A stretch of 64,000 bases of DNA from a virus: IMG/VR virus record IMGVR_UViG_3300035162_004754, positions 11,040 to 75,039 of that record. One strand, 5' to 3'. The translations under genes and the position numbers were made by a program. Shown here in pieces: positions 1 to 64,000 of this stretch. The notes under the pieces were generated by a model. That model had not been told where the DNA came from. It was given only the letters and a program-made list of their open reading frames with translations, and made no database searches. Within the stretch, counting starts at the first letter, position 1, and the number at the start of each line of letters is the position of its first letter.

Positions 1-1
1 T

Positions 2-859
2 AACGATGCTCCTCTCATTATTCATACTTTAGACATTGAGTTTAGACCGGTCTTCAATCCTCATATTATGAATGAGATAGATGCTGATGGAATGCTTTTG
101 ACATTCAAATCAAACTCTATAAACTATAGTTATGCTGATGTGGGTGATGATGGGTATGTAAAGAAAACTGCTGAAAAGAAAGCAATTAGTAGTAATGCCT
201 GTGTTGGTATATACGGATTCAAGAAAGGTTCTGATTTTTGTAAATATGCACGAGATATGATTGATCGTGATCTTAGAACAAAAAATGAATTTTATATTTC
301 ACCACTGTATAATCTTTTGATTGATGATGGTAAGAAAATTCTTACTCAATCTGTAGATAAGATGCATATTTTTGGAACTCCTGATGAGTTTCATTTTTAT
401 AAAAACAATGTTATTCGTCGCATTGGTGATAAACCCATTGCCATTTGTTCTGATCATTCTGGATTTGAAGCAAAAGAAATTTTTAAACAGATTTTAAATA
501 AGCACAGTCTTGAATACATTGACTTTGGAACTATTCTGAATAAGGATTGTGATTATCGTGATTATATTGCTCAGGCAGTTAAGTCAATTGGAGAGAGGGA
601 TTGTGACTATGGATTTGGATTCTGTCGTACAGGGCAAGGTATCAATATTTGTGCGAACAAGTATAAAGGTATTAGATCTGCTTTGATTTATAATGAGTTT
701 GCAATGGAGATGTCAATCAGACATAATTGTGCTAACTTTTTTGCTATTCCCTCAAGAGATATTGATTACAATACTTTAGACAAATATCTAGAGATTTGTT
801 CAAACAATACTTTTGACGGTGGTCGTCATCAGATTCGTATTCAGGAGTTAGAAAAATGA
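2..859 (+). CDS. Sugar nucleotidyltransferase-like domain fused to ribose-5-phosphate isomerase B (RpiB/LacAB); 5'-truncated by window edge
   Basis: Frame open from nt 2; NTP-transferase-type motifs (AEKKAISSNACVGIYGF, EFYISPLYN, FGTPDE), then RpiB motifs SDHSG, CRTGQG, RHNCAN, FDGGRH. Confidence 0.8.
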   Translation, partial: NDAPLIIHTLDIEFRPVFNPHIMNEIDADGMLLTFKSNSINYSYADVGDDGYVKKTAEKKAISSNACVGIYGFKKGSDFCKYARDMIDRDLRTKNEFYISPLYNLLIDDGKKILTQSVDKMHIFGTPDEFHFYKNNVIRRIGDKPIAICSDHSGFEAKEIFKQILNKHSLEYIDFGTILNKDCDYRDYIAQAVKSIGERDCDYGFGFCRTGQGINICANKYKGIRSALIYNEFAMEMSIRHNCANFFAIPSRDIDYNTLDKYLEICSNNTFDGGRHQIRIQELEK

Positions 860-1179
860 TTGAATCTAATATTAAAGATTATAGGGGAGGATGGTTTGTT
901 GGTGATTTTAATCCATCTTTATTTAAAAATCCATTCTTCGAAGTAGGACATCATAACCATAAAAAAGGATGTGAAACATTTCCACATACTCACAAGGTTA
1001 CAACTGAGTTAAATTATATTGTATCTGGAGAACTTAAAGTAAATGGTAAACTTATGAGTGCCGGAGACATGTGGATTTATGAACCCAATGAAGTTTCCAA
1101 TGTGGAATTTCTTGAAGATTCTGACCTGATTGTTGTGAGATGGCCATCCATTCCTTCAGATAAATATTCAGTTAATTGA
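856..1179 (+). CDS. Cupin-domain protein
   Basis: HTHK..TELNYIVSGEL..GD..YEP cupin motifs; GWFVGDF N-terminus. Confidence 0.75.
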   Translation: MIESNIKDYRGGWFVGDFNPSLFKNPFFEVGHHNHKKGCETFPHTHKVTTELNYIVSGELKVNGKLMSAGDMWIYEPNEVSNVEFLEDSDLIVVRWPSIPSDKYSVN

Positions 1180-1220
1180 GGTATAATTTATGTTTATTAT
1201 TTCTTGGAGTACTATAGGGG

Positions 1221-1694
1221 ATGAAACTGATAGCACATCGTGGTAACATTGATGGTCCGAATTTATTAAATGAAAATAATCCTGAACATATTGACAATAT
1301 AATCCTACAAGGTTATGATGTTGAAATTGATATTAGATTTGATGATGACACTGAAAAATTTTTTCTTGGGCATGACTATTCAAAATATCTAGTTAATTGG
1401 TCTTGGTTACATAAACATAAAGAAAAATTGTGGATTCATTGTAAAAATATTGAGGCACTCTATCAATTTTCTTCTAATCTTGATGGTTATAATTATTTTT
1501 GGCATGATAAAGATTCATACACTATGACTAGTAAAAAATATATTTGGTCTTATCCAGGAGAAAAATATAATTCCAAATCTATTATAGTGATGCCTGAGTT
1601 AAATTTATTTGAGTTTATTAATTGTGGATATATAGTTATGAAGCATTACAATTGTTTTGGTATTTGTAGTGATTATGTGGGTAAAATTAAATGA
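1221..1694 (+). CDS. GDPD/PLC-like phosphodiesterase
   Basis: IAHRGN, EN, DVEIDI, LGHD, WIHCKN, GICSDY. Confidence 0.7.
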   Translation: MKLIAHRGNIDGPNLLNENNPEHIDNIILQGYDVEIDIRFDDDTEKFFLGHDYSKYLVNWSWLHKHKEKLWIHCKNIEALYQFSSNLDGYNYFWHDKDSYTMTSKKYIWSYPGEKYNSKSIIVMPELNLFEFINCGYIVMKHYNCFGICSDYVGKIK

Positions 1695-2389
1695 CTTGTG
1701 TAAATGATTCTGCTTTTGTAGAACTTAAGAATAATTATGCCAATATTAATGTTGTTGATGTAGGAGCCGCAAGAGCATCATTTTTAGTTGAGTTAGAAAA
1801 AATTTTTAATTTAAATGATGTTTATGCTATAGGAATTGATCCTTTTGATCATAATGTTAAAGATCATTATGATAAATTTTTTCAGATATGTGTTGACAAT
1901 GTAGATTCTCCTACAAAGAAAAAATTCTTTGTAAATTCTGATGATCAAACTAGTTCTCTTTGTAAATTGCAACCAGAGAATTTTTCCTCAAATTTGAATG
2001 ATAAAGATAAATTTTATTATTCTCAAACAATTATTAATAAGATAACAAAAATTAAAGAAGTTGTCGAAGTTGATGTTTTAAATTTAAATTCTATTATTGA
2101 AGAAGAACTTCCAGAAGGAATAGTTCATTTTATAAAAATTGATACTGAGGGTAAGGACTTAGATATTATAAAATCTTTATCTGATGATACTTTAAATAGA
2201 ACAAAATTTATATGTATCGAATGTCCTAATTTTATTTCTAGATTTGAAGGTGAGTCTAACAGAAAAGAATGTATAGATTATTTTGAATCTAAAAATTTTG
2301 AAGTATTTAATTTTATGAATTATGAGGAAGATCCTACTAATAGACAACCTATGAGTGATATAGTTTTTGTTAATGGGAAAGATATATGA
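1691..2389 (+). CDS. FkbM-family methyltransferase
   Basis: VDVGAA SAM motif, IKIDTEGKDLDI. Confidence 0.8.
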   Translation: MTCVNDSAFVELKNNYANINVVDVGAARASFLVELEKIFNLNDVYAIGIDPFDHNVKDHYDKFFQICVDNVDSPTKKKFFVNSDDQTSSLCKLQPENFSSNLNDKDKFYYSQTIINKITKIKEVVEVDVLNLNSIIEEELPEGIVHFIKIDTEGKDLDIIKSLSDDTLNRTKFICIECPNFISRFEGESNRKECIDYFESKNFEVFNFMNYEEDPTNRQPMSDIVFVNGKDI

Positions 2390-3129
2390 AAATTGCATTA
2401 TGTTTATCTGGACAACCAAGAGTTGTTGATGTTGGATTTTCTAAATTAAGTCAATCAATTCTTCAGCACAATAGTGATGTTGATGTTTTTATTCATACCT
2501 GGTTTGATGAAGAAAATCTTAGTACTAATTCTATAATACCCGGTAGAGAAAGCCATAGATTAGATCCAAATGCTATCAATAAATTAATTCAATATTATAG
2601 TCCTAAAAGAATAATGGTTGAGAAACCAAAAAAGTGGACAAGAAAATATGAATTTCCTGATAAAGTTTTTACTCATGCACATACTTGGGCTTTAGAAGTT
2701 CCTTCTGGTTTGGAAGTTGCAAAAAAATATATTTGTGATACTACCAATAGTATGTTTTATAGTATTATGATGTCAAATCTTTTGAAGGAGCAGTATTCTG
2801 TTGAGAATAGTATAGAATATGATCTTGTTATTCGTAACCGTATTGATTATTCTCCCCATGTTGTGCTACAATTAGAGAACATCGTGATAAATGATGATGA
2901 CCTCATGTATCAAGATTTATATCAACCTGATGGTATGATTAGTGATTGGTTTGCTATGGGATCTTCTAATGCTATTAATACATTTTGTGGAGTTTACAAT
3001 CAAATCGGACAATTAATTAAACAATCAAATGAAGTTGATGGTTATTGGTGTAATGAACTTTTATTAAAACATCATATTTCAAATAACAATATTAAAGTAA
3101 AACCTATTGACTTTCAAGTACACTATTAA
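2386..3129 (+). CDS. Putative glycosyltransferase-like protein
   Basis: KIALCLSGQPR, DVFIHTW, YDLVIRNRID, DWFAMG; sits in glycan island. Confidence 0.55.
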   Translation: MKIALCLSGQPRVVDVGFSKLSQSILQHNSDVDVFIHTWFDEENLSTNSIIPGRESHRLDPNAINKLIQYYSPKRIMVEKPKKWTRKYEFPDKVFTHAHTWALEVPSGLEVAKKYICDTTNSMFYSIMMSNLLKEQYSVENSIEYDLVIRNRIDYSPHVVLQLENIVINDDDLMYQDLYQPDGMISDWFAMGSSNAINTFCGVYNQIGQLIKQSNEVDGYWCNELLLKHHISNNNIKVKPIDFQVHY

Positions 3130-3135
3130 ATTGAT

Positions 3136-4161
3136 ATGAAAACAGCACTTATCACCGGAATTACAGGACAAGACGGTTCTTATCTTACTGAATTTTTGTT
3201 GGATAAAGGATACCGTATTCATGGTATTATTAGAAGAAACTCTACATCTGATGGTACAGATCGTATTAATTATCTTTTGAATAATCCTTACATTACTCTT
3301 CATTATGGGGATATGACAGATTTTTCTAATCTTACATCAATTATTCAGGAAACTAGACCTGATGAAATTTATAATCTGGCAGCACAGAGTCATGTTAAAG
3401 TTTCATTTTCCAGTTCTCTCTATACTTCAGATGTAGATGCATTAGGAGTTACCAGACTTTTGGAGGCATTGAGAATTCTTGGAATGATTAATACCACAAA
3501 ATTTTATCAGGCAAGTACGTCTGAGATGTATGGTAAAGTTCAGTCTATTCCTCAAAGAGAAAGCACTAAATTTCATCCACGTTCTCCATATGGAGTAGCA
3601 AAATTATATGCACATTGGATTCTTAAAAATTATAGAGAAGCATATGGTCTCTTTGGGTGTAGTGGAATTCTTTTTAATCATGAAAGTCCAAGACGTGGAG
3701 AAAATTTTGTAACACGCAAAACTACGAAGGTTCTTTCGGAAATTAAAAATGGTAAGAGATCTGCTCCTTTAGAGTTGGGAAATTTAGATGCTAAAAGAGA
3801 CTGGGGTCATGCTAAAGATTATGTTGAGGCAATGTGGTTAATGCTGCAACAAGAGCATCCTAATGATTATGTTGTATCTACAGGGGAACAGCATTCAGTG
3901 CGTGAGTTTGTAAGTATTGCATGTGAACATATTGGATTTGATATTGAATGGAGTGGAACTGGAATAGATGAAGTGGCAACTATCAAAGAAACTGGTGAAG
4001 TTCTTGTAAGAGTCAATCCAGATTATTATCGTCCTACCGAAGTTGATTCTTTAGTCGGTGATCCAACTTTCGTTAAAAACGAAATTGGATGGAAACCCAA
4101 GTATTCTTTTGCAGATCTTGTAAAAGAAATGTGTGATAGTGATATGGAGGCATCTAAATGA
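3136..4161 (+). CDS. gmd: GDP-mannose 4,6-dehydratase
   Basis: [58 protein letters not shown]. Confidence 0.97.
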
Positions 4162-5087
4162 AAAGAAAAATTATTTTTTGGGTAGAAAATAAACCATATC
4201 AAACATTTTCATACATTTATGCTGGTATGAAAAGAGCTTTTGAAAAATTGGGATGTGAAACATATTGGTTTAGTGATCAATCTTTTCCCTCTGCTTCAGA
4301 ATTTGATTATAGTAACTGTATCTTTTTTATTGATAATCAAGGTCCTCTTGATTGGAATGTTCCTATTATAGATAGTGGAATTTATTTTGCTTATGATAAA
4401 TTTACTAATGTTAATAAGTATCTGGATAAAGTTAAGTGCTTAATTAATTATCGTGTAGCAGAATTTAAACATCCTATTTTGGATAATGATAGATATGTTG
4501 AAATTGAAAAGGGAGTTATATTTGATACACAAACACCCGAACCATACAATGTAGTTCACTTTCATTATGCAACTAACTTACTTCCGGAAGAAATTGATTT
4601 GAATTGGGCAAAGAAAAATAGGAATAATGAGTACAATTTTGTGGGTACTATTCATGATCCCAGACCTAATTGTGAACCAATTCATCAGCAATTTATTGAG
4701 ATTGTAAAAGAGAAACAAATTCCTTTTAATCATTACAATCCAAATATTAATCCAGTAACGGATGAAGAACATGTTAAAATTCTTCAAGACTCAATGTTTG
4801 TCCCAGATTTTAGACCTGCAGAACAAAAAGTTCAACGTTATGTTGCTGATAGAATTATGAAAGCAATTAGTTACGGTTGTCTTGTAGTTTCTGATTGTCA
4901 TTATGCAAAAGATTTTATTGATAAAGATCTTTTAACTTCTGAAAATGCACAAGAAATTTTTGATTTGGGTATGGAAAATCAAAATAACATAGAATTAATT
5001 TCTCATTTAATGGAGATTGTTAAAAGAGATCATACGTATATGAACAGATGCAAAGGAATTTTAAGTATTGTTGAGGAGGTTGAGTAA
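4158..5087 (+). CDS. Putative glycosyltransferase (GT-B, CgeB-like C-terminus)
   Basis: [16 protein letters not shown] and HTYMNR C-terminal motifs. Confidence 0.55.
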
Positions 5088-6322
5088 TGTCTAGGTATGT
5101 TGAAATTGAATCCTGTAGGGTAAGTAAAAAAAATGATTTAGTATCTTTTTTAAATCTTGGAAGTCAAAAACTAACAGGTGTCTTTCCAAGGCCAAATGAA
5201 GAAATTGATAGTGGACCTTTGGAATTGGTTTGGAGTCCATCTAGTAATCTTGTACAATTAAAGCATACTTTTGAACCTACGGAAATGTATGGGGATAACT
5301 ATGGGTATCGTTCTGGATTGAATAATTCAATGGTTCAACACCTTACTAGTAAGGCAAATTATCTTATTGAACTTTCTAATCTTGAACCTGGAGATGTTGT
5401 TGTTGATATTGGATCAAATGATTGCACAACTCTTAAATCATTTCCCAACTACACAAAAAGAATTGGTATTGATCCTACTATAAAAAAGTTTTCTCAATAT
5501 TATCCTGAAGAAATTCCCTATATTGCAGATTTTTTCTCGAAGGAATCTTATCGTTCTGTTGAAAAAGATAAGAATGCAAAACTCGTAATGTCTATTGCAT
5601 GTTTTTATGATCTTGATGATCCTGTCACATTTGTAAAAGACATTCGTTCTATTCTTACTGATGATGGAATGTGGCATTTTGAACAAGCGTATTTGCCATC
5701 AACTCTTAGATCTAGTTCTTATGATACAGCATGTCATGAACATATTGAATATTACTCAATGCTTTCTGTTCAAAATATTCTTGAACGGGCAGGGATGAAA
5801 ATTGTTGATGTCACTCTTAATGACATTAATGGTGGTAGTTTTGCTGTAACTGCATGTAAAGATACTAATACTTCAATTAAAGTAAATGATGCAGTAATTA
5901 ATTGGTTGATTGATGAAGAGTATAAAATGGGTCTTCATACAATTAAACCTTATTATGACTTTGCTCAGAGAGCATATGATCATCGTGATTCGATTGTAAA
6001 TCTTGTTAGGTCTCTTCGTGCTGATGGTAAAACCATTTATGGATACGGTGCCTCAACTAAAGGTAATGTTCTTCTTCAGTGGTGTGGATTTACTTCTGAT
6101 GATATTACTGCTGTTGGTGAAGTTAATAGTGATAAGTTTGGTTGTGTAACTCCGGGAACTGATATACCTATCATCTCTGAGGAGGAAGTTAAAGCATCCA
6201 ATCCAGATTATATGATTGTGTTACCGTGGCACTTTAAAAATGGTATAATCCAAAGAGAAAAAGATTTCATGAAATCTGGAGGTAATTTTATTTTTCCTCT
6301 CCCATACATTCAAATTATTTGA
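5087..6322 (+). CDS. NDP-hexose C-methyltransferase
   Basis: YGYRS, VVDIGSND, HEHIEYYS, GYGASTKGN, VLPWHF. Confidence 0.9.
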   Translation: MSRYVEIESCRVSKKNDLVSFLNLGSQKLTGVFPRPNEEIDSGPLELVWSPSSNLVQLKHTFEPTEMYGDNYGYRSGLNNSMVQHLTSKANYLIELSNLEPGDVVVDIGSNDCTTLKSFPNYTKRIGIDPTIKKFSQYYPEEIPYIADFFSKESYRSVEKDKNAKLVMSIACFYDLDDPVTFVKDIRSILTDDGMWHFEQAYLPSTLRSSSYDTACHEHIEYYSMLSVQNILERAGMKIVDVTLNDINGGSFAVTACKDTNTSIKVNDAVINWLIDEEYKMGLHTIKPYYDFAQRAYDHRDSIVNLVRSLRADGKTIYGYGASTKGNVLLQWCGFTSDDITAVGEVNSDKFGCVTPGTDIPIISEEEVKASNPDYMIVLPWHFKNGIIQREKDFMKSGGNFIFPLPYIQII

Positions 6323-6347
6323 CAAATAATTTAAACAGTGGTAGTAT
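6319..6347 (+). promoter_or_regulatory. Sigma70-type promoter
   Basis: TTGACA-17-TAGTAT with extended TG. Confidence 0.55.
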
Positions 6348-6371
6348 AAATTATAAAGTATTGGTAAATTT

Positions 6372-7145
6372 ATGAGTGTCAATGTTTACTACCATATTTG
6401 GTCTCCTCCAGACACCGACATGTGGAAGTTAATGGTTGATGAACAAATTAAAAGATTGTATCGTTCGGGTTTGTCTGAAATAGCAAATATAAAATGTGCT
6501 ATTAATGGAAAACAAGCATCGAGAATTAAAGAATTTGTTTCTCTTTACGATTGGATTGAAATTTTAGAGTGTAAAGATAGTGATGATCAATATGAAGGAT
6601 TTACTCTTAAATATCTTTATGAAGATTGTGTAAATCAGAAAGTTGATAAAGTGATGTACTTTCATACAAAGGGTATGAGTCATCTTTCTGGAGCAAGAGA
6701 TGTATATTCTGATCGTAGATTTCGAGCAATAAATAGTTGGAGACACCTCATGGAATGGGGTTGTATCGATAAATGGAATGTAAACTTACATAAGTTAAAT
6801 GCCTGTCAAGTTTCAGGAGTTAACTATTGCTTGGATCCATGGCCACACATGAGTGGTAATTTTTGGTGGGCAAGAGCAGATTATATATCAACTCTTCAGC
6901 ATCCAACTAAACAAGCATTTCAGAGAACAGCAGAAGACTTTGGTCCAATTGAAAGGATGAATTTTGAGAAATGGATTGGTATGAAAAATCCATCTGTTTA
7001 TAGTTTTTACGATCCACCATTCAGTTATGATTTTAAGAATCTTGTTCCTGACATTCAACCTACTCCTCCAGGTGAGCCATATTGGTTCTGGTTATATCGA
7101 GATGATATCCACCCACATTATTTAAAATATTTAAAAGAAGTATGA
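6372..7145 (+). CDS. Hypothetical protein, glycosyltransferase-like
   Basis: YYHI, YFHTKG, HMSGNFWWA motifs; glycan island context. Confidence 0.5.
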   Translation: MSVNVYYHIWSPPDTDMWKLMVDEQIKRLYRSGLSEIANIKCAINGKQASRIKEFVSLYDWIEILECKDSDDQYEGFTLKYLYEDCVNQKVDKVMYFHTKGMSHLSGARDVYSDRRFRAINSWRHLMEWGCIDKWNVNLHKLNACQVSGVNYCLDPWPHMSGNFWWARADYISTLQHPTKQAFQRTAEDFGPIERMNFEKWIGMKNPSVYSFYDPPFSYDFKNLVPDIQPTPPGEPYWFWLYRDDIHPHYLKYLKEV

Positions 7146-7870
7146 CTGTAAAATTTGGATGTTTTCATACAGTATATGAAAACAAAAAAGCAACTGAGTT
7201 TATATTACAAGAGTTTAGAAAATATCATCCAGATGCTCCATATACTATCTGTTGCGATGGTGGAGTAGACTACTCTGATCTCTGTGAAAAATATAATGTA
7301 AATTATGTTCATTCATACATGAGAATTGGTCGAAGAAATGCTGGTGATCCCTCAGGAATTTATGGATTCACAAAAGATGAAAGTCTGCATTGGATTCATA
7401 TGTTTAGAGAAGCTGCTAGACATGTAATGGATAATGGTGGAACACATATGATCATGATGGAAGATGATGTTCTTACACAAGGTGAAGTAAAAATTAATCC
7501 TATTTGGGAATGTGCTGGATTTGAAGTTCCTGAAAATAAAATTTCACCAAAAATGTTAGAATTTATTTCTGACAAATATGGAGCAAATCCAAATGTAGAT
7601 TGGTATGGTGCTGGTGGAGGTAGCATCTATAATATAGAAACCTTCCTCAATAATTATCATAAAATTTATGATTTTATTGATTTTGATTTTGATAATATTC
7701 TTGAAAATATGGATCACAGATTTGGTTGGTTGGATCTTTATATGCAAATTGCATATTTTGTAATTGGTAAACATTATTCTATTAATACCAATCTCACTGA
7801 AGTATGGAAAACTCCAAACTTTCGTGAAAGTGATTTCACTCTTGTTCATGCTTATAAGGAATTGTACTAA
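7142..7870 (+). CDS. Putative GT-A glycosyltransferase
   Basis: CDGG and MEDDV motifs. Confidence 0.5.
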   Translation: MTVKFGCFHTVYENKKATEFILQEFRKYHPDAPYTICCDGGVDYSDLCEKYNVNYVHSYMRIGRRNAGDPSGIYGFTKDESLHWIHMFREAARHVMDNGGTHMIMMEDDVLTQGEVKINPIWECAGFEVPENKISPKMLEFISDKYGANPNVDWYGAGGGSIYNIETFLNNYHKIYDFIDFDFDNILENMDHRFGWLDLYMQIAYFVIGKHYSINTNLTEVWKTPNFRESDFTLVHAYKELY

Positions 7871-8841
7871 TGAAAATTGGATTTATTGGACCAGGTATTA
7901 TACCCATTCCTCCTGATGGATGGGGTGCTGTAGAATCTTTAATATGGGAGATTGCATGTGAACTTGGAGAAAAAGGTCATGAAGGAATGATCATTAATGA
8001 TCCTGATTTGGATGAAATTGTAAAAACAGTTCAAGAAAACGATTTTGATTTTATTCATGTTTTCTATGATGTGTTCTATCCGATAATGGATGCTATTAAA
8101 AAAGTTTCTCCCAAATCAGTAACTGCCATTAGTAGTGCATATCCATATGTTGATCAACCTAATTTTTATCCTAGAGATGGATATGCTCCTATCTATGAAT
8201 GGTTTGTAAGTCAGAAAGATCATTATAATTTTTGTCTTTCTGATAAAGATTTGTTGACATATAAAAATGGTGGAGCAGATGAATCCAAACTTATTCGTTT
8301 AGGTCTTGGTGCTCAACACAAAAATTTCAAATTTGATCTTGAATGTGAGAAGACAAACAAAACTTTGTACATGGCAAAAATTGAAATTAGAAAACGTCAG
8401 TGGATTTATCAACCAATTGAAAGTATAGATTTTGTTGGTAGGTATTCTTCAACTACAACTTTTGATAAACTTCATAAAAGTTATATTGGAGAATGGACAA
8501 CTGAAGAAAAGCATGATAATGTAACTAAGTATGCAAATTTAATGCTTCTATCTGATGGAGAAAATGGAACACCCTTAGTCATTAAAGAGGCACTTGTTTC
8601 TGGTCTTGGTATTGTGTGCTCCAGATATTGTGCATATGATCTCGATACTTCTCTTCCATTTATTACAATCATTCCGGATGATAAATTAAATGACCTTGAA
8701 TATGTTGAGAATGCAATTGAAGAGAATAGAAAGATTTCTATTACTATGCGTAAAGAAATTAGGGAATATGGTGTAAGTAATTTCTCTTGGGAAAATATTG
8801 TCAATCAATATGAAAAAGATATTATTGAAATTATGAAATGA
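7870..8841 (+). CDS. GT4-like glycosyltransferase
   Basis: IPPDGWGAVE, ENGTPLVIKEALVSG, FSWENI. Confidence 0.8.
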   Translation: MKIGFIGPGIIPIPPDGWGAVESLIWEIACELGEKGHEGMIINDPDLDEIVKTVQENDFDFIHVFYDVFYPIMDAIKKVSPKSVTAISSAYPYVDQPNFYPRDGYAPIYEWFVSQKDHYNFCLSDKDLLTYKNGGADESKLIRLGLGAQHKNFKFDLECEKTNKTLYMAKIEIRKRQWIYQPIESIDFVGRYSSTTTFDKLHKSYIGEWTTEEKHDNVTKYANLMLLSDGENGTPLVIKEALVSGLGIVCSRYCAYDLDTSLPFITIIPDDKLNDLEYVENAIEENRKISITMRKEIREYGVSNFSWENIVNQYEKDIIEIMK

Positions 8842-10505
8842 GAATATCAATTATTGGCCCAAACACTCCCATTCCTCCTAGAGGTTGGGGTGCTGTAGAA
8901 TCTCTTATTTGGGATTATAAATTATCTTTGGAAAAGTTGGGACATACAGTTCAAATAATAAACATTGGGGAACCAATAAAAATTTTGAACATGATTGAGG
9001 AGTTCCAACCAGATTTTGTTCATATTAATTATGATGATTGGATTCCTCTATATCCTTATATTAGATATCCTTGTGCCATAACAACTCACTTTGCTTACAT
9101 TGAAAGACCTGAATTAATGGGTCCATATAAGGAAAGAGTTTTTGATGTTTTTACTCAAGTTAAACCTACAGTCTTTGGATTGTCTGATGGAATCAACAAA
9201 GTCTATGAGAATGATTGCAAAATATCTTCGGATAGATTATTTTTAAATCCAAATGGAGTCATGTCAGATAACTTTAGAGTAACTGATTCTCCAAAATTTT
9301 CTGATAGATCAATCTTTCTTGCAAAAGTTGATTATAGGAAGAGGCAATGCTTCTTTCAATCAATTGATAGTTTATGGTATGCAGGTAATATTGTAGATCA
9401 TAGATTTGACCAATCTAAAAACTATCTTGGAGAGTGGGAAAAAGAATATCTTTATGATAATCTAACTGACTATGGCAATCTTGTGCTCTTGTCTGATGGT
9501 GAGGCACATTCTTTAGTTATTATGGAAGCCTTTGCTGCAGGTCTTGGAGTTGTTGTTAGTGAATGGGCAACTGCAAATCTTGATATAAGTAAAGAATTTA
9601 TTACTGTAATTCCTGAAGACAAGGTAAATGATTTAGAATATATTGAGAAAGTAATCATTGAGAACAGAGAATATTCTGTAAATAATAGAGATGAAATTTT
9701 AGAATATTCAAAACAATTTGACTGGACAAACGTAATACAAAATTATTATATGCCTAACATTGAAACAGTTATTAAAAACAAAAAAACTAAAGTTGCCATA
9801 TGCTTTATTGGAACTGGCAAGTATCTTAATTTTTTACCAAAATATTATGAGAATATAGAAAAATATTTTCTTCCAAATTCAATAAAAACTTTCATGGTCT
9901 TTACTGATGGTGAACTAGATGGATTGCCTGATAATATAATTAAGTATCAACAAGAACATTTAAAATGGCCTTTTATTACTTTAAAGAGATTTGAAATTAT
10001 TGATAAGGCAAGGGACGAGATTTTAAAAAACGATTGGTTGGTCTTTATTGATGCTGATGGTTTAGTTGTTGATGAAATCAGTGAAGAAGAATTTTTTGAT
10101 GATGATAAATCTTTCTTTGGAGTTCATCATCCATGTCATTATTTGAAAATGCCAGGGCATCAAAGTTTTTCTGGATCATTCGAAACTAATCCAAAATCTA
10201 GATCTTCTGTTTCTAATGAAGATGATACTTCTACATATTGGCAAGGATGTTTATGGGGTGGAAAAGTTCCTGATGTTTTTAAACTGATTGATGAAATTAA
10301 AACAAGAGTTAATGATGATTTAAAAGATGATATAATTGCAGTATGGCATGATGAAAGTCATTTAAATAAATTTTTTATTGAAAATAAAAATAATGTAAAT
10401 ACTTTACCTTCATCCTATGCATACCCAGAAGATTTTTCTTCTCAATGTAATTTTGATCCAAAAATAGTTCATCTATCAAAAGATAATTCAAAATATCAAT
10501 TATAA
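8838..10505 (+). CDS. Fusion of GT4-like and GT6 (ABO-type alpha-1,3-Gal/GalNAc transferase) domains
   Basis: N-half paralogous to preceding gene (IPPRGWGAVE, EAHSLVIMEA); C-half has GT6 motifs IGTGKY, VFTD, WP..TLKRF, DAD, WHDESHLNK. Confidence 0.85.
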   Translation: MRISIIGPNTPIPPRGWGAVESLIWDYKLSLEKLGHTVQIINIGEPIKILNMIEEFQPDFVHINYDDWIPLYPYIRYPCAITTHFAYIERPELMGPYKERVFDVFTQVKPTVFGLSDGINKVYENDCKISSDRLFLNPNGVMSDNFRVTDSPKFSDRSIFLAKVDYRKRQCFFQSIDSLWYAGNIVDHRFDQSKNYLGEWEKEYLYDNLTDYGNLVLLSDGEAHSLVIMEAFAAGLGVVVSEWATANLDISKEFITVIPEDKVNDLEYIEKVIIENREYSVNNRDEILEYSKQFDWTNVIQNYYMPNIETVIKNKKTKVAICFIGTGKYLNFLPKYYENIEKYFLPNSIKTFMVFTDGELDGLPDNIIKYQQEHLKWPFITLKRFEIIDKARDEILKNDWLVFIDADGLVVDEISEEEFFDDDKSFFGVHHPCHYLKMPGHQSFSGSFETNPKSRSSVSNEDDTSTYWQGCLWGGKVPDVFKLIDEIKTRVNDDLKDDIIAVWHDESHLNKFFIENKNNVNTLPSSYAYPEDFSSQCNFDPKIVHLSKDNSKYQL

Positions 10506-10509
10506 AAAA

Positions 10510-11358
10510 ATGAAAATCGCAATCTTAGGATCTGCTGGACAGATCGGTGCTTATCTAGAAGATTACTTAAAAGAGAAAGGTCATGATGTAATTGGTGTTG
10601 ATATAGTTGAAGGTCCGCAGAATGATCTTCGTGTAACACCAAACACTTATGTTGAAGGCATTATAAAGAATGCTGACTTTGTTTTCTTCTTGGCATTTGA
10701 TGTTGGTGGATCACATTACCTGAAGAAGTATCAACATACTTTTCAGTTCATTAACAACAATACTCGTATGATGGCAAATACTTTTGCCTTACTTGAGAAG
10801 TATCGGAAGAGATTTATATTTGCATCTTCACAGATGAGTAACATGTCTTACTCTCCATATGGTGTGATGAAGAGAGTTGGTGAACTTCATACCACTGCAC
10901 TCAAAGGACTTACAGTGAAGTTCTGGAATGTCTATGGTATTGAAAAAGATATGGAGAAGGCTCATGTCATCACTGATTTCATTCGTAGAGGATTTGAGGA
11001 GGGTGAATTTGAGATGATGACTGATGGCACTGAAGAACGTCAGTTCCTCTATGCTGAGGACTGTTGTGAGGCACTAGAGACTGTGATGGAAAACTTTACC
11101 GACTTCAAACCAGAAGATCCTCTCCATATTACGTCTTTTAGTTCTACTTCGATTAAAGATGTCGCTTCTATTATTCAGGGACAATTTAATTTGATTGGTA
11201 AAACAGTTAATATTAAACCTGGTCTTGCAAAAGATAGTGTTCAGATGGATAAGAGAAACGAAGCAGACACTTACATTATGGGATGGTGGATACCTAAAAC
11301 TACTATAGATAGAGGGATTGCAAAAGTTTTTGAGGATATGAAAGGTGATTGGATTTAA
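10510..11358 (+). CDS. NAD-dependent nucleotide-sugar epimerase/dehydratase
   Basis: GSAGQIG Rossmann motif, YGVMK (YxxxK), NVYG, RQFLYAED. Confidence 0.9.
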   Translation: MKIAILGSAGQIGAYLEDYLKEKGHDVIGVDIVEGPQNDLRVTPNTYVEGIIKNADFVFFLAFDVGGSHYLKKYQHTFQFINNNTRMMANTFALLEKYRKRFIFASSQMSNMSYSPYGVMKRVGELHTTALKGLTVKFWNVYGIEKDMEKAHVITDFIRRGFEEGEFEMMTDGTEERQFLYAEDCCEALETVMENFTDFKPEDPLHITSFSSTSIKDVASIIQGQFNLIGKTVNIKPGLAKDSVQMDKRNEADTYIMGWWIPKTTIDRGIAKVFEDMKGDWI

Positions 11359-12196
11359 TCATATTGGAACGATTGGAAGATTTGGCAATCAAATGTTTCA
11401 GTATGCAGCACTCAAAGGTATTGCCGCAAATCGAAAGTTTGAATATACAATTCCTCCAGAGAACTCACAAGTTCAAATTGATAATTATGGATTGCTAGAA
11501 GCATTTGAACTTACAGACAATAAAAATATTGGATGGATTGAAACTGAAAATATAATTCAGGAAAAGCATTTCCATTTTGATGAGGATATATTTAATAAGT
11601 GTCCTGACAAAGTAAGTGTTTATGGATTTTTTCAGACGGAAAAATATTTCAAACATATTGAAGATGAAGTTCGTAAAGATTTTACTTTCAAAAGTAATTG
11701 GTTAGATCCTTGTAAAGAGTTTCGTAGTCAGATGGGAGAAGAAGTTATCTTCCTTCATGTTCGTCGTGGTGATCCTGGACTTGCCGATAAGAGAGGATTT
11801 AAATGGGCATACGTAAACCTTGCACATCAACATCCTGTGCAACCTCTTGAGTATTATGAAAAAGCACTTGCAGAGTTTGATGAAAGTCTTCCTGTAGTTG
11901 TATTTTCTGATTCGATTGAGTGGTGTAAGGAGCAAGAGTTCTTTCAGAATGATCGATTTATGTTCTCTGAACCAGAAGATACTCATTCAGACGGTGCATT
12001 AGTTCCTTATCTTGACATGTGCTTGATGTCTTTGTGTGATCATGCTATTATTGCTAATAGTTCTATGAGTTGGTGGGGTGCATGGTTGATTCAAAATCCA
12101 AACAAAAAAGTAATTGCTCCAAGCATGTGGTTTGGTTCTGATTATGCTGATAAAGATACAAAAGATTTATATTGCGAGAATTGGAAAGTAATTTAA
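11345..12196 (+). CDS. GT11 alpha-1,2-fucosyltransferase
   Basis: GRFGNQMFQYA, GFFQTEKYF, HVRRGD, IIANSSMSWWGAWL. Confidence 0.93.
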   Translation: MIGFNHIGTIGRFGNQMFQYAALKGIAANRKFEYTIPPENSQVQIDNYGLLEAFELTDNKNIGWIETENIIQEKHFHFDEDIFNKCPDKVSVYGFFQTEKYFKHIEDEVRKDFTFKSNWLDPCKEFRSQMGEEVIFLHVRRGDPGLADKRGFKWAYVNLAHQHPVQPLEYYEKALAEFDESLPVVVFSDSIEWCKEQEFFQNDRFMFSEPEDTHSDGALVPYLDMCLMSLCDHAIIANSSMSWWGAWLIQNPNKKVIAPSMWFGSDYADKDTKDLYCENWKVI

Positions 12197-12990
12197 TGGA
12201 TAAAAATAAGGCACTTTATAAACTCAAAAAACTTCCTCCCATATATTATCTAAATCTGGATGAGCAACCAGAAAGAAAAGAATATATGGAAGAGCAATTT
12301 AAGTATTGGGAGATTGAGAATTATACTCGTATCTCTGCATACGACGGTAGAGATGGTAGAGACCTTGGAGATATTCTTAAAGGAAGATATCCAGATAATA
12401 TGTCCTCTGGTGAGGTTGGATGCACCACGTCTCATTTAAAAGCAATGGTGGAGTTTCTCAAGACAGATGCTCCATGTGCCTTAGTAATGGAAGATGATTG
12501 CGATATTTCTACTGCTGCTCATTGGCCTTTTGAATGGAAAAATTTTTATGCAAAAATTCCTTATGATTATGATGTAGTCCAACTTGCTGTCATTAATCCT
12601 GCATCAGTTCATTTGAGAATACATAAGAGATTTGTGAATGATTTCTCAACTGCATGTTATTTGATTACACGTCGTCATGCACAAAAACTAATTGACCTTC
12701 ATGTGAGAGGAGATAAGTATAAGATTGATAATGGAGTCAAACCAAGAGCAGTTGCCGATGATTTGATTTATAATTCTGGAAATACTTTTGCTATTCCTTT
12801 GTTCTTATATAAACTTGAACTCGGTTCTTCGATTCATAAAGAACATATCGATGTTTTTCATAAGTCAAGTTATGAAGGTCTTTGGAATTTTTGGAAGACA
12901 CAGGCAAATCAAATAGAAGATTGGAACTCTATATTTGACTACGACCCATACTTTAATCGGTTGCCACCAGAACAAAAAAGTGACGAATAA
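12196..12990 (+). CDS. GT25 glycosyltransferase
   Basis: YLNLD..ERK, GEVGCTTSH, VMEDD, ACYLI; ATG 12196 overlaps upstream stop. Confidence 0.88.
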   Translation: MDKNKALYKLKKLPPIYYLNLDEQPERKEYMEEQFKYWEIENYTRISAYDGRDGRDLGDILKGRYPDNMSSGEVGCTTSHLKAMVEFLKTDAPCALVMEDDCDISTAAHWPFEWKNFYAKIPYDYDVVQLAVINPASVHLRIHKRFVNDFSTACYLITRRHAQKLIDLHVRGDKYKIDNGVKPRAVADDLIYNSGNTFAIPLFLYKLELGSSIHKEHIDVFHKSSYEGLWNFWKTQANQIEDWNSIFDYDPYFNRLPPEQKSDE

Positions 12991-13058
12991 TACAGAGAGG
13001 GGCTTGACTCCTCTTTATTTTTGCTATATAATATGTAAAGATTCATTACAAAAAGTAA

Positions 13059-13277
13059 ATGACTGTAACAACCAATGATCGTGGGCAGCAAAATCTATTT
13101 GCTAAAGAACCCAGAATGTATGTTTCTCAAATCGATGCAGAACGATATGGTTATGAGACATATGCAGAGAAAGCAGAGAAACTCAATGGTCGCACGGCAA
13201 TGATTGGATTTGCCGCAGCACTGATTTCTTATGCTACGACTGGTAGTGTTTTCTTTTTCGGACTTTTCGGTTTCTGA
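13059..13277 (+). CDS. hli: High-light inducible protein
   Basis: AEKLNGRTAMIGF chlorophyll-binding motif. Confidence 0.93.
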   Translation: MTVTTNDRGQQNLFAKEPRMYVSQIDAERYGYETYAEKAEKLNGRTAMIGFAAALISYATTGSVFFFGLFGF

Positions 13278-13281
13278 GCAC

Positions 13282-13310
13282 TTGACAATGTATCAAATCT
13301 TGTTTACAAT
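13282..13310 (+). promoter_or_regulatory. Sigma70-type promoter upstream of petF
   Basis: TTGACA-17-TACAAT. Confidence 0.55.
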
Positions 13311-13374
13311 GACTAGCATTGCCTTCTTTGTATTGCTGGCATATTCCGTAGAACAATTATCTGAAACTTACTAA
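13288..13374 (+). CDS. Small hydrophobic peptide (28 aa, [28 protein letters not shown])
   Basis: Read manually; TAA overlaps the petF ATG; alternative start at 13309. Confidence 0.4.
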
Positions 13375-13667
13375 TGGACTTTAACGTTACCTTCCGTACT
13401 CCTGATGGTGCCGAAACAACTATCACCTGTCAGGATGATCAATATCTTCTTGATGCTGCCGAGGAAGGTGGTATTGATATGAACTACTCTTGCCGTGCAG
13501 GAGCCTGTTCATCTTGTGCAGGTAAGATTGTATCGGGTACAGTAGATCAAACTGATCAATCATTCTTGGATGACGATCAAATGGAAGAAGGATTTGTGCT
13601 TACTTGTGTTGCATATCCAACTTCTGATGTTATAATTGAAACTGAACAAGAAGAGAACCTCTACTGA
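13374..13667 (+). CDS. petF: Plant-type [2Fe-2S] ferredoxin
   Basis: [13 protein letters not shown]...VLTCVAYP. Confidence 0.97.
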
Positions 13668-13996
13668 TGCACGGAAGTCTTGAACCAGATGAAAGGGTAC
13701 TTGAACCCGAATCATATAATGTTGAAATGCTGAAAGGCATTTATGAAACAATTGAAAAATTGGGTTGGGAAGAAACTGATAATGTTGTAGTTGAAGTTGG
13801 AGGTACTGTTGTCTCTGGTATTCATCAAGGTGAGAATTACAATAAAAAATGGGCTACACAATATGGTACTCGCAAGTACAATAAAGATGCTTTTATTGTG
13901 ATTAAAAATCTTTCTCGCACACCATTTGAGTCTTCTGAACCTATGGATAGAGATCATAAACCTCAACATCCATATGAACCAGTAACGAATGTTTAA
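13667..13996 (+). CDS. Conserved cyanophage hypothetical protein
   Basis: Translationally coupled to petF. Confidence 0.7.
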   Translation: MHGSLEPDERVLEPESYNVEMLKGIYETIEKLGWEETDNVVVEVGGTVVSGIHQGENYNKKWATQYGTRKYNKDAFIVIKNLSRTPFESSEPMDRDHKPQHPYEPVTNV

Positions 13997-14138
13997 TCCA
14001 AATCAACTCTATGACGATATGGAGAGACTAAATGCCCTATACGAAGAACTCTGCTGGGCACATGGTGATGAATTAGTATTCACTCATGAAAATAATAGAG
14101 TCATTATTTACAACAAAACACAGGAGCAAGAACAATGA
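13989..14138 (+). CDS. Small hypothetical protein (49 aa, MFNPNQLYDDMERLNALYEELCW...)
   Basis: Read manually; overlaps both neighbours in operon style. Confidence 0.6.
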   Translation: MFNPNQLYDDMERLNALYEELCWAHGDELVFTHENNRVIIYNKTQEQEQ

Positions 14139-14242
14139 ACGAAAGAGCAGAACGTATTAATGGATGGGCAGCAATGATTGGTGTCATTGCCGCTATGGGT
14201 AGTTATGCCCTTACCGGCGATTTAATTCCTGGAGTATGGTGA
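14135..14242 (+). CDS. hli: High-light inducible protein (35 aa)
   Basis: Read manually: MNERAERINGWAAMIGVIAAMGSYALTGDLIPGVW; SD AGGAG upstream. Confidence 0.92.
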   Translation: MNERAERINGWAAMIGVIAAMGSYALTGDLIPGVW

Positions 14243-14243
14243 G

Positions 14244-14366
14244 ATGATGTTATTAGCAACCTTTTTGTTGGGTGCTTTTATAATTAACGACATATTTAAT
14301 GAAGATATTGATGACGATGACCATTTTGATGGTGGTATGTTGATACCGGCACAAAACCCAATCTAA
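14244..14366 (+). CDS. Small membrane peptide with acidic DDDD..GG tail (40 aa)
   Basis: Read manually: MMLLATFLLGAFIINDIFNEDIDDDDHFDGGMLIPAQNPI. Confidence 0.55.
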   Translation: MMLLATFLLGAFIINDIFNEDIDDDDHFDGGMLIPAQNPI

Positions 14367-14374
14367 AATAGACA

Positions 14375-14413
14375 AAAAAGACTTTACTCTATATACTGAG
14401 TAGAGTCTTTTTT
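14375..14413 (+). terminator. Rho-independent terminator
   Basis: AAAAAGACTTTACTC-loop-GAGTAGAGTCTTTTTT. Confidence 0.7.
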
Positions 14414-14418
14414 ATTAT

Positions 14419-14580
14419 ATGCCAAAGAATCAATTGAATAAGGATGAACTTATATGTCATGTTCTTAAACTTAAGCATGAAGTTGATACAGAATCGAAAT
14501 CAGTTTGGCAGAAAGAAAAAGACCTAGCACACAAGTATCTAAATCGAGTACTGGATCGGATTCAAGAGTATCGATACTAG
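14419..14580 (+). CDS. Small hypothetical protein (53 aa, MPKNQLNKDEL...)
   Basis: Read manually, ATG to TAG. Confidence 0.6.
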   Translation: MPKNQLNKDELICHVLKLKHEVDTESKSVWQKEKDLAHKYLNRVLDRIQEYRY

Positions 14581-14589
14581 ACACGGGGC

Positions 14590-14623
14590 TTGACAGGGGA
14601 GGAAAACCGTAGTATACTAAATA
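14590..14623 (+). promoter_or_regulatory. psbA promoter: sigma70 type overlapping a T4-like late motif
   Basis: TTGACA-17-TATACT followed by CTAAATA. Confidence 0.75.
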
Positions 14624-14671
14624 AGTCAGTAAGTCAAGAAACGAACACATTTCTTAACTGTTCTTAACACC

Positions 14672-14770
14672 CCGCAAACCAAGACCTCTAGGGTGTCTAA
14701 ACACGTCTTTCATATCCCAGACTTAGGGTGTCTGGGAAATAGTAACTCCACCATTCCCTGATGGTCTTAC
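14672..14770 (+). ncRNA. Structured psbA 5' leader, PhotoRC-II-like motif
   Basis: Three hairpins (AAGAC/GTCTT, TCCCAGAC/GTCTGGGA, ACCAT/ATGGT); two contain TAGGGTG and the third loop has complementary CCCT. Confidence 0.65.
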
Positions 14771-14786
14771 TTTTTCGTACAAAACA

Positions 14787-16075
14787 ATGGCTACAACTCT
14801 TTCAAGACAACAAACCTCTCCGTGGAATGATTTCTGCGAGTGGGTAACATCAACTAACAATCGTTTGTATGTTGGTTGGTTCGGTGTATTGATGATCCCA
14901 ACACTGTTAGCAGCAACTGTCTGCTTCATTGTCGCATTCATCGCAGCACCACCCGTCGATATTGACGGTATCCGTGAACCCGTAGCAGGTTCACTCATGT
15001 ATGGCAACAACATCATTTCTGGTGCAGTTGTCCCAAGTTCAAATGCAATCGGTCTCCACTTCTACCCCATTTGGGAAGCAGCATCTTTGGATGAGTGGCT
15101 TTACAATGGTGGTCCTTTCCAACTGGTAGTCTTCCACTTCCTTATCGGCATCTATGCTTATATGGGACGTGAGTGGGAACTTTCTTACCGTTTAGGTATG
15201 CGTCCATGGATCTGTGTTGCCTACTCGGCACCAGTCGCTGCTGCGAGTGCAGTATTCCTCGTCTATCCTTTCGGTCAAGGTTCTTTCTCTGATGCGATGC
15301 CTCTTGGTATTTCTGGTACTTTTAACTACATGCTTGTATTCCAGGCAGAACACAATATCCTTATGCACCCGTTCCACATGCTCGGTGTTGCTGGGGTATT
15401 CGGTGGATCTCTGTTCTCTGCTATGCATGGAAGTCTGGTTACATCTTCACTCGTCCGTGAGACGACTGAAACTGAGTCCCAGAACTATGGTTATAAGTTC
15501 GGTCAAGAAGAAGAGACCTATAACATCGTCGCAGCCCATGGTTACTTCGGTCGTTTGATCTTCCAATATGCTTCATTCAACAACTCACGTTCCTTGCACT
15601 TCTTCCTTGCTGCATGGCCCGTTGTTGGCATCTGGTTCACCGCACTTGGTGTTTCTACGATGGCTTTCAATTTAAATGGTTTCAACTTTAATCAGTCCAT
15701 CCTTGATGGTCAGGGTCGTGTGCTCAACACATGGGCAGACGTATTGAACCGTGCCGGTCTTGGAATGGAAGTTATGCATGAGCGTCAAGTTGTGCTTTGC
15801 GCTCTTTAAATCGGATGAATTGCTGGAAACCCCAAGTGGGCAATCAGCAGCCAAGTCCTGGATACATCCAGGAAAGGTTCAGAGACTACCTGAGGAATAC
15901 AGTTTCCTTAATAACAGGTTCAAGCGTCCGACACCAGAAATGGTGATGATATAGTCCAATCCTGATAGCAATATCAGATAGTTAGGGAAAGTTTAAGAAT
16001 GCACACAACTTCCCTCTTGACCTGGCATCAGCAGAATCTACTCCTGTAGCACTTACTGCTCCTTCCATCGGTTGA
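14787..16075 (+). CDS. psbA: Photosystem II D1 protein, spliced: join(14787..15785,15998..16075), 358 aa
   Basis: Canonical D1 up to MEVMHER; exon 2 restores [25 protein letters not shown]. Confidence 0.97.
15786..15997 (+). mobile_element. Group I self-splicing intron (212 nt, no ORF) in psbA
   Basis: Exon ends in U, intron ends in G; P1 GAGCGU/GUGCUU; P AATTGCTGGAAA, Q AATCAGCAGCC, R GTTCAGAGACTAC, S ATGATATAGTCC. Confidence 0.95.
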
Positions 16076-16101
16076 GTTAGTTAGAAAAACTGAATAACAA
16101 G

Positions 16102-16127
16102 AAAGAGACCTTTAGGTCTCTTTTTTT
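16102..16127 (+). terminator. psbA terminator
   Basis: AAAGAGACC-TTTA-GGTCTCTTTTTTT. Confidence 0.8.
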
Positions 16128-16171
16128 ATGCTATAATGTATAAATAGTTATACACGAAAGAAAGCACGAAA

Positions 16172-16600
16172 ATGACTAAATTGTATTCTGACCTTTATAG
16201 AACTTGCATGACTTGTGGGGAAGAAAAAAGTATTCTTGAATTTTATTTTCGTGATAAAAAAACTGGTAGAAGACACTCTGCATGTAAAGAATGTGATAAA
16301 GCAAGAATAAGGGCAAGACATCAAGCAAACCCAGAACGCACAAGAAATAATGATCTGAAAAGAAAATATGGTATAACACTTCAAGAACATACTAAAATGT
16401 TTGAAGAACAAAATGGTGTTTGTGCTATTTGTAAAGGAGAAGGTGATGGTAAATGGAAAAAACTATGTGTTGATCACGATCATAAAACGGGAAAGGTTCG
16501 CAAACTCCTTTGCAGAAACTGTAATGTGGTGTTAGGACAGGTTGGAGACAATACCCACACCCTTCAAAGTATGATTAACTACTTAAGTATAAACTCGTAG
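16172..16600 (+). CDS. Free-standing homing endonuclease, Endonuclease VII family (F-CphI-like)
   Basis: CxxC pairs, YGITL, CAIC, LCVDHDHKTGKVRKLLCRNCN; directly after intron-containing psbA; ATAAATA late motif at 16140. Confidence 0.88.
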   Translation: MTKLYSDLYRTCMTCGEEKSILEFYFRDKKTGRRHSACKECDKARIRARHQANPERTRNNDLKRKYGITLQEHTKMFEEQNGVCAICKGEGDGKWKKLCVDHDHKTGKVRKLLCRNCNVVLGQVGDNTHTLQSMINYLSINS

Positions 16601-16730
16601 GCATAAATTTTTGTTTCCTAATTGTATTGATTTCCACACAAATGCTCTAAATAATGATAGAATTGGGGAGTTGAGAAAAGTGTAACTAAGTCGATTTTTA
16701 TTATGAGCAAACTTATTCGTGGAGGTTATT

Positions 16731-16916
16731 TTGCACAATCTTATATCTTATAATCAATTAGCAGGATGGAAAGAAAGTTTTAAAAGGTTCGGTAAAACCC
16801 TAGACAGAAGTATAGAGGAATCGGATCTAATCAATGATTATTACAATTGTCTAATTGAGTGTGATGATAATCAGTCATCATGCAAACGTATATGTCGGGA
16901 GGTTCTTAGAGAATAA
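16731..16916 (+). CDS. Conserved cyanophage Cys-rich hypothetical protein
   Basis: TTG start after GGAGGT SD; DYYNCLIECDDNQSSCKRIC. Confidence 0.65.
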   Translation: MHNLISYNQLAGWKESFKRFGKTLDRSIEESDLINDYYNCLIECDDNQSSCKRICREVLRE

Positions 16917-17003
16917 TGCATATGGTCTTATCTAAATATTAATACAATAAGGACTCTGGATGAGTCCTTTTTTAATGAATGAACCCAATTTGCATGTAAA
17001 CTG

Positions 17004-17654
17004 ATGAAAATATTTTTAGATACTGCTGATATCGATGAAATCAGTAAGGCAAATACAACAGGAATGATTGAAGGAATCACAACCAATCCTACTTTGATTA
17101 AGAGAAGTGGTCGTGATCCTGTAGAAGTTATCAAAGAGATTTCTTCTATGAGTAATCAATTTGAGTCTGTATCAGCAGAAGTTGTTGCCGATACTGCCGA
17201 AGAAATGATTGATCAGGCAAGTGAATTTGAAGGACTTTGGAATGTTACAATCAAAGTTCCTTGTACTGTAGAAGGACTGAAGGCATGTACTGCACTTGCT
17301 GCCGTTGGAAGAAAGGTTAATGTAACTCTTATCTTCTCTGTGGCACAGGCAATTCTTGCTCGTCGTGCAGGTGCCGCATATGTTTCTCCTTTTGTAGGAA
17401 GACTGAATGATAACTCTGTTTCTGGAGTTGCACTTGTGGATGCAATTGCTAGTGTTTATGATCGTCACTTCAGCACGACTCAAGTTCTTGCCGCATCAGT
17501 TCGTGATGTTCATCAGGTAGGAAGATGTTTTGATGCTGGTGCGAACATTTGCACTATCCCTCCAAAAGTATTCTGGGGAATGTATAATCATGTCCTAACC
17601 GACCAAGGTCTGGAGCAGTTTCAGCAGGACTGGAATTCTGTTAAGGGTCTGTGA
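17004..17654 (+). CDS. talC: Transaldolase (TalC/Fsa family)
   Basis: IFLDTAD, GITTNPTLI, TIKVP, NVTLIFS, YVSPFVGR, LAASVR. Confidence 0.95.
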   Translation: MKIFLDTADIDEISKANTTGMIEGITTNPTLIKRSGRDPVEVIKEISSMSNQFESVSAEVVADTAEEMIDQASEFEGLWNVTIKVPCTVEGLKACTALAAVGRKVNVTLIFSVAQAILARRAGAAYVSPFVGRLNDNSVSGVALVDAIASVYDRHFSTTQVLAASVRDVHQVGRCFDAGANICTIPPKVFWGMYNHVLTDQGLEQFQQDWNSVKGL

Positions 17655-17749
17655 TTAGTTCATCTACACCCGATAAACTGGCAGAGATTATTCGGGACAC
17701 TTGGCCTCAACTCTATCGAAAACATAAAGTAGGTATAACTTCTCATTGA
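17651..17749 (+). CDS. Small hypothetical peptide (32 aa, ...TPDKLAEIIRDTWPQLY...)
   Basis: Read manually; GTG overlaps the talC stop. Confidence 0.45.
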   Translation: MISSSTPDKLAEIIRDTWPQLYRKHKVGITSH

Positions 17750-17779
17750 CTTCTATTGTAAAGAAGTGTAAACTAAATA
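17746..17779 (+). promoter_or_regulatory. psbD promoter with HLR1-like direct repeat and late motif
   Basis: TTGACT-17-TAAACT, CTAAATA; TGTAAA repeated at 10-bp spacing. Confidence 0.55.
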
Positions 17780-17800
17780 CCATAAGTTTATTACGGAGTT

Positions 17801-18862
17801 ATGACTACTTCATCACTTTCACCCCCAATTACACAAAGAGGATGGTTCGATGTCTTGGATGACTGGCTTAAACGGGATCGTTTTGTCTTTGTGGGTTGGT
17901 CTGGACTACTACTTCTTCCCACTGCTTATTTGTCAATTGGTGGCTGGCTTACTGGCACAACTTTCGTTACGTCGTGGTACACCCACGGGTTGGCAACTTC
18001 CTATCTTGAAGGTGCTAATTTCCTTACAGCGGCTGTGTCAACGCCTGCTGATGCTATGGGTCATTCTCTTCTTCTACTTTGGGGTCCTGAGTCTCAAGGG
18101 GACTTTCAGCGGTGGCTCCAACTTGGAGGGCTTTGGTCCTTTGTTGCTCTCCACGGTGCATTTGCCCTTATAGGTTTTATGTTACGTCAGTTTGAACTGG
18201 CACGTCTCATCGGTATCCGTCCCTACAATGCGATTGCTTTTTCCGGTCCTATTGCTGTATTCGTGTCTGTATTCCTCATCTATCCTTTGGGACAGTCATC
18301 TTGGTTCTTTGCGCCGAGTTTCGGTGTTGCGGCGATTTTCAGGTTCCTTCTCTTCCTCCAGGGCTTTCATAACTGGACGCTCAACCCCTTCCATATGATG
18401 GGAGTTGCTGGTATACTGGGAGGAGCACTGCTCAGTGCTATTCATGGAGTAACCGTAGAGAATACATTGTATGAAGATGGAGAGCAAGCAAATACATTTA
18501 AAGCGTTCGATTCCACTCAGGAGGAGGAGACCTATTCGATGGTTACTGCGAACCGTTTTTGGTCGCAAATCTTCGGCATTGCTTTTAGCAATAAGCGTTG
18601 GTTGCACTTCTTTATGTTGTTTGTTCCTGTCATGGGTCTCTGGACATCTTCTATTGGCATCATTGGGCTTGCTCTTAATCTTCGTGCTTATGATTTTGTA
18701 AGTCAAGAGATCAGAGCAGCAGAAGATCCAGAATTTGAGACAATGTACACGAAGAACATATTATTATCGGAGGGCATCCGTGTTTGGTTGTCTCAAGTAG
18801 ACCAGCCACATGAGAATTTCCAATTTCCAGAGGAAATTATGCCGAGGGGTAATGCTCTGTAA
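17801..18862 (+). CDS. psbD: Photosystem II D2 protein
   Basis: [23 protein letters not shown]...PRGNAL. Confidence 0.98.
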
Positions 18863-18915
18863 CCTTTAATAAGGATTCTTGTTATTAAAACTTTCACCCT
18901 AACCTTTAATAAGAC

Positions 18916-19161
18916 ATGATCAAATCACTATTCAGTATTATATTTGCTGCTCTAATGTGGGTTCAAGTCCCACAATGGAGTGATGATTGGTCTAAGTGTG
19001 CTGTTGATGTACCAGACACAGCATGTCATTGGTATATTACCGCACCCGATAACACCATGGGTGAAGGATTTAGTTGGGCAAATGCCCCTTGGTTTAGTGC
19101 TGAAGGTCTCCTTGACATTGGAGAACTTCACAACACAGTTCAATCTTTACAGGAAGCATGA
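18916..19161 (+). CDS. Conserved cyanophage hypothetical protein with N-terminal hydrophobic segment
   Basis: Trp/Cys-rich ORF coupled to next gene. Confidence 0.65.
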   Translation: MIKSLFSIIFAALMWVQVPQWSDDWSKCAVDVPDTACHWYITAPDNTMGEGFSWANAPWFSAEGLLDIGELHNTVQSLQEA

Positions 19162-19370
19162 TGAATCACTATCTCGTATTTGTTTATGGAGTATGTTTCT
19201 CCCTTATTGGAGGTGCTGCATTTGCAATGATGTGGAGTAATATCAAATCTATCAATGATGATATGAGAAAACCTCCTAAACCAAAACATCCAGAAGCACC
19301 ACAGGCAGGAGAAGAAGTTATGTATGTAGATTTGTCCAGAGAAAAACTGGAAGATCTTTACAAGGACTAA
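19158..19370 (+). CDS. Small membrane protein (DUF2973-like)
   Basis: TM helix, AFAMMWSNI, HPE motif. Confidence 0.6.
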   Translation: MMNHYLVFVYGVCFSLIGGAAFAMMWSNIKSINDDMRKPPKPKHPEAPQAGEEVMYVDLSREKLEDLYKD

Positions 19371-19494
19371 ACTAACGTGTTAAAGAAATCTCATATCCTT
19401 AACACATCAAAGACAATGTGTTAAGTGTCCCACCACCTCTTTACAAGGGTGGTTTTTTATTGTATACTGAGAGGGTTAGAAACCCTCTTTTTTT

Positions 19495-20193
19495 ATGGAA
19501 GTAATTATAGAAGGCAAGGTCAAAACTGTGTATTCTGGTGACGATGCTGATCGTGTCATCATTGAATATCATGATAAGGTAACTGCTGGTAATGGGGAGA
19601 AGGAAGATCATCCTTTAGGAAAAGGATCCCTTTGCTGTAGTATCTCATCTATTATCTTTGAGAAACTTGCCAAAGAAAATATCCCAACACATTATATTAA
19701 TATGGTTGGTGCTAACAAGATGATCTGTAAGAAAGTAGACATCGTTCCATTAGAAGTTATTTGTCGTAATCGTGCTGCCGGATCTATTGTTCGTGAGACA
19801 ACTCTGACAGAAGGTGCGCCACTACCACAACCGATTGTTGAGTTCTTTTTAAAGGATGATAGTAAGCACGATCCTTTACTTACACCAGACCGTGTGCGTT
19901 TGATGGGATATGATCCTGAGCCTTTCATTGAGATGACATTAAGGATTAATGATTATCTTCGTCAGATGTTTTATATCATGGGCATTGATTTGGTTGATTT
20001 TAAAGTTGAGTATGGTTATGATGCTCATGGTGATTTGTATCTTGCCGATGAGATCAGTCCTGATAGTATGAGACTATGGAGGATTGGTAGTGACGAACGA
20101 TTTGATAAAGATCTATTCCGAAAAGACGAAGGTGATATTGTACCTGCCTATCGTTACATCCTTGACCGACTACAACCACTTGCAATTCAATGA
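19495..20193 (+). CDS. purC: SAICAR synthetase
   Basis: EGKVK, PLEVICRNRAAGS, LVDFKVEYG, LADEISPDSMRLW, DKDLFR. Confidence 0.96.
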   Translation: MEVIIEGKVKTVYSGDDADRVIIEYHDKVTAGNGEKEDHPLGKGSLCCSISSIIFEKLAKENIPTHYINMVGANKMICKKVDIVPLEVICRNRAAGSIVRETTLTEGAPLPQPIVEFFLKDDSKHDPLLTPDRVRLMGYDPEPFIEMTLRINDYLRQMFYIMGIDLVDFKVEYGYDAHGDLYLADEISPDSMRLWRIGSDERFDKDLFRKDEGDIVPAYRYILDRLQPLAIQ

Positions 20194-20426
20194 CCATCAA
20201 AGAAAAGAAAGCACTTATTAAAACACTTGAGAATGCCTACAACACTTGTTTTGATTGTGGACATAAGTATGGAGTTTATTCTGTAGGATGTTCATCTGTG
20301 TATGAATCAAAGTGTGGTGTATGTGGTGAGACAAAACCCATCACAGAAACCAGGGACTTTGGTTATTTCATCACTGGTATTCGTAAACTTAAACTTGAGA
20401 TTCAAAATGAAACACGAAATCCCTGA
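20190..20426 (+). CDS. Hypothetical Zn-finger protein
   Basis: CFDCG and CGVCG pairs. Confidence 0.6.
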   Translation: MTIKEKKALIKTLENAYNTCFDCGHKYGVYSVGCSSVYESKCGVCGETKPITETRDFGYFITGIRKLKLEIQNETRNP

Positions 20427-20679
20427 CATCATTAGAAAGAACTGCTTTGATTGCTTCAAGAGTTTGAATGCTGCTGAGAGAGCAGTTGTTATGTTTGGTG
20501 AGGAAGAGTATCGTAAGTCATTAGACCTTGAGAATGATGATGCTCCCTGTTGGAAGATACCCAGTGAAGAGTCAACAACCTTTGTTGGTTGGAACCCTAT
20601 GTGTATCCCAACAATGGATTACATAGTATGGAAACTAAAACGTCGTGAGCAAATTGCCAGAGGTGAAGTCATTGGATAA
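20407..20679 (+). CDS. Hypothetical protein
   Basis: ATG at 20407 within the listed ORF. Confidence 0.6.
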   Translation: MKHEIPDIIRKNCFDCFKSLNAAERAVVMFGEEEYRKSLDLENDDAPCWKIPSEESTTFVGWNPMCIPTMDYIVWKLKRREQIARGEVIG

Positions 20680-20842
20680 GTTATCAAAAGAAGAGATGAG
20701 GTCTAAGATCAAAGAGTTCTCTGCACTTCTCAAAAGTCAAAGAGAACACTGGGACAAGGAAAATAAGATTGGATTTACATATTCTTGCGATCTAATCTCG
20801 CAATCATTGATTACTTTATACATTCGTTTAGGAAGAGACTGA
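20645..20842 (+). CDS. Hypothetical protein (start uncertain)
   Basis: Stop overlaps the purM ATG. Confidence 0.45.
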   Translation: MSKLPEVKSLDKLSKEEMRSKIKEFSALLKSQREHWDKENKIGFTYSCDLISQSLITLYIRLGRD

Positions 20843-21777
20843 TGGACTACAAGACTTCTGGTGTTGACATTATCAAGGGTAGATCCTTTGTAGAGTATAT
20901 TAAAGCACTGGCACCTAATGTTGGTGGTTTTAATGGAATGATGGAGGTCCCATCAGGATATGAGAAACCTGTATTAGTATCTGGTGCTGATGGTGTCGGA
21001 ACTAAAATTAACATTTGTAGGATTGCTCATGATTACACCACTATTGGCCAGGACCTTGTTGCTATGTGCGTCAATGACGTTATATGTTCTGGTGCTAAAC
21101 CATTATATTTTCTAGATTATATCTCTACTAAATCACTTGATGATAATGTCAGTGATATTGTGTATGGAGTTAATGTTGGTTGTGTGATGGCTGGAATGGA
21201 ATTGCTAGGTGGAGAAACTGCCGAACATTTTAGAGCAACTGATTATGACCTTGCTGGTTTCTGCACTGGTATTGTAGAGAAGAACCAGATTATTGATGGT
21301 AGTGAAATGTGGCCGGGTGATGTAGTCATTGGTATTGAGAGTAGTGGTCTTCATAGTAATGGATACACACTGGTCAATGATATGCTGTGGCGAAATTATA
21401 TTTACTATAAGGAGATGCCGGAACTGTTGGTGCCAACCACCATCTATGCCCGTCTCATTCAGCACCTGTTGGACGAAGTTCCTATCCTAGGAATGGCACA
21501 TATTACTGGAGGAGGACTGCCTGAGAACCTCCCACGATGCCTTCCAGAGCATCTGACTGTCGATGTTGATTGGTCTGCTTGGGAACGACCGGAACTCTTT
21601 AACAAGATACAGGAGGCAGGAGAGATTGCCGAGGAGGAGATGAGAAATGTATTCAACTGTGGTATTGGATTCTGTTTAGTTGTGCCACCAGATGCAGTAG
21701 AATTGGTCCAGAATTTTATTGCCGATACTCCATTTGGTATGAGGTCTTGGAACATTGGAACTGTTAGAAACAAATGA
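20842..21777 (+). CDS. purM: AIR synthase
   Basis: MDYKTSGVDI, ADGVGTK, DLVAMCVND, GGETAE, SSGLHSNGY, HITGGGL, FNCGIG. Confidence 0.96.
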   Translation: MDYKTSGVDIIKGRSFVEYIKALAPNVGGFNGMMEVPSGYEKPVLVSGADGVGTKINICRIAHDYTTIGQDLVAMCVNDVICSGAKPLYFLDYISTKSLDDNVSDIVYGVNVGCVMAGMELLGGETAEHFRATDYDLAGFCTGIVEKNQIIDGSEMWPGDVVIGIESSGLHSNGYTLVNDMLWRNYIYYKEMPELLVPTTIYARLIQHLLDEVPILGMAHITGGGLPENLPRCLPEHLTVDVDWSAWERPELFNKIQEAGEIAEEEMRNVFNCGIGFCLVVPPDAVELVQNFIADTPFGMRSWNIGTVRNK

Positions 21778-22278
21778 GTGGATATTATGGAAGTTAATCA
21801 ACAGTATTATAAGTATTGGAAGGACATTTGGAGTTCTCAATCTGAAGAAGTATTAGATGCGACTGCACTTATTCGTGTTGTGGAATGCACGAATGGATGT
21901 GTACAACATGCATTTAGAGATGGTGATGAGAGAGCATTGTCTGTCGAACAGAGTCGAGAGTGTATGAAACTTTCGATGGGAACAATTAAAAATAAAGTAT
22001 TGCCATTGCCTGATGGAAGAACTAAGGTTATTCTTCCAGAAGAATGTCATGAGATTATGAATACTGCACGGGATTTATATGTTCGTGGATTTAAGCAAGG
22101 AGATGAAGAAGCACTCGAAGAATTTTTTGCATTATCAAAGGCACACTTCCAAGTATTAGGTCGCAAACTTATTGATGAGAAGTTTAGATTTTTTGCGGAA
22201 CATTTTGAGGATATGTTCACTTCATATTGGATTATGATGGGAAGAATGTATATCTATGATATGGGTGAGTTTATCTAA
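21778..22278 (+). CDS. Hypothetical protein
   Basis: 166-aa ORF in operon. Confidence 0.65.
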
Positions 22279-22301
22279 ATAATCGTAAGACGCAATCTTT
22301 T

Positions 22302-22673
22302 ATGCCTCTCTACAATTCTCCTCAAGCCTATGTCTTCAACCTCCAAACAACAAGTTCTGCAGAAGCAAAAAGGTTATGGAGGTCAAAGATAAAGGAAGAG
22401 TGGGGATATGAGTGTGCCTATTGTGGATCGCAAGATAATCTTACGATAGATCATATTGTTCCAAAGGCAAAGGGTGGACCAGAGTTTACAAAAAATCTTT
22501 TGTGTGCCTGCCATGATTGTAATCAAGATAAAGCATATTCTCCTATGGAAGATTGGTATCTTTCGCAGGAGTTTTTTAATGTTGATCGATACGAGAAAAT
22601 TAAGAAGTGGATGGAACCAGAACCGGCAGTGAATCTTTATCGGTATGGTTCTAGAAGAAACAACCTATTATAA
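22302..22673 (+). CDS. HNH endonuclease
   Basis: [30 protein letters not shown]. Confidence 0.9.
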
Positions 22674-22732
22674 ATAAATGAAAAAGGACAGTATATACTG
22701 TTCTGAAACGGTACATACCGATAGAAGAATAG

Positions 22733-24958
22733 ATGGCCACTCCGATTAGGATTAAAAGGTCAGCGGTTGCTGGCAAGAAACCAACAGATGGACAGTTACA
22801 GTTAGGTGAATTAGCTGTAAACTTTTATGATGGTAAAATTTTCCTGAAGCAGGATACTGGTGGAGTTGGTGTTGGAACAAGAATTGTAGAAGTTGGTGCA
22901 GGAAACACTACATTTGCAGGTAAGACTTTATTTGTTACTGAAAATGGTAATGATGATAATACTGGGTTAGATGATAATAATGCAAAGGCAACAATTAAAG
23001 CAGCAGTGGCACTTGCATCTCCTGGTGATACTGTAAAAGTATTTCCTGGAACTTATACTGAAAATAATCCAATCAATCTTCCAGATAATGTTTCTGTAGA
23101 AGGAACAGAACTTCGTCGTTGTCTGGTTGCACCACAAAATACAAATACTGATTTATTTTATGTAAGTCAAGGATGTCATGTTACTGACTTGAGTTTTGTC
23201 GGTGGTCCAATGACGAATGGTGCAGCAGTTATTGCACTCAGACCACTTGTTGGTGTATCTTCTGATAGATTTTTTGATGCCGCAAGAATTATTCGTGCAA
23301 ATTTAGATTTTATTGCGAAAGAAGCAGTAGGTTATATAACAAGTACGGATTATAAAAATCCTGCTATTACAATTGATTCGATAAATTGTGCTGATGATGT
23401 TAAAGATATCTACAAAGCAGTTTGTCATGATATTACCAGAGGTGGTAATTCCAAATCTATTGGAGCAGGTAAATCATACTTTGATATCAACGGGAATTTA
23501 GATCATATTGTTGGCTTTGGTGCAACAACAATTGATGTACTTGATTATTCTATTGGTATTGCTCGTTCTTGTATCAATAATATTACTTGGAATGGTGGAT
23601 ACCAATCGACTTATACTCAGATAAAAGATGTAAGTATTCAGGCAGAAGGTGGATCATATGGTATAGGAAACTGTGCCAATGTGAATTCTGCGATTACAGT
23701 TTGTGTTGGTATTGTAACTGGAATTATTCAGAATGGTATTAGTGGAAACCCTGCAACAACCGGATTCACTACAAACTTCCCTGGTAATAGTGGAACAATC
23801 AACTCTGGTATCTTAACTTCATCTCTTAGTCCATTACAAGGAACCGGTATTATTACAAAAGGTCCTTACATAAGAAACTGTACCAATTTCATTCAGGATA
23901 GTATTGGTGCTAAGGTTGATGGTTTTAATGCCGATGAAGGAGATAAGATAAGCACGATAGGAGTTCAGGGTTCATTTAATATTGATTCTTATACACAATT
24001 TAATCAAGGTGGCATTGGAGTTTCAGTAACTAATGGTGCTTATGCTCAATTAGTGTCACTCTTTACTATCTGTGATGATATTGCAGTTTATACTGCCAAT
24101 GGTGGTCAATGCGATTTAACGAACTCTAATTCATCATTCGGAACTAAAGGATTAGTTGCCGAAGGTGTTGGTGATGAGACTTCTAAGTGTAATGATCGTT
24201 ATACTGGAACTGTAAGTTCTACTGCAGCAGTAGGTCAAAATCTAGTTGTCGTTTCTGGTGTAGGAAATAATCGTCCTTATGATGGACAGGCAGTTTATTT
24301 TGATCGTAAGTATTTTATTGTGAGTGATATTAAGGTTACGAATGGTGGTTCTGGATATACTTCACCACCAATTGTAAGTATTGATGCTCCAACAGGACCT
24401 GGTGTTGCTGTTCCTGCACAAGCTATAGCAACTATTGAAAATGGTGCTGTTACTGTTGTCACTGTAAGAAGTGCGGGATCACAATATGAAAGTGTTCCTA
24501 ATGTTACTTTCAGTGGTGGTGGAGGATCAAGTGCTGCTGCTACGGCAGAGACTGATACAATTTATTATGATGTTCTTGAGGCAACTGAACCATCTGCAGG
24601 TATCACAACTATTAGTTTGGTACAAAATCTAAATAATGAAGTTGGAGTTGGTTTCACATCATTCTTTGCCAGACAGAGTTTTCAACTTGTAAGTTCGCAA
24701 TCTTTTCAATACATTGGTTCCGGTAACACAATTGAAACTGCATATCCATCGAGAGGTGGAGTGACTATACAAGCTAATGAGATCATAACTACTGATGGTG
24801 GAAGAATTAATTATACCAGCACAGATCAAAGAGGTAACTTTAGGATTGGTGATGGTGTTTTAATTGATCAAACAACTGGAAATATATCCGGTGATGTTTA
24901 CATTAAAAGTTTATTCACGCAAGTGACACCATTCATTCTTGCCTTAGGAGGAGATTAA
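22733..24958 (+). CDS. Virion structural / tail-fibre-associated protein
   Basis: IRIKRS..GELAVN N-terminal fibre motif, beta-helix-like region, GGSGYTSPP repeats; ATAAAT upstream. Confidence 0.7.
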   Translation: MATPIRIKRSAVAGKKPTDGQLQLGELAVNFYDGKIFLKQDTGGVGVGTRIVEVGAGNTTFAGKTLFVTENGNDDNTGLDDNNAKATIKAAVALASPGDTVKVFPGTYTENNPINLPDNVSVEGTELRRCLVAPQNTNTDLFYVSQGCHVTDLSFVGGPMTNGAAVIALRPLVGVSSDRFFDAARIIRANLDFIAKEAVGYITSTDYKNPAITIDSINCADDVKDIYKAVCHDITRGGNSKSIGAGKSYFDINGNLDHIVGFGATTIDVLDYSIGIARSCINNITWNGGYQSTYTQIKDVSIQAEGGSYGIGNCANVNSAITVCVGIVTGIIQNGISGNPATTGFTTNFPGNSGTINSGILTSSLSPLQGTGIITKGPYIRNCTNFIQDSIGAKVDGFNADEGDKISTIGVQGSFNIDSYTQFNQGGIGVSVTNGAYAQLVSLFTICDDIAVYTANGGQCDLTNSNSSFGTKGLVAEGVGDETSKCNDRYTGTVSSTAAVGQNLVVVSGVGNNRPYDGQAVYFDRKYFIVSDIKVTNGGSGYTSPPIVSIDAPTGPGVAVPAQAIATIENGAVTVVTVRSAGSQYESVPNVTFSGGGGSSAAATAETDTIYYDVLEATEPSAGITTISLVQNLNNEVGVGFTSFFARQSFQLVSSQSFQYIGSGNTIETAYPSRGGVTIQANEIITTDGGRINYTSTDQRGNFRIGDGVLIDQTTGNISGDVYIKSLFTQVTPFILALGGD

Positions 24959-24962
24959 TCAA

Positions 24963-25304
24963 ATGGCAGTTGCAGCAGCAGCAGTAAATGTATTCCAAAC
25001 TGTTACAAATATAGTTGGAACAAGTACAGTCGGAATTTATACAGCACCCATTGGATATACGGGGGTTGTTCTTCTGGCACAAGTAACTAATATTGGGTCA
25101 TCGACTCAAACACTTAGTTTTGGTCATCGTAGAAGTGGAACAGATACTGAGATTGTTAAGAATTTAGCAATTCCGGCAAGTGACACAGCAAATTTATTGC
25201 CAGGAAAACTGGTTGTAGAAACTGGTGACATATTGACTACGGTTGGTAGCACTTCTACTGATCTTAAATTTTTATCGAGCATTCTGGAAACATCAAATCT
25301 CTAA
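24963..25304 (+). CDS. Small virion structural protein (beta-sandwich-like)
   Basis: IYTAP..AQVTN..KLVVETGD pattern; lies between fibre genes. Confidence 0.6.
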   Translation: MAVAAAAVNVFQTVTNIVGTSTVGIYTAPIGYTGVVLLAQVTNIGSSTQTLSFGHRRSGTDTEIVKNLAIPASDTANLLPGKLVVETGDILTTVGSTSTDLKFLSSILETSNL

Positions 25305-25321
25305 TATTTTAAAGTAGTAAA

Positions 25322-28300
25322 ATGGCATCACCAACACGGTTTCTTAGTGGTAGACAGCAAGAACAAAAAATTGGTATAGAAGGAAGTACTGATAACAAAA
25401 AAGTATTGGAGGTTGTCGGCCGAGTTGGTATTGGAACAACTATCTTTGAGACGAGAACAGAACTAGACGTTCGTGGTAATGCAGTTGTTAGTGGTATATT
25501 AACAGTAGGTGATATAGTAGTTTCATCTGGTGTTGGTGGTGTCTTTGCGATAGAGAAATTAAGGGTAACAGGTATATCAACTTTTGTTGATATAGGTACA
25601 TTTGAAAATAATCTTTTTGTTGGTGGTGATCTAGACGTAGATGGTCATACTGAACTCGACGATGTAAATGTATCTGGTGCCTCAACCTTCACTGGTGCCA
25701 TTGATGCCAATGGGTCTTTAGATGTTAATGGATTAACTGAACTCGACGATGTAAATGTATCTGGTGCCTCAACCTTCACTGGTGCAATTGATGCCAATGG
25801 TGATCTAGATGTTGATGGTCATACTGAACTTGATAACTTAAATGTATCAGGTGTTTCTACCTTCACTGGTGCCATTGATGCCAATGGGTCTTTAGATGTT
25901 GATGGATTAACTGAACTCGATGATGTAAATGTATCTGGTGCCTCAACCTTCACTGGTATTGGAACATTTTTAAGTGATCTTTTTGTTGCTGGTGACTTAA
26001 ATGTTGTTGGAGATTTAGTATTTGACTCATTCACCGCAAGAAAAATTACTGTAAATGAGAATTCCTTTCTTGGATTTGCGAGCGCTACTACATTAAATGT
26101 ATCAGGTGTTTCTACCTTCACTGGTGCCATTGATGCCAATGGGTCTTTAGATGTAGATGGTCATACCGAATTAGATGATCTTAATGTTTCCGGAGTATCC
26201 ACCTTTGCTTCTGCGATTGTCGGTTCTGCCGTAACAATAAGTTCTTCTGGTATTAACGTTGCTGCTGGTATTATTACGGGAACTCTTGATAATAATTTAA
26301 CACTTAATACTTCCGGAACTGGATTAAGTGGAATTGCAACTTATAATAATTCTGGTGTAGTTACATTTACAGTTGCATCAAATGCTACGGATGCTAATAC
26401 TGCAAGCACAATAGTTTCTCGTAATGGATCGGGTAACTTTAGTGCAGGAACAATCAGTGCTGATTTAACTGGTGTTGCTTCTACTGCAACTAAATTAGCA
26501 ACCGCAAGAACATTTGAATTAACCGGAGATGTTGTTGCTTCTCAGATTAGTTTTGATGGTACTGGTAATGTATCTTTAGCGGCAACAATCCAACCTAACC
26601 CAACAATTAGTGGAAATGTAACTATTGGTAATGACTTACAAGTTAATAATAATTTAAATGTATCAGGAAATATTACGGTTGGTGGAACTTCTGCCACATT
26701 ATTTACTGAAACATTAAGAGTAAAAGATGCTGATATTGTTCTTGGATTCACTACTAATTCTGCTGGTAATGAGGTTTCTACCGACACTACGGCAAATAAT
26801 GGTGGTATTGCGATTGCATCAACAGAAGGATCTCCAATCGTTAGTTTTAATGTTGATAATATTCCTTCCACATATAAAAATATTATGTGGTTTAAGACCA
26901 ATGCTTTTACTGGTCTGAATACCGATGCTTGGTTGACAAACTATGCATTTGGTGTTGGAACAACATCAATGTCGGCAGGCACTAAGTTTGCCGTTGGTAA
27001 TATTGAGGCAGACTTTGATGATATTACATCTGTCAGACATATTAAATCATCTGGTATTGTTACCGCATCAAGTTTTAGTGGTGATGGATCTGGATTGTTT
27101 GGAATTTCTGCTGGAACTGTTTTTGCAGAAAATTCTGCCAATCAATCTCAGACTATTCCTTTTTATGTCTCCACTGCAACTACTGATGTTGCCGGTGTTT
27201 CGACACAAAGTTTTGTATTCAATCCATCAACTAAAAGTCTTGGCATAGGAACAGATGCTCCGACATCAAATCTTCATGTTGAAGGTACATTGAATATATC
27301 AGGTGTCTCAACCTTTAGTAATAATATAGATGCTAATGGTGATCTAGACGTAGATGGTCATACTGAACTCGACGATGTAAATGTATCTGGTGCCTCAACC
27401 TTCACTGGTGCCATTGATGCCAATGGGTCTTTAGATGTTAATGGATTAACTGAACTCGATGATGTAAATGTATCTGGTGCTTCTACTTTTGCTGGTGCTG
27501 CCGACTTTAATGGTGATTTAGATGTTGATGGTCATACTGAACTAGACAACTTAAATGTATCGGGTGTTTCTACCTTTGCTTCTGCAGTTAATATCAATTC
27601 CGATTTAGATGTAGACGGACATACCGAACTTGATAACGTAAATGTATCAGGTGTTTCTACTTTTAGTGATGATGTAAGATTTGTTGGTGCTGCTAATACT
27701 GATGTTGTATGGGATAAGTCTGCAAATTCATTAAACTTTGAAGATTATGCAAAAGCAACATTTGGTGATGGTGGAGATTTAACTATTACTCATAGTAGTA
27801 ATCAAAGTTCTATTTCTGAATCTGGTGGTAATGGACTCGAAGTTAAGAGTGTTAAGGTTACTATTACTCCTAATGGTAGCACAGAAAAAATGGCAGAGTT
27901 CAATGCCAATTCTTCGGTAGAGCTCTACTTTGATGACTCTAAGAAATTAGAAACTACCGGGTATGGTATAACTGTTACTGGCGATGTTAATACTTCTAAT
28001 AATATTAGTATTGCTGGTGTTTCTACTTTTGCTGGTGCCATTGATGCCAATGGGTCTTTAGATGTTGATGGTCATACTGAACTAGACAACTTAAATGTAT
28101 CGGGTGTTTCGACCTTTGCTGGTGCAATTGATGCCAATGGGTCTTTAGATGTAGATGGACATACTGAACTTGATAACGTAAATGTATCAGGTGTTTCTAC
28201 CTTCACTGGTGCAATTGATGCCAATGGGTCTTTAGATGTTGATGGTCATACTGAACTTGATAACGTAAATGTATCAGGAGTTTCGACTTTTGCTGGTAGT

Positions 28301-31300
28301 ATAGATGCTAATGGGTCTTTAGACGTAGATGGTCATACTGAATTGGATGACCTCAATGTATCAGGTGTTTCGACCTTTGCTTCTGCGATTGTTGGTTCTG
28401 CCGTAACAATAAGTTCTTCTGGTATCAATGCTGCTACTGGTATTATAACTGCATCTTCTTTAGATGCTGCAATTTCCGAATGGGTATTAGGTGCCGATGG
28501 AACAGATAATTATACGTTTAGTGGACCTGGATTTACCGGTGCCGAAAATGATCCTACAATTTATGTGGTAAGAGGTCAAAAATATAACTTTGAAAATAAA
28601 ATGGGTGCCCATCCATTTAGAATTCAAAGCGATCCAAATGGATCTACAGGAACGCAATATAATGATGGAATAACTAATAATGATGTATCAAATGGAACTC
28701 TAGTATGGGATGTTCAGTTTGATGCTCCAGAAATTCTTTATTATCAATGTACATCTCATGCTAACATGGGGGGTAGAATTTACACAAGAAGTGATGCTGA
28801 AGATTCGATAAGTTTCGAAACTATTATTGTAGGTGGTGGTACTACAATTACTGGATCTGGTATCAATGCTCCTACTGGTATTATAACTGCTTCTACTTTC
28901 AGTGGTTCTGGTGCATCATTAACTTCAATTCCTAATGGAGCACTAACAAACTCTAGTATTGCTATTGGTGGAGTAACTGTATCTCTTGGTGGTACTGATG
29001 CAACACCGGCATTTGACTTAAGTGATGCTACTGATTATCCTTATACATCATTGACGGGTATTACTACCGAAATCTTAGGTGATACTACTCCACAGTTGGG
29101 TGGGAACTTAGATCTTAATAGTAAGTTTATAACCGGAACAGGTGGTATTAATGTTTCTGGTGTTGTAACTGCTACTACTTTCTCTGGTTCTGGAGCATCA
29201 CTTACTAATATTCCTAATGGAGCACTAACAAACTCTAGTATTGCTATTGGTGGAGTAACTGTATCTCTTGGTGGTACTGATGCAACACCAGCATTTGACT
29301 TAAGTGATGCTACTGCTTATCCTTATACATCATTGACGGGTATCACTACCGAAATCTTAGGTGATACTACTCCACAGTTGGGTGGGAACTTAGATCTTAA
29401 TAGTAAGTTTATAACCGGAACTGGTGGAGTCAATGTTACTGGTGTTGTAACTGCTACTTCTTTTGTTGGTAATGTAACTGGTGTTGCTTCTACTGCAACT
29501 AAATTAGCAACCGCAAGAACATTTGAATTAACCGGAGATGTTGTTGCTTCTCAGATTAGTTTTGATGGTACTGGTAATGTATCTTTAGCGGCAACAATCC
29601 AACCTAATAGTGTTGCTCTTGGTGGTGACACTACTGGTGATTATGTTGAGTCCATTAGTGGAACCGGAAATCAAATAACAGTAAGTAGTGGGACAGGAGA
29701 AGGTTCAACACCTGTAATTTCGATTCCAAATAACCCAACACTTCCGGGAACAACTGTTACTGTTACAACTGACTTACAAGTCAACCGCAATTTAAATGTT
29801 ACTGGGAACGTAACAATTGGTGGTACTTCTGCTACATTATTTACTGAAACTTTAAAGATTAGTGACCCGGATATTATTGTTGGATTTAGAACTGATGCTG
29901 GTGGTAATGATATTTCAAATGACACTACTGCAAGTCATGGTGGTATTGCCGTTGCATCAACAGAAGGAAGTCCCATAGTAAGTTTTGTTGGTGGTGGTGG
30001 AACAGTTCCTGTCACATATAAAAAGATCTTTTGGTTTGAGTCTGGTGCTTTTACTGGACTTGCTACTGATGCTTGGTTGACAAATTATGCATTTGGTGTT
30101 GGAACAACATCAATGTCGGCAGGCACTAAGTTTGCCGTTGGTAATATTGAGACAGACTTTGATGATATTAAGTCTGTTAGGCACATCAATTCATCGGGTG
30201 TTGTAACTGCCACTACTTTCTCTGGTTCTGGTGCATCATTAACTTCAATTCCTAATGGAGCACTAACAAACAATAGTGTTAATTATGGTGGAGTAACTGT
30301 ATCTCTTGGTGGTACTGATGCAACACCAGCATTTGACTTGAGTGATGCTACTGCGTATCCCTATACTAGTCTTACTGGTATTACTACAGAAATTGTAGGT
30401 GATACTACTCCACAGTTAGGTGGAAACTTAGATCTTAATAGTAAGTTTATAACCGGAACTGGTGGAGTCAATGTTACTGGTGTTGTAACTGCCACTTCTT
30501 TCAGTGGTTCTGGTGCTAGTTTAACTGGAATTACTGCTGCTTCCATAGGTGCTTTGTCTGGTCTTACTATAAGAGAAGAAGGATCTGTAGCTGGATCTGC
30601 AAGTAGTGTTGGTGATATTAATTTTGTAAGTAGTAATTTAACAGCAACAGCATCTGGTATTGGTGCTACCGTTACATTATCAGATACCCCAACATTTACT
30701 AGCACTGTTATTGGAACTGGGGTTACTATTAATTCTTCCGGTATTAATGCCACTGGAGTTATAACTGCCACATCATTTAGTGGTTCTGGTGCAAACCTTA
30801 CCAACATTCCTGCTCCAGATGTAGTTACTGGTGATAAGTATAATACTGGAATTACAACATCAATTTATGTTTCAATTACTGGTGGTATTGGAACGGCAGT
30901 GTCCGGACTTACTACAGTTGCAGCAAACAATGATATCTTTATTGGTCCTGGAATTGGATATTCATTCCCATCAACTGCGGGTAAGAGTTATATAATTGAA
31001 TCTATTCATGTAACAAACATTTATAATACGCACCTTTATCTCACTTCAAGACATGATTTTAATGGTGGTGAAAATGTTCCAACTGCACAAAGAGTCATAG
31101 TTCCCTATCAAGGTGCTTTGGAAGTCCTAGAAGAACCAATCATTGCGAAACCATCAGATATTTTAAGATTTCAGGCATTTGCTGGTATAGGAGAAACTAG
31201 TGGAGTAGGACCAGAAGCAGTTGGAGTTAATAATGGATTGGATTCATTCATAACTTATTCTGAAAAAACTGATACTAATTTTATTGGAACTGGAAAAACG

Positions 31301-31627
31301 GTTGTTACACCAGCTGGAACAGAACTGTTCACTTCAAATACAAACCCATCTGTCATTCAATCAATTCGATTATGTAATTATGATTTGGACTTTGATGTTG
31401 ATGCATCAGTATCCATTTATCGAGGAGGAAGTGTTGGAGGTATTCTAACCACAGGTGTCAGACAAGGATACTTGGTATATAATTTAACAGTGCCCAAGAA
31501 TAGTGTAATTGAGATTTTAGAGAGACCAAAGTATCTTGCTGCAAATGACACTGTTGTTGTAGGGATTGCCGGAACCACTCTTACAAATAGTCTTTCTTCT
31601 ACTTTATCCGGTAAATATATAACATAG
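25322..31627 (+). CDS. Long tail fibre-like protein with internal repeats (2101 aa)
   Basis: Gly/Thr/Ser-rich; 29-aa and 94-aa repeats; VGIGT and DTTPQLGGNLD fibre motifs. Confidence 0.8.
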   Translation: MASPTRFLSGRQQEQKIGIEGSTDNKKVLEVVGRVGIGTTIFETRTELDVRGNAVVSGILTVGDIVVSSGVGGVFAIEKLRVTGISTFVDIGTFENNLFVGGDLDVDGHTELDDVNVSGASTFTGAIDANGSLDVNGLTELDDVNVSGASTFTGAIDANGDLDVDGHTELDNLNVSGVSTFTGAIDANGSLDVDGLTELDDVNVSGASTFTGIGTFLSDLFVAGDLNVVGDLVFDSFTARKITVNENSFLGFASATTLNVSGVSTFTGAIDANGSLDVDGHTELDDLNVSGVSTFASAIVGSAVTISSSGINVAAGIITGTLDNNLTLNTSGTGLSGIATYNNSGVVTFTVASNATDANTASTIVSRNGSGNFSAGTISADLTGVASTATKLATARTFELTGDVVASQISFDGTGNVSLAATIQPNPTISGNVTIGNDLQVNNNLNVSGNITVGGTSATLFTETLRVKDADIVLGFTTNSAGNEVSTDTTANNGGIAIASTEGSPIVSFNVDNIPSTYKNIMWFKTNAFTGLNTDAWLTNYAFGVGTTSMSAGTKFAVGNIEADFDDITSVRHIKSSGIVTASSFSGDGSGLFGISAGTVFAENSANQSQTIPFYVSTATTDVAGVSTQSFVFNPSTKSLGIGTDAPTSNLHVEGTLNISGVSTFSNNIDANGDLDVDGHTELDDVNVSGASTFTGAIDANGSLDVNGLTELDDVNVSGASTFAGAADFNGDLDVDGHTELDNLNVSGVSTFASAVNINSDLDVDGHTELDNVNVSGVSTFSDDVRFVGAANTDVVWDKSANSLNFEDYAKATFGDGGDLTITHSSNQSSISESGGNGLEVKSVKVTITPNGSTEKMAEFNANSSVELYFDDSKKLETTGYGITVTGDVNTSNNISIAGVSTFAGAIDANGSLDVDGHTELDNLNVSGVSTFAGAIDANGSLDVDGHTELDNVNVSGVSTFTGAIDANGSLDVDGHTELDNVNVSGVSTFAGSIDANGSLDVDGHTELDDLNVSGVSTFASAIVGSAVTISSSGINAATGIITASSLDAAISEWVLGADGTDNYTFSGPGFTGAENDPTIYVVRGQKYNFENKMGAHPFRIQSDPNGSTGTQYNDGITNNDVSNGTLVWDVQFDAPEILYYQCTSHANMGGRIYTRSDAEDSISFETIIVGGGTTITGSGINAPTGIITASTFSGSGASLTSIPNGALTNSSIAIGGVTVSLGGTDATPAFDLSDATDYPYTSLTGITTEILGDTTPQLGGNLDLNSKFITGTGGINVSGVVTATTFSGSGASLTNIPNGALTNSSIAIGGVTVSLGGTDATPAFDLSDATAYPYTSLTGITTEILGDTTPQLGGNLDLNSKFITGTGGVNVTGVVTATSFVGNVTGVASTATKLATARTFELTGDVVASQISFDGTGNVSLAATIQPNSVALGGDTTGDYVESISGTGNQITVSSGTGEGSTPVISIPNNPTLPGTTVTVTTDLQVNRNLNVTGNVTIGGTSATLFTETLKISDPDIIVGFRTDAGGNDISNDTTASHGGIAVASTEGSPIVSFVGGGGTVPVTYKKIFWFESGAFTGLATDAWLTNYAFGVGTTSMSAGTKFAVGNIETDFDDIKSVRHINSSGVVTATTFSGSGASLTSIPNGALTNNSVNYGGVTVSLGGTDATPAFDLSDATAYPYTSLTGITTEIVGDTTPQLGGNLDLNSKFITGTGGVNVTGVVTATSFSGSGASLTGITAASIGALSGLTIREEGSVAGSASSVGDINFVSSNLTATASGIGATVTLSDTPTFTSTVIGTGVTINSSGINATGVITATSFSGSGANLTNIPAPDVVTGDKYNTGITTSIYVSITGGIGTAVSGLTTVAANNDIFIGPGIGYSFPSTAGKSYIIESIHVTNIYNTHLYLTSRHDFNGGENVPTAQRVIVPYQGALEVLEEPIIAKPSDILRFQAFAGIGETSGVGPEAVGVNNGLDSFITYSEKTDTNFIGTGKTVVTPAGTELFTSNTNPSVIQSIRLCNYDLDFDVDASVSIYRGGSVGGILTTGVRQGYLVYNLTVPKNSVIEILERPKYLAANDTVVVGIAGTTLTNSLSSTLSGKYIT
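25627..28385 (+). repeat. Clusters of 87-bp (29-aa) coding repeats, DLDVDGHTELDxVNVSGxSTFTGAIDANG
   Basis: Near-identical DNA copies in clusters around 25.6-26.2, 27.3-27.7 and 28.0-28.4 kb. Confidence 0.9.
28895..30496 (+). repeat. Three 282-bp (94-aa) coding repeats
   Basis: Copies start at about 28895, 29177 and 30215 (TFSGSGASLTxIPNGALT...). Confidence 0.9.
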
Positions 31628-31643
31628 TATTATTGAATTTTTT

Positions 31644-32225
31644 ATGTGTCAATTGAAAGAAGGTATTATTTTTCCGACTAATTTTTATACTGCTGATATT
31701 TTCAATGAGTATCAAAATCAAAAGTATAAAAATTTTTTAACTGAACTTTCTAATAGAACAGAGGGTGAAAGAAGAAGTAATCGTAATGGTTGGCAGAGTG
31801 ATACTTTTTTGTGGAAACAAGATATTTTTAAACCACTTTTGGATGAAGCACTTAGTGCCACACAAATGATTGCCAAGAGATTGTCTAATAAAGAACTTCC
31901 ACAAATGGTTGTGAGGGCAATGTGGGGAAATATCAATCCAAAAGGTGGATTTAATTTCACTCATGTTCATCCTTCTGGGTGGTTGAGTGGAGTTTATTAT
32001 ATACAATTACCTGAAGCAAATAATGAAATAGTTTTTCAGGATCCAAGACCTGCAAGAATGATGGACTTTCAAAGAAGTTCTTTGATTACGGATGAATATT
32101 TTTCACATCATCCTAAGGTGGGAGAACTACTTTTATTTCCTTCTTGGTTGCCTCACTTTGTTTCACCAAATACATCGGATCAAAATAGAATTTCAATTTC
32201 ATTTAATGTTGAGTTAATAGTATAG
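31644..32225 (+). CDS. 2OG-Fe(II) oxygenase (TIGR02466-like)
   Basis: HVHP..LSGVYY, FQDPR, LLFPSWLPHFV, RISISFN. Confidence 0.88.
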   Translation: MCQLKEGIIFPTNFYTADIFNEYQNQKYKNFLTELSNRTEGERRSNRNGWQSDTFLWKQDIFKPLLDEALSATQMIAKRLSNKELPQMVVRAMWGNINPKGGFNFTHVHPSGWLSGVYYIQLPEANNEIVFQDPRPARMMDFQRSSLITDEYFSHHPKVGELLLFPSWLPHFVSPNTSDQNRISISFNVELIV

Positions 32226-32290
32226 TATTATTACTTTGTTAAATAGTATTGGAACATTTGTTTTTTATGTTCATTACCAAGGGTAAATAG

Positions 32291-34120
32291 ATGGCACAAG
32301 GAATTTTTGGTCTTGATAGAGTATATAAAAAACAAGTTCAAAATGTAAAAAACGACAACTTTGATAGTTGGCCAGAGAGTGCCACTTATGGTTACTTTGG
32401 TGGTGGTTATAATAATCCATATCTTTCGACAGTAGACCGTATTGATTTCTCGAATGAAACTACATCGGCACCAGGAAATAATCTAACTCAAGCAAGATAT
32501 GGTTTAGCAGCAGTCTCAAGTAGTTCTTATGGTTACTTTGGTGGTGGATATTTCTCACCACCAAATACTTATGTTACCACAGTAGACCGTCTTGATTTCT
32601 CCAATGAAACTTTCTCGGCACCAGGTAATAATTTAACTCAAGCAAGAGAAGGTTTAGCAGCAGTCTCAAGTAGTTCTTATGGATATTTTGCTGGTGGATT
32701 TACTTTCCCTCCTGCAAGTTGGAAAGATACAGTAGACCGTATTGATTTCTCCAATGAAACTACATCGGCACCAGGTAATGATATACCTTCAGGAAGACAG
32801 GGTTTAGGAGCAACCCAAAGTAGTTCTTATGGTTACTTTGGTGGTGGTGGTAGTTCTGTTGTATCATTAGTAGACCGTATTGATTTCTCGAATGAGACTA
32901 CATCGGCACCAGGTAATAATTTATCTCAAGCAAGATATAACTTAGCAGCAACCTCAAGTAGTTCTTATGGTTACTTTGGTGGTGGTGAAACTATACCACC
33001 TTATGTTACCACAGTAGACCGTATTGATTTCTCGAATGAAACTACATCGGCACCAGGTAATAATCTACCTCAAGCAAGAGGAAGATTAGCAGCAGTCTCA
33101 AGTAGTTCTTATGGTTACTTTGGTGGTGGTACTACTCCACCTTTTGCTGCCACAGTAGACCGTATTGATTTCTCGAATGAAACCACATCGGCACCAGGTA
33201 ATAATCTAACTCAAGCAAGAGAACAACTAGCAGCAGTATCCGGAGGAGCATCATACCGAATAAAAGGTTCGAGAACTTATGGTTACTTTGGCGGTGGTGA
33301 GGCTCCACCTTATGTTGCCACAGTAGACCGTCTTGATTTCTCGAATGAGACTACATCGGCACCAGGAAATAATCTAACTCAAGCAAGAAATGGTTTAGCA
33401 GCAGTCTCAACTAGTTCTTATGGTTACTTTGGTGGTGGTTTTGCTCCTACAGGTTATGTTACCACAATAGATCGTATTGATTTCTCGAATGAAACTTTCT
33501 CGGCACCAGGAAATAATCTAACTCAAGCAAGATATGGTTTAGCAGCAGTCTCAAGTAATTCTTATGGTTACTTTGGTGGTGGTGAGACTCCACCTTATGT
33601 TGACACAGTAGACCGTCTTGATTACTCTAATGAAACTACATCGGCACCAGGTAAAAATCTATCTGCAGTAAGAAGATCTTTAGCAGCAGTCTCAAGTAAT
33701 TCTTATGGTTACTTTGGTGGTGGTTTTACTCCACCTTATGTTGCCACAGTAGACCGTATTGATTTCTCTAATGAAACCACATCGGCACCAGGTAATAATC
33801 TAACTCAAGCAAGATCTGGTTTAGCAGCAGTCTCAAGTAGTTCTTATGGATACTTTGGTGGTGGACTTGCTCCACCTCTTGTTACCACAGTAGACCGTCT
33901 TGATTTCTCTAATGAAACCACATCGGCACCAGGTAATAATTTATCTCAAGCAAGATATAACTTAGCAGCAGTCTCAAATAATTCTTATGGTTACTTTGGT
34001 GGTGGTTCATCCCCAACACGGTCTACAGTAGACCGTATTGATTTCTCGAATGAGACTACATCGGCACCAGGTAATAATTTACCTCAAGCAAGAGAAAGTT
34101 TAGCAGCAGTCTCCAACTAA
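32291..34120 (+). CDS. Kelch-like repeat protein 1 (6+6 YGYFGGG repeats), putative adhesin
   Basis: 12 repeats of about 47-50 aa split by linker SGGASYRIKGSRT. Confidence 0.75.
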   Translation: MAQGIFGLDRVYKKQVQNVKNDNFDSWPESATYGYFGGGYNNPYLSTVDRIDFSNETTSAPGNNLTQARYGLAAVSSSSYGYFGGGYFSPPNTYVTTVDRLDFSNETFSAPGNNLTQAREGLAAVSSSSYGYFAGGFTFPPASWKDTVDRIDFSNETTSAPGNDIPSGRQGLGATQSSSYGYFGGGGSSVVSLVDRIDFSNETTSAPGNNLSQARYNLAATSSSSYGYFGGGETIPPYVTTVDRIDFSNETTSAPGNNLPQARGRLAAVSSSSYGYFGGGTTPPFAATVDRIDFSNETTSAPGNNLTQAREQLAAVSGGASYRIKGSRTYGYFGGGEAPPYVATVDRLDFSNETTSAPGNNLTQARNGLAAVSTSSYGYFGGGFAPTGYVTTIDRIDFSNETFSAPGNNLTQARYGLAAVSSNSYGYFGGGETPPYVDTVDRLDYSNETTSAPGKNLSAVRRSLAAVSSNSYGYFGGGFTPPYVATVDRIDFSNETTSAPGNNLTQARSGLAAVSSSSYGYFGGGLAPPLVTTVDRLDFSNETTSAPGNNLSQARYNLAAVSNNSYGYFGGGSSPTRSTVDRIDFSNETTSAPGNNLPQARESLAAVSN

Positions 34121-34168
34121 ATAAGAATACTTATATTATTAAACAAAACTATAATCTTATAATTGTAA

Positions 34169-36028
34169 ATGGCAATATTTTCTCTCAACGAAGTCAGAAC
34201 AGAACAGATAAAAAATGTTGCAAACGACAACTTTGAGAGTTGGCCGGAGAGTGCTACTTATGGTTACTTTGGTGGTGGACTTGCTCCACCTGCCGATTAT
34301 GTTACCACAGTAGACCGTATTGATTTCTCTAATGAAACCACATCGGCACCAGGAAATAATCTAACTCAAGCAAGAGGTTATTTAGCAGCAGTCTCAAGTA
34401 ATTCTTATGGTTACTTTGGTGGTGGATATTTCTCACCACCAAATACTTATGTTACCACAGTAGACCGTCTTGATTTCTCGAATGAGACTACATCGGCACC
34501 AGGAAATAATCTAACTCAAGCAAGATATGGTTTAGCAGCAGTATCAAGTAGTTCTTATGGTTATTTTGGTGGTGGTTTTGCTCCACCTTATGTTACCACA
34601 ATAGACCGTCTTGATTTCTCTAGTGAGACTACATCGGCACCAGGTAATAATCTACCTCAAGCAAGAAGTGGTTTGGCAGCAGTCTCAACTAGTTCTTATG
34701 GTTACTTTGGTGGTGGTACTGCACCACCTTATGTTACCGCAATAGATCGTATTGATTTCTCGAATGAAACTTTCTCGGCACCAGGTAATAATCTAACCCA
34801 AGCAAGAGGTTATTTAGCAACAGTTTCAACTAGTTCTTATGGTTACTTTGGTGGTGGTTCTTCTCCACCTAATGTTACCACAGTAGACCGTATTGATTTC
34901 TCTAATGAAACTACATCGGCACCAGGTAATAATTTATCTCAAGCAAGAAATGGTTTAGCAGCAGTCTCAACTAGTTCTTATGGTTACTTTGGTGGTGGTT
35001 TTACTCCACCTTATGTTACCACAATAGACCGTCTTGATTTCTCTAGTGAGACTACATCAGCACCAGGTAATAATTTACCGGCAGGAAGACGTGCTTTAGC
35101 AGCAGTATCCGGAGGAGCATCATACCGAATAAAAGGTTCGAGAACTTATGGTTACTTTGGTGGTGGTGATACTGCGCCTGGAGCACCTGGTAGTGTAGCA
35201 ACAGTAGACCGTATTGATTTTTCGAATGAGACTACATCGGCACCAGGAAATGATCTAACTCAAGCAAGACGTTCGAACGCAGCAGTCTCAAGTAATTCTT
35301 ATGGTTACTTTGGTGGTGGTTTTGCTCCACCTGGTAGTGTAGCAACAGTAGACCGTATTGATTTTTCTAATGAAACTGTATCGGCACCAGGTAAGGATCT
35401 ACCTGTAGCAAACCAGGCTTTAGCAGCAGTCTCAAGTAGTTCTTATGGTTACTTTGGTGGTGGTTTTATTCCCAGCTCGACTGCTGTAGTAAACCGTTTT
35501 GATTTTTTTAGTGAAACTTTCTCGGCACCAGGAAATGATCTAACTCAAGCAAGAGCTAGTTTAGCAGCAGTCTCAAATAGTTCTTATGGTTACTTTGGTG
35601 GTGGTTCACCAAAACTTACTACAGTAGATCGTATTGATTTCTCGAATGAAACTGTATCGGCACCGGGTAATAATCTACCTTTAGGAAGAAATGGTTTAGG
35701 AGCAGTCTCAGGTAACTCTTATGGTTACTTTGCTGGTGGAGAAAATTATGTCAGTCCATCTACTAGCTATCGTGACGATGTATTTCGTATGGATTTCTCG
35801 AATGAAACTTTTGCAGGAATCGTTCTTGCAAATAATTTATCCGCAAAGAAAGCTAGTTTAGCAGGAACCTCAAACAATTCTTATGGTTACTTTGGTGGTG
35901 GTTCGGGTCTTCCTGTACCTAATTATCTTGCCACAGTAGATCGTATTGATTTCACTACTCATATTTGTTCAGCAACAGGAAATAATTTACCTCAGGCCAG
36001 ATTTGGTTTAGCAGCAGTATCCAACTAA
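34169..36028 (+). CDS. Kelch-like repeat protein 2 (6+6 repeats)
   Basis: Same architecture and linker; CTAAATA late motif upstream. Confidence 0.75.
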   Translation: MAIFSLNEVRTEQIKNVANDNFESWPESATYGYFGGGLAPPADYVTTVDRIDFSNETTSAPGNNLTQARGYLAAVSSNSYGYFGGGYFSPPNTYVTTVDRLDFSNETTSAPGNNLTQARYGLAAVSSSSYGYFGGGFAPPYVTTIDRLDFSSETTSAPGNNLPQARSGLAAVSTSSYGYFGGGTAPPYVTAIDRIDFSNETFSAPGNNLTQARGYLATVSTSSYGYFGGGSSPPNVTTVDRIDFSNETTSAPGNNLSQARNGLAAVSTSSYGYFGGGFTPPYVTTIDRLDFSSETTSAPGNNLPAGRRALAAVSGGASYRIKGSRTYGYFGGGDTAPGAPGSVATVDRIDFSNETTSAPGNDLTQARRSNAAVSSNSYGYFGGGFAPPGSVATVDRIDFSNETVSAPGKDLPVANQALAAVSSSSYGYFGGGFIPSSTAVVNRFDFFSETFSAPGNDLTQARASLAAVSNSSYGYFGGGSPKLTTVDRIDFSNETVSAPGNNLPLGRNGLGAVSGNSYGYFAGGENYVSPSTSYRDDVFRMDFSNETFAGIVLANNLSAKKASLAGTSNNSYGYFGGGSGLPVPNYLATVDRIDFTTHICSATGNNLPQARFGLAAVSN

Positions 36029-36069
36029 ATATGGGTATAAATATATAAAATTGGTATTTTATAATTTTT

Positions 36070-36903
36070 ATGACTAACAATTATGAAGCGATTGCACTTG
36101 CATCATCTACGGAAGTTTTGGATGATAAAAATGAATTCATGTTCAAAGTTCTCAATGAAGCAAATCGATGGATTGAAAGTGAAGTAGAACTTGCACAAGG
36201 TCGTTCAGATTTTCAAATTGAAAAGTTTATTGTTCATGATAGTTTTACTATTCCATCTGCATTTAAATCTGCTTTAATTAATCGTAAGAGTGTGGCAGAA
36301 AATCTTCTTTCAAAAATTATTGATGCAAAGAAAGAAGCAAGAGAGTTTCATTATAAGTGGGAAGGAAAGGATAAGACACAACCAATCTGGTGGAAGACCC
36401 GTGATGGTGGTGAAGAATTATGTTGGTATGATATTGATGAGTTTCATTTTCATCGTATGCTTGAGGGACTTAATCACGGTTTCAAAGCATCGGTCCAAGA
36501 ACTTGAATGTTTTGATAAATTGATTAGTCGTTTGATTGAACTGAATGGTGGTAAATTAGTAAGCAAAGAACAATTTGATGCAGACCAACCAGATTATTGG
36601 GAGAGAAGACTTTCGAATCAATCTATTGATGATTTGTTTGCCGCAAAAACTGGTGTGAATGCAGGTAATATTCGTTCTATGAGAAGAGCAAGTGCTCCTA
36701 CTGTATTAGGAAATGATGTAAATAGAACTAAAGGATCATTTGGTGATCCAACTAATCCTCTTGACTTTCTGAATAAACTTCAAGAGAATGTTTCTGCCGG
36801 TATTTCTGAAATTACTGGTATGGATCAAAAAATTCTTTCATCTATTGAGGAAGAACAAAAACAATTTAATGGATCATTATTTAACCAAGAATTAAAACAG
36901 TAA
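36070..36903 (+). CDS. Hypothetical helical protein within the kelch cluster
   Basis: 277-aa ORF with ATAAATA late motif upstream. Confidence 0.7.
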   Translation: MTNNYEAIALASSTEVLDDKNEFMFKVLNEANRWIESEVELAQGRSDFQIEKFIVHDSFTIPSAFKSALINRKSVAENLLSKIIDAKKEAREFHYKWEGKDKTQPIWWKTRDGGEELCWYDIDEFHFHRMLEGLNHGFKASVQELECFDKLISRLIELNGGKLVSKEQFDADQPDYWERRLSNQSIDDLFAAKTGVNAGNIRSMRRASAPTVLGNDVNRTKGSFGDPTNPLDFLNKLQENVSAGISEITGMDQKILSSIEEEQKQFNGSLFNQELKQ

Positions 36904-36909
36904 AATCTT

Positions 36910-38811
36910 ATGGCTATCATAGGAGACGTATTTGGATTAACTTCTATTTACGAGAGACAAGTAGAAAATATTGCAAACGACAACTTTGAGAGTTGGCCGG
37001 AGAGTGCTACTTATGGTTACTTTGCTGGTGGTTCTAATCCACCTTCGTCTCCTTCTTATGTTGCCACAGTAGATCGTATTGATTTCTTGAATGAAACTGC
37101 ATCACTACCAGGTAATGATTTACCTTCAGGAAGAAAAAGTTTCGGAGAAGTCTCAAGTAGTTCTTATGGTTACTTTGGTGGAGGTTATGATGGTTCGAAC
37201 CATATTAATACAATAAACCGTCTTGATTTTTCGAATGAAACTTTTTCGGCACCAGGTAATAATTTATCTCAAGTAAGACAGGGTTTAGGAGGAACTCAAA
37301 GTAGTTCTTATGGTTACTTTGCTGGTGGATCAGATCCAGCTGTGTCTCCATCTTATGTTGCCACAGTAGATCGTATTGATTTCTCTAGTGAAACAATGTC
37401 AACACCAGGTAATAATTTACCTTCAGGAAGAAAGGATATTGGAACATCTCAAAGCAGTTCTTATGGTTACTTTGGTGGTGGTTATGATGGTTCGAACCAT
37501 ATTAATACAATAAACCGTCTTGATTTCTCTAGTGAAACTTTTTCGGCACCGGGTAATAATCTATCTCAAGTAAGACAGGGTTTAGCAGCAACCCAAAGTA
37601 GTTCTTATGGTTACTTTGGTGGTGGATCTGATCCAGCTGTGTCTCCATCTTATGTTGCCACAGTAGATCGTATTGATTTCTTGAATGAAACTGCATCACT
37701 ACCAGGTAATAATTTACCTTCAGGAAGAAAGGATATTGGAACAGTCTCAAGTAGTTCTTATGGTTACTTTGGTGGAGGTTATGATGGTTCGAACCATATT
37801 AATACAATAAACCGTCTTGATTTTTCGAATGAAACTTTTTCGGCACCAGGTAATAATTTATCTCAAGTAAGGCAGGGTTTAGGAGGAGTATCCGGAGGAG
37901 CATCATACCGAATAAAAGGATCAAGAACTTATGGTTACTTTGGTGGTGGTGATACTGCGCCTGGAGCACCTGGTAGTGTAGCAACAGTAGACCGTATTGA
38001 TTTCTCGAATGAGACTACATCGGCACCAGGTAATGATCTAACTCAAGCAAGACGTGCGTCCGCAGCAACCGAAAGTAGTTTTTATGGATACTTTGGTGGT
38101 GGTTTTGCTCCACCTAACGTGGACACAATAGACCGTATTGATTTCTCTAATGAAACTGTATCGGCACCAGGTAAGGATCTACCTGTAGCAAACCAGGGTT
38201 TAGCAGCAGTCTCAAGTAGTTCTTATGGTTACTTTGGTGGTGGTGCTTCTCCCAGCTCGACTGCCGTAGTAAACCGTTTTGATTTCTCTAGTGAAACTTT
38301 CTCGGCACCAGGAAATGATCTAACTCAAGCAAGAAATAATTTAGCAGCAGTCTCAAATAGTTCTTATGGTTACTTTGGTGGTGGTGGTTATCCTGAAAAA
38401 TCAACAGTAGATCGTATTGATTTCTCGAATGAAACTGTATCGGCACCGGGTAATAATCTACCTTCGGGGAGACATGGTTTAGGAGCAGTCTCAGGTAACT
38501 CTTATGGTTACTTTGCTGGTGGAGAAAATTATGTCAGTCCATCTACTAGCTATCGTGCTGATGTATTTCGTATGGATTTCTCGAATGAAACTTTTGCAGG
38601 AATCGTTGCTGCAAATAATTTACCCGTGAAGAAATTTGGTACAGCAGGAACCTCAAGTAATTCTTATGGTTACTTTGGTGGTGGTAATGGTCTTCCTTCA
38701 CCCAGTTATCTTGCCACAGTAGATCGTATTGATTTCACTACTCATATTTGTTCAGCAACAGGAAATAATCTACCTCAAGCAAGAAGTAGTTTAGCAGCAG
38801 TATCAAACTGA
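36910..38811 (+). CDS. Kelch-like repeat protein 3 (6+6 repeats)
   Basis: Same architecture; first six repeats are a two-repeat unit tripled. Confidence 0.75.
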   Translation: MAIIGDVFGLTSIYERQVENIANDNFESWPESATYGYFAGGSNPPSSPSYVATVDRIDFLNETASLPGNDLPSGRKSFGEVSSSSYGYFGGGYDGSNHINTINRLDFSNETFSAPGNNLSQVRQGLGGTQSSSYGYFAGGSDPAVSPSYVATVDRIDFSSETMSTPGNNLPSGRKDIGTSQSSSYGYFGGGYDGSNHINTINRLDFSSETFSAPGNNLSQVRQGLAATQSSSYGYFGGGSDPAVSPSYVATVDRIDFLNETASLPGNNLPSGRKDIGTVSSSSYGYFGGGYDGSNHINTINRLDFSNETFSAPGNNLSQVRQGLGGVSGGASYRIKGSRTYGYFGGGDTAPGAPGSVATVDRIDFSNETTSAPGNDLTQARRASAATESSFYGYFGGGFAPPNVDTIDRIDFSNETVSAPGKDLPVANQGLAAVSSSSYGYFGGGASPSSTAVVNRFDFSSETFSAPGNDLTQARNNLAAVSNSSYGYFGGGGYPEKSTVDRIDFSNETVSAPGNNLPSGRHGLGAVSGNSYGYFAGGENYVSPSTSYRADVFRMDFSNETFAGIVAANNLPVKKFGTAGTSSNSYGYFGGGNGLPSPSYLATVDRIDFTTHICSATGNNLPQARSSLAAVSN

Positions 38812-38842
38812 CACTAAATAGAAATACTTATATTATTATGAT

Positions 38843-39505
38843 ATGAATGATATACTTAGAAATGTATTGATACAACCAAAAGTTGTATCAAAAGAAGGAA
38901 TTGATTTCTTAGTTAATCATGCAAAAAATGCACCCAAAGATAAAATGGGTGTATTTGATGGAGAGAAAGCAAATCAAAACAAAGAAGGTCATCCATCAAG
39001 AGTTGATTTGAATGTAAGAAATGTAGATTGCTCTGATACTTCAAAAATTATTGAAGAGATTAAAGAACTTTATAATAATATTGTTCATCACGTAATCAAT
39101 CCTTTTTATGAGTTTAAAATAAGAGATAGTGAGTCTCCTCAGTTACTCATATATGAACCAGGAGGACACTATAAATCTCATTATGATGCAGTATCAAGGT
39201 GGAAAAACCCTGATGGATCTATTATCTGGAAGAAGTCTGTAGATAGAGATTTATCAACTATTCTTTTTTTAAATGATGATTTTGAAGGTGGAGAATTTGT
39301 ATTCCCAGATCTCAGAGTACGTATCAAACCAGAACCAGGTTTATTAGTTGCCTTTCCATCTTCACAGTTTTATCTCCATAAAGTAGAACCAGTAATTTCA
39401 GGAACTCGTTATGCAATGGTAAACTGGATGACCGTTCAAGGTATGCCTACTAAAGCGGAGATTGATAAAGAGATAGAAGATAAATACAATATAAATGTGT
39501 ACTGA
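38843..39505 (+). CDS. 2OG-Fe(II) oxygenase, prolyl-4-hydroxylase-like
   Basis: YKSHYD, LFLNDDFEGGEF, HKVEPVISGTRY. Confidence 0.9.
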   Translation: MNDILRNVLIQPKVVSKEGIDFLVNHAKNAPKDKMGVFDGEKANQNKEGHPSRVDLNVRNVDCSDTSKIIEEIKELYNNIVHHVINPFYEFKIRDSESPQLLIYEPGGHYKSHYDAVSRWKNPDGSIIWKKSVDRDLSTILFLNDDFEGGEFVFPDLRVRIKPEPGLLVAFPSSQFYLHKVEPVISGTRYAMVNWMTVQGMPTKAEIDKEIEDKYNINVY

Positions 39506-39510
39506 TAAAA

Positions 39511-40239
39511 ATGTCTCAATTAATTAAACACTTTTTAGTGGATAGAGATACTGGAGAATGGATAAAGGGTAAAATTAGAGGGTATATATTTCCAAACTTA
39601 AAGGGATTGGAAATTGTTTATCGTTTAACTGATGTAAATGGAGATCATATCTGCCTATCAAAAGTTCCAGAGTATTTTGAGTATTCGAAAACTGTAACTC
39701 CAAGTGTCTTAACTGAATATCAAAATGATTCAAATATTACAGTAGTAAGTTCTACTGAAAAGCAGGTTGAAGAACCTATTCTAAACGAAGAAACTGGAGA
39801 ACCAACAGGTGAAACAACTACAGTAACTTTGCATGATGTAACTTATAGAGAAGCATATACTATTGTAGAAAACGATGGACTCAAAATTTTAACTCAAGAA
39901 CAATGGAACACTGAGATTTCTAATTATGATGCAAGACAAACTGAAAAAAGATATAGTGAAATAAGAATAGTTAGAGATGAAGTTTTGAAAGATACTGATT
40001 GGATGGTTACAAAGACAACAGAGAGTGGGAGTAATTTATCAGATGAATTTAAGAATTGGAGAACCACTCTAAGAGATTTACCATCTGTTGGAATTACAAC
40101 AGACACTTTCCCAGCAACTCCAGATTCAATTCAATTTGATCAGAATATAACTAAAGACTATTCCCAAAAATTAAGATCTATTGTATTGATTAATGATACT
40201 CTTCCTGCATTGCCTGAAGAGGATTTAGGTGGTGAGTAA
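39511..40239 (+). CDS. Tail fibre assembly chaperone-like protein
   Basis: C-terminal IRIVRDEVLKDTDW...WRTTLRDLP motif. Confidence 0.75.
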   Translation: MSQLIKHFLVDRDTGEWIKGKIRGYIFPNLKGLEIVYRLTDVNGDHICLSKVPEYFEYSKTVTPSVLTEYQNDSNITVVSSTEKQVEEPILNEETGEPTGETTTVTLHDVTYREAYTIVENDGLKILTQEQWNTEISNYDARQTEKRYSEIRIVRDEVLKDTDWMVTKTTESGSNLSDEFKNWRTTLRDLPSVGITTDTFPATPDSIQFDQNITKDYSQKLRSIVLINDTLPALPEEDLGGE

Positions 40240-40803
40240 GTCGTAACACTTTTGGTCCTTATCATAAGCATATTCGGCATAAGGACCATTCTTTCTTACA
40301 TAATGTAGGAACAATTGCATAAAACTATCATTTTTATGAGTTCTTAGTGGACTTCTCCAATGAGGAACAATTGTTCCTAAGTATGCAACACCATCACCTG
40401 TAGGAGTCACAACTTCTCTGCGTTTTCCCGTAAGATCTTTAAGTTTAATCGGCCATTTTGCATCACCAGAAATATTCATAGTAACTGATACCTCACAAGA
40501 AGGTCTATCAGTATGACAATTCATCCATCCTTTATTATGATAAGTTGTCGTGAACCAGTAAGAAGGAATGAGTTCTTCCCCTAATAGTTCTTCGAGAATT
40601 GGTTTGACTCTATGAACTACAAATGTTGATGATCGTGGAGCATAACAAGTTAACACTCTTCCTCTTTCTTTATCCCAGTGCCCTTCAAGAGATCCTAAAT
40701 CACTTATGGCACCACAAATATTTTGATACTTAATCTTTATTGCTTCTTCTTTGGTAATAATTTCGGGAAGGTAATACCAACCTTTGTCAGAGAAACTGCT
40801 CAT
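40225..40803 (-). CDS. 2OG-Fe(II) oxygenase
   Basis: HTDRPSCEVSVT, GDGVAYLG..PHWR, QLFLHYV. Confidence 0.85.
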   Translation of the reverse strand: MSSFSDKGWYYLPEIITKEEAIKIKYQNICGAISDLGSLEGHWDKERGRVLTCYAPRSSTFVVHRVKPILEELLGEELIPSYWFTTTYHNKGWMNCHTDRPSCEVSVTMNISGDAKWPIKLKDLTGKRREVVTPTGDGVAYLGTIVPHWRSPLRTHKNDSFMQLFLHYVRKNGPYAEYAYDKDQKCYDLLTT

Positions 40804-40888
40804 TATAAAAATTTATTCTTATTATTATTTATTATACATTTAATGATATAATAGGAGAATAATATCAATTAAAAAATTAATAATTAAA

Positions 40889-41131
40889 ATGAACTTTATT
40901 GTATACACAAAAGAAAATTGTCCCCACTGTTATAAGATTAAACAAGTATTGGAATTGACTGGCACAAATTTTGCATCCTATAAACTTGAAGAGGACTTTA
41001 CAAGAGAAGAATTCTATGCTAAATTTGGCAAAGGTTCTACTTTTCCACAGGTAGTATGTGACAATAAAAAATTGGGAGGCTGTGTTGACACAATCAAATT
41101 CCTCAGAGAACATCAAGTCATCAAGTCTTAA
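40889..41131 (+). CDS. nrdC: Glutaredoxin
   Basis: CPHC, TFPQV, GG. Confidence 0.9.
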   Translation: MNFIVYTKENCPHCYKIKQVLELTGTNFASYKLEEDFTREEFYAKFGKGSTFPQVVCDNKKLGGCVDTIKFLREHQVIKS

Positions 41132-41336
41132 CATAAATAAAAATGAAGACCACAGAAATCGTGGTATTGAATTTTTACTTAATGGGGGAAAAAGAAAGCA
41201 AACAGAACCATTTCATATTATCTTTGAAAAGATGGTAAGCTTTCTAAAACGGGAAGTAACTATCTATTTTGAATTTTCCATCAGAACACGGAAAATAGAG
41301 GTAACTACCCGGAGTAAAAAAGATGTTAGCAACTAG
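41058..41336 (+). CDS. Hypothetical protein (start uncertain)
   Basis: ORF in conserved-looking operon. Confidence 0.45.
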   Translation: MTIKNWEAVLTQSNSSENIKSSSLNINKNEDHRNRGIEFLLNGGKRKQTEPFHIIFEKMVSFLKREVTIYFEFSIRTRKIEVTTRSKKDVSN

Positions 41337-41550
41337 TTTAGTATTTGGATCATTTTTGACTATTCTATTTCTCATGATGGGACTGATGATTGGTTGGACT
41401 GCTAGAGAATACATGATGAACTATCGGGAGGCACCAAGATATCATCCCGAAATGTTTGATGAGCAAGGAAATCTAATTCCAGATGAAGTAATCGCATTTA
41501 ATTTTGAAAACTATGACGACAGTAACGAAGAAGAAAACGACAACGACTAA
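41323..41550 (+). CDS. Conserved cyanophage membrane protein
   Basis: TM helix, HPEMFDEQGN. Confidence 0.7.
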   Translation: MLATSLVFGSFLTILFLMMGLMIGWTAREYMMNYREAPRYHPEMFDEQGNLIPDEVIAFNFENYDDSNEEENDND

Positions 41551-42094
41551 GGCAGTATCATTAGAACTTCCAAGAAATCCATTTGTCTTTGAAGTTTTAG
41601 ATCTTCTTTCCAAACAGAGAAGTAAGGCAAAGAAGATTGAAGTTCTGAAGAAGTATGAACACGTTTCTTTGAAGGCAACATTAATTTGGAACTTTGATGA
41701 AAGTATAATTTCTGTTCTTCCTGAAGGGGAGGTTCCCTATTCTGGATTTGAGGATCAGGCATCATCAAATGGAACTTTGAGCACTAAAATCTCAGAAGAA
41801 GTTCGTAGAATGCACGAAACTGACTCATTTTCAATGGGTTCGAGCGATAAGAATGGACATACTACAATTCGTAGAGAGTATAAAAACTTCTATCACTTTA
41901 TTAAGGGTGGTAATGATAGTATGAATAGTGTTCGTCGTGAAACGATGTTCATTAATATTCTTGAGGGACTTCATCCATTAGAGGCTGAAATTATTTGTCT
42001 ATGTAAGGATAAAAAACTTTCTGAAAGATATAAAATCACAAAGGAACTTGTGAGTGAAGCATATCCAGACATTACTTGGGGCAATCGTTCATAA
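41513..42094 (+). CDS. Conserved T4-like hypothetical protein
   Basis: LPEGEVPY, RRETMFINILEGLHP.EAE. Confidence 0.75.
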   Translation: MTTVTKKKTTTTKAVSLELPRNPFVFEVLDLLSKQRSKAKKIEVLKKYEHVSLKATLIWNFDESIISVLPEGEVPYSGFEDQASSNGTLSTKISEEVRRMHETDSFSMGSSDKNGHTTIRREYKNFYHFIKGGNDSMNSVRRETMFINILEGLHPLEAEIICLCKDKKLSERYKITKELVSEAYPDITWGNRS

Positions 42095-42096
42095 TT

Positions 42097-42456
42097 ATGG
42101 CAAATCAATTGGGAGATGCTCCTACTAAAATAGAAGAGGAACAGTCTATGACCTCCTGGACACCATCAGAAAAAGAAAATTCTAAATCCTTATATGGATG
42201 TGAAATTCTGATAGAGAATGGAACTTGGGAACAAGTATCCACTAAAGATTGTCCTAATGATGCAATGATAATCACTTATGTGGTTGATGGAGAAACGAGA
42301 TATGATTTGACTCGTAGTCAGAAAGAAGTTCGTATATTTAATATGTATTGGGATAAGTTTCGTGAGAATTTAAAGGGCATTGGTTTTGGTATGGGAAGAA
42401 CCAATCCAAAACTATGGGGAATAGAACCACCACCCCCAACCAAAAAGCGGAAATAA
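42097..42456 (+). CDS. Conserved cyanophage hypothetical protein
   Basis: IFNMYWDKF, GRTNPKLWG. Confidence 0.7.
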   Translation: MANQLGDAPTKIEEEQSMTSWTPSEKENSKSLYGCEILIENGTWEQVSTKDCPNDAMIITYVVDGETRYDLTRSQKEVRIFNMYWDKFRENLKGIGFGMGRTNPKLWGIEPPPPTKKRK

Positions 42457-42520
42457 TTCCAAAATATTGGCAAAAAAAATCCCGGCAATTTTTTGGTCTG
42501 TAGGGATTTTCAGAAACCTC

Positions 42521-42549
42521 TTGACTAAATAGGGTATAGGGTCTATAAT
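42521..42549 (+). promoter_or_regulatory. Sigma70 promoter (plus CTAAATA) upstream of the riboswitch-like RNA
   Basis: TTGACT-17-TATAAT; predicted start near 42556. Confidence 0.8.
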
Positions 42550-42555
42550 GGACCT

Positions 42556-42782
42556 ATCGTTCATCAGAGGAAACTCTGACGCAAGTAAGTCGCGGAACGG
42601 AGCGTTCATCCCATGTTTGATATACTACTGTATACCACCCTCACTTGTTCTCAATCTAATGCAATTATGTTGCGGATGAAACAGAACGAAAATATTCCTC
42701 CCGAATATGAGGTGGAATTAATTGAGGTCATGAAGGAATCAAATCCTGATTGTTATTGGGACGCAATCGACTGAAGGAACGG
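42556..42782 (+). ncRNA. Glutamine riboswitch-like (glnA / Downstream-peptide) element, duplicated and nested
   Basis: ATCGTTCA, P2 TCAGAG-GAAA-CTCTGA, CGCAAGTA, AGTCG...CGACT, GAAG, GAACG; second CGTTCATCCC...GGGACGCAA copy inside. Confidence 0.7.
42613..42774 (+). CDS. Small ORF (53 aa) inside the RNA element
   Basis: Read manually: MFDILLYTTLTCSQSNAIMLRMKQNENIPPEYEVELIEVMKESNPDCYWDAID; GGAG at 42599-42602. Confidence 0.6.
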   Translation: MFDILLYTTLTCSQSNAIMLRMKQNENIPPEYEVELIEVMKESNPDCYWDAID

Positions 42783-42844
42783 GAAAACACGGATCCATCG
42801 AAAGATGAGAAGGTTAATTTTCACCCAACTTCAGGAGTAAACAA

Positions 42845-43012
42845 ATGAACACACTTCAAATGATTAAAAAGCAGATCAACAAAGCATCTGCACTGCATGA
42901 CGCACAAGTTCTTCACACCTCATATCGTGGTGTTGAGTATGATACTCGTTGTGTAAAATCAAACGAAACACACGGTACATTCTGTTATCGTGGTCGTGTC
43001 TACAATAAGTGA
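42845..43012 (+). CDS. DUF4278-like YRG-motif small protein (55 aa)
   Basis: Read manually: MNTLQMIKKQINKASALHDAQVLHTSYRGVEYDTRCVKSNETHGTFCYRGRVYNK; SD AGGAG. Confidence 0.75.
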   Translation: MNTLQMIKKQINKASALHDAQVLHTSYRGVEYDTRCVKSNETHGTFCYRGRVYNK

Positions 43013-43033
43013 GTCACTTACGTTAAAATTGTT

Positions 43034-43060
43034 AGGGGGGTTGCAAGACCCTCTTTTTTT
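43034..43060 (+). terminator. Terminator overlapping the next promoter
   Basis: AGGGGGGTT-GC-AAGACCCTC then T-run; TTGCAA...TATAAT overlaps. Confidence 0.6.
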
Positions 43061-43091
43061 ATGCTATAATCAATTGAAATATCGCAGTATT

Positions 43092-43268
43092 ATGGAGAAA
43101 GAAAGGCTAAAACTAATTGTTCGAAATCTTGAATTGCTTATTGATTCTCTAAAGGCAGAAGTTTATTCTGATGTTAATGTGCATACCACAAAGCAAGAAA
43201 ATTTTGATGATCCATCCTCTGATTATATTTTAGATTACGACGAAGTTTTTGAGGATGATGATGGATAA
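43092..43268 (+). CDS. Conserved cyanophage hypothetical protein
   Basis: MEKERLKLIVRNLELL..LKAEVYSD. Confidence 0.7.
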   Translation: MEKERLKLIVRNLELLIDSLKAEVYSDVNVHTTKQENFDDPSSDYILDYDEVFEDDDG

Positions 43269-43440
43269 TCGCACTAAAATCAAAAAGGTTAAAGATCTTG
43301 CAAAACTATTTGAAAGATTAATAGCACAAGATCATCTTTACAGTGAAGAACGTATTGTAGAGATGAAAGAAGCTCTTTCTGCGATAAAGAAGCAAATCAC
43401 AGAAATGGAAAAACAAAATTATAAAGGATTTGGAGCATGA
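43261..43440 (+). CDS. Hypothetical protein
   Basis: C-terminal KGFG; coupled to thyX. Confidence 0.6.
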   Translation: MDNRTKIKKVKDLAKLFERLIAQDHLYSEERIVEMKEALSAIKKQITEMEKQNYKGFGA

Positions 43441-44072
43441 ATGTAAAATTAATCAGTGTTACACCTGATGCAGAGAAAATGATGGGATATGTGGCACGAG
43501 TGTCAAATCCTTCTAATCAAGAGAATCCAAAGGTTGCTGGTCTTCTTAAGTATTGCGTCAAACATCAACACTGGAGTGTCTTTGAGCAGTCATTCATGAC
43601 TCTTGAGATAGAGACTACAAGAGGACTGGCAGCTCAAATCTTGCGCCATCGGAGTTTTACATTCCAGGAGTTTTCACAACGGTATGCAGATTCATCGATG
43701 CTTGCCGATACTATTCCTCTGTTTGATTTGAGACGACAAGACACAAAGAATCGTCAAAATTCTATTGATGATATTAATCCCCATACTCGTCAAAATTTTG
43801 AAATGAAGATTCAAAAGCACTTTGATGATGCTATGCAACTGTATCAAGAAATGCTTGCTGCTGGAATTGCAAAGGAATGTTCAAGATTTGTGCTTCCCTT
43901 GGCAGTACCAACCAGAATTTACATGAGTGGTTCATGTCGTTCATGGGTTCATTATATCGATTTGCGTTCTGCTCACGGAACTCAAAAAGAGCACATGGAT
44001 ATTGCAGAAGCATGTAAAAAAGTTTTTGTAGAACAGTTTCCAACAGTAGCAGAAGCTCTGGAATGGATCTAA
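43437..44072 (+). CDS. thyX: Flavin-dependent thymidylate synthase
   Basis: HWSVFE, QILRHRSFTFQEFSQRY, TQKEH. Confidence 0.96.
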   Translation: MNVKLISVTPDAEKMMGYVARVSNPSNQENPKVAGLLKYCVKHQHWSVFEQSFMTLEIETTRGLAAQILRHRSFTFQEFSQRYADSSMLADTIPLFDLRRQDTKNRQNSIDDINPHTRQNFEMKIQKHFDDAMQLYQEMLAAGIAKECSRFVLPLAVPTRIYMSGSCRSWVHYIDLRSAHGTQKEHMDIAEACKKVFVEQFPTVAEALEWI

Positions 44073-44096
44073 ATATTTTTATACTGAATTGATAAA

Positions 44097-44345
44097 ATGG
44101 CAACATATCCGATTATTAATAAAGAAACTGGTGAACAAAAGGAAATAGTTCTGAGTATTCATGAGTGGCCAAAATGGTGCGAAGATAATAGTGATTGGAT
44201 TCGTGATTGGTCTGACCCCTCTACCGCACCTATGGCAACAGATGTTGGTGAATGGAGAGATAAACTTGTGGCAAGAAATCCTGGATGGAATGAAGTTTTA
44301 AACAAGGCATCAAAAGCACCAGGTTCGAAAGTATCTAAAATCTAA
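44097..44345 (+). CDS. Conserved T4-like hypothetical protein
   Basis: MATYP..TGE, GWNEVL..KAPGS. Confidence 0.7.
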   Translation: MATYPIINKETGEQKEIVLSIHEWPKWCEDNSDWIRDWSDPSTAPMATDVGEWRDKLVARNPGWNEVLNKASKAPGSKVSKI

Positions 44346-45106
44346 TGGCAAGAAGAAAAAGAGCATCTGCAACCGATCAACCCATTGGAGTTGGTCTTAC
44401 AACAAAGCAGATGAAAAGAAAGAAACCATTAAGTTCTGGATACTTAGTGGATATAGATCCACTTAATGATAATCAAAAAAGACTCTTTGATTCTTATAAG
44501 GAAGGAAAGCATCTTATTGCATATGGTTGTGCGGGAACAGGAAAGACCTTTATAACCCTCTTCAATGCACTTAAAGATGTATTAGATGAGAACACTCCTT
44601 ATGAGAGAATATACCTTGTGAGGTCTCTTGTAGCAACTAGAGAGATTGGGTTTCTTCCTGGTTCTCATGAAGATAAGGCAGACATCTATCAAATACCATA
44701 TAAGAATATGGTAAAGTATATGTTCCAGATGCCTTCTGATGCTGATTTTGAGATGTTGTATGGTAATCTTAAATCACAGGAATCAATTAAATTCTGGAGC
44801 ACATCATTCCTTCGTGGAACGACACTTGATAATGCGATTGTAATTGTTGATGAATTTCAGAACTTGAATTTTCATGAACTCGATAGTATCATCACTCGTG
44901 TTGGTGAAAATACACGGATTTGTTTCTGTGGTGATTCTCGACAGTCAGATTTAAATAAGGCAAATGAAAGGAATGGTATTGTTGACTTTATGAACATCTT
45001 GCGTAAAATGCCTTCTTTTGATATAATTGAGTTTGGAACCGACGATATCGTTCGATCCGGTCTAGTCAAAGAGTATATCGTTGCAAAAATAGAAGCAGGT
45101 TTTTAA
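44345..45106 (+). CDS. phoH: PhoH-like ATPase
   Basis: GCAGTGKT, IGFLPG, RGTTL, VDEFQN, GD..QSD, DIVRS. Confidence 0.95.
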   Translation: MARRKRASATDQPIGVGLTTKQMKRKKPLSSGYLVDIDPLNDNQKRLFDSYKEGKHLIAYGCAGTGKTFITLFNALKDVLDENTPYERIYLVRSLVATREIGFLPGSHEDKADIYQIPYKNMVKYMFQMPSDADFEMLYGNLKSQESIKFWSTSFLRGTTLDNAIVIVDEFQNLNFHELDSIITRVGENTRICFCGDSRQSDLNKANERNGIVDFMNILRKMPSFDIIEFGTDDIVRSGLVKEYIVAKIEAGF

Positions 45107-45786
45107 TGTTTAATCATGTTGATTTGAATCTCCCTCAACTTGAGAGGGAGACTATTGATGGAGTCAGATACTATTCTGTTCCTGATGAAGAAGAACTCTT
45201 AAAACTAGTTTCTATCACTTCGGTGACTAGTCATTATAATAAGGAGACTTTTGTAAAATGGAGAAAAAGAGTTGGTGATGAAGAAGCAAATCGAGTCACA
45301 AAAGCGGCAACACGTCGTGGAACTGATTTTCATAGTCTTACTGAGTGTCACCTAAAGAATATAGAGTTACTAAAAGTTCCTCCTATTTCTGATTTTCTAT
45401 TTAAGATTTCTAAGGGAACTTTAAAGAACATTGACAATATTCATGCTCTGGAAACTTCCCTATATAGTAAGCAGTTGGGTATTGCTGGAACCGTCGATTG
45501 TATTGCAGAATACGAGGGTGAATTAGCAATAATTGACTTCAAGACTTCTAAAAAACCGAAACCAAGAAATTGGATCGAAAACTATTTTGTACAATGTGCG
45601 GCATATGGATGTATGTTGTATGAAATGACTGGTATTCCGGTCAAAAAATTTGTAATCATTATGGCTTGTGAAAATGGAGAATGCGTCGTCTACGAAGAAA
45701 GAGACAAATCAAAGTACATCAAACTTCTCACCGAATATATTAGAAAGTTTGTTACAGATAAATTGGAACTCTATGGAACCGAATAA
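45106..45786 (+). CDS. PD-(D/E)XK exonuclease
   Basis: RGTDFH, AGTVDCI, IIDFKTS, YFVQ..AY. Confidence 0.88.
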   Translation: MFNHVDLNLPQLERETIDGVRYYSVPDEEELLKLVSITSVTSHYNKETFVKWRKRVGDEEANRVTKAATRRGTDFHSLTECHLKNIELLKVPPISDFLFKISKGTLKNIDNIHALETSLYSKQLGIAGTVDCIAEYEGELAIIDFKTSKKPKPRNWIENYFVQCAAYGCMLYEMTGIPVKKFVIIMACENGECVVYEERDKSKYIKLLTEYIRKFVTDKLELYGTE

Positions 45787-46033
45787 AGAACTGGAACAGG
45801 TAATTAATAGTAAATTTCTAACACCATCTAAGTTTGCATTAGAAATAGAAAAGATTGTTGCCGAAGAAAAAATAAACTACATTGATGCTATTTGCCATTA
45901 TTGTGAACTGAATGGACTCGATGTAGATTCAATTACAAAACTTGTATCAAAACCACTGAAGGAAAAACTGAAGTGGGATGCTACGAGACTTAATTTTATG
46001 AAAGCAACTTCGAGAGCAAAACTGCCTTTATGA
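45773..46033 (+). CDS. gp33: Late transcription co-activator
   Basis: FALEIE, YIDAI, LKEKL..A..LNF; T4-like synteny. Confidence 0.85.
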   Translation: MEPNKELEQVINSKFLTPSKFALEIEKIVAEEKINYIDAICHYCELNGLDVDSITKLVSKPLKEKLKWDATRLNFMKATSRAKLPL

Positions 46034-46626
46034 AAGTGTCCCCATTTGATACCTACCAACATTATTTGTCACTTAAAAATCATTTTACGAATCCAAAATA
46101 CGACTTCTTTCGATATGGTGCGAAGACCCGTGCAAGTGTATCTTCATTCAATAAAAGAAGAGATAAGTATTGGTTCGAGAAAACCAGTCGTAAATATAAT
46201 GATGAAGAAGTTGTAAAATTTCTTGTATCTAATTTCGCATACGCCGACAACCCACAAAACTTATGGATTGGAGAAATTATCAGTTCTGGAGAAAGGACTT
46301 ACGCAGATTGGACAAAGAGACAACAGAGTTTGACTTACTTGTTCAAAGAACAAAGCAACGAATTACTCTCGAACAACGAATTAGAGAATCTATTCAGTTG
46401 CTCGAAAGGTCATCCAACAATCTTAAAAAGATTTCTTGGTGGAGACATAAGTCTTGAAACTTTTGTAATCTATGATAGAATATTCTCATTCAGAAAGAAG
46501 TTTGATAAGAAACTGAAAGATCCTGTATGGGAAACCGTAAGTTTAAAACTCCAAAAATATTCTCCCTTTCTAAATATTGATGTATTCAAGTTTAAGAAAA
46601 TTTTGCGGGCCCTTGTAGATGAGTGA
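46030..46626 (+). CDS. gp59: Helicase loader
   Basis: YLSLKNHF..YDF, RDKYWFEK, ISLET. Confidence 0.88.
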   Translation: MKVSPFDTYQHYLSLKNHFTNPKYDFFRYGAKTRASVSSFNKRRDKYWFEKTSRKYNDEEVVKFLVSNFAYADNPQNLWIGEIISSGERTYADWTKRQQSLTYLFKEQSNELLSNNELENLFSCSKGHPTILKRFLGGDISLETFVIYDRIFSFRKKFDKKLKDPVWETVSLKLQKYSPFLNIDVFKFKKILRALVDE

Positions 46627-46951
46627 CTTTTTTGATTCTGAAATCATTCAGGAAGAACTGAGTGAAATTAATGAAATGCAAGAAAAAATCTACGAGAGTT
46701 TTATTACTTTCGGTAGAATGTCCCGTGAACAAAAACTTGAGCACGTTGAAATACTTACAACCTTGCTTGAAAAACAGCAAGTGATGTATACTAGACTATC
46801 TCTTTCTGATGACCCAAAGGCCATCGAAATGAAAGATAATCTACGCAAGTCAGTTTCAATGATGGGTTTCCCACCAGAGACTGATATGCTGACTTTATTC
46901 AATAGTATGAATGCCACAATCAAATCTCTCAAAGACTATATTGACGACTGA
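46619..46951 (+). CDS. DUF1825-like conserved protein
   Basis: FFDSEIIQ, RLSLSDDP. Confidence 0.7.
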   Translation: MSDFFDSEIIQEELSEINEMQEKIYESFITFGRMSREQKLEHVEILTTLLEKQQVMYTRLSLSDDPKAIEMKDNLRKSVSMMGFPPETDMLTLFNSMNATIKSLKDYIDD

Positions 46952-46969
46952 GAGAATTTCTGCTATACT
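46941..46969 (+). promoter_or_regulatory. gp32 sigma70-type promoter
   Basis: TTGACG-17-TATACT. Confidence 0.65.
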
Positions 46970-47014
46970 ATCCGAGTAAATCCAAAACATCCAAACTAAT
47001 CTAAGGTAATCCAA

Positions 47015-47938
47015 ATGTCTTTTGCTGATCTTAAGAAGCAATCCAAACTTGGCTCCCTGACTGAAAAACTGGTCAAGGAAGTCGAAAAAATGAATAATGC
47101 AGGTAGTTCAGGAGATGATCGTCTCTGGAAACTAGAATGTGATAAAGGTGGTAATGGTTATGCCGTTATTCGTTTCCTTCCTGCTCCTGAAGGTGAAGAC
47201 CTTCCATTCGTCAAACTCTATTCCCATGCCTTTCAAGGTCCTGGTGGATGGTATATTGAAAACTCTCTGACGACACTGAATCAGAAAGATCCAATGTCAG
47301 AATACAACACGATGCTGTGGAATAACGGCACAGATTCTGGTAAAGATCAGGCACGTAAGCAGAAACGTAAACTGACTTATGTTGCAAACATCTATGTTGT
47401 AAAAGATCCTGCTAATCCTTCCAATGAAGGTCAGGTAATGCTTTACAAATTCGGTAAGAAAATCTTTGATAAGATTACTGCCGCAATGCAACCTGAGTTT
47501 GAGGACGAGGAAGCAATTGATCCGTTTGACTTCTGGCAGGGTGCTAATTTCAAACTGAAGGCAAAAAATGTTGCCGGTTATCGTAACTATGATTCTTCAG
47601 AGTTTGCCCGTCAGGATGCACTTCTGGAAGATGATGAAGCAATGGAAGCAATCTGGAAAAAAGAGTATTCTCTCGAAGATTTTGTTGCTCCCGATCAGTT
47701 CAAGTCTTATGATGAATTGAAAAAGCGTCTTGATTATGTTCTTGGTATCAAAGGAACGACTAAGTTCCAAGATCAAGAATCCGTTCAGGAAGAAGAAGAG
47801 TTCCGTCAACAGAATCGTGGAGAATCGGCACCTCCAGTTCCTCAATCAATGAAAGAAGAATTGACTGACCTTTCTTCTACCAATACTGATGAAGATGATG
47901 ATACACTCTCATACTTTGCCGCACTCGCAGCAGACTAA
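47015..47938 (+). CDS. gp32: Single-stranded DNA-binding protein
   Basis: DDRLWK, GNGYAVIRFLP, WYIENSLTT, YRNYDSSEF, acidic tail. Confidence 0.95.
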   Translation: MSFADLKKQSKLGSLTEKLVKEVEKMNNAGSSGDDRLWKLECDKGGNGYAVIRFLPAPEGEDLPFVKLYSHAFQGPGGWYIENSLTTLNQKDPMSEYNTMLWNNGTDSGKDQARKQKRKLTYVANIYVVKDPANPSNEGQVMLYKFGKKIFDKITAAMQPEFEDEEAIDPFDFWQGANFKLKAKNVAGYRNYDSSEFARQDALLEDDEAMEAIWKKEYSLEDFVAPDQFKSYDELKKRLDYVLGIKGTTKFQDQESVQEEEEFRQQNRGESAPPVPQSMKEELTDLSSTNTDEDDDTLSYFAALAAD

Positions 47939-47946
47939 GTAAGATG

Positions 47947-47969
47947 GGGAGGGAAACCTCCCTTTTTTT
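47947..47969 (+). terminator. Terminator after gp32
   Basis: GGGAGG-GAAA-CCTCCC-T7. Confidence 0.85.
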
Positions 47970-48618
47970 ATGGGTTAGTGGATCTAGTATTTTCTGTTCT
48001 GATTAGATTATCGTTAATATATTCTGATGAACGTCCATAAATCATAATTTCTCTCATATCATTCAAAAACTGTTGTAAATATGATGGTTTTAGTATATAG
48101 ATGGATGATTTCTCATTATTTTTTCTAACTTCATATTCATAGTTATTGATATTAATCACAGGATTTAAAGTAGTTGCAGTATTCGAAGGATCTGGAATTG
48201 TAAAATCTTCATCTACAACTTTACCTGCAGGAAGAATCAATCTACCTTGAGTATCTTTTACTTCTGTTGTTTCATAATGATGCACGGAAGATAATCCAGT
48301 AATACCATACTTATTTTCTGCATATCGATAGAGATCACGATTTGACAGTGGCCACTGATCTCTGACTCTTGTAATATTTGCCGTCATTAATACAACCCAA
48401 TCAAGTTCTGCACTTCCATAAAATTCTTCGGCAATTGTATCAGGTCTTGCACCCTCTACAATTTCATACTTATCAAAGATGGTGAATACATTTTGTAAGT
48501 CATCACGCAACTTATTTCTTCTGAATAAATTCTTAACTCTCAAATAATTTTGGGAAGAATTGCTATCAGATAAAAATGATTGATAATCTAATTCTGGTAG
48601 TTCTCTGAAGTATCCCAT
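47968..48618 (-). CDS. gp53: Baseplate wedge protein
   Basis: RPDTIA..YG..DWVVL, WPL, HHYET. Confidence 0.88.
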   Translation of the reverse strand: MGYFRELPELDYQSFLSDSNSSQNYLRVKNLFRRNKLRDDLQNVFTIFDKYEIVEGARPDTIAEEFYGSAELDWVVLMTANITRVRDQWPLSNRDLYRYAENKYGITGLSSVHHYETTEVKDTQGRLILPAGKVVDEDFTIPDPSNTATTLNPVININNYEYEVRKNNEKSSIYILKPSYLQQFLNDMREIMIYGRSSEYINDNLIRTENTRSTNP

Positions 48619-48619
48619 T

Positions 48620-49585
48620 TTAGTATCCTACTCCTGTTATTTCATCACCATAATCAACATCATAAACTGGTTCAATTTCTTTAAAACTTAAATCCATTTG
48701 CATAGAAACTGGTGTTCCATCATCATATGTCGCATAAGTTCCGTCTGCCGTATAACTGACATTAATACTTTCCATAAAACATTGTTTGAATTTGTTTAAG
48801 AAAGAATGTTCTGTTGCACCTTGACGATATCTTAATTCAAAAACATCTGGTGTGCTAAGAAATGTTGTGTTAGTCGTAGTAGAACCTTCACCCGATGATA
48901 CTTTGGGTGCCATATGTGTTTTAAAGCATCTAATAATGTTTTTAATTTCTATTGCTTCGTCTCTATTTCTTGGAGTCATTTTGAATGAAAATCTAAAAGA
49001 TCTCAAAGATGGTCCATTAAAAAGAAGTTCCATATTAGGATTTAAGATTTCACCCGATGTTCTTGCCAAAAGTTGATCTGGAGTAATATTGACACCTGCG
49101 ATTCCTGCTGCTTCACTTGCCAATTGTCTAGTAAGAAATCCTTGAACTCCTCCAATTCCTCCTGACGATTTACTAATACGTTCTAGAGTTCTAGCACCTG
49201 CATCAAGTACACTTTGAGCTCCTTCTTTCATATCTTTGTTAAAGTCTGCACCAGCTCCCATAATGCCACCAACACCACTGACTAATGCAGCTCCAATACT
49301 ATTCAAACTGGAGTCACCATATTTTGTACTATTACTATCACTAATATTTGATGGAATTGGAAGTAGTATGGTTTTTATTTTACTCTTTCCCTGCTGAGGC
49401 CCCTGATTTCTTCTACCACCCGGTGCGTTTACGAGAGGTTTTCCAATAGGTTTATACTTAATAACATCTATTTGCAGATAATCTGTAGTTTCTGCAATCA
49501 TTGTATATGGATAACGTAATACTTTTTTATTACTAGAGGGTTTGTAATCTGAGGATAATGGTACAGTTCCTGGTGTTGCCGCCAT
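48620..49585 (-). CDS. gp48: Baseplate tail-tube cap
   Basis: NPNMELLF.GP.LRSF.F.F, LSFKEIEP. Confidence 0.85.
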   Translation of the reverse strand: MAATPGTVPLSSDYKPSSNKKVLRYPYTMIAETTDYLQIDVIKYKPIGKPLVNAPGGRRNQGPQQGKSKIKTILLPIPSNISDSNSTKYGDSSLNSIGAALVSGVGGIMGAGADFNKDMKEGAQSVLDAGARTLERISKSSGGIGGVQGFLTRQLASEAAGIAGVNITPDQLLARTSGEILNPNMELLFNGPSLRSFRFSFKMTPRNRDEAIEIKNIIRCFKTHMAPKVSSGEGSTTTNTTFLSTPDVFELRYRQGATEHSFLNKFKQCFMESINVSYTADGTYATYDDGTPVSMQMDLSFKEIEPVYDVDYGDEITGVGY

Positions 49586-49605
49586 CTATATTTCTCTCTT
49601 TACAA

Positions 49606-50007
49606 CTATTTAGAACGAACTTTAGCAAAACCGAGTTCTATCACATCAGACATCTCTTCTGGATAGATTTCGTAGAGTCCACCGATGATTTGATTGTAAT
49701 CATATTGCCTTCTACTATTCTGTGTATCCCAATGAAAATTAATTCCACGAAACCCCCAAGAAAATACTTCGGTAACACCTACAAGAGGGTGTTGGTCATA
49801 CTGCATTCCTGGTGTCTTGGCATTATAAAAGAAGGTATAATATTTTCCACTAGAAGGAACTTTACCACCTTCGGATAAAACACTGATTAATTCAGTCATA
49901 ATATCATCAGCAGTTTCAATACCAATTAAATTATCAACAACACCACGCACACGATTATCATTATCTTCTGTTGGATTTCTTCTTTGTTGGAGTGTCTTTC
50001 TTGGCAT
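49606..50007 (-). CDS. gp2: DNA end protector-like protein
   Basis: YYTFFYNAKT, YDQHPLV, GINFHW; synteny with gp4. Confidence 0.65.
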   Translation of the reverse strand: MPRKTLQQRRNPTEDNDNRVRGVVDNLIGIETADDIMTELISVLSEGGKVPSSGKYYTFFYNAKTPGMQYDQHPLVGVTEVFSWGFRGINFHWDTQNSRRQYDYNQIIGGLYEIYPEEMSDVIELGFAKVRSK

Positions 50008-50444
50008 TACTTAATACCGAGTTCGTTTTCTGTAAGGACCTTAAACTCATAACCATGATCTAAACACCATTCTTTGGCGGCATTCCACTTTGCCTGATTT
50101 TTAGCATACTCAACGACTTCATAGATATAACCTTTTGTCTTTCTTTGTTTGACTTTAGGTTCGATACACTGTTTAAATGGTTTGATTTCAATAATCATTT
50201 TTTTAATCATACCATTTGATTCTTTGACCTTAATATAAAAGTCTGGAAAGTATCTGTGGTATCTGTTATCAATGGGTGAACGATAGGGAACAATAACTTC
50301 TTCACTTCCCCATTCTAAAATATTCTGGTTATTGTCACAATAAATCATAAATCGACGCTCCCATAAGGAACGATATACGATGTTATTGGGATCACCCTTA
50401 TACTTTTTAGGATAAGATGGTTTATATTTTCCCTTATATGACAT
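50007..50444 (-). CDS. gp4: Head completion nuclease
   Basis: KYKGD, YRSLWE, WGSEE, RYFPDF, EIKP, NQAKW. Confidence 0.92.
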   Translation of the reverse strand: MSYKGKYKPSYPKKYKGDPNNIVYRSLWERRFMIYCDNNQNILEWGSEEVIVPYRSPIDNRYHRYFPDFYIKVKESNGMIKKMIIEIKPFKQCIEPKVKQRKTKGYIYEVVEYAKNQAKWNAAKEWCLDHGYEFKVLTENELGIK

Positions 50445-50484
50445 CTAAATAACTAATAATAAAAGACCATATAAGGTATTTAGA

Positions 50485-51444
50485 GTGGCAGTAAAACCTA
50501 TAGTAAAATTTATTAGAAACTCTAGAGGTGGAGATGGTGATGTAGATCCTCAACGTTTATTTGGAAATTTAGCACAGACTAATCACTATCAAGTAGATTT
50601 TTCATCTCTTTCAACTTTTGGTGGTCAAGGACTTTTGGGATATATAGAGTCTAAGTTTGGAGTTAATTTAGATTTTATTTCTCGTAATTCTGGTCTTCTT
50701 TGTTCTGAAGCATCATTACCAGGAACTAGTCTTGCGACGGCAGAAGTAAAAGACAACTTTATGGGAATATCGCAAGAATTTGCCCATACGAGATTATACA
50801 CTGATTTTGATTTTACTTTTTATGTCGATAGTGACTATAATAATCTGAGATTTTTTGAGGGATGGATTGATTTTATTTCAAGTGGCAGTGAAATTGGTGA
50901 TGGAGCACTTCCCTCACAATCTAATTACTATCGTAGAATGAGATATCCCGATAGTTATAAGTGTCAGACAATATCAATTACTAAATTTGAAAAGAATTTT
51001 GGACCTAGAATAACATATTCATTCATGAATGCATTTCCAAAATTAATCAGTGCAGTTCCCGTTTCTTATGGTGGTGCCGATGTATTAAAAGTGAGTGTAA
51101 GTTTTAATTATGATCGATATGTTATAGGTAATAATGGATTTTCTAAAGGATTTCAAGGTTCTTTTGCTGATCCTAAACAACAATCTTCGGAATTGAAACA
51201 AGTACAACTTAATACACTTAAATCTGTAACTCCTCCGGCAGCAACAGGAGCACCGGCAGCAGCAACAGAGGTAGCAAGACAAACAAGACTTGAAGCAGAG
51301 ACACAAAGAATTGTGGATAGTAATACTGTTCCTGCCGGTTCTTTTGGTATTACCCCTAGATCTGCTCCGGAAGGCGCTTTTGGAATTTCTGAAGCAGGGA
51401 GAAGACAAGCATATGCTAATCGTGCTCAATTGGGTGAAATATAA
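50485..51444 (+). CDS. gp54: Baseplate tail-tube initiator (tube-protein-like)
   Basis: LLCSEASLPG, FTFYVD, FFEGW, AFP; synteny. Confidence 0.7.
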   Translation: MAVKPIVKFIRNSRGGDGDVDPQRLFGNLAQTNHYQVDFSSLSTFGGQGLLGYIESKFGVNLDFISRNSGLLCSEASLPGTSLATAEVKDNFMGISQEFAHTRLYTDFDFTFYVDSDYNNLRFFEGWIDFISSGSEIGDGALPSQSNYYRRMRYPDSYKCQTISITKFEKNFGPRITYSFMNAFPKLISAVPVSYGGADVLKVSVSFNYDRYVIGNNGFSKGFQGSFADPKQQSSELKQVQLNTLKSVTPPAATGAPAAATEVARQTRLEAETQRIVDSNTVPAGSFGITPRSAPEGAFGISEAGRRQAYANRAQLGEI

Positions 51445-51481
51445 CTCTCTAAATAAAAATAACTGAATTATATTAATTACT

Positions 51482-52204
51482 ATGCCTTTACCTAAGATTA
51501 ATACTCCAACGTATGAGATGACGTTGCCTTCCACAGGAAAGAAGATTAAATATAGACCTTTCCTTGTGAGAGAAGAAAAGATTTTAATTCTGGCAATGGA
51601 ATCTGAAAATATGACAGATATTACCAATTCCATTATACAAATTCTTTCTGATTGTATTCTTACTGAAAATGTAAAAATCGAATCTCTTGCCACTTTTGAT
51701 ATTGAATATTTGTTTCTAAATGTAAGAGCAAGATCTGTTGGAGAAACTGTTGATGTGAATATTACTTGTCCTGATGATGGTGAGACACAGGTAGAAATGT
51801 CGATTGATATTGATTCGATTAAGATTCAGAAGACTAGAGGTCATAAGAATATTATTAAACTAGATGATGAACTCTCAATGAAACTTCGTTATCCTTCACT
51901 GGATCAATTTGTTGAGAATAATTTTGAGACCGGAGAAGTTGTAAGTGAAGTTGGACAATCACTTGCAATGATTTCATCTTGTATTGAGATGATTTACAAT
52001 CAAGAAGAAAGTTGGGAAGCATCCGAATATTCGAGAAAAGAACTTGATGAGTTCCTTGAACAAATGAACACAAAACAATTTAAACAAATCGAAAAGTTCT
52101 TTACTACAATGCCAAAACTTTCTCATACAATTGCAGTAAAAAATCCAGAAACTGGTGTGGAATCTGAAGTTGTTTTGGAAGGACTAGCAAGTTTTTTCAG
52201 TTAG
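51482..52204 (+). CDS. gp26: Baseplate hub assembly chaperone
   Basis: MPLPK, YRPFLVREEK, FDIEYLFL..RARSVGE, MPKL, LEGLASFF. Confidence 0.92.
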   Translation: MPLPKINTPTYEMTLPSTGKKIKYRPFLVREEKILILAMESENMTDITNSIIQILSDCILTENVKIESLATFDIEYLFLNVRARSVGETVDVNITCPDDGETQVEMSIDIDSIKIQKTRGHKNIIKLDDELSMKLRYPSLDQFVENNFETGEVVSEVGQSLAMISSCIEMIYNQEESWEASEYSRKELDEFLEQMNTKQFKQIEKFFTTMPKLSHTIAVKNPETGVESEVVLEGLASFFS

Positions 52205-52206
52205 GT

Positions 52207-52386
52207 ATGGCTCATACAAGTCTTGAGTCATACTACAAGATAAATTTTGCCTTGATGCAGCATCATAAATATTCATTAACAGAACTAGAAAATATGATTC
52301 CGTGGGAGAGAGAAGTTTATCTTGCTCTACTTCAACAATACATTGAAGAAGAAAACCTAAAGGCACAACAGCAAAGTGGAATCTAA
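52207..52386 (+). CDS. gp51: Baseplate hub assembly catalyst (59 aa)
   Basis: Read manually: ...YYKINFALMQHHKYSLTELENMIPWEREVY... Confidence 0.88.
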   Translation: MAHTSLESYYKINFALMQHHKYSLTELENMIPWEREVYLALLQQYIEEENLKAQQQSGI

Positions 52387-54037
52387 CTTAAGTATAAAGA
52401 CAACAAATACACCAAAGTTTAATGTAAAGACTGTTTCATCGGCAGTTTTTGGAAAAGAAGATAGTGCTGGAGGTAGTTCCGGAGAATCTCTCAAAAATAT
52501 TCATAAGACACTAAGTAAATTATCTGGACATATAAGAAAATCTCTAGTTCGGATTAAGGCATTAGAGTTTAATTTATCAAAAATAACTCCTAAAGTTGAA
52601 GAAGTAGAAAAGAAAGTAATAGTTAATGCTGAAAAAATTACAAAAATTAAAAATATAATAAAAACACAGAAAAGTAATATAGGTGAAAAACTTCCTGGTA
52701 GTAATAAAGACGATTTAACTAAAAATCTAATAGAAACAAATAAAATTCTTGTTCAAATTCAAAAAGAACTTATGAGAAGTTCTGCATTGAGATCGCAAGG
52801 TGGAAGAGGTGAAACTGATAGAGAAAAAAGAAGTGCATCTAAAGCAAAACTCAATAAAGAAGAGAGTCAATTAGAAAAATCATCTAGAAGAATACAAAAA
52901 TCTGTAAGTGAAAAGTCAAATGAATCTTTAGCACCGGTCAAGGGAATCTTTGGTCGTATTATGGACTTTATTGGAACTCTTGCACTTGGAATTGCCGCAA
53001 ATGCAATATTTGAATGGTTGAAGAATCCGGAAAACATGGAGAAAGTGAAGGGATGGTTTAGTTGGATTAGAGAAAATTGGGGTTGGGCAGCTGCCGCAGT
53101 CGGAGCAATTGCATTATTCCCTCTGATTGGAGCTATCGGTGGATTGATAGGATCATTGGGATTAATGATGCCACTTTTTGCTGCGGCAGTTCCCTTCCTT
53201 GCAAAAGCACTATTGATTGCCGGTGCGGCAGTTCTTGCATGGAAAGGATTGGAAGCAGGTTTTAAAGCAGCAAGAAATCAATTGACTGGTGGCACACAAT
53301 TTAGTGCCGCACATGATATTCTTGACAAAAAATTGAAAGATGCCGGACTTGACAAAGATGGAAAGAAAAGAAGTAAAGGTGCTTCTTGGGATTTCTTAGG
53401 GTGGGCAGGAACAAGAAAAGAAGAGAAAATGACAAATGAGGAGGAAGCAATTTCTCAAGAAGTTTTAACAAAGAGAAAACAACTCAATGATATGAGAGAT
53501 AATATGAGAGGAGAAATCCGTGATAAACATCGTAGTATGGATAATGACTCTGGATTGAGTGGAACTTCTAGTAATGAGGATGTTGGCAAACATAATCAAA
53601 CTAAATCAGAAGCAGAAAAAGAAATTAGAGAGAAATATTCAGAAAAAATTTCACAAATTGTTCCAATAGATTTTGAGACTAATACAACTAAAGTTGAAGC
53701 AAGAGCAAAGGGTGGTAATATAAAAGCAGGAACACCTTATCTTGTAGGTGAAGAAGGTCCAGAACTTAGAGTATTTTCTAGTGGTGGAAGTATTGTTAGT
53801 AATCCAAAAACGAAAGAAATAATGCAGAAAGCATATAACAATATAACTTCTAGAAAAAGAGGTCGTGGAGGAGTAAATATAACAACTCTTCCAACAATTG
53901 CAAATCAATTACCACCACCAGAAATGCCAAATATGGGTGTTGGAGAGGGAGCAACTGAAGTTCCTGAAATCTCTAGTGTTAATATGTCAAATCCTTATCG
54001 TCAATTAACTCCAATGCTATATGGAATAACCGTTTAG
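52376..54037 (+). CDS. Tape-measure-like protein A
   Basis: Coiled coil, hydrophobic Gly/Ala middle, ARAKGG..YLVGEEGPEL motif. Confidence 0.6.
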   Translation: MESNLSIKTTNTPKFNVKTVSSAVFGKEDSAGGSSGESLKNIHKTLSKLSGHIRKSLVRIKALEFNLSKITPKVEEVEKKVIVNAEKITKIKNIIKTQKSNIGEKLPGSNKDDLTKNLIETNKILVQIQKELMRSSALRSQGGRGETDREKRSASKAKLNKEESQLEKSSRRIQKSVSEKSNESLAPVKGIFGRIMDFIGTLALGIAANAIFEWLKNPENMEKVKGWFSWIRENWGWAAAAVGAIALFPLIGAIGGLIGSLGLMMPLFAAAVPFLAKALLIAGAAVLAWKGLEAGFKAARNQLTGGTQFSAAHDILDKKLKDAGLDKDGKKRSKGASWDFLGWAGTRKEEKMTNEEEAISQEVLTKRKQLNDMRDNMRGEIRDKHRSMDNDSGLSGTSSNEDVGKHNQTKSEAEKEIREKYSEKISQIVPIDFETNTTKVEARAKGGNIKAGTPYLVGEEGPELRVFSSGGSIVSNPKTKEIMQKAYNNITSRKRGRGGVNITTLPTIANQLPPPEMPNMGVGEGATEVPEISSVNMSNPYRQLTPMLYGITV

Positions 54038-54041
54038 TATT

Positions 54042-55769
54042 ATGGCAGTATCTTTAATAGCAGGATTAGTAAGAACGGCAGGATCCCAAGTTGCAAAGAA
54101 GGGAGTTAAAAGAATTGCCGTAAAAAAAACAAAATCTCTTATTAAGGATAAAGATAAAGATAAAGTATCTAATAAAAAAACTGATAAATTATCAAAAAAA
54201 TCAGAACTTATTTCATCAGAAGAAAATAAAATTGAACAACTTTCTTCAATATCTAAAGGAGGAGGTGAAGCAATATTAAGTTCTACTGGAACTTCAGGAA
54301 AACTTACAATTAAAAAAGCACCAGATTCAAAATCTCAATCTGAACAACTTAAAATTAATGTAACTAATATTCATAAGTTTCTTGTAAAATCTAATAATCA
54401 ATATACAAAAAATGAATCTCAGAATAAAAAACTAAGAAAAAGACAAGAAAGTAAAAGAAAACTTGGTCGAGAAGAAAAAACATTAGAAAAAAGAACTTCT
54501 CCTATTGGTAAGAGTGCAAAAAATATAAAAAATGTTATTACTTCTAGTGGTAGTATTTTTGATAAACTTTTTGAATTTATTGGTCTTATATTAACGGGAA
54601 TTATAGTTAATGCACTTCCTGCAATTATATCCAAAGTAAGAGAAATTGTTGATAATATTGTAAACTTCTTAACTCCAATTCAAAGTGGATTTAATTTGAT
54701 AATGGGATTTTTTACCGGTGAAATAGATGAAAATAAATTTGATGCCGATAAAAAAAGACTTGATGATAGTTTAGAAAATATGAATCGTAAGGATGGAATA
54801 ATTGATACAATTGCAAAGAAAGTAGGTCCTTTCGGTGGTCTTGTTAAACTTCTGAAACCGGCAATTAATTCCATGCGTAATGCAATTGGTGGTAAAAAAA
54901 AGGTTCTTGCGAGAAAAGATGGTAAGGAAGGAGTATTAGATACAGAAACAGATATATTTACCGAAAGACAATTTACTTCTACAGAAAGGAAAAGAGTGGA
55001 TGATCAAGAAAGAGGTGGTGGTGGAGGTGAACCTCCTGTAAATACGCCCAATATTGCAACTACTACTACTAAATTAAAACCAGGACATTATTATTTTCCT
55101 CTTCCAAAAGGACGATTTGCTGGAGCAGCTGCACAATATTATGGAGCAGGAAGAGGATATGGTGGTCATGCCGGAATTGATTTGACAGAAAAACCTCCAT
55201 TTGGTTCAAAACCAAACATTGATGTTGTTGCACTGGCAGGTGGAACGGTCATAGGTGATAAGTATCTTGCCGGAAAAGAATATATGTCTGGAATGATGAT
55301 AAAAGGAAATGATGGGTATGATCAAAGATATCTTCATATGACTCCCATGTTAAAAGTTGGAGATTCTGTAAAAGCAGGTCAAAAAATTGGTGAGTTAGTT
55401 GATATGACAAATGTGACTGGTAATATTGATGAAACACATTTACATTTTGAAGTATATAAAAGGGGTCAAGGTGGACACTTAAGTCCTCATAAAATTTATC
55501 CGAAATTTTTTAAAGATCCAAATACTGCTCCTAGATCTTTTGATAATAGATCAAATGCAAGTGGAGGTAATAGGATTGTACCAGTTAAAAGGAATGAGAA
55601 TATTGATAAAATATCTAATTCTGGAATGTCAGAAAATACTTCTACATATTATTATATTCAACCGGTTGATACTGTTCAATATCAAGTTGTTCCATTTCCA
55701 GTTCCAATGAAGAAAAATTCAAATACTTCTACTGAACAATCTGAATTAAATCCAATATGGATGAAGTAA
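54042..55769 (+). CDS. Tape-measure-like protein B with M23 peptidase domain
   Basis: HAGIDL, YLHM, VKAGQKIG, HLHFEV. Confidence 0.75.
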   Translation: MAVSLIAGLVRTAGSQVAKKGVKRIAVKKTKSLIKDKDKDKVSNKKTDKLSKKSELISSEENKIEQLSSISKGGGEAILSSTGTSGKLTIKKAPDSKSQSEQLKINVTNIHKFLVKSNNQYTKNESQNKKLRKRQESKRKLGREEKTLEKRTSPIGKSAKNIKNVITSSGSIFDKLFEFIGLILTGIIVNALPAIISKVREIVDNIVNFLTPIQSGFNLIMGFFTGEIDENKFDADKKRLDDSLENMNRKDGIIDTIAKKVGPFGGLVKLLKPAINSMRNAIGGKKKVLARKDGKEGVLDTETDIFTERQFTSTERKRVDDQERGGGGGEPPVNTPNIATTTTKLKPGHYYFPLPKGRFAGAAAQYYGAGRGYGGHAGIDLTEKPPFGSKPNIDVVALAGGTVIGDKYLAGKEYMSGMMIKGNDGYDQRYLHMTPMLKVGDSVKAGQKIGELVDMTNVTGNIDETHLHFEVYKRGQGGHLSPHKIYPKFFKDPNTAPRSFDNRSNASGGNRIVPVKRNENIDKISNSGMSENTSTYYYIQPVDTVQYQVVPFPVPMKKNSNTSTEQSELNPIWMK

Positions 55770-57344
55770 ATGGATAAAAATTTAGACCAAATTAAAAAAG
55801 TAAAACTTAATCTCTCTAATATTCACAGTATTCTTGTTAGAGATAATAAGAATCAGAAAAAAATAATTTCAAAAAAAGAAAAAACATCTATTAGACAAAT
55901 AAGTAAGAAAAAGTTAAAAAATGAAGAACAAAAATTAGAATCTCCAATAAAATCTTCACTGAATAAAGTCAAAGAATCAACAGGATCTCCATCTGGTTCA
56001 TCTGGTGGTAGTATTTTTGATAAAATATTAGAATTTGGTGGATTGCTCTTAACTGGCATAATAGTCAATGCACTTCCTGCTATTATAGAGAAAGTGAAAG
56101 AAATTATTGATAATATTACAAACTTCTTAAAACCAGTTCAAAGTGGATTCAATTTAATTAAGGCATTTTTTACCGGAGAATTTAATGATAGTAAATTTGA
56201 TGTTGATAAAAAAAAATTTGATGATGGTTTAAATGATATAAATGGAAAGGATGGATTGGTTGACAAAATTGCAGAAAAAATGGGTCCTTTTGGTGGATTC
56301 ATTAAAATGTTAAAACCTGCTATCAATTCTGTTCGAGGTGCAATTGGTGGTGAAAAAATAGTTTATGCTAAAAAGGATGGTAAGGAAGGAGTATTAAATA
56401 GAGAAACTGGAATATTTACTGAAAAGCAATTTGTTTCTACAAAGAAGGAAAAAAAAGTAGAGTATTATGGTCCCGGATTTGGTCCTAATGGAGAAACTGA
56501 ATCTCAAATTAATGATACACAAGAATCTATTGAAGATGCCGTAGTAGTTCCAGATGATGATCATTCTGTAAACACTCCTAAAAGTGGAGGAGGAACTTAT
56601 CCTGGATTTGTGCCAGGAACAAGTCCCAAAACAATATATTTCCATTGGAGTGGTGGCATAGGTTATAACGGTCAACCGGCACCATATCATTCTTATGTGG
56701 ATGGTGCCGGAAAGATGCATTATAATAGTCCCTATACCGTAGATAAAAATGAACACACATGGAAAAGAAATACTAATTCAGTTGCAATTGCCGCAAATGC
56801 AATGGGACATGTGGGTCAAAAAAATGCTTATATTGAATCAAAAGGTTGGGCACAAACTCCATTAAAAAATATTCAAGTCAATTCAATGACTCTTGAAGCA
56901 GCAAAATTAGCACTCGCATGGGGTTGGAAAGAGAAGGATATTAATATCAAAAACATAATGACTCATGCAGAAGCTGCTGCAAATAGAGACGGACGTTCAC
57001 CGACAGTGAACTATGGTCCTGAAGGAGAACCGGAAAGAAGATGGGACTTATGGTATCTTAAGCAGGGTGGTAAAAAGTGGAGTGGTGGTCCAATTATGCG
57101 AAATATGATTAAAAAACACCTTAAAAATTTGAATGCACAAAATAATAAAAGTAATGCATCAGGTGGACCTCATGACACAATACAACCAAATCCTTATATA
57201 CCTAAAATAGATGAAAGAAAAATGGCAGCAATTAATCAACCAATGTATGAAGATTTAGATGATGAAGAAGAAATGGTAAATGTTTATATACAACAAATAA
57301 ATACTACGAGAACAGTATATAATTATCAACCAATACCTGTATAA
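55770..57344 (+). CDS. Tape-measure-like protein C with N-acetylmuramoyl-L-alanine amidase-like domain
   Basis: IYFHWSGG, YH, HTWKRNTNSVAI, MTHAE; N-half paralogous to protein B. Confidence 0.7.
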   Translation: MDKNLDQIKKVKLNLSNIHSILVRDNKNQKKIISKKEKTSIRQISKKKLKNEEQKLESPIKSSLNKVKESTGSPSGSSGGSIFDKILEFGGLLLTGIIVNALPAIIEKVKEIIDNITNFLKPVQSGFNLIKAFFTGEFNDSKFDVDKKKFDDGLNDINGKDGLVDKIAEKMGPFGGFIKMLKPAINSVRGAIGGEKIVYAKKDGKEGVLNRETGIFTEKQFVSTKKEKKVEYYGPGFGPNGETESQINDTQESIEDAVVVPDDDHSVNTPKSGGGTYPGFVPGTSPKTIYFHWSGGIGYNGQPAPYHSYVDGAGKMHYNSPYTVDKNEHTWKRNTNSVAIAANAMGHVGQKNAYIESKGWAQTPLKNIQVNSMTLEAAKLALAWGWKEKDINIKNIMTHAEAAANRDGRSPTVNYGPEGEPERRWDLWYLKQGGKKWSGGPIMRNMIKKHLKNLNAQNNKSNASGGPHDTIQPNPYIPKIDERKMAAINQPMYEDLDDEEEMVNVYIQQINTTRTVYNYQPIPV

Positions 57345-57374
57345 TTTTTCTGAGGAGTATAAGCATAAAAATAA

Positions 57375-58667
57375 ATGGCAAATCCATCATCTGCAGCAAA
57401 ATATCAACTATTCACAATAACAAAAAATAATAAAACATTTCCACTCCAATCTAAGGTTACGAGTTTTGATTATTATGAAAGTTTATTGTCTCCAAATATT
57501 ACTGCCATTATGACATTCGTGGATAGTGGTTTAGTTGAGAAAGGTGATGAACTAGTAAAGTATGATAAAGAGTACGATAAACAAGAGAGACCAGGAACAT
57601 TATATAATGCACTTCCAATTGTTGGTGATGGATCCGAAGAAATTAAATTTAAAGTATCATCGGCACTTGGAACTTTAGACTTTTCAAAAACTCCATTATA
57701 TGTAAATGGTGCATCCAATCCAGATCAAAGTTCGACTCGTGAGTCTGTCATTCTAAGTCTTGTTTCTAAATCTGCAATTACAAATCAAGAAACCTTTGTA
57801 AAGAGAAATTATTCAAAGTCAACTAATAATACACAATCAGTTAGATTGATTGCAAAAAATCTCTTAAAAATTGATAAACTTATTGCAGATGAAACTTCAA
57901 ATAAGTATCCATTTATTGGAGAGAATAAATCGCCATTTGATGTAATTTGTACATTAGCATCAAAATCTACCCCAGAAAATGGATCTCCTGGTTTCTTCTT
58001 CTACGAAACCCGTGATGGGCATAACTTTAGATCAATTGACGATTTAATATCTCAAACACCTGCCGCAATCTATTTTCGTAATGATGTTAATAGAAGTAGT
58101 GTAAGTGATAATTCAAATGATTTTAAGATTTTATCTTTTAATATTATTAAAAATCAAAATCTAATCAATGCACTAAAATCTGGTGTGTATTCAAATCGTA
58201 GAGTTGTATTTAATCCTAAAACTTTTAAATTAGAAGAAAAACAATTTAATATAAAACCTTTAAAAAAATCACTAGGTAAAAAAGAAGCACCGACACCACA
58301 AGATAAAAAGCATACTAGAATACTATTCAGTATAAAAGATGTTGGAGCACTTTCTTCAAAAGTAGAAGAAAGTGATGAAGGTGATGTGAATAGTTATCAA
58401 GGTGAGGTTCAAATGAGATATAATTTACTGTTTACACAGATGGTAAAAATGCAAGTTCCTTGCAATCCAAATCTTAAGGCAGGTGATATTGTTAAGTGTA
58501 ATTTAGAAATTATTACTCCGGGAGAAAAAGAGCAAGGTTCAGTTGATCCTGTAGAGAGTGGTAATTATATGATTTTAGATTTATGTCACCATTATGATCC
58601 CGAAAGATCATTTACCGCAATGACTCTTGTTCGTGATACATACGGTCTATATACAGATAAAAACTAA
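57375..58667 (+). CDS. Baseplate hub protein (gp27-like)
   Basis: YYESLLSP, FFFYETRDG..FRSID, VPCNPNL.AGD, SGNY.I..LCH. Confidence 0.7.
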   Translation: MANPSSAAKYQLFTITKNNKTFPLQSKVTSFDYYESLLSPNITAIMTFVDSGLVEKGDELVKYDKEYDKQERPGTLYNALPIVGDGSEEIKFKVSSALGTLDFSKTPLYVNGASNPDQSSTRESVILSLVSKSAITNQETFVKRNYSKSTNNTQSVRLIAKNLLKIDKLIADETSNKYPFIGENKSPFDVICTLASKSTPENGSPGFFFYETRDGHNFRSIDDLISQTPAAIYFRNDVNRSSVSDNSNDFKILSFNIIKNQNLINALKSGVYSNRRVVFNPKTFKLEEKQFNIKPLKKSLGKKEAPTPQDKKHTRILFSIKDVGALSSKVEESDEGDVNSYQGEVQMRYNLLFTQMVKMQVPCNPNLKAGDIVKCNLEIITPGEKEQGSVDPVESGNYMILDLCHHYDPERSFTAMTLVRDTYGLYTDKN

Positions 58668-58669
58668 AA

Positions 58670-59176
58670 ATGGCAAATAATACTGGATACGATTTTGGTA
58701 GTAATAAATGGTTTTTGGGACAAGTTCCTCCTGAAAGTAATCAACATTATGGAGTTGAATGGCCTGATCAGCATGGAGATAGGGTAAAAGTTAGAATACC
58801 CGGAATGCATCCGATGGGAAGTAATGAAGATGCATATGAACTTCTTGATAAGGATCTTCCTTGGGCAATTGTTGCAAAACCAACAACACATGGAAATCGT
58901 AACTATCAAAGTTCGGGAATTTGGGGTGGAGAATGGGTAATTGGATTTTTTATGGATGAAGATTGTCAGATTCCGGTGATTACACAAGTGTTATCTAATC
59001 ATGTCCCAGGTGAAATTAGAGAATCGACGAATGGAACAACATTAGGAAAACCTGTGAAAAGGTATACTCGTGGAAATCCTGCATTCAATGCTCAAATCAA
59101 ATCTCCAAGTGTTACAGGATCGATGAAGACAAAGTTTGATTTGGATAAAACCTTTTTTAATAGTGCCAAAAAGTGA
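58670..59176 (+). CDS. gp5: gp5 N-terminal OB-fold domain protein
   Basis: WFLGQV, RVKVRIPGMH, LPWA, WVIGFFMD..Q.PVI. Confidence 0.8.
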   Translation: MANNTGYDFGSNKWFLGQVPPESNQHYGVEWPDQHGDRVKVRIPGMHPMGSNEDAYELLDKDLPWAIVAKPTTHGNRNYQSSGIWGGEWVIGFFMDEDCQIPVITQVLSNHVPGEIRESTNGTTLGKPVKRYTRGNPAFNAQIKSPSVTGSMKTKFDLDKTFFNSAKK

Positions 59177-59208
59177 ATAAATACGAGCATAAGGAGGTAA
59201 AATTGTAA

Positions 59209-60957
59209 ATGGAAGAAACTGCAAGATTCAGTCCTCTAGGAGGGACTTTTAAAGATACTCCTGCAGCTCAAAAGATTTTTAATAGTGTTACATTTAGAGA
59301 TGCAATCACAAGAATGCAAACCGAAAGAGATTTGCCAGATCCTTGTGGGACATCAGAGATGTCTAAAATCAATACACAATTACAAAAGTTTTTCACAGTC
59401 CTAAAAGGAATTAAAAAATATGCCGATTTATATGTAAACGGAACTATTAATAAGATACAAAATCTTACGGCACTTATTAGAAGTACATCTCAAATTATTG
59501 GTGCAGTTCTCAAAACTCTTGTTAATCGATTAAGAGATTTCTTAATTGATAAAATTAGAAAGGGTATTGAAGATCTTATTGATATGATTCTTCCTACAGT
59601 ATTGAAATCAATCAAGGCTACTATTATTCAAACTGTCATAGACAATATTTTCTGTGCATTTAAAGATGTTATTTCCAATATTTCAAATCTTGTTGTAGAT
59701 TTCTTATTTGAATTAATTGGAAAAATTGTTAATGTTCCTTTCTGTGCCGCACAGCAATTTACTAATGCACTTATAAACAATATTGCAGCAATTATTGATA
59801 AAGCAGTTGGTCCAATCTTAGATCAGATTAATGATGTTCTTGGTGGAGTTACAAAAATTATTGGTAACGTATTCCAGGCACTTGACTATATTTTAGGATT
59901 TGAAGCATTCTTATGTGCGAAACCAAATTGTCCAGAGATTAAAAAATTCAAAGCAAGTCCTTGGGGTGGACCATCTCAATCTGAGATTGATAAGTTTTCT
60001 GGTTTTCTGGCACCACCAACCGCAGGAGATTTGATTAAAGGTGCGACAGATTTTATTGATGGAATTGAAATCTTTGGAGAACCTCTTGGAAATTCGGCAG
60101 GAACTGCTCCATCAAGTATTACTGAATGCGATCCGAGTGCTTATAAATGTGGGCCACCACAGGTTGAGATATTTGGTGGTGGAGGAGTAGGTGCAGCTGC
60201 AGAAGTTGTTGTAGATAATATTGGAAGAACAATAGGAGTAAATATCACTAATAGAGGTTCTGGATATACAAGACCTCCATTTGTATCTTTTATTGATGGT
60301 TGTGAAGATACATTTACTAGTGGATATGCAGTAATTAGTGAATCTGGAGGAACTGGAACTGGAGGAACTGGAACTGGAGGAACTGGAACTGGAGGAACTG
60401 GAACTGGAACTGGAGGAACTGGAACTGGAGGAACTGGAACTGGAGGGACTGGAGGAGAAGTTACTGACATAGTTCTTACGACAACACCTGTCTCAGTATT
60501 TCCAGATGGTAGAACTGAATTTGATCCACCATCTGAAACCGAAACTGTAGATGATGAAATTAGAGATGATTTTGTTGTTTGTTTAGAAGGATTTAGAATT
60601 TTAGATACTGGTATAGGATATACTACAAATGATAATATTATAATTACTCCAGATATTCCAGGACTTACAGCAGCAGTTCAAATGACTGAGTTTGGGCAAA
60701 TTATTAGTATCCAAATCGGAACAAATGCATGTGGTCTTCCAGGATATCCAGATATTGAAATAAATAGTCCAACAGGTGAAGGAGCTATTATTGAACCAAT
60801 ACTATCATTCACTCGTGTTTCAGACTTTGATGAGTCTGCGGATGATGTCCAACTATCACTAGATGGACCAATTGATACATTAAGAGGAAGAAGCGTGTTA
60901 GTAGAAAGAGGATTTACAAGAAAAGATCTTGTCCGTGTTGTTGATTGTGTGAGTTAA
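59209..60957 (+). CDS. Baseplate hub/spike-associated protein (gp5-like middle part)
   Basis: CGPPQVEIFGGGG, GSGYTRPP, VVDCV; own SD AAGGAGG. Confidence 0.65.
   Translation: MEETARFSPLGGTFKDTPAAQKIFNSVTFRDAITRMQTERDLPDPCGTSEMSKINTQLQKFFTVLKGIKKYADLYVNGTINKIQNLTALIRSTSQIIGAVLKTLVNRLRDFLIDKIRKGIEDLIDMILPTVLKSIKATIIQTVIDNIFCAFKDVISNISNLVVDFLFELIGKIVNVPFCAAQQFTNALINNIAAIIDKAVGPILDQINDVLGGVTKIIGNVFQALDYILGFEAFLCAKPNCPEIKKFKASPWGGPSQSEIDKFSGFLAPPTAGDLIKGATDFIDGIEIFGEPLGNSAGTAPSSITECDPSAYKCGPPQVEIFGGGGVGAAAEVVVDNIGRTIGVNITNRGSGYTRPPFVSFIDGCEDTFTSGYAVISESGGTGTGGTGTGGTGTGGTGTGTGGTGTGGTGTGGTGGEVTDIVLTTTPVSVFPDGRTEFDPPSETETVDDEIRDDFVVCLEGFRILDTGIGYTTNDNIIITPDIPGLTAAVQMTEFGQIISIQIGTNACGLPGYPDIEINSPTGEGAIIEPILSFTRVSDFDESADDVQLSLDGPIDTLRGRSVLVERGFTRKDLVRVVDCVS
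60346..60456 (+). repeat. Gly-Thr coding microsatellite
   Basis: Tandem GGAGGAACTGGAACT / GGAACT units. Confidence 0.9.
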
Positions 60958-61560
60958 ATGGTAAAACCAATACCCCCAGAAGTTATTGTTTCAGATAACC
61001 AATATGGCACCATTATTATGGGCCCGGTTGGTGAGCAAGATAAAGTTGGTGAAGACATTGGCACCAATAAAATTGAGATGCTGAAAAGTGGATATTGTCA
61101 GATACATAGTCTCACTGGAAGTAATACACAAATTGTTCCTGGAAGTTCTCATGAAATTCTAGGAACTAATCTTGCTCAGGGAAGAAATGAAGACGAAAAA
61201 GAGAATGTTGCCAAGTCAATTGTATGTGAAAATGGTGATATTGTATTGAATGCCGCAAACGGAAATATCAAACTCCTTGCAAAAAATATATACATTGAAA
61301 CTGTTGGTGATAAGAGTGACGGATCAATCCTAATTAAGGCAAATGATCACATTACTATGAAAGCAGATGAACAACTCAATCTTGCCGGTGGTAAGGTTTG
61401 TGTAACATCTGCCGATAGTATAACTCTAAATGCAAAGGGTTATTTGAGGTTATTATATGCCGATGTTATTCAGGGTTCACCACTTTCAGGAATACTAGGT
61501 ACATTTGTTCCTGGTCCCGTTGCCGACTTAATTACAGATATTGTGGAGACTTGTAAATAA
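60958..61560 (+). CDS. Spike-like beta-helix protein (gp5 C-terminal-like)
   Basis: NGDIVLNAANGNIKLLAKNI-type repeats. Confidence 0.55.
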   Translation: MVKPIPPEVIVSDNQYGTIIMGPVGEQDKVGEDIGTNKIEMLKSGYCQIHSLTGSNTQIVPGSSHEILGTNLAQGRNEDEKENVAKSIVCENGDIVLNAANGNIKLLAKNIYIETVGDKSDGSILIKANDHITMKADEQLNLAGGKVCVTSADSITLNAKGYLRLLYADVIQGSPLSGILGTFVPGPVADLITDIVETCK

Positions 61561-62375
61561 TGGCTTTTCAAACTTTAGATAGTGGAACTGTAGATGTAAT
61601 CCATCCTATATTAGGAAGTGCATTAAATATACCAAAAGGTTTTTGGGAACCAGGATCACTTGCGGCACATAAAGGACACTTTGGACAAGGTGCATTAGCA
61701 GTTCCTTTTAGTGCTGCACTTGTAGCAGGACCATCATTAACATCACCATTAAGTTTTAATTCTATTGGTCTTGATGTTCATACTGGTGTATGGAATACAT
61801 TGGGAACAGATATAAGACTTGGAACTGATGTTTCAATTGGACCATTGACTGTTGATTATAGTGCTATTTTTTCCGAATTAAATGGTCTCAAATCTTCGGT
61901 TACTCCAGATTGGGGAGCTACAGCACCTATTATTAAGAGTAATGGAGCAAGCATTTTTCAAAATAGTCCATTTGGAAATCTAAATGGATTTTGGATGTAT
62001 AATGGTTCATTTGTTTCAACTGGACCACATACATCCGATATAAGACTTAAGAAGAATATAGAACCATTGACAAATGGTCTGGATAAGATTATGAAACTAA
62101 ATCCGGTGACTTTTGATTGGGATGAAACAATTGTTCCAGATCTTGCCGGAAAATATCCACATATGGTTGGATTGATTGCACAAGAAGTTGAGGAAGTTGT
62201 GCCAGAAGTCGTTTATAAAACGATGGTAAATAGTGTCAAAGATGGAAAAGAAAAGGGACGAGTTTATAAAAGAGTTCTTTATGAAAACTTAGTTGCTCAT
62301 TTGATTGATGGAATGAAAGAACAACAAAAACAAATTGAAGAATTGAAACAACGAATATCTGAATTGGAGAATTGA
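61560..62375 (+). CDS. Tail protein with C-terminal intramolecular chaperone (peptidase S74)
   Basis: SDIRLKKNI, GLIAQEVEEV.PE, terminal coiled coil. Confidence 0.85.
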   Translation: MAFQTLDSGTVDVIHPILGSALNIPKGFWEPGSLAAHKGHFGQGALAVPFSAALVAGPSLTSPLSFNSIGLDVHTGVWNTLGTDIRLGTDVSIGPLTVDYSAIFSELNGLKSSVTPDWGATAPIIKSNGASIFQNSPFGNLNGFWMYNGSFVSTGPHTSDIRLKKNIEPLTNGLDKIMKLNPVTFDWDETIVPDLAGKYPHMVGLIAQEVEEVVPEVVYKTMVNSVKDGKEKGRVYKRVLYENLVAHLIDGMKEQQKQIEELKQRISELEN

Positions 62376-62377
62376 AA

Positions 62378-63451
62378 ATGGAAGAATCATTAAGGAATAG
62401 AGCAAGAGAAGTCTTTGAGAAAGATCAAAAGCAACTAGATAATGCATTTGAACCATCATCCGATGTAAAGGCACCAGAAAATTATGAAAAAGTTACTGTT
62501 GTACAAAATAGTGATGGAAGTTATTCTAAAAATATTGAAGAAGTAGAATCTAATTTTTATGATGATAGTGTTGTAGGAAAGGTTGAGAATCAAATAAAAG
62601 AAGATGCCGAAACACTTCAAGCATTCTGTAAAGAATTTGATAATCAAATTGTTTCTTATAATTCCGAAATTAATGCAAAAAAACAAGAAATAGTAACCTT
62701 ATCTGCAGAAGCACTCGAACGTAATTGTTGGTCAGGTATTGTTTATACTGCAACTACTACGGGAGGAGTAATAGCAAGCACAGGTGTTGGTGCCACTACA
62801 GAAAATGTTGGAAATTATACTCTTATTGAAGATCGAGATGCACTTGAGATCTATAAAAAAATGGCAGGTCCAAATTTAGATTATGGTGCAGAAAATCCAT
62901 TTGATCCAACCAGTATTGTAACTTTAACCTCTTCTTACTCTGGATTTGGGCATGAAAATATTCGAGATAATGGAAAAACTGTATCTAGTGATAATACTAC
63001 AGAAGTAGAAGAAAGTGATTATAATGTTGGAGGTGGAGGAGATGGTAGTAAAGAATATCTTACAAATTTTGAAACCTCCCCTACAGTAGGATCAGGTCAA
63101 AGTGTATCATCAACATCTTCAAATCATATTGGTCCAAGAAACGTAGGTCCATTTAGTGCCTATGCTGGTGTTGGTGTTGCACCATATGCGACTAATACAT
63201 CACTGACGGGAACTGATGGTGCAAATAGATGTGTTGCTATTGCAAATTCTATTTCAACATTAGTGTCAGAAATCGCATCTCTCCGAACTCAAAGAGATGC
63301 TGCTGCTAATAGAGCAAATCTCAACAAGGTAAAAGAAAAGAAGATGGAAAAAGAGTTGCAGAACTGGGGATCGAATAATGTTAAATCAAAACAAACTCAA
63401 AGAAGAACCTCAAATGCAGACGTAATTTCTGCCGTAGATGCAATGATTTAA
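62378..63451 (+). CDS. Hypothetical virion protein
   Basis: Long ORF ending the tail operon. Confidence 0.6.
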   Translation: MEESLRNRAREVFEKDQKQLDNAFEPSSDVKAPENYEKVTVVQNSDGSYSKNIEEVESNFYDDSVVGKVENQIKEDAETLQAFCKEFDNQIVSYNSEINAKKQEIVTLSAEALERNCWSGIVYTATTTGGVIASTGVGATTENVGNYTLIEDRDALEIYKKMAGPNLDYGAENPFDPTSIVTLTSSYSGFGHENIRDNGKTVSSDNTTEVEESDYNVGGGGDGSKEYLTNFETSPTVGSGQSVSSTSSNHIGPRNVGPFSAYAGVGVAPYATNTSLTGTDGANRCVAIANSISTLVSEIASLRTQRDAAANRANLNKVKEKKMEKELQNWGSNNVKSKQTQRRTSNADVISAVDAMI

Positions 63452-63472
63452 CCACTTCCCCGACTGGCACAG

Positions 63473-63501
63473 TTGACACCGGCACTCAAATGCCTTATAA
63501 T
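63473..63501 (+). promoter_or_regulatory. Sigma70 (early-type) promoter
   Basis: TTGACA-17-TATAAT, perfect consensus. Confidence 0.85.
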
Positions 63502-63525
63502 AACAAGGTAAGCAACCAAGGCATC

Positions 63526-63714
63526 ATGCAAGACGAGTTTCTCACACGTTGTGTTGTAGACCCTACCAAACGCACATTCTACATCTATTCCAATGAAGGA
63601 GACACCAAAGAAATTATTTGTGATACTGTAGACCAGTTCATGAATGTTCTTGAGGTCATCCGTAATACTTGTCCCGAAGATGCCTTGGTTTATGCAGAAC
63701 CACTGGAGGTGTAA
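63526..63714 (+). CDS. Conserved cyanophage hypothetical protein
   Basis: First ATG downstream of the promoter; FYIYSNEGD..C..QFMNVL. Confidence 0.65.
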   Translation: MQDEFLTRCVVDPTKRTFYIYSNEGDTKEIICDTVDQFMNVLEVIRNTCPEDALVYAEPLEV

Positions 63715-63888
63715 ATGGAGATTTTTACCCTGAAAGAATGGGAAGACAATTTTGACGAACTTATAGGAAGAGTCGAAAACGGTGAAACCATAGGTATTGT
63801 GAGAGAAGATGGTAAAGCAGCAGTCATGATGCCTGCCGATGATGAACTAATACGAATACACACTGAGCAAAATAACGAAGCTCAGTAG
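63715..63888 (+). CDS. Phd/YefM antitoxin-like small protein (57 aa)
   Basis: Read manually: MEIFTLKEWEDNFDELIGRVENGETIGIVREDGKAAVMMPADD...; SD GGAGG. Confidence 0.55.
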   Translation: MEIFTLKEWEDNFDELIGRVENGETIGIVREDGKAAVMMPADDELIRIHTEQNNEAQ

Positions 63889-63898
63889 TTCATCATCA

Positions 63899-63986
63899 GC
63901 CCGTGAGACTTGGTAGTCAGAGAGGTTTTATAAACCTTTTCCTCCAGATTAGAGGCTTTGAGATGGTTCAAATCCATCCACGGGTA
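63899..63986 (+). tRNA. Atypical tRNA or tRNA-like RNA, anticodon UAU (Ile), long variable arm
   Basis: Acceptor GCCCGTG/CACGGGT, T-arm GATGG-TTCAAAT-CCATC, anticodon arm GAGGT-TTTATAA-ACCTT, D-arm GACT-TGGT-AGTC. Confidence 0.6.
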
Positions 63987-64000
63987 TCTGCTTCCTTAGC

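Follow-up and report, generated by a model that had tools for sequence, protein, structure and literature searches.

The window, a 64,000-nt stretch of an uncultured marine cyanophage contig (IMG/VR) related to Synechococcus phage S-SKS1, contains three paralogous genes whose products are each predicted to consist of two six-bladed Kelch propellers behind a short conserved N-terminal leader. Whole propellers move between genes as cassettes, and the loops on one propeller face are hypervariable. The account we favour, and consider probable if far from certain as a whole, is that these tandem Kelch propellers are exchanged by general recombination, carry loops shaped by mutation and selection, and function as putative virion adhesins.

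Tandem Kelch propellers behind short leaders

The three open reading frames (609, 619 and 633 aa for genes 1, 2 and 3) begin with leaders of 32, 30 and 34 aa, respectively, that share the motif (I/V)F(G/S)L ... NDNF(D/E)SWPES. Each protein contains exactly 12 YGYF(G/A)GG repeats, arranged as six repeats, the linker SGGASYRIKGSRT, which is the same in all three, and six further repeats (Table 1), as the initial annotation had described. Tandem Repeats Finder detected periods of 141-150 nt in the Kelch genes and a 297-nt period, repeated three times with 89% matches, in the first half of gene 3. All Kelch genes lie on one strand.

Table 1. Features of the Kelch island and its neighbourhood (window coordinates).
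Feature	Position	Strand	Basis or remark
Tail-fibre protein, 741 aa	22733-24958	+	PHROG, phrog_17885 tail fiber, E 2e-223
TATAAATA, second copy	22669-22676		precedes tail-fibre gene
113-aa ORF among upstream fibre genes	within 22733-31627	+	
Repeat-rich fibre/baseplate-wedge-like protein, 2101 aa	25322-31627	+	phrog_1469, phrog_8215 baseplate wedge
2OG-Fe(II) oxygenase (oxy193)	31644-32225	+	PF13759; directly upstream of gene 1; conserved left flank
Kelch gene 1 (K32)	32291-34120	+	ORF and repeat parsing; PF24681, phrog_19111, AF2, Foldseek
Gene 1 leader	32291-32386	+	
Gene 1 N-propeller	32387-33238	+	blades 1-6
Gene 1 linker	33239-33277	+	SGGASYRIKGSRT
Gene 1 C-propeller	33278-34117	+	blades 7-12, then stop codon
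Kelch gene 2 (K30)	34169-36028	+	ORF and repeat parsing, Pfam, PHROG
Gene 2 leader	34169-34258	+	
Gene 2 N-propeller	34259-35107	+	
Gene 2 linker	35108-35146	+	
Gene 2 C-propeller	35147-36025	+	
TATAAATA, T4-type late-promoter-like motif	36036-36043	+	27 nt upstream of o277
o277, conserved 277-aa gene	36070-36903	+	always about 10 nt upstream of K34 gene
Kelch gene 3 (K34)	36910-38811	+	ORF and repeat parsing, Tandem Repeats Finder
Gene 3 leader	36910-37011	+	
Gene 3 N-propeller	37012-37890	+	two-blade unit x3 (ABABAB)
Gene 3 linker	37891-37929	+	
Gene 3 C-propeller	37930-38808	+	
Prolyl-4-hydroxylase-type 2OG-Fe(II) oxygenase	38843-39505	+	PF13640; directly downstream of last Kelch gene
Tail-fibre-assembly-like gene	39511-40239	+	phrog_4912, E 9e-76; weak Pfam Phage_tail_APC match; right flank

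Matches to curated Kelch profiles in Pfam exceeded the gathering cut-off, with 59.6, 58.8 and 66.5 bits for PF24681 in the three genes (cut-off 50; E 3.6e-16 for gene 1) and 45 and 32 bits for PF13415 in genes 1 and 2 (cut-off 22). A profile search against the PDB returned Kelch domains only. The AlphaFold2 (AF2) model (pLDDT 87.4) has 24 strands per half in the pattern 3 + 4x5 + 1, forming a closed six-bladed propeller with four-stranded antiparallel blades. Foldseek matched this model to the Kelch domains of Keap1, KLHL proteins and SAKe6 (TMt 0.85-0.93, rmsd about 2 Å, ~285 residues); sequence identity to solved Kelch domains is 16-21%. The two six-bladed propellers per protein that had been proposed are thus borne out by the predicted structure. 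The leader was modelled at low confidence (pLDDT 43-55) and matches no known docking domain.

The Kelch repeat signature, consisting of a Gly doublet, aromatics and an Arg before strand A, is present in the phage repeats. YGYF occurs in 36/36 repeats of the window, GGG never varies at its second and third positions and has Gly at the first in 31/36, and Arg is present in 32/36. In the profile alignment, GGG and the loop that follows correspond to the Kelch GG and B-C loop, and QAR to the conserved Kelch Arg. Each phage repeat spans two blades, contributing strands B, C and D to the first and strand A to the second. Strand D, which usually contains a Trp in Kelch repeats, has T, F or V instead. 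Fold and repeat grammar are those of the Kelch domains of Keap1 and KLHL2/3/12/17/20 (PF24681, PF13415, PF01344): a GG doublet after strand B, Arg before strand A, repeats of 44-56 residues in the order B-C-D-A, six blades, and a ligand face formed by the B-C and D-A loops. In contrast to cellular Kelch proteins, the phage proteins have two tandem propellers, a phage-specific leader of 30-34 residues, a hypervariable top face and blades that are far more uniform, even at the codon level, and they lack BTB/BACK or other partner domains. The BTB-Kelch adaptors of the Keap1/KLHL type recruit Cullin-3 through N-terminal BTB and BACK domains. Since the Kelch proteins of the phage gave no Pfam match to either domain and have only the leader at the N-terminus, membership of this adaptor class was rejected; the propeller alone is shared.

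All three proteins match phrog_19111, annotated as 'unknown function', over most of the profile (E 3.7e-259, 1.7e-232 and 5.6e-217). The family is essentially restricted to phages: a search of 185,579 species genomes gave a single match, located on a contig of 2.6 kb. A tblastn search with gene 1 against 50,697 phage records matched S-SKS1 only. Its SWZG_00001, SWZG_00287, SWZG_00289 and SWZG_00291 are direct homologues (61-81% identity, E down to 1e-259) in the same island layout, annotated as short fragments of 168-465 aa with no function or description. Note that the S-SKS1 record begins inside one Kelch gene. Our literature search found no published S-SKS1 proteome and no paper describing a hypervariable double Kelch propeller cassette.

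Hypervariable loops on a codon-uniform scaffold

Amino-acid entropy across the 36 repeats peaks at alignment columns 8-20, after GGG, and at columns 46-47, the two residues after QAR (2-3.3 bits at both), with most scaffold columns at 0-1 bit. Family-wide, the x positions of NETxS, SxP, GNx and LxQA in the D-A loop are also moderately variable. Thus, the initial annotation correctly located the two main variable sites, but variation is not confined to them. Read in the Kelch frame, the two main sites correspond to the B-C loop and to the final two residues of the D-A loop; strands, and the turns on the bottom face (SSSS, FSNET), are constant across blades. Predicted structure and profile alignment place both sites on one face, as had been anticipated, and this is the ligand face of Kelch domains; in Keap1 the D-A and B-C loops form the ligand pocket (PMC12314335).

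The scaffold is also near-identical at the DNA level, in line with the earlier reading. Its codons are position-specific and often those rare in the phage genome: TAC in 361/384 blades compared with 11% genome use, CGT in 374/379 (19%) and GAC in 275/324 (12%). Synonymous codon identity among blades is 0.80-0.84, compared with 0.50 expected from codon usage.

In contrast to the scaffold, nearly every loop is different. The 372 blades contain 350 distinct B-C loops, 335 of them singletons, so they do not come from a small reshuffled set. The post-Arg dipeptides comprise 118 distinct forms in the same 372 blades and are rich in S, G, Y, R, N and D. B-C loops differ in length; 140/372 have seven residues, with x-x-P-P-x-V-x as a recurrent form, and Pro accounts for 19% of loop residues. 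In eight independent close propeller pairs, pN was 0.172 at post-Arg sites, 0.109 in the B-C loop and 0.027 in the scaffold. Loop pN/pS was about 0.9-1.4, with loop pS raised about twofold; the pN/pS values are as compatible with neutral loops free of constraint as with positive selection. Between the C-propellers of genes 2 and 3, post-Arg sites carry 12 nonsynonymous and 0 synonymous differences, a marginal result from one pair (about p 0.05). Shuffling by itself is insufficient to account for the loop diversity; ordinary mutation with selection, or absent constraint, is also needed.

Exchange of propellers between loci and phages

In 17 close contigs, the flanking genes are 90-100% and the leaders 83-100% identical in amino acid sequence, whereas propellers behind the same leader type are 56-78% identical in close relatives. 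Clustering of the 64 propellers at 90% identity leaves 61 groups. Identity changes sharply at three points: where the leader meets blade 1, at the linker and at the stop codon. In 90-nt windows, genes 2 and 3 are 83-99% identical in their second halves and 67-87% in their first halves, and the gene 2 C-propeller is a 91% nucleotide copy of that of gene 3. The YFSPPNTY repeat of genes 1 and 2 is blade 2 in both, at 93% nucleotide identity. These observations agree with the earlier description of the three genes. In addition, the N-propeller of gene 3 is 93-100% identical in nucleotide sequence to that of the K30 gene of the relative L008, although leader and C-propeller differ, and the relatives L033 and L045 show a clean swap of one propeller. 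The tree of C-halves is uncorrelated with leader type (19 changes compared with 18.1 on shuffling). AU tests gave p 3.4e-6 and 6.4e-8 for groupings picked after the trees were seen. The K30 gene itself shifts position between two island layouts, being located before o277 or after K34.

Based on these sequence comparisons, whole propellers are exchanged as cassettes, with crossovers in three conserved places: the end of the leader, the linker between the propellers and the 3' end. Paralogous loci in one genome replace each other's propellers, as for the C-propellers of genes 2 and 3, and so do different phages, as for the K34 N-propeller of the window and the K30 N-propeller of L008, or L033 and L045. 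Blades can be amplified or converted within a propeller too, as in the ABABAB pattern of gene 3. The genes are thus mosaic as claimed; stable non-mosaic orthologues are absent from the relatives, in which leaders and flanks alone are stable. The proposal of a recombination-driven library holds for the movement of whole propellers and probably for scaffold homogenisation, but not for the largely singleton loops. Note that the mosaics were read from short-read metagenome assemblies, all close relatives being metagenome contigs. Reads and contigs mapped onto the window break inside repeats and did not confirm its long-range structure, and an exact search for the N/C junction of gene 3 found no second contig.

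Putative adhesin function and alternatives

In all layouts the Kelch genes are flanked by tail-fibre genes and the tail-fibre-assembly-like gene, and from this context we infer virion location and receptor binding. The host-range diversification proposed in the initial annotation would draw on that same gene context. The swapping of propellers between genes of related phages suggests that they are probably exchangeable, putative host-binding parts. General homologous recombination of a T4-like phage would exchange propellers on the near-identical scaffold DNA and, at the same time, keep the scaffold codons uniform. Loop diversity would arise by ordinary mutation and be retained by diversifying or frequency-dependent selection. 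The proteins would be late-expressed virion parts that dock through the leader on the tail-fibre or baseplate apparatus and bind host surface structures with their variable faces. Promoter support is positional only and weak, because TATAAATA occurs three times in the window with 6.75 matches expected by chance.

The three loci would together supply a set of exchangeable adhesins, with a logic comparable to that of the T-even adhesin gp38. Receptor-binding proteins usually combine a conserved N-terminus with a variable C-terminus, as in gp38 (PMC3157838). The gp38/gp37 locus has hypervariable segments between conserved glycine-rich motifs, and recombination there swaps specificity (Trojet et al. 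2011, PMC3157838). The Kelch proteins similarly combine a conserved N-terminal part (for attachment in gp38) with a variable part (for specificity in gp38), in which conserved Gly-rich scaffold motifs separate short hypervariable segments; both genes are situated at the end of a tail-fibre cluster beside a fibre-assembly gene and exchange modules between related phages. However, the Kelch proteins are unrelated to gp38 in fold and sequence, with no gp38 family among their PHROG or Pfam matches, and membership of the gp38 type was rejected; the likeness is one of design. They also differ in having 12 repeats, and hence 24 variable sites, per protein at three paralogous loci, and an entire six-blade propeller as exchange unit. 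Both receptor binding and presence in the virion have been proven for gp38, whereas they are putative for the Kelch proteins. A further parallel is jumbo phage vB_PcaM_CBB, which has several paralogous Kelch propellers (CBB_550/552/554); mass spectrometry found one of these, CBB_552, in virions (PMC5259590). No close relationship to CBB was detectable, the tblastn search having reached S-SKS1 only, and tandem double propellers, hypervariability and cassette exchange are not among the described features of its Kelch proteins.

More tentatively, S-SKS1-like phages might possess a combinatorial binder platform of three docking leaders and two interchangeable propellers each. In each protein, 12 B-C loops and as many post-Arg dipeptides would behave like antibody CDRs, being rich in Ser, Gly, Tyr, Arg, Asn and Asp and unique in nearly every blade. 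No dedicated enzyme would be needed, because the codon-uniform scaffold turns general recombination into cassette exchange. Co-encoded hydroxylase, glycosyltransferase and sulfotransferase enzymes may tune such a platform further. If true, phages would have a host-recognition device of a new class, and one that offers binder engineering a ready-made repeat-protein scaffold.

These enzymes also raise the possibility, which we consider rather unlikely, that the propellers are substrates or carriers of modification and not direct binders. Neighbouring oxygenases, a sulfotransferase and the glycosyltransferase-linked o277 would install hydroxyproline, glycans or sulfate on xPP loops or the invariant N-E-T turns; the attached groups would make host contact or shield, and loop variation would alter the modification sites. 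Each Kelch gene has a conserved enzyme-like partner: oxy193 for K32, a sulfotransferase (Sulfotransfer_1) usually preceding K30 in relatives, and o277, syntenic with K34 in 20+ loci. The P4H-type oxygenase after the last Kelch gene is 86-98% identical in amino acid sequence in close relatives, and o277 is 65-100% identical even at loci whose Kelch genes are 42-60% identical. The predicted model of o277 is mostly helical, with a weak prefoldin-like match only; in L063 and L066 the gene forms a fusion with a GT4 glycosyltransferase. Modification would also be in keeping with an island of nucleotide-sugar and glycosyltransferase genes at the window start and with the Pro-rich, often seven-residue B-C loops. 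However, the sulfotransferase is absent from the window, L005, L008 and L018 and thus dispensable, and the most variable sites, the post-Arg dipeptides, are not Pro, Ser or Thr motifs. Modification is compatible with the adhesin account and does not exclude it.

It is less likely still that the proteins are non-virion adaptors that capture host defence or regulatory proteins inside the cell in an arms race, as exemplified by poxvirus Kelch proteins. In favour of this, propellers of the Kelch type are well known as protein-protein adaptors, counter-defence genes likewise typically show extreme allelic diversity, and the leader could serve as a short interaction peptide. Against this, the genes remain within a conserved module from fibre gene to fibre-assembly-like gene in all layouts and carry no BTB/BACK or other effector domain. 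The stable, distinct leaders of the three paralogues suggest three fixed docking sites, and phage CBB possesses a virion Kelch protein.

Diversification of the loops by DGR-like retrohoming, an invertase/shufflon or another targeted mutator is very improbable, even though variation is limited to two short sites per repeat in near-identical DNA and loop pS is raised as mutagenesis untargeted by codon would produce. DGRs have a cognate reverse transcriptase, a template/variable repeat pair and adenine-specific substitutions, and their targets are mostly C-type lectin folds. Invertases and shufflons rely on a serine or tyrosine recombinase and inverted crossover sites flanking alternative gene ends. 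No reverse transcriptase (PF00078) was found in the phage's own contig, S-SKS1 or two complete relatives, and no serine/tyrosine recombinase, resolvase or integrase (PF00239, PF00589) in the same five records as in the reverse transcriptase search, consistent with the earlier claim that neither enzyme type is needed. Loop differences show no adenine bias (56% involve A, compared with 59% in the scaffold), comprise 38% transitions and all six substitution classes, and include changes in length; neither a template nor an invariant donor copy was seen. A DGR target was rejected on these grounds, and invertase switching was rejected for want of a recombinase match and with all Kelch genes in one orientation. 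The Kelch island resembles DGR-diversified receptor-binding proteins such as Mtd of Bordetella phage BPP-1 in outcome, a constant scaffold with a variable ligand-binding surface, but differs in fold, machinery and haplotype stability. Islands of 7-9 kb recur at 99.7-100% identity in seven sets of independent assemblies, so the diversity is allelic, at the level of the population, and is not generated on-line by hypermutation in each generation.

Finally, short-read chimeras between near-identical repeats of co-occurring strains are a scarcely credible source of the mosaics and part of the diversity: relatives are all metagenome contigs, Logan contigs from four runs are fragmented within the repeats into pieces of 100-900 nt, with many 'joints', and the Kelch ORFs of the S-SKS1 reference are themselves fragmented, but the seven contig sets from different metagenomes are collinear at 99.7-100% over 1.8-9 kb, 55/55 full-length genes have exactly 12 in-frame blades, repeats differ at scattered positions (78-98% identity over 89-nt cores), and the L033 and L045 haplotypes were each recovered more than once.

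Layout and fold of the Kelch genes

The window comes from a 75-kb IMG/VR viral contig related to Synechococcus phage S-SKS1 (Llyrvirus), the sole match among 50,697 phage records, with which parts of the region share 81% nucleotide identity. ORF and repeat parsing bore out the layout proposed in the initial annotation, an observation confirmed as a whole. Each of three genes encodes a leader, six YGYF(G/A)GG repeats, the linker SGGASYRIKGSRT, which is identical across genes 1, 2 and 3, and six further repeats. We also name these genes by leader length, as K32, K30 and K34, respectively. Tandem Repeats Finder gave periods of 141-150 nt and, in the first half of gene 3, a 297-nt period repeated three times, that is, ABABAB of a two-blade unit. 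The exact gene 3 protein (P0013) is encoded on a second contig as well.

Features of the Kelch region and of related loci (L numbers, related contigs)
Feature	Contig	Position	Strand	Details
Glycan-pathway block	window	1691-11358		low GC (~30%)
GDP-mannose 4,6-dehydratase	window	within 1691-11358		PF16363, E 7e-143
Other genes of the block	window	within 1691-11358		second epimerase/dehydratase, GT6-family glycosyltransferase, GT1-like protein, sugar C-methyltransferase, FkbM methyltransferase
SseK/NleB-like match, weak	window	within 1691-11358		E 3e-4
HNH endonuclease gene	window	22302-22676		phrog_2214, E 2.5e-33
C-terminus of 2101-aa fibre protein	window	30400-31627		
Kelch gene 1 (K32)	window	32291-34120	+	609 aa, leader 32 residues
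D-F-S-N-E-T, example	window	32447-32467		
Kelch gene 2 (K30)	window	34169-36028	+	619 aa, leader 30 residues
o277	window	36070-36903		277 aa
Kelch gene 3 (K34)	window	36910-38811	+	633 aa, leader 34 residues
Sulfotransfer_1 gene (further loci too)	L011	9164-9991		276 aa; PF00685, E 3e-17
Sulfotransfer_1 gene	L014	11855-12682		
Sulfotransfer_1 gene	L021	1778-2605		
Sulfotransfer_1 gene	L006	5076-5903		
o277-GT4 fusion	L063	15264-16994		577-584-aa protein
o277-GT4 fusion	L066	5777-7528		577-584-aa protein
Long Kelch variant	L031	626-3457		~940 aa
Long Kelch variant	L031	4292-7105		~940 aa
Long Kelch variant	L061	10001-13651		1217 aa
Long Kelch variant	L066	1237-5076		1280 aa
Fragmented Kelch genes	S-SKS1 (L001, NC_020851)	201,855-208,007		annotated as 168-, 465- and 231-aa fragments with unannotated gaps

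All three proteins exceeded the gathering score of the Pfam Kelch family PF24681 and matched phrog_19111, whose PHROG annotation is 'unknown function'. For gene 1, AlphaFold2 with 55 homologues as input gave a model with a mean pLDDT of 87.4 and low confidence only at the leader and linker. DSSP assigned 24 strands to each half in the pattern 3 + 4x5 + 1. In the model each half is made of six four-stranded blades, and the strand count is consistent with Keap1-type closure, where blade 1 is closed by the final strand A. The top PDB matches of each half in Foldseek were the six-bladed Kelch domains of Keap1 and KLHL2/3/12/17 and the designed symmetric Kelch propeller SAKe6 (target-normalised TM 0.85-0.93, rmsd ~2 Å, ~285 residues). 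Model, strand assignment and structural matches together support the two six-bladed propellers originally proposed, an N-propeller (blades 1-6) and a C-propeller (blades 7-12).

In the alignment of the profile to PDB sequences, YGYFGGG coincides with Kelch strand B and the GG doublet, and the loop that follows with the B-C loop; VDRIDF corresponds to strand C, and QAR to the conserved Kelch Arg preceding strand A. The two variable sites thus correspond to the B-C loop and to the final residue pair of the D-A loop (the post-Arg dipeptide). Because of the topology of an antiparallel four-stranded blade, B-C and D-A loops lie on one face, as had been predicted for the two variable sites. The ligand pocket of Keap1 is built from these same loops (PMC12314335). 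Turns on the opposite face, SSSS and FSNET, are nearly invariant. D-F-S-N-E-T is kept in all 36 blades; of the 36 NxT tripeptides, 28 read N-E-T and the others S-E-T or T-H-I. This tripeptide sits in the C-D turn, on the conserved face and so across the propeller from the variable loops, and may be a structural or a modification site. Since designed SAKe6 propellers are the closest structural matches, the design, in which a constant Kelch frame presents 24 short variable sites per protein on a single face, may be of interest for protein engineering.

Hypervariability and exchange of propellers

We retrieved 72 related IMG/VR loci. The gene order of the island (the Kelch cluster with its enzyme-like neighbours) is conserved: giant fibre, 2-oxoglutarate (2OG) oxygenase, K32, [K30], o277, K34, [K30], P4H-type oxygenase and fibre-assembly-like gene, with K30 at one of two alternative positions. 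Relative to the window, proteins of the flanking genes are 90-100% identical and leaders mostly 83-100%, whereas propellers behind the same leader are only 56-78% identical. No other part of these otherwise near-identical genomes changes as fast as the Kelch propellers. At 90% identity, 64 propellers from 17 contigs fell into 61 clusters, and median propeller identity was ~0.6, alike for N-N, C-C and N-C comparisons. Among 372 blades there were 350 distinct B-C loops (335 of them singletons) and 118 distinct post-Arg dipeptides, in which S, G, Y, R, N and D are frequent.

Eight independent pairs of closely related propellers gave a pN of 0.172 at post-Arg sites, 0.109 in B-C loops and 0.027 elsewhere; the corresponding pS values were 0.125, 0.116 and 0.058. 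The recently duplicated C-propellers of gene 2 and gene 3 differ at post-Arg sites by 12 nonsynonymous and no synonymous changes. The loop pN/pS of ~1 is no proof of positive selection; at the least, the loops are wholly unconstrained, and purifying selection acts on the scaffold of the face that bears them.

Comparison of islands revealed abrupt steps in identity. The DNA of the window and of L015 is 100% identical through o277 and the K34 leader and 55-90% identical from blade 1 on. The window K34 N-propeller shares 93-100% DNA identity with the K30 N-propeller of L008, and leader and C-propeller differ. The cleanest propeller swap is that between L033 and L045, whose islands are 98.5-99.9% identical: codons 1-320 of K30 (leader, N-propeller and linker) are 100% identical, and identity then drops to 45-67% up to the stop codon. 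These steps thus place crossovers at the three junctions that are conserved, namely the end of the leader, the linker and the 3' end.

In the phylogenies, gene 2 and gene 3 have sister C-propellers (91% nt) but not sister N-propellers, in line with the close second and differing first halves noted initially. With groups named after the trees had been seen, AU tests rejected, for the N-propellers, a clade of gene 2 with gene 3 (p 3.4e-6) and, for the C-propellers, a clade of gene 3 with L008-K30 (p 6.4e-8). Leader type was distributed as if at random on the C-half tree (19 changes vs 18.1 when shuffled). Mosaicism, as proposed, is borne out by the identity steps, the AU tests and the L033/L045 pair.

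Runs of several studies contain flanks identical to the window (reads or contigs over 31600-39600). Logan contigs over this interval break inside the repeats, and their many 'joints' are indistinguishable from assembly noise. An exact 196-nt search of metagenome contigs, from which the window's own record was possibly left out, gave no match to the N/C-propeller junction of gene 3.

The C-terminus of the 2101-aa fibre protein is only 58-74% identical in amino acids to close relatives, yet residues in common are encoded by identical codons in 94-98% of cases. This block-mosaic sequence suggests a second exchangeable host-recognition segment.

Scaffold codons and the source of diversity

Scaffold codons, compared over 384 blades of 17 closely related contigs, were position-specific and often those rare in the phage genome: TAC in 361/384 blades at its position (11% genome usage), CGT in 374/379 (19%), GAC in 275/324 (12%) and TTC in 322/377 (20%). 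Synonymous codon identity was 0.835 within a gene, 0.824 between paralogues and 0.802 between genomes, against 0.50 expected from codon usage. Near-equality at all three levels shows that uniformity is family-wide and extends beyond recent duplication in the window's genome; concerted evolution inside single genomes was therefore rejected as its only cause.

Searches of the window's contig, complete S-SKS1 and two complete relatives found neither a reverse transcriptase nor a recombinase of the serine or tyrosine type; control genomes did give matches. The absence of reverse transcriptase and invertase, as first proposed, held in these genomes. Loop substitutions included all six classes, with 38% transitions and no adenine bias. 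In seven contig sets from different metagenomes, whole islands recurred at 99.7-100% identity, which argues against both assembly chimeras and per-generation hypermutation. General homologous recombination acting on the uniform scaffold DNA would be the remaining explanation of exchange, and ordinary mutation and selection would supply the loop diversity. Of the recombination-driven binding library first envisaged, the exchange of propellers by recombination stands; the creation of the loop repertoire by recombination is not supported. Where a repeat scaffold is uniform down to its codons, ordinary homologous recombination could then replace dedicated diversity generators.

The S-SKS1 annotation includes T4-type gp32, gp59 and other replication/recombination genes. 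In the window, a TATAAATA motif closely precedes the tail-fibre gene, and an HNH endonuclease gene ends at this motif; a homing-type nuclease beside the hypervariable module could stimulate local recombination.

Candidate role in host recognition

Marine Synechococcus phages shape global primary production, and to our knowledge little is known of how they recognize their hosts. The Kelch genes lie downstream of genes for a 741-aa tail-fibre protein and the 2101-aa fibre/baseplate-wedge-like protein, and upstream of a tail-fibre-assembly-like gene. Phage receptor-binding proteins usually combine a conserved N-terminus with distal domains that are hypervariable and exchangeable. In design logic, the Kelch leader and variable propellers come closest to the gp38 adhesin of T-even phages, with its attachment domain and hypervariable segments between glycine-rich motifs (PMC3157838), and a Kelch protein is documented in the virion of phage CBB (PMC5259590). 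Fibre-gene context, design and the CBB precedent therefore favour a virion-borne adhesin, a role we regard as fairly probable for these proteins. The T4-type late-promoter-like motif TATAAATA has 3 matches in the window vs 6.75 expected, those upstream of the fibre gene and of o277 being weak and suggestive by position only, and the one metatranscriptome contig spanning a relative's o277 is no proof of expression.

Alternatively, the propellers may be modified, or serve chiefly as carriers of modifications. The two 2OG oxygenases are conserved enzyme-like partners in the island. A Sulfotransfer_1 gene (SWZG_00288 in S-SKS1) lies 3-4 nt upstream of K30 in most relatives; it is absent from the window, L005 and L008, and L018 and L017 have only a 37%-identical copy elsewhere. 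In two distant relatives (L063 and L066) o277 forms the C-terminal half of a fusion protein with a GT4 glycosyltransferase as N-terminal half, and a nucleotide-sugar and glycosyltransferase island lies at the start of the window. That low-GC block may feed virion or host-surface glycosylation. o277 itself is 65-100% identical among relatives, far more conserved than the Kelch genes, and has no match in Pfam, PDB sequences or the ESM Atlas. Its model is mostly helical, with a helix-hairpin-helix core weakly resembling prefoldin beta; Foldseek returned nothing at E <= 0.001, the prefoldin-like hairpin being the only similarity (E ~0.8).

The adhesin reading would provide a direct sequence handle on the host range of uncultured cyanophages. 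We found no description of this family in the literature on S-SKS1, cyanophage Kelch proteins or Kelch domains in phage receptor-binding proteins; the proteins would represent putative modular, recombination-exchanged host-recognition proteins on a tandem-Kelch scaffold without prior description.

The family is abundant in metagenomes, where clustering at 90% identity yields at least 1,466 protein clusters, every one named 'hypothetical'. Its single match among 185,579 prokaryotic species genomes, a 2.6-kb contig binned to a Chitinophagales MAG (L077, CAZXGO010000276.1), is probably a mis-binned viral fragment, and the family is essentially phage-restricted. Members of ~940-1280 aa probably carry three or four propellers in tandem. 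Screening of long variants (856-1280 aa) for a virion-docking domain found none, just additional Kelch repeats and one MAM match of sub-threshold quality. The fragmentation of the S-SKS1 Kelch genes probably stems from frameshifts or assembly errors in the repeats; the linear record of this phage opens inside a Kelch gene (SWZG_00001, partial).

Follow-up and report, generated by a model that had tools for sequence, protein, structure and literature searches.

Riboswitches are normally compact leaders that lie entirely upstream of the genes they control. What kind of element is formed when the strands of an apparent glutamine aptamer are set apart by a translated gene? The question is raised by a locus in a 64,000-nucleotide stretch of DNA from a T4-like cyanophage (IMG/VR record IMGVR_UViG_3300035162_004754, positions 11,040 to 75,039; here called the window). 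The original prediction, made from the sequence of the window, was that a glnA-type (glutamine-I) aptamer closes its P3 helix round a second, permuted core and an open reading frame, and covariation among related phages supports this arrangement. We consider it probable that the locus is a cyanophage variant of the glutamine-I (glnA) riboswitch, that it heads a two-gene early transcript, and that the nested fold is the one under selection.

Architecture and recurrence of the locus

According to our model, the early transcript would run from a sigma-70-like promoter through a leader containing a 53-codon gene (ORF53) to a second small gene (ORF55) and a terminator (Table 1). Every predicted motif was recovered where it had been placed, including the promoter directly in front of the aptamer, and in homologous loci TTGACT and TATAAT recur at equal distance from the element. 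Transcription is predicted to start near position 42556. One assembled contig from an RNA library spans the promoter (42380-42594), and several RNA-library contigs from two studies, all of them assembled sequences, end at 43067-43073, a weak hint of the terminator.

Table 1. Features of the nested riboswitch locus, with positions numbered along the window.
Feature	Position	Strand	Remarks
Sigma-70-like early promoter, TTGACT-17 nt-TATAAT	42521..42549	+	Scan, 11/12 matches
Outer P1, 5' strand, CGUUC	42558..42562	+	Pairs with 42777-81; matches Rfam Glutamine consensus
Outer P2 hairpin, UCAGAG-GAAA-CUCUGA	42564..42579	+	Follows single A; compensatory changes
Junction CGCAAGUA, with loop E 5' half (AGUA) and C42582	42580..42587	+	Nearly invariant, 180 loci
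P3, 5' strand, AGUCG	42588..42592	+	Pairs with 42768-72
Inner hairpin GAACG-GAG-CGUUC, copying both P1 strands	42595..42607	+	GAACG 42595-99, GAG 42600-02, CGUUC 42603-07
ORF53 Shine-Dalgarno sequence, GGAG	42599-42602	+	In inner hairpin
Inner P2', 5' strand, UCCC	42609..42612	+	Directly 5' of ORF53 AUG; pairs with GGGA 42758-61
ORF53, 53 aa, phrog_504	42613..42774	+	In P2' loop; E 1.1e-27, residues 1-53/53
P2' 3' strand GGGA (42758-61) and inner junction CGCAA (42762-66)	42758..42766	+	Encodes W-D-A
P3, 3' strand, CGACU	42768..42772	+	Covaries with 42588-92; codon constraint
GAAG (loop E 3' half, 42773-76), P1 3' strand GAACG (42777-81), linchpin G42782	42773..42782	+	
Proposed OFF-state sequestering hairpin, CUGAAG (42771-76)/CUUCAG (42829-34)	42771..42834	+	MFE
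GNRA-capped hairpin CAUC-GAAA-GAUG	42796..42807	+	Tip of sequestering hairpin; subset of phages
ORF55 Shine-Dalgarno sequence, AGGAG	42833..42837	+	7 nt 5' of AUG; conserved in all loci
ORF55, 55 aa, DUF4278-like peptide, phrog_545	42845..43012	+	phrog_545 E 4.5e-35
Intrinsic terminator-like hairpin and U run	43034..43062	+	Scan

Parsing of IMG/VR and GenBank phages gave 192 cyanophage loci with the nested layout. Over these loci the pieces of the motif are nearly invariant and the enclosed ORF diverges down to approximately 35% amino-acid identity, so that the layout reflects more than chance. Carriers in culture include S-SM2, Syn1, S-CAM8 and S-RIM44. When 185,579 species genomes were scanned for the pattern, nearly all matches were chance matches and the true ones lay on phage-like contigs inside MAGs. 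The double form, searched as GGAACGG-N1-6-CGTTCA, was not found in 301 picocyanobacterial genomes, where matches stayed at the level of a reversed-pattern control; all 21 of the host hallmark matches that were inspected proved to be chance matches in coding regions.

The enclosed gene and its RNA-dictated codons

ORF53 is a real gene, and the RNA prescribes its five final codons. As had been predicted, it starts in the loop of the inner core, draws its Shine-Dalgarno sequence from the inner hairpin and stops in the 3' strand of P3, its UGA being assembled from the U of CGACU and the GA of GAAG. Among loci that contain the ORF, 155 of 167 have GGAG; of the 13 ORF-less loci, none does. The 134 distinct homologues share a conserved helical and two-cysteine pattern, and an AF2 model of the protein is a helical hairpin (pLDDT 83); Foldseek gave no match to the PDB at E <= 0.001, and the ESM Atlas returned hypothetical viral clusters only. 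The last codons, W-D-A-x-D-stop, are fixed at their synonymous sites. Where the Asp codon falls in the P3 3' strand it is GAC in 135 of 138 cases, compared with 19% GAC in the body of the ORF, and Asn and His codons at the same strand end in C in 134 of 136. This fixation of synonymous codons at the P3 3' strand shows a constraint at the RNA level. Single marine aptamers that have no P3 also carry CGCCGACU-GAAGG, and hence the conservation of CGACU need not stem from P3 pairing alone.

Covariation favours a nested fold

The outer aptamer resembles the Rfam Glutamine consensus on both sides of the insert: the counterpart of junction CGCAAGUA is CGGAAGUA, and the segment from GAAG to the linchpin agrees with GAAGGAACG. 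Compensatory changes occur at all four closing pairs of P2 among 97 sequences (for example CAGAG/CUCUG, CCCCC/GGGGG and CUCAC/GUGAG). They also occur at two pairs of P3, whose strands are 175 nt apart, in the form of AGUCA/UGACU and AAUCG/CGAUU, with GGUCG or CGAUU as G-U intermediates; no disruptive P3 variant was seen among the 192 loci, and other clades have GGACGG/CCGCCC or, in L022, GAGCAUA/UAUGCUC. P3 would point away from the ligand site and close round the 175-nt insert. Covariation had been foreseen for P1, P3 and the linchpin; it is found in P3, and in P2 and the inner hairpin as well, whereas the outer P1 (CGUUC/GAACG, paired in 97/97 sequences) and the linchpin never vary in the sample and so contribute no covariation evidence. 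The 3'-module sample was gathered with a pattern fixing GGGACGCA and RAAGGAACGG.

The distribution of loop E bears on the same issue. AGUA occurs in the 5' unit only, where the junction holds the sole copy in the whole element, and GAAG in the 3' unit only; thus the two halves (AAGUA 42583-87 and GAAG 42773-76) meet solely when the RNA is read as nested, in which case the loop E of glutamine-I appears, by sequence, to be present. The alternation of GAAG with AAAG goes with that of UGA and UAA as the ORF53 stop codon. At the linchpin, C42582 and G42782 could pair where the Rfam consensus has G and C. The two core copies in the window do read GCAA...GAACGG in place of the consensus GGAA...GAACGC, as first noticed from the sequence, and a C-G linchpin is proposed to replace G-C. 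The Glutamine-II consensus likewise has CGCA...GGAACGG. One row of a marine alignment carries A at the junction linchpin position and G at its partner.

It is formally conceivable that AGUCG and CGACU are complementary by accident and that the locus is a pseudo-cooperative doublet, in which one glutamine riboswitch follows another and the two act independently. The first unit, from the first CGUUC to the first GAACG, would lack P3 and control ORF53; the second, from the second CGUUC to the last GAACG, would hold ORF53 in its P2 loop and control ORF55. Just such sequences were aligned unit by unit by Weinberg 2010, and a 2022 review classes glutamine doublets as pseudo-cooperative. Furthermore, Glutamine-II provides a P3-less core able to bind glutamine, the second unit alone scores 31.5 bits, and in the L027 group a homing-endonuclease gene lies between the units and uses the Shine-Dalgarno sequence of the first. 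What separates the two folds is the inner hairpin, which among 180 loci is GAACG/CGUUC in 168, CAACG/CGUUG in 12 and mixed in none, the swap being scattered over at least five backgrounds on the tree. All 12 variants keep the nested pairs and break both tandem P1 helices, and under the tandem alternative eight sequences are unpaired at the junction-proximal pair of both of these helices; covariation accordingly favours the nested fold. Across the 97 distinct sequences that fold leaves 99.9% of cells paired, with double changes at seven pairs, a result matched by none of 500 shuffles. The doublet reading is also opposed by the covariation of P3 across 175 nt, by the absence from either unit of a complete loop E, and by the spacing of the units, which at 2-5 nt deprives the first of a separate expression platform. 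The locus thus does not consist of two complete aptamers with a platform apiece, and we think it quite unlikely that a doublet of this kind is the explanation.

Scores and energies can be read alongside this. On the Rfam Glutamine model (RF01739), which is unable to span a 175-nt insert, the window scores 25 bits against a threshold of 35, and 12 homologous loci score 20-30 bits; on Glutamine-II (RF01704) it scores 21 bits against 33, its 3' hairpin offering some three poorly matched pairs, and its best relative reaches 31.1 bits. With both models Infernal places the first unit of the window in the compact register, as a doublet would require. All such compact-register scores are sub-threshold, whereas an 86-nt ORF-less relative with 39 nt inside P3 (L090) reaches 41 bits on Glutamine in the nested register. 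Standard Rfam scans that apply the gathering threshold overlook elements with the ORF inside, so that phage riboswitch counts are too low. In the compact form the predicted energy of the nested fold is -25.2 kcal/mol, approximately 9 kcal/mol better than the tandem fold without P3 (-15.9). Folding of successive prefixes suggests that the first CGUUC/GAACG pairing forms earliest during transcription, as the doublet reading would have it, and is displaced once the second CGUUC appears.

Folded thermodynamically on its own, the window RNA does not surpass shuffled sequences (z -0.96); its MFE structure has the inner hairpin, P2 and the outer P1 but neither P3 nor P2'. Together with the sub-threshold Rfam scores and the homing endonucleases and other ORFs that have invaded several loops, this could be taken to mean that aptamer relics are decaying round inserted genes, and that the region amounts to a promoter, two small genes and a terminator. 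Such decay is very improbable: hundreds of phages keep the RNA motifs almost unchanged while the enclosed protein falls to approximately 35% identity, synonymous sites are frozen exactly at the positions of RNA pairing, three helices show compensatory changes, and ORF-less forms exceed the Rfam threshold.

The inner core and the possibility of strand exchange

Within the nested fold, the 175-nt insert would itself form a three-way junction of the hairpin that copies the P1 strands, a P2'-like helix and the CGCAA junction. In the 97 sequences the 5' strand of P2' shows C-to-U changes only, which give G-U pairs, and in another clade the helix covaries (UCCU/AGGA, UCCUC/GAGGA); GGGA and CGCAA are invariant in an unbiased sample derived from ORF55. 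The inner CGCAA is without GUA and hence without a loop-E half, so that the inner core lacks both halves. We rejected an origin by insertion, in which the inner copy would be a target-site duplication left by ORF53, on the grounds that ORF-less double forms exist.

With two copies each of CGUUC and GAACG the P1 pairings are mutually exclusive, a point of the original prediction that our analysis supports. It raises the idea of a strand-exchange toggle with two ligand sites, in which the RNA would use both topologies, changing from the tandem to the nested one as it is transcribed or in response to glutamine and moving ribosomes, and the inner core would be a second, glutamine-II-like pocket giving a cooperative or translation-integrating response. 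The exact P1 sequences are kept in the inner hairpin in 168 of 180 loci, though a plain hairpin could vary as P2 does, and L022 retains GAACG/CGUUC despite having lost the inner CGCAA. The inner CGCAA and GAACG-G are invariant, synonymous sites included, although this may in part be inheritance from duplication, and the displacement seen in prefix folding is of the kind a toggle would need. However, tandem helices are weakened in the 12 swap variants, which evidently persist in nature; moreover, loop E is missing from the inner core, where a loop of 3-4 nt caps the 'open' end of P1 and may leave no room for ligand and linchpin. We regard the toggle, with its two putative ligand sites, as unlikely.

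A candidate glutamine switch at the ribosome-binding site of ORF55

The YRG-motif peptide that had been noticed downstream is ORF55, with the motifs YRGVEY and YRGRVY. It scores 21.6 bits on DUF4278 (PF14105; E 2.9e-4), below the cut-off of 25.3, and all 33 members of its family match at E <= 0.01 (best 2.2e-5); by sequence it is DUF4278-like and not a certified DUF4278 member. The suggestion that the peptide acts on glutamine synthetase (GS) is left unsupported, given the sub-threshold score and the remark in Klahn 2018 that short DUF4278 proteins are without the C-terminal residues that IF17 needs to bind GS (PMC6212724).

A feature new in this analysis is a predicted helix between two hexamers: CUGAAG, spanning the last bases of P3 as well as loop E and the stop codon of ORF53, and CUUCAG at the ribosome-binding site of ORF55. 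G42781-G42783 are drawn into the hairpin as well, and at the ORF55 Shine-Dalgarno sequence the first two bases are covered. It appears in the MFE structure of the isolated 3' segment of the window and of two relatives (L005 and L001), as well as in that of the whole ORF-less leader; all six pairs are present in 103 of 104 unique variants, compared with 7 of 520 when the hexamer is shuffled. Among unique platforms GAAG stands opposite C 34 times and U 19 times, and AAAG opposite C never and U 20 times. A sign test on independent RAAG/Y pairs gives p ~0.016; these sites are ~55 nt apart, and the swapped bases of the inner hairpin 8-10 nt apart, and recombination could move either pair as a linked block, so that the number of independent events is uncertain. 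In 15 unique sequences the GNRA-capped hairpin at the tip covaries (CUGC/GCAG, CAGC/GCUG, CUCG/CGAG, CACC/GGUG). A small hairpin beginning at the linchpin G was discarded as a stand-alone platform element, its stem lengths being no better than in shuffles, and is kept as the inner part of the sequestering hairpin. RNAalifold found no consensus on the short platforms, because their loops align poorly. The sequestering helix is short, with 6 bp and two Shine-Dalgarno bases covered.

This modelled helix suggests a glutamine ON switch for ORF55, and host glutamine riboswitches behave as ON switches (PMC6212724, PMC6698751). Without glutamine, CUGAAG-GAACGG would fold forward onto CUUCAG and ORF55 would be off; with glutamine, the stabilised aptamer, which we infer to bind the ligand, would withdraw CUGAAG-GAACGG from the hairpin and free the ORF55 site. 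Because the inner hairpin and P2' supply the start region of ORF53, and the sequestering strand contains its stop, the aptamer should be unable to fold while ORF53 is being translated, and vice versa. A ribosome finishing ORF53 should open the ORF55 site too, and if it does, the net response to glutamine becomes unclear. Since P3 encloses both a sensor-like core and a 53-codon gene, the sensing of nitrogen probably competes with translation on a single mRNA.

Taken further, and only tentatively, the locus might be an interlocked two-core sensor that responds both to the level of glutamine and to the passage of ribosomes through the embedded gene. ORF53 would start from aptamer strands, the strand bearing its stop codon would either complete the aptamer or mask the ORF55 site, and exchange of P1 strands between the cores would act as a toggle. 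Were this so, the phage would set the ratio of two small proteins by the nitrogen status and translational capacity of its host, and the logic of a 'gene inside a riboswitch' would be one undescribed for any riboswitch class.

Comparison with known systems

Hundreds of marine cyanophages retain an aptamer with long-range helices closing round a translated gene. If the nested fold and the sequestering helix are both correct, the widespread 'tandem' glutamine riboswitches would be one interlocked unit and a natural case of ligand sensing set against translation on the same nucleotides, and the synthesis of two abundant phage proteins, phrog_504 and phrog_545, would be linked to the nitrogen status of infected Synechococcus and Prochlorococcus. 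Structured RNA is able to accommodate a gene in a loop directed away from the core, as in group I introns, which carry ORFs in peripheral loops, and in translational coupling an upstream stop codon can lie inside a hairpin hiding the Shine-Dalgarno sequence of the next gene. Both serve here as analogies only, the window element being a riboswitch and not a ribozyme, and one in which the start and end of the gene are themselves aptamer strands. Homing endonuclease genes are present in other loops of this riboswitch element.

The double arrangement itself has been known since 2010 as "tandem" riboswitches. Glutamine doublets likewise have two aptamer-like units head to tail (Weinberg 2010, PMC2864571; Sherlock et al. 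2022, PMC9481103, with 157 doublets and 4 triplets), and the supplementary alignment of Weinberg 2010 includes marine scaffolds of the same type, some with the inner ORF and others lacking it, and with a YRG peptide downstream. In that literature the units are separate aptamers with separate expression platforms, whereas those of the window are 2-5 nt apart, share one P3 and loop E and covary as a nested fold. The layout, which the original prediction did not recognise, is therefore familiar in so far as such sequences stand in the 2010 glnA alignment as tandem units; the gene in the loop is undiscussed in the doublet literature compared, leaving Ames and Breaker 2011 aside.

Glutamine-II (the Downstream-peptide motif, RF01704; Huang 2019, PMC6698751) resembles the inner core in its CGUUC...CGCA...GGAACGG and C-G pair; its ligand pocket needs neither P3 nor loop E, and it precedes short DUF4278 peptides in marine picocyanobacteria. 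It differs in having a P2 pseudoknot hairpin that encloses GGAACGG, which the window lacks, and scores on its model are 21-31 bits against 33. With glutamine-I (RF01739; the gifB/IF17 leader of Synechocystis, PMC6212724) the window shares P1 CGUUC/GAACG, the P2 hairpin, the CG(G/C)AAGUA junction with GAAG and a three-way junction with P3. The proposed linchpin of the window is C-G rather than G-C, its P3 loop spans 175 nt and holds a second core and a gene where that of the family has ~4-10 nt, and its proposed Shine-Dalgarno-sequestering strand is the P3 3' strand with loop E rather than the bases after the linchpin. Like the gifB/IF17 leader, the window element lies upstream of a DUF4278-type small protein, and we expect it to work at the level of translation, as an ON switch.

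Results

The window derives from a T4-like cyanomyovirus whose nearest relatives are Synechococcus phages of Kyanoviridae, and its IMG/VR genome record is a 75-kb fragment. All of the elements listed in the original prediction, which described a nested double glutamine-riboswitch-like RNA around a small gene, were found in the window sequence (see Table). The same window carries a PhotoRC-II RNA (77.6 bits) at 14655-14750 and a group I intron (88.5 bits) at 15776-15978. A second promoter-like site (43041-43070; TTGCAA-18-TATAAT with TG, 10/12 matches) coincides in part with the terminator hairpin; it would drive the next small gene.

Table. Components of the double aptamer, its enclosed gene (ORF53) and the downstream YRG-peptide gene (ORF55), in window positions
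Feature	Position	Remark
Promoter TTGACT-17-TATAAT	42521-42549	promoter scan, 11/12 matches
CGUUC, first	42558-62	
P2 hairpin	42564-79	
CGCAAGUA	42580-87	
AGUCG	42588-92	
Hairpin GAACG-GAG-CGUUC	42595-42607	
UCCC	42609-12	ORF53 starts directly after
ORF53	42613-42774	
GGGA-CGCAA	42758-66	
CGACU	42768-72	
GAAG-GAACG-G	42773-82	
ORF55	42845-43012	two YRG motifs
Terminator-like hairpin	43034-55	scan

At gathering thresholds Rfam returned no match over the element in the window. Permissive thresholds gave 25 bits with the Glutamine model (threshold 35) and 21 bits with Glutamine-II (threshold 33), both in a compact register, built on the first GAACG, over 42555-42606; for a relative lacking the inner ORF (L090) the Glutamine model scored 41 bits and itself picked the nested register, with 39 nt within P3. 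As had been claimed, both copies read GCAA...GAACGG where the Rfam Glutamine consensus has GGAA...GAACGC; in this C...G state they agree with the Glutamine-II consensus.

The region was matched in 415 phage records by blastn. We compared 80 IMG/VR loci fetched through ORF55 and more than 100 others found through a pattern of the 3' module, so that the 3' core is fixed by the search pattern in part of the sample. The motif pieces are all near-invariant, and P2 varies freely with compensation. An ORF lies between CGUUCAUCC(C/U)-AUG and GGGACGCA in 179 of 192 parsed double aptamers; the 13 that lack it are about 86 nt long and lie directly 3' of the same promoter type. A search of picocyanobacterial genomes did not yield the double form. 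Some cyanophage-type loci (L239/L325, L269, L283) lie in contigs deposited as bacterial MAGs, among them a 194-kb contig assigned to a 'Synechococcus sp.' MAG and a 26-kb one assigned to a Verrucomicrobiales MAG; these loci probably represent phage DNA that was co-binned with cells.

The repeated motifs can be read in two ways, which have P2, P2' and P3 in common and differ solely in the choice of CGUUC/GAACG partner: either the first CGUUC pairs with the last GAACG and P3 closes around the inner hairpin, P2' and ORF53 (nested), or two units stand in series, each with a local P1 (tandem). Among 97 distinct sequences the nested structure leaves 99.9% of cells paired and has seven pairs changed on both sides, matched by 0 of 500 shuffles, and under the tandem structure the junction-proximal pair of each of the two P1 helices fails to form in eight sequences. 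The AGUA half of loop E is confined to the 5' unit and the GAAG half to the 3' unit, and only the nested reading joins them. The P3 strands, 175 nt apart, vary together (AGUCA/UGACU, AAUCG/CGAUU and G-U intermediates) with no disruptive variants, and other clades have different but complementary sequences. Nearest-neighbour energies of the compact form are -25.2 kcal/mol nested and -15.9 kcal/mol for the tandem fold without P3. According to prefix folding, the first CGUUC/GAACG helix should arise earliest and be displaced once the second CGUUC emerges. Three points weaken the nested case: the outer P1 and the linchpin show zero variation in the sample, part of that sample rests on the 3'-core pattern, and the window RNA folds no better than shuffles.

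Over the full set, 168 loci have GAACG/CGUUC as the inner hairpin, 12 have CAACG/CGUUG and none is mixed. This swap requires seven changes, at least five of them forced, on a tree built without those columns; it is present on many backgrounds, although its sites lie 8-10 nt apart and could still have been exchanged by small-block recombination. The GGAG in the hairpin loop, found at 155 of 167 ORF-containing loci and at none of 13 ORF-less ones, fits a working Shine-Dalgarno sequence.

A phrog_504 match covers ORF53 from end to end (E 1e-27). The 134 distinct homologues, 13-72% identical to the window protein (many around 35%), keep a hydrophobic, two-cysteine pattern. AF2 folds the protein into a two-helix hairpin (pLDDT 83), for which a structure search found no informative neighbour. 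All homologues end in (W/R)-D-A-(N/H/I)-D-stop. Codons in the ORF body are GAT for 81% of Asp, AAT for 75% of Asn and CAT for 73% of His, and in the tail GAC for the final Asp (135/138), AAC for Asn (99/100) and CAC for His (35/36); this usage indicates that the tail codon sites are set by the RNA and not by the protein. The stop switches between UGA and UAA in step with GAAG/AAAG. At three loci (L027:657-857, L042:659-859 and L079) the P2' loop holds a diverged phrog_504 relative with a signal-peptide-like N-terminal extension (MKFL...), and the ending R-D-A-(N/H)-D-stop is retained, as the RNA dictates.

Other genes occupy other loops. The first P2 loop of L081 (420-640; also L083 and L102), closed by UCUC/GAGA, holds a 66-aa phrog_6471 protein with a hydrophobic N-terminus, so that ORFs occur in both P2-type loops. 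In L022 (234-900) an HNH/EndoVII-like gene (phrog_1035) lies in the outer P2 loop; here P3 reads GAGCAUA/UAUGCUC, a simple hairpin with no ORF stands for the inner P2', and the GAACG/CGUUC hairpin is retained despite loss of the inner CGCAA. A 191-aa GIY-YIG-like homing endonuclease gene (phrog_314; L027:70-645, also L028, L030 and L032) interrupts the inner hairpin precisely within its loop, after the first GAACGG-AG and ahead of the second CGUUC. The gene relies on the GGAG that in other loci serves ORF53, and it stops 13 nt before the next AUG; remnants persist in L140, L185, L197 and L160.

The hexamer CUGAAG (42771-76) takes in the last two P3 bases, the GAAG of loop E and the stop codon of ORF53. 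Downstream lies its complement CUUCAG (42829-34), which ends in the two bases that begin the ORF55 Shine-Dalgarno sequence AGGAG (42833-37). The helix is predicted when the 3' segment is folded alone (window, L005, L001), and all six pairs are in the MFE structure of 103 of 104 unique variants versus 7 of 520 with the 5' hexamer shuffled. In unique platforms GAAG occurs with C in 34 and with U in 19, and AAAG with U in 20 and with C in none; over 95 rows GAAG-C, GAAG-U, AAAG-U and AAAG-C number 40, 10, 45 and 0. When tested on phylogenetically independent pairs, this association had a median p of 0.016, with linkage across ~55 nt as a caveat. For the complete ORF-less leader, the MFE structure holds this proposed sequestering hairpin and not the outer aptamer (-32.3 versus -25.2 kcal/mol), as should be expected of a ligand-free OFF state. 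In the window the hairpin tip bears an extra GNRA-capped stem (42796-42807), which covaries in 15 sequences and is present in only ~15 of 113 unique platforms; beside it, GAGAAGGUUAA has a faint likeness to an aptamer 3' half.

Discussion

The anatomy of this module is well supported; for its mechanism, we infer that a glutamine-stabilised aptamer would pull CUGAAG-GAACGG out of the hairpin and so free the ORF55 site. Since the inner hairpin and P2' make up the ORF53 start region and the proposed sequestering strand contains the ORF53 stop, ORF53 translation should oppose aptamer folding. Such translation could also open the ORF55 site through coupling. The proposal that the peptides act on glutamine synthetase is unsupported: ORF55 is a sub-threshold DUF4278 match, and short DUF4278 proteins lack the residues that IF17 needs for binding the enzyme (Klahn 2018, PMC6212724).

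Glutamine riboswitches were already known in T4-like cyanophages (PMC9964418), and a 2022 review (PMC9481103) lists 157 doublets alongside 4 triplets, assigning them to a pseudo-cooperative class that has multiple expression platforms. In the glnA alignment that accompanies Weinberg 2010 as a supplement (PMC2864571), marine scaffolds of the same type are present, with and without the inner ORF and upstream of a YRG peptide; their units are aligned separately, and the P3 region is left unpaired. None of the texts consulted, which did not include Ames and Breaker 2011, describes the nested topology, a P3 and loop E common to both units, the in-loop gene or the platform. The RNA-plus-gene module is real, widespread and strongly constrained, and is a new variant of the glutamine-I riboswitch. 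P3 of glutamine-I projects to one side and glutamine-II has no equivalent (Huang et al., PMC6698751); the large insert in P3 fits this sideways projection.
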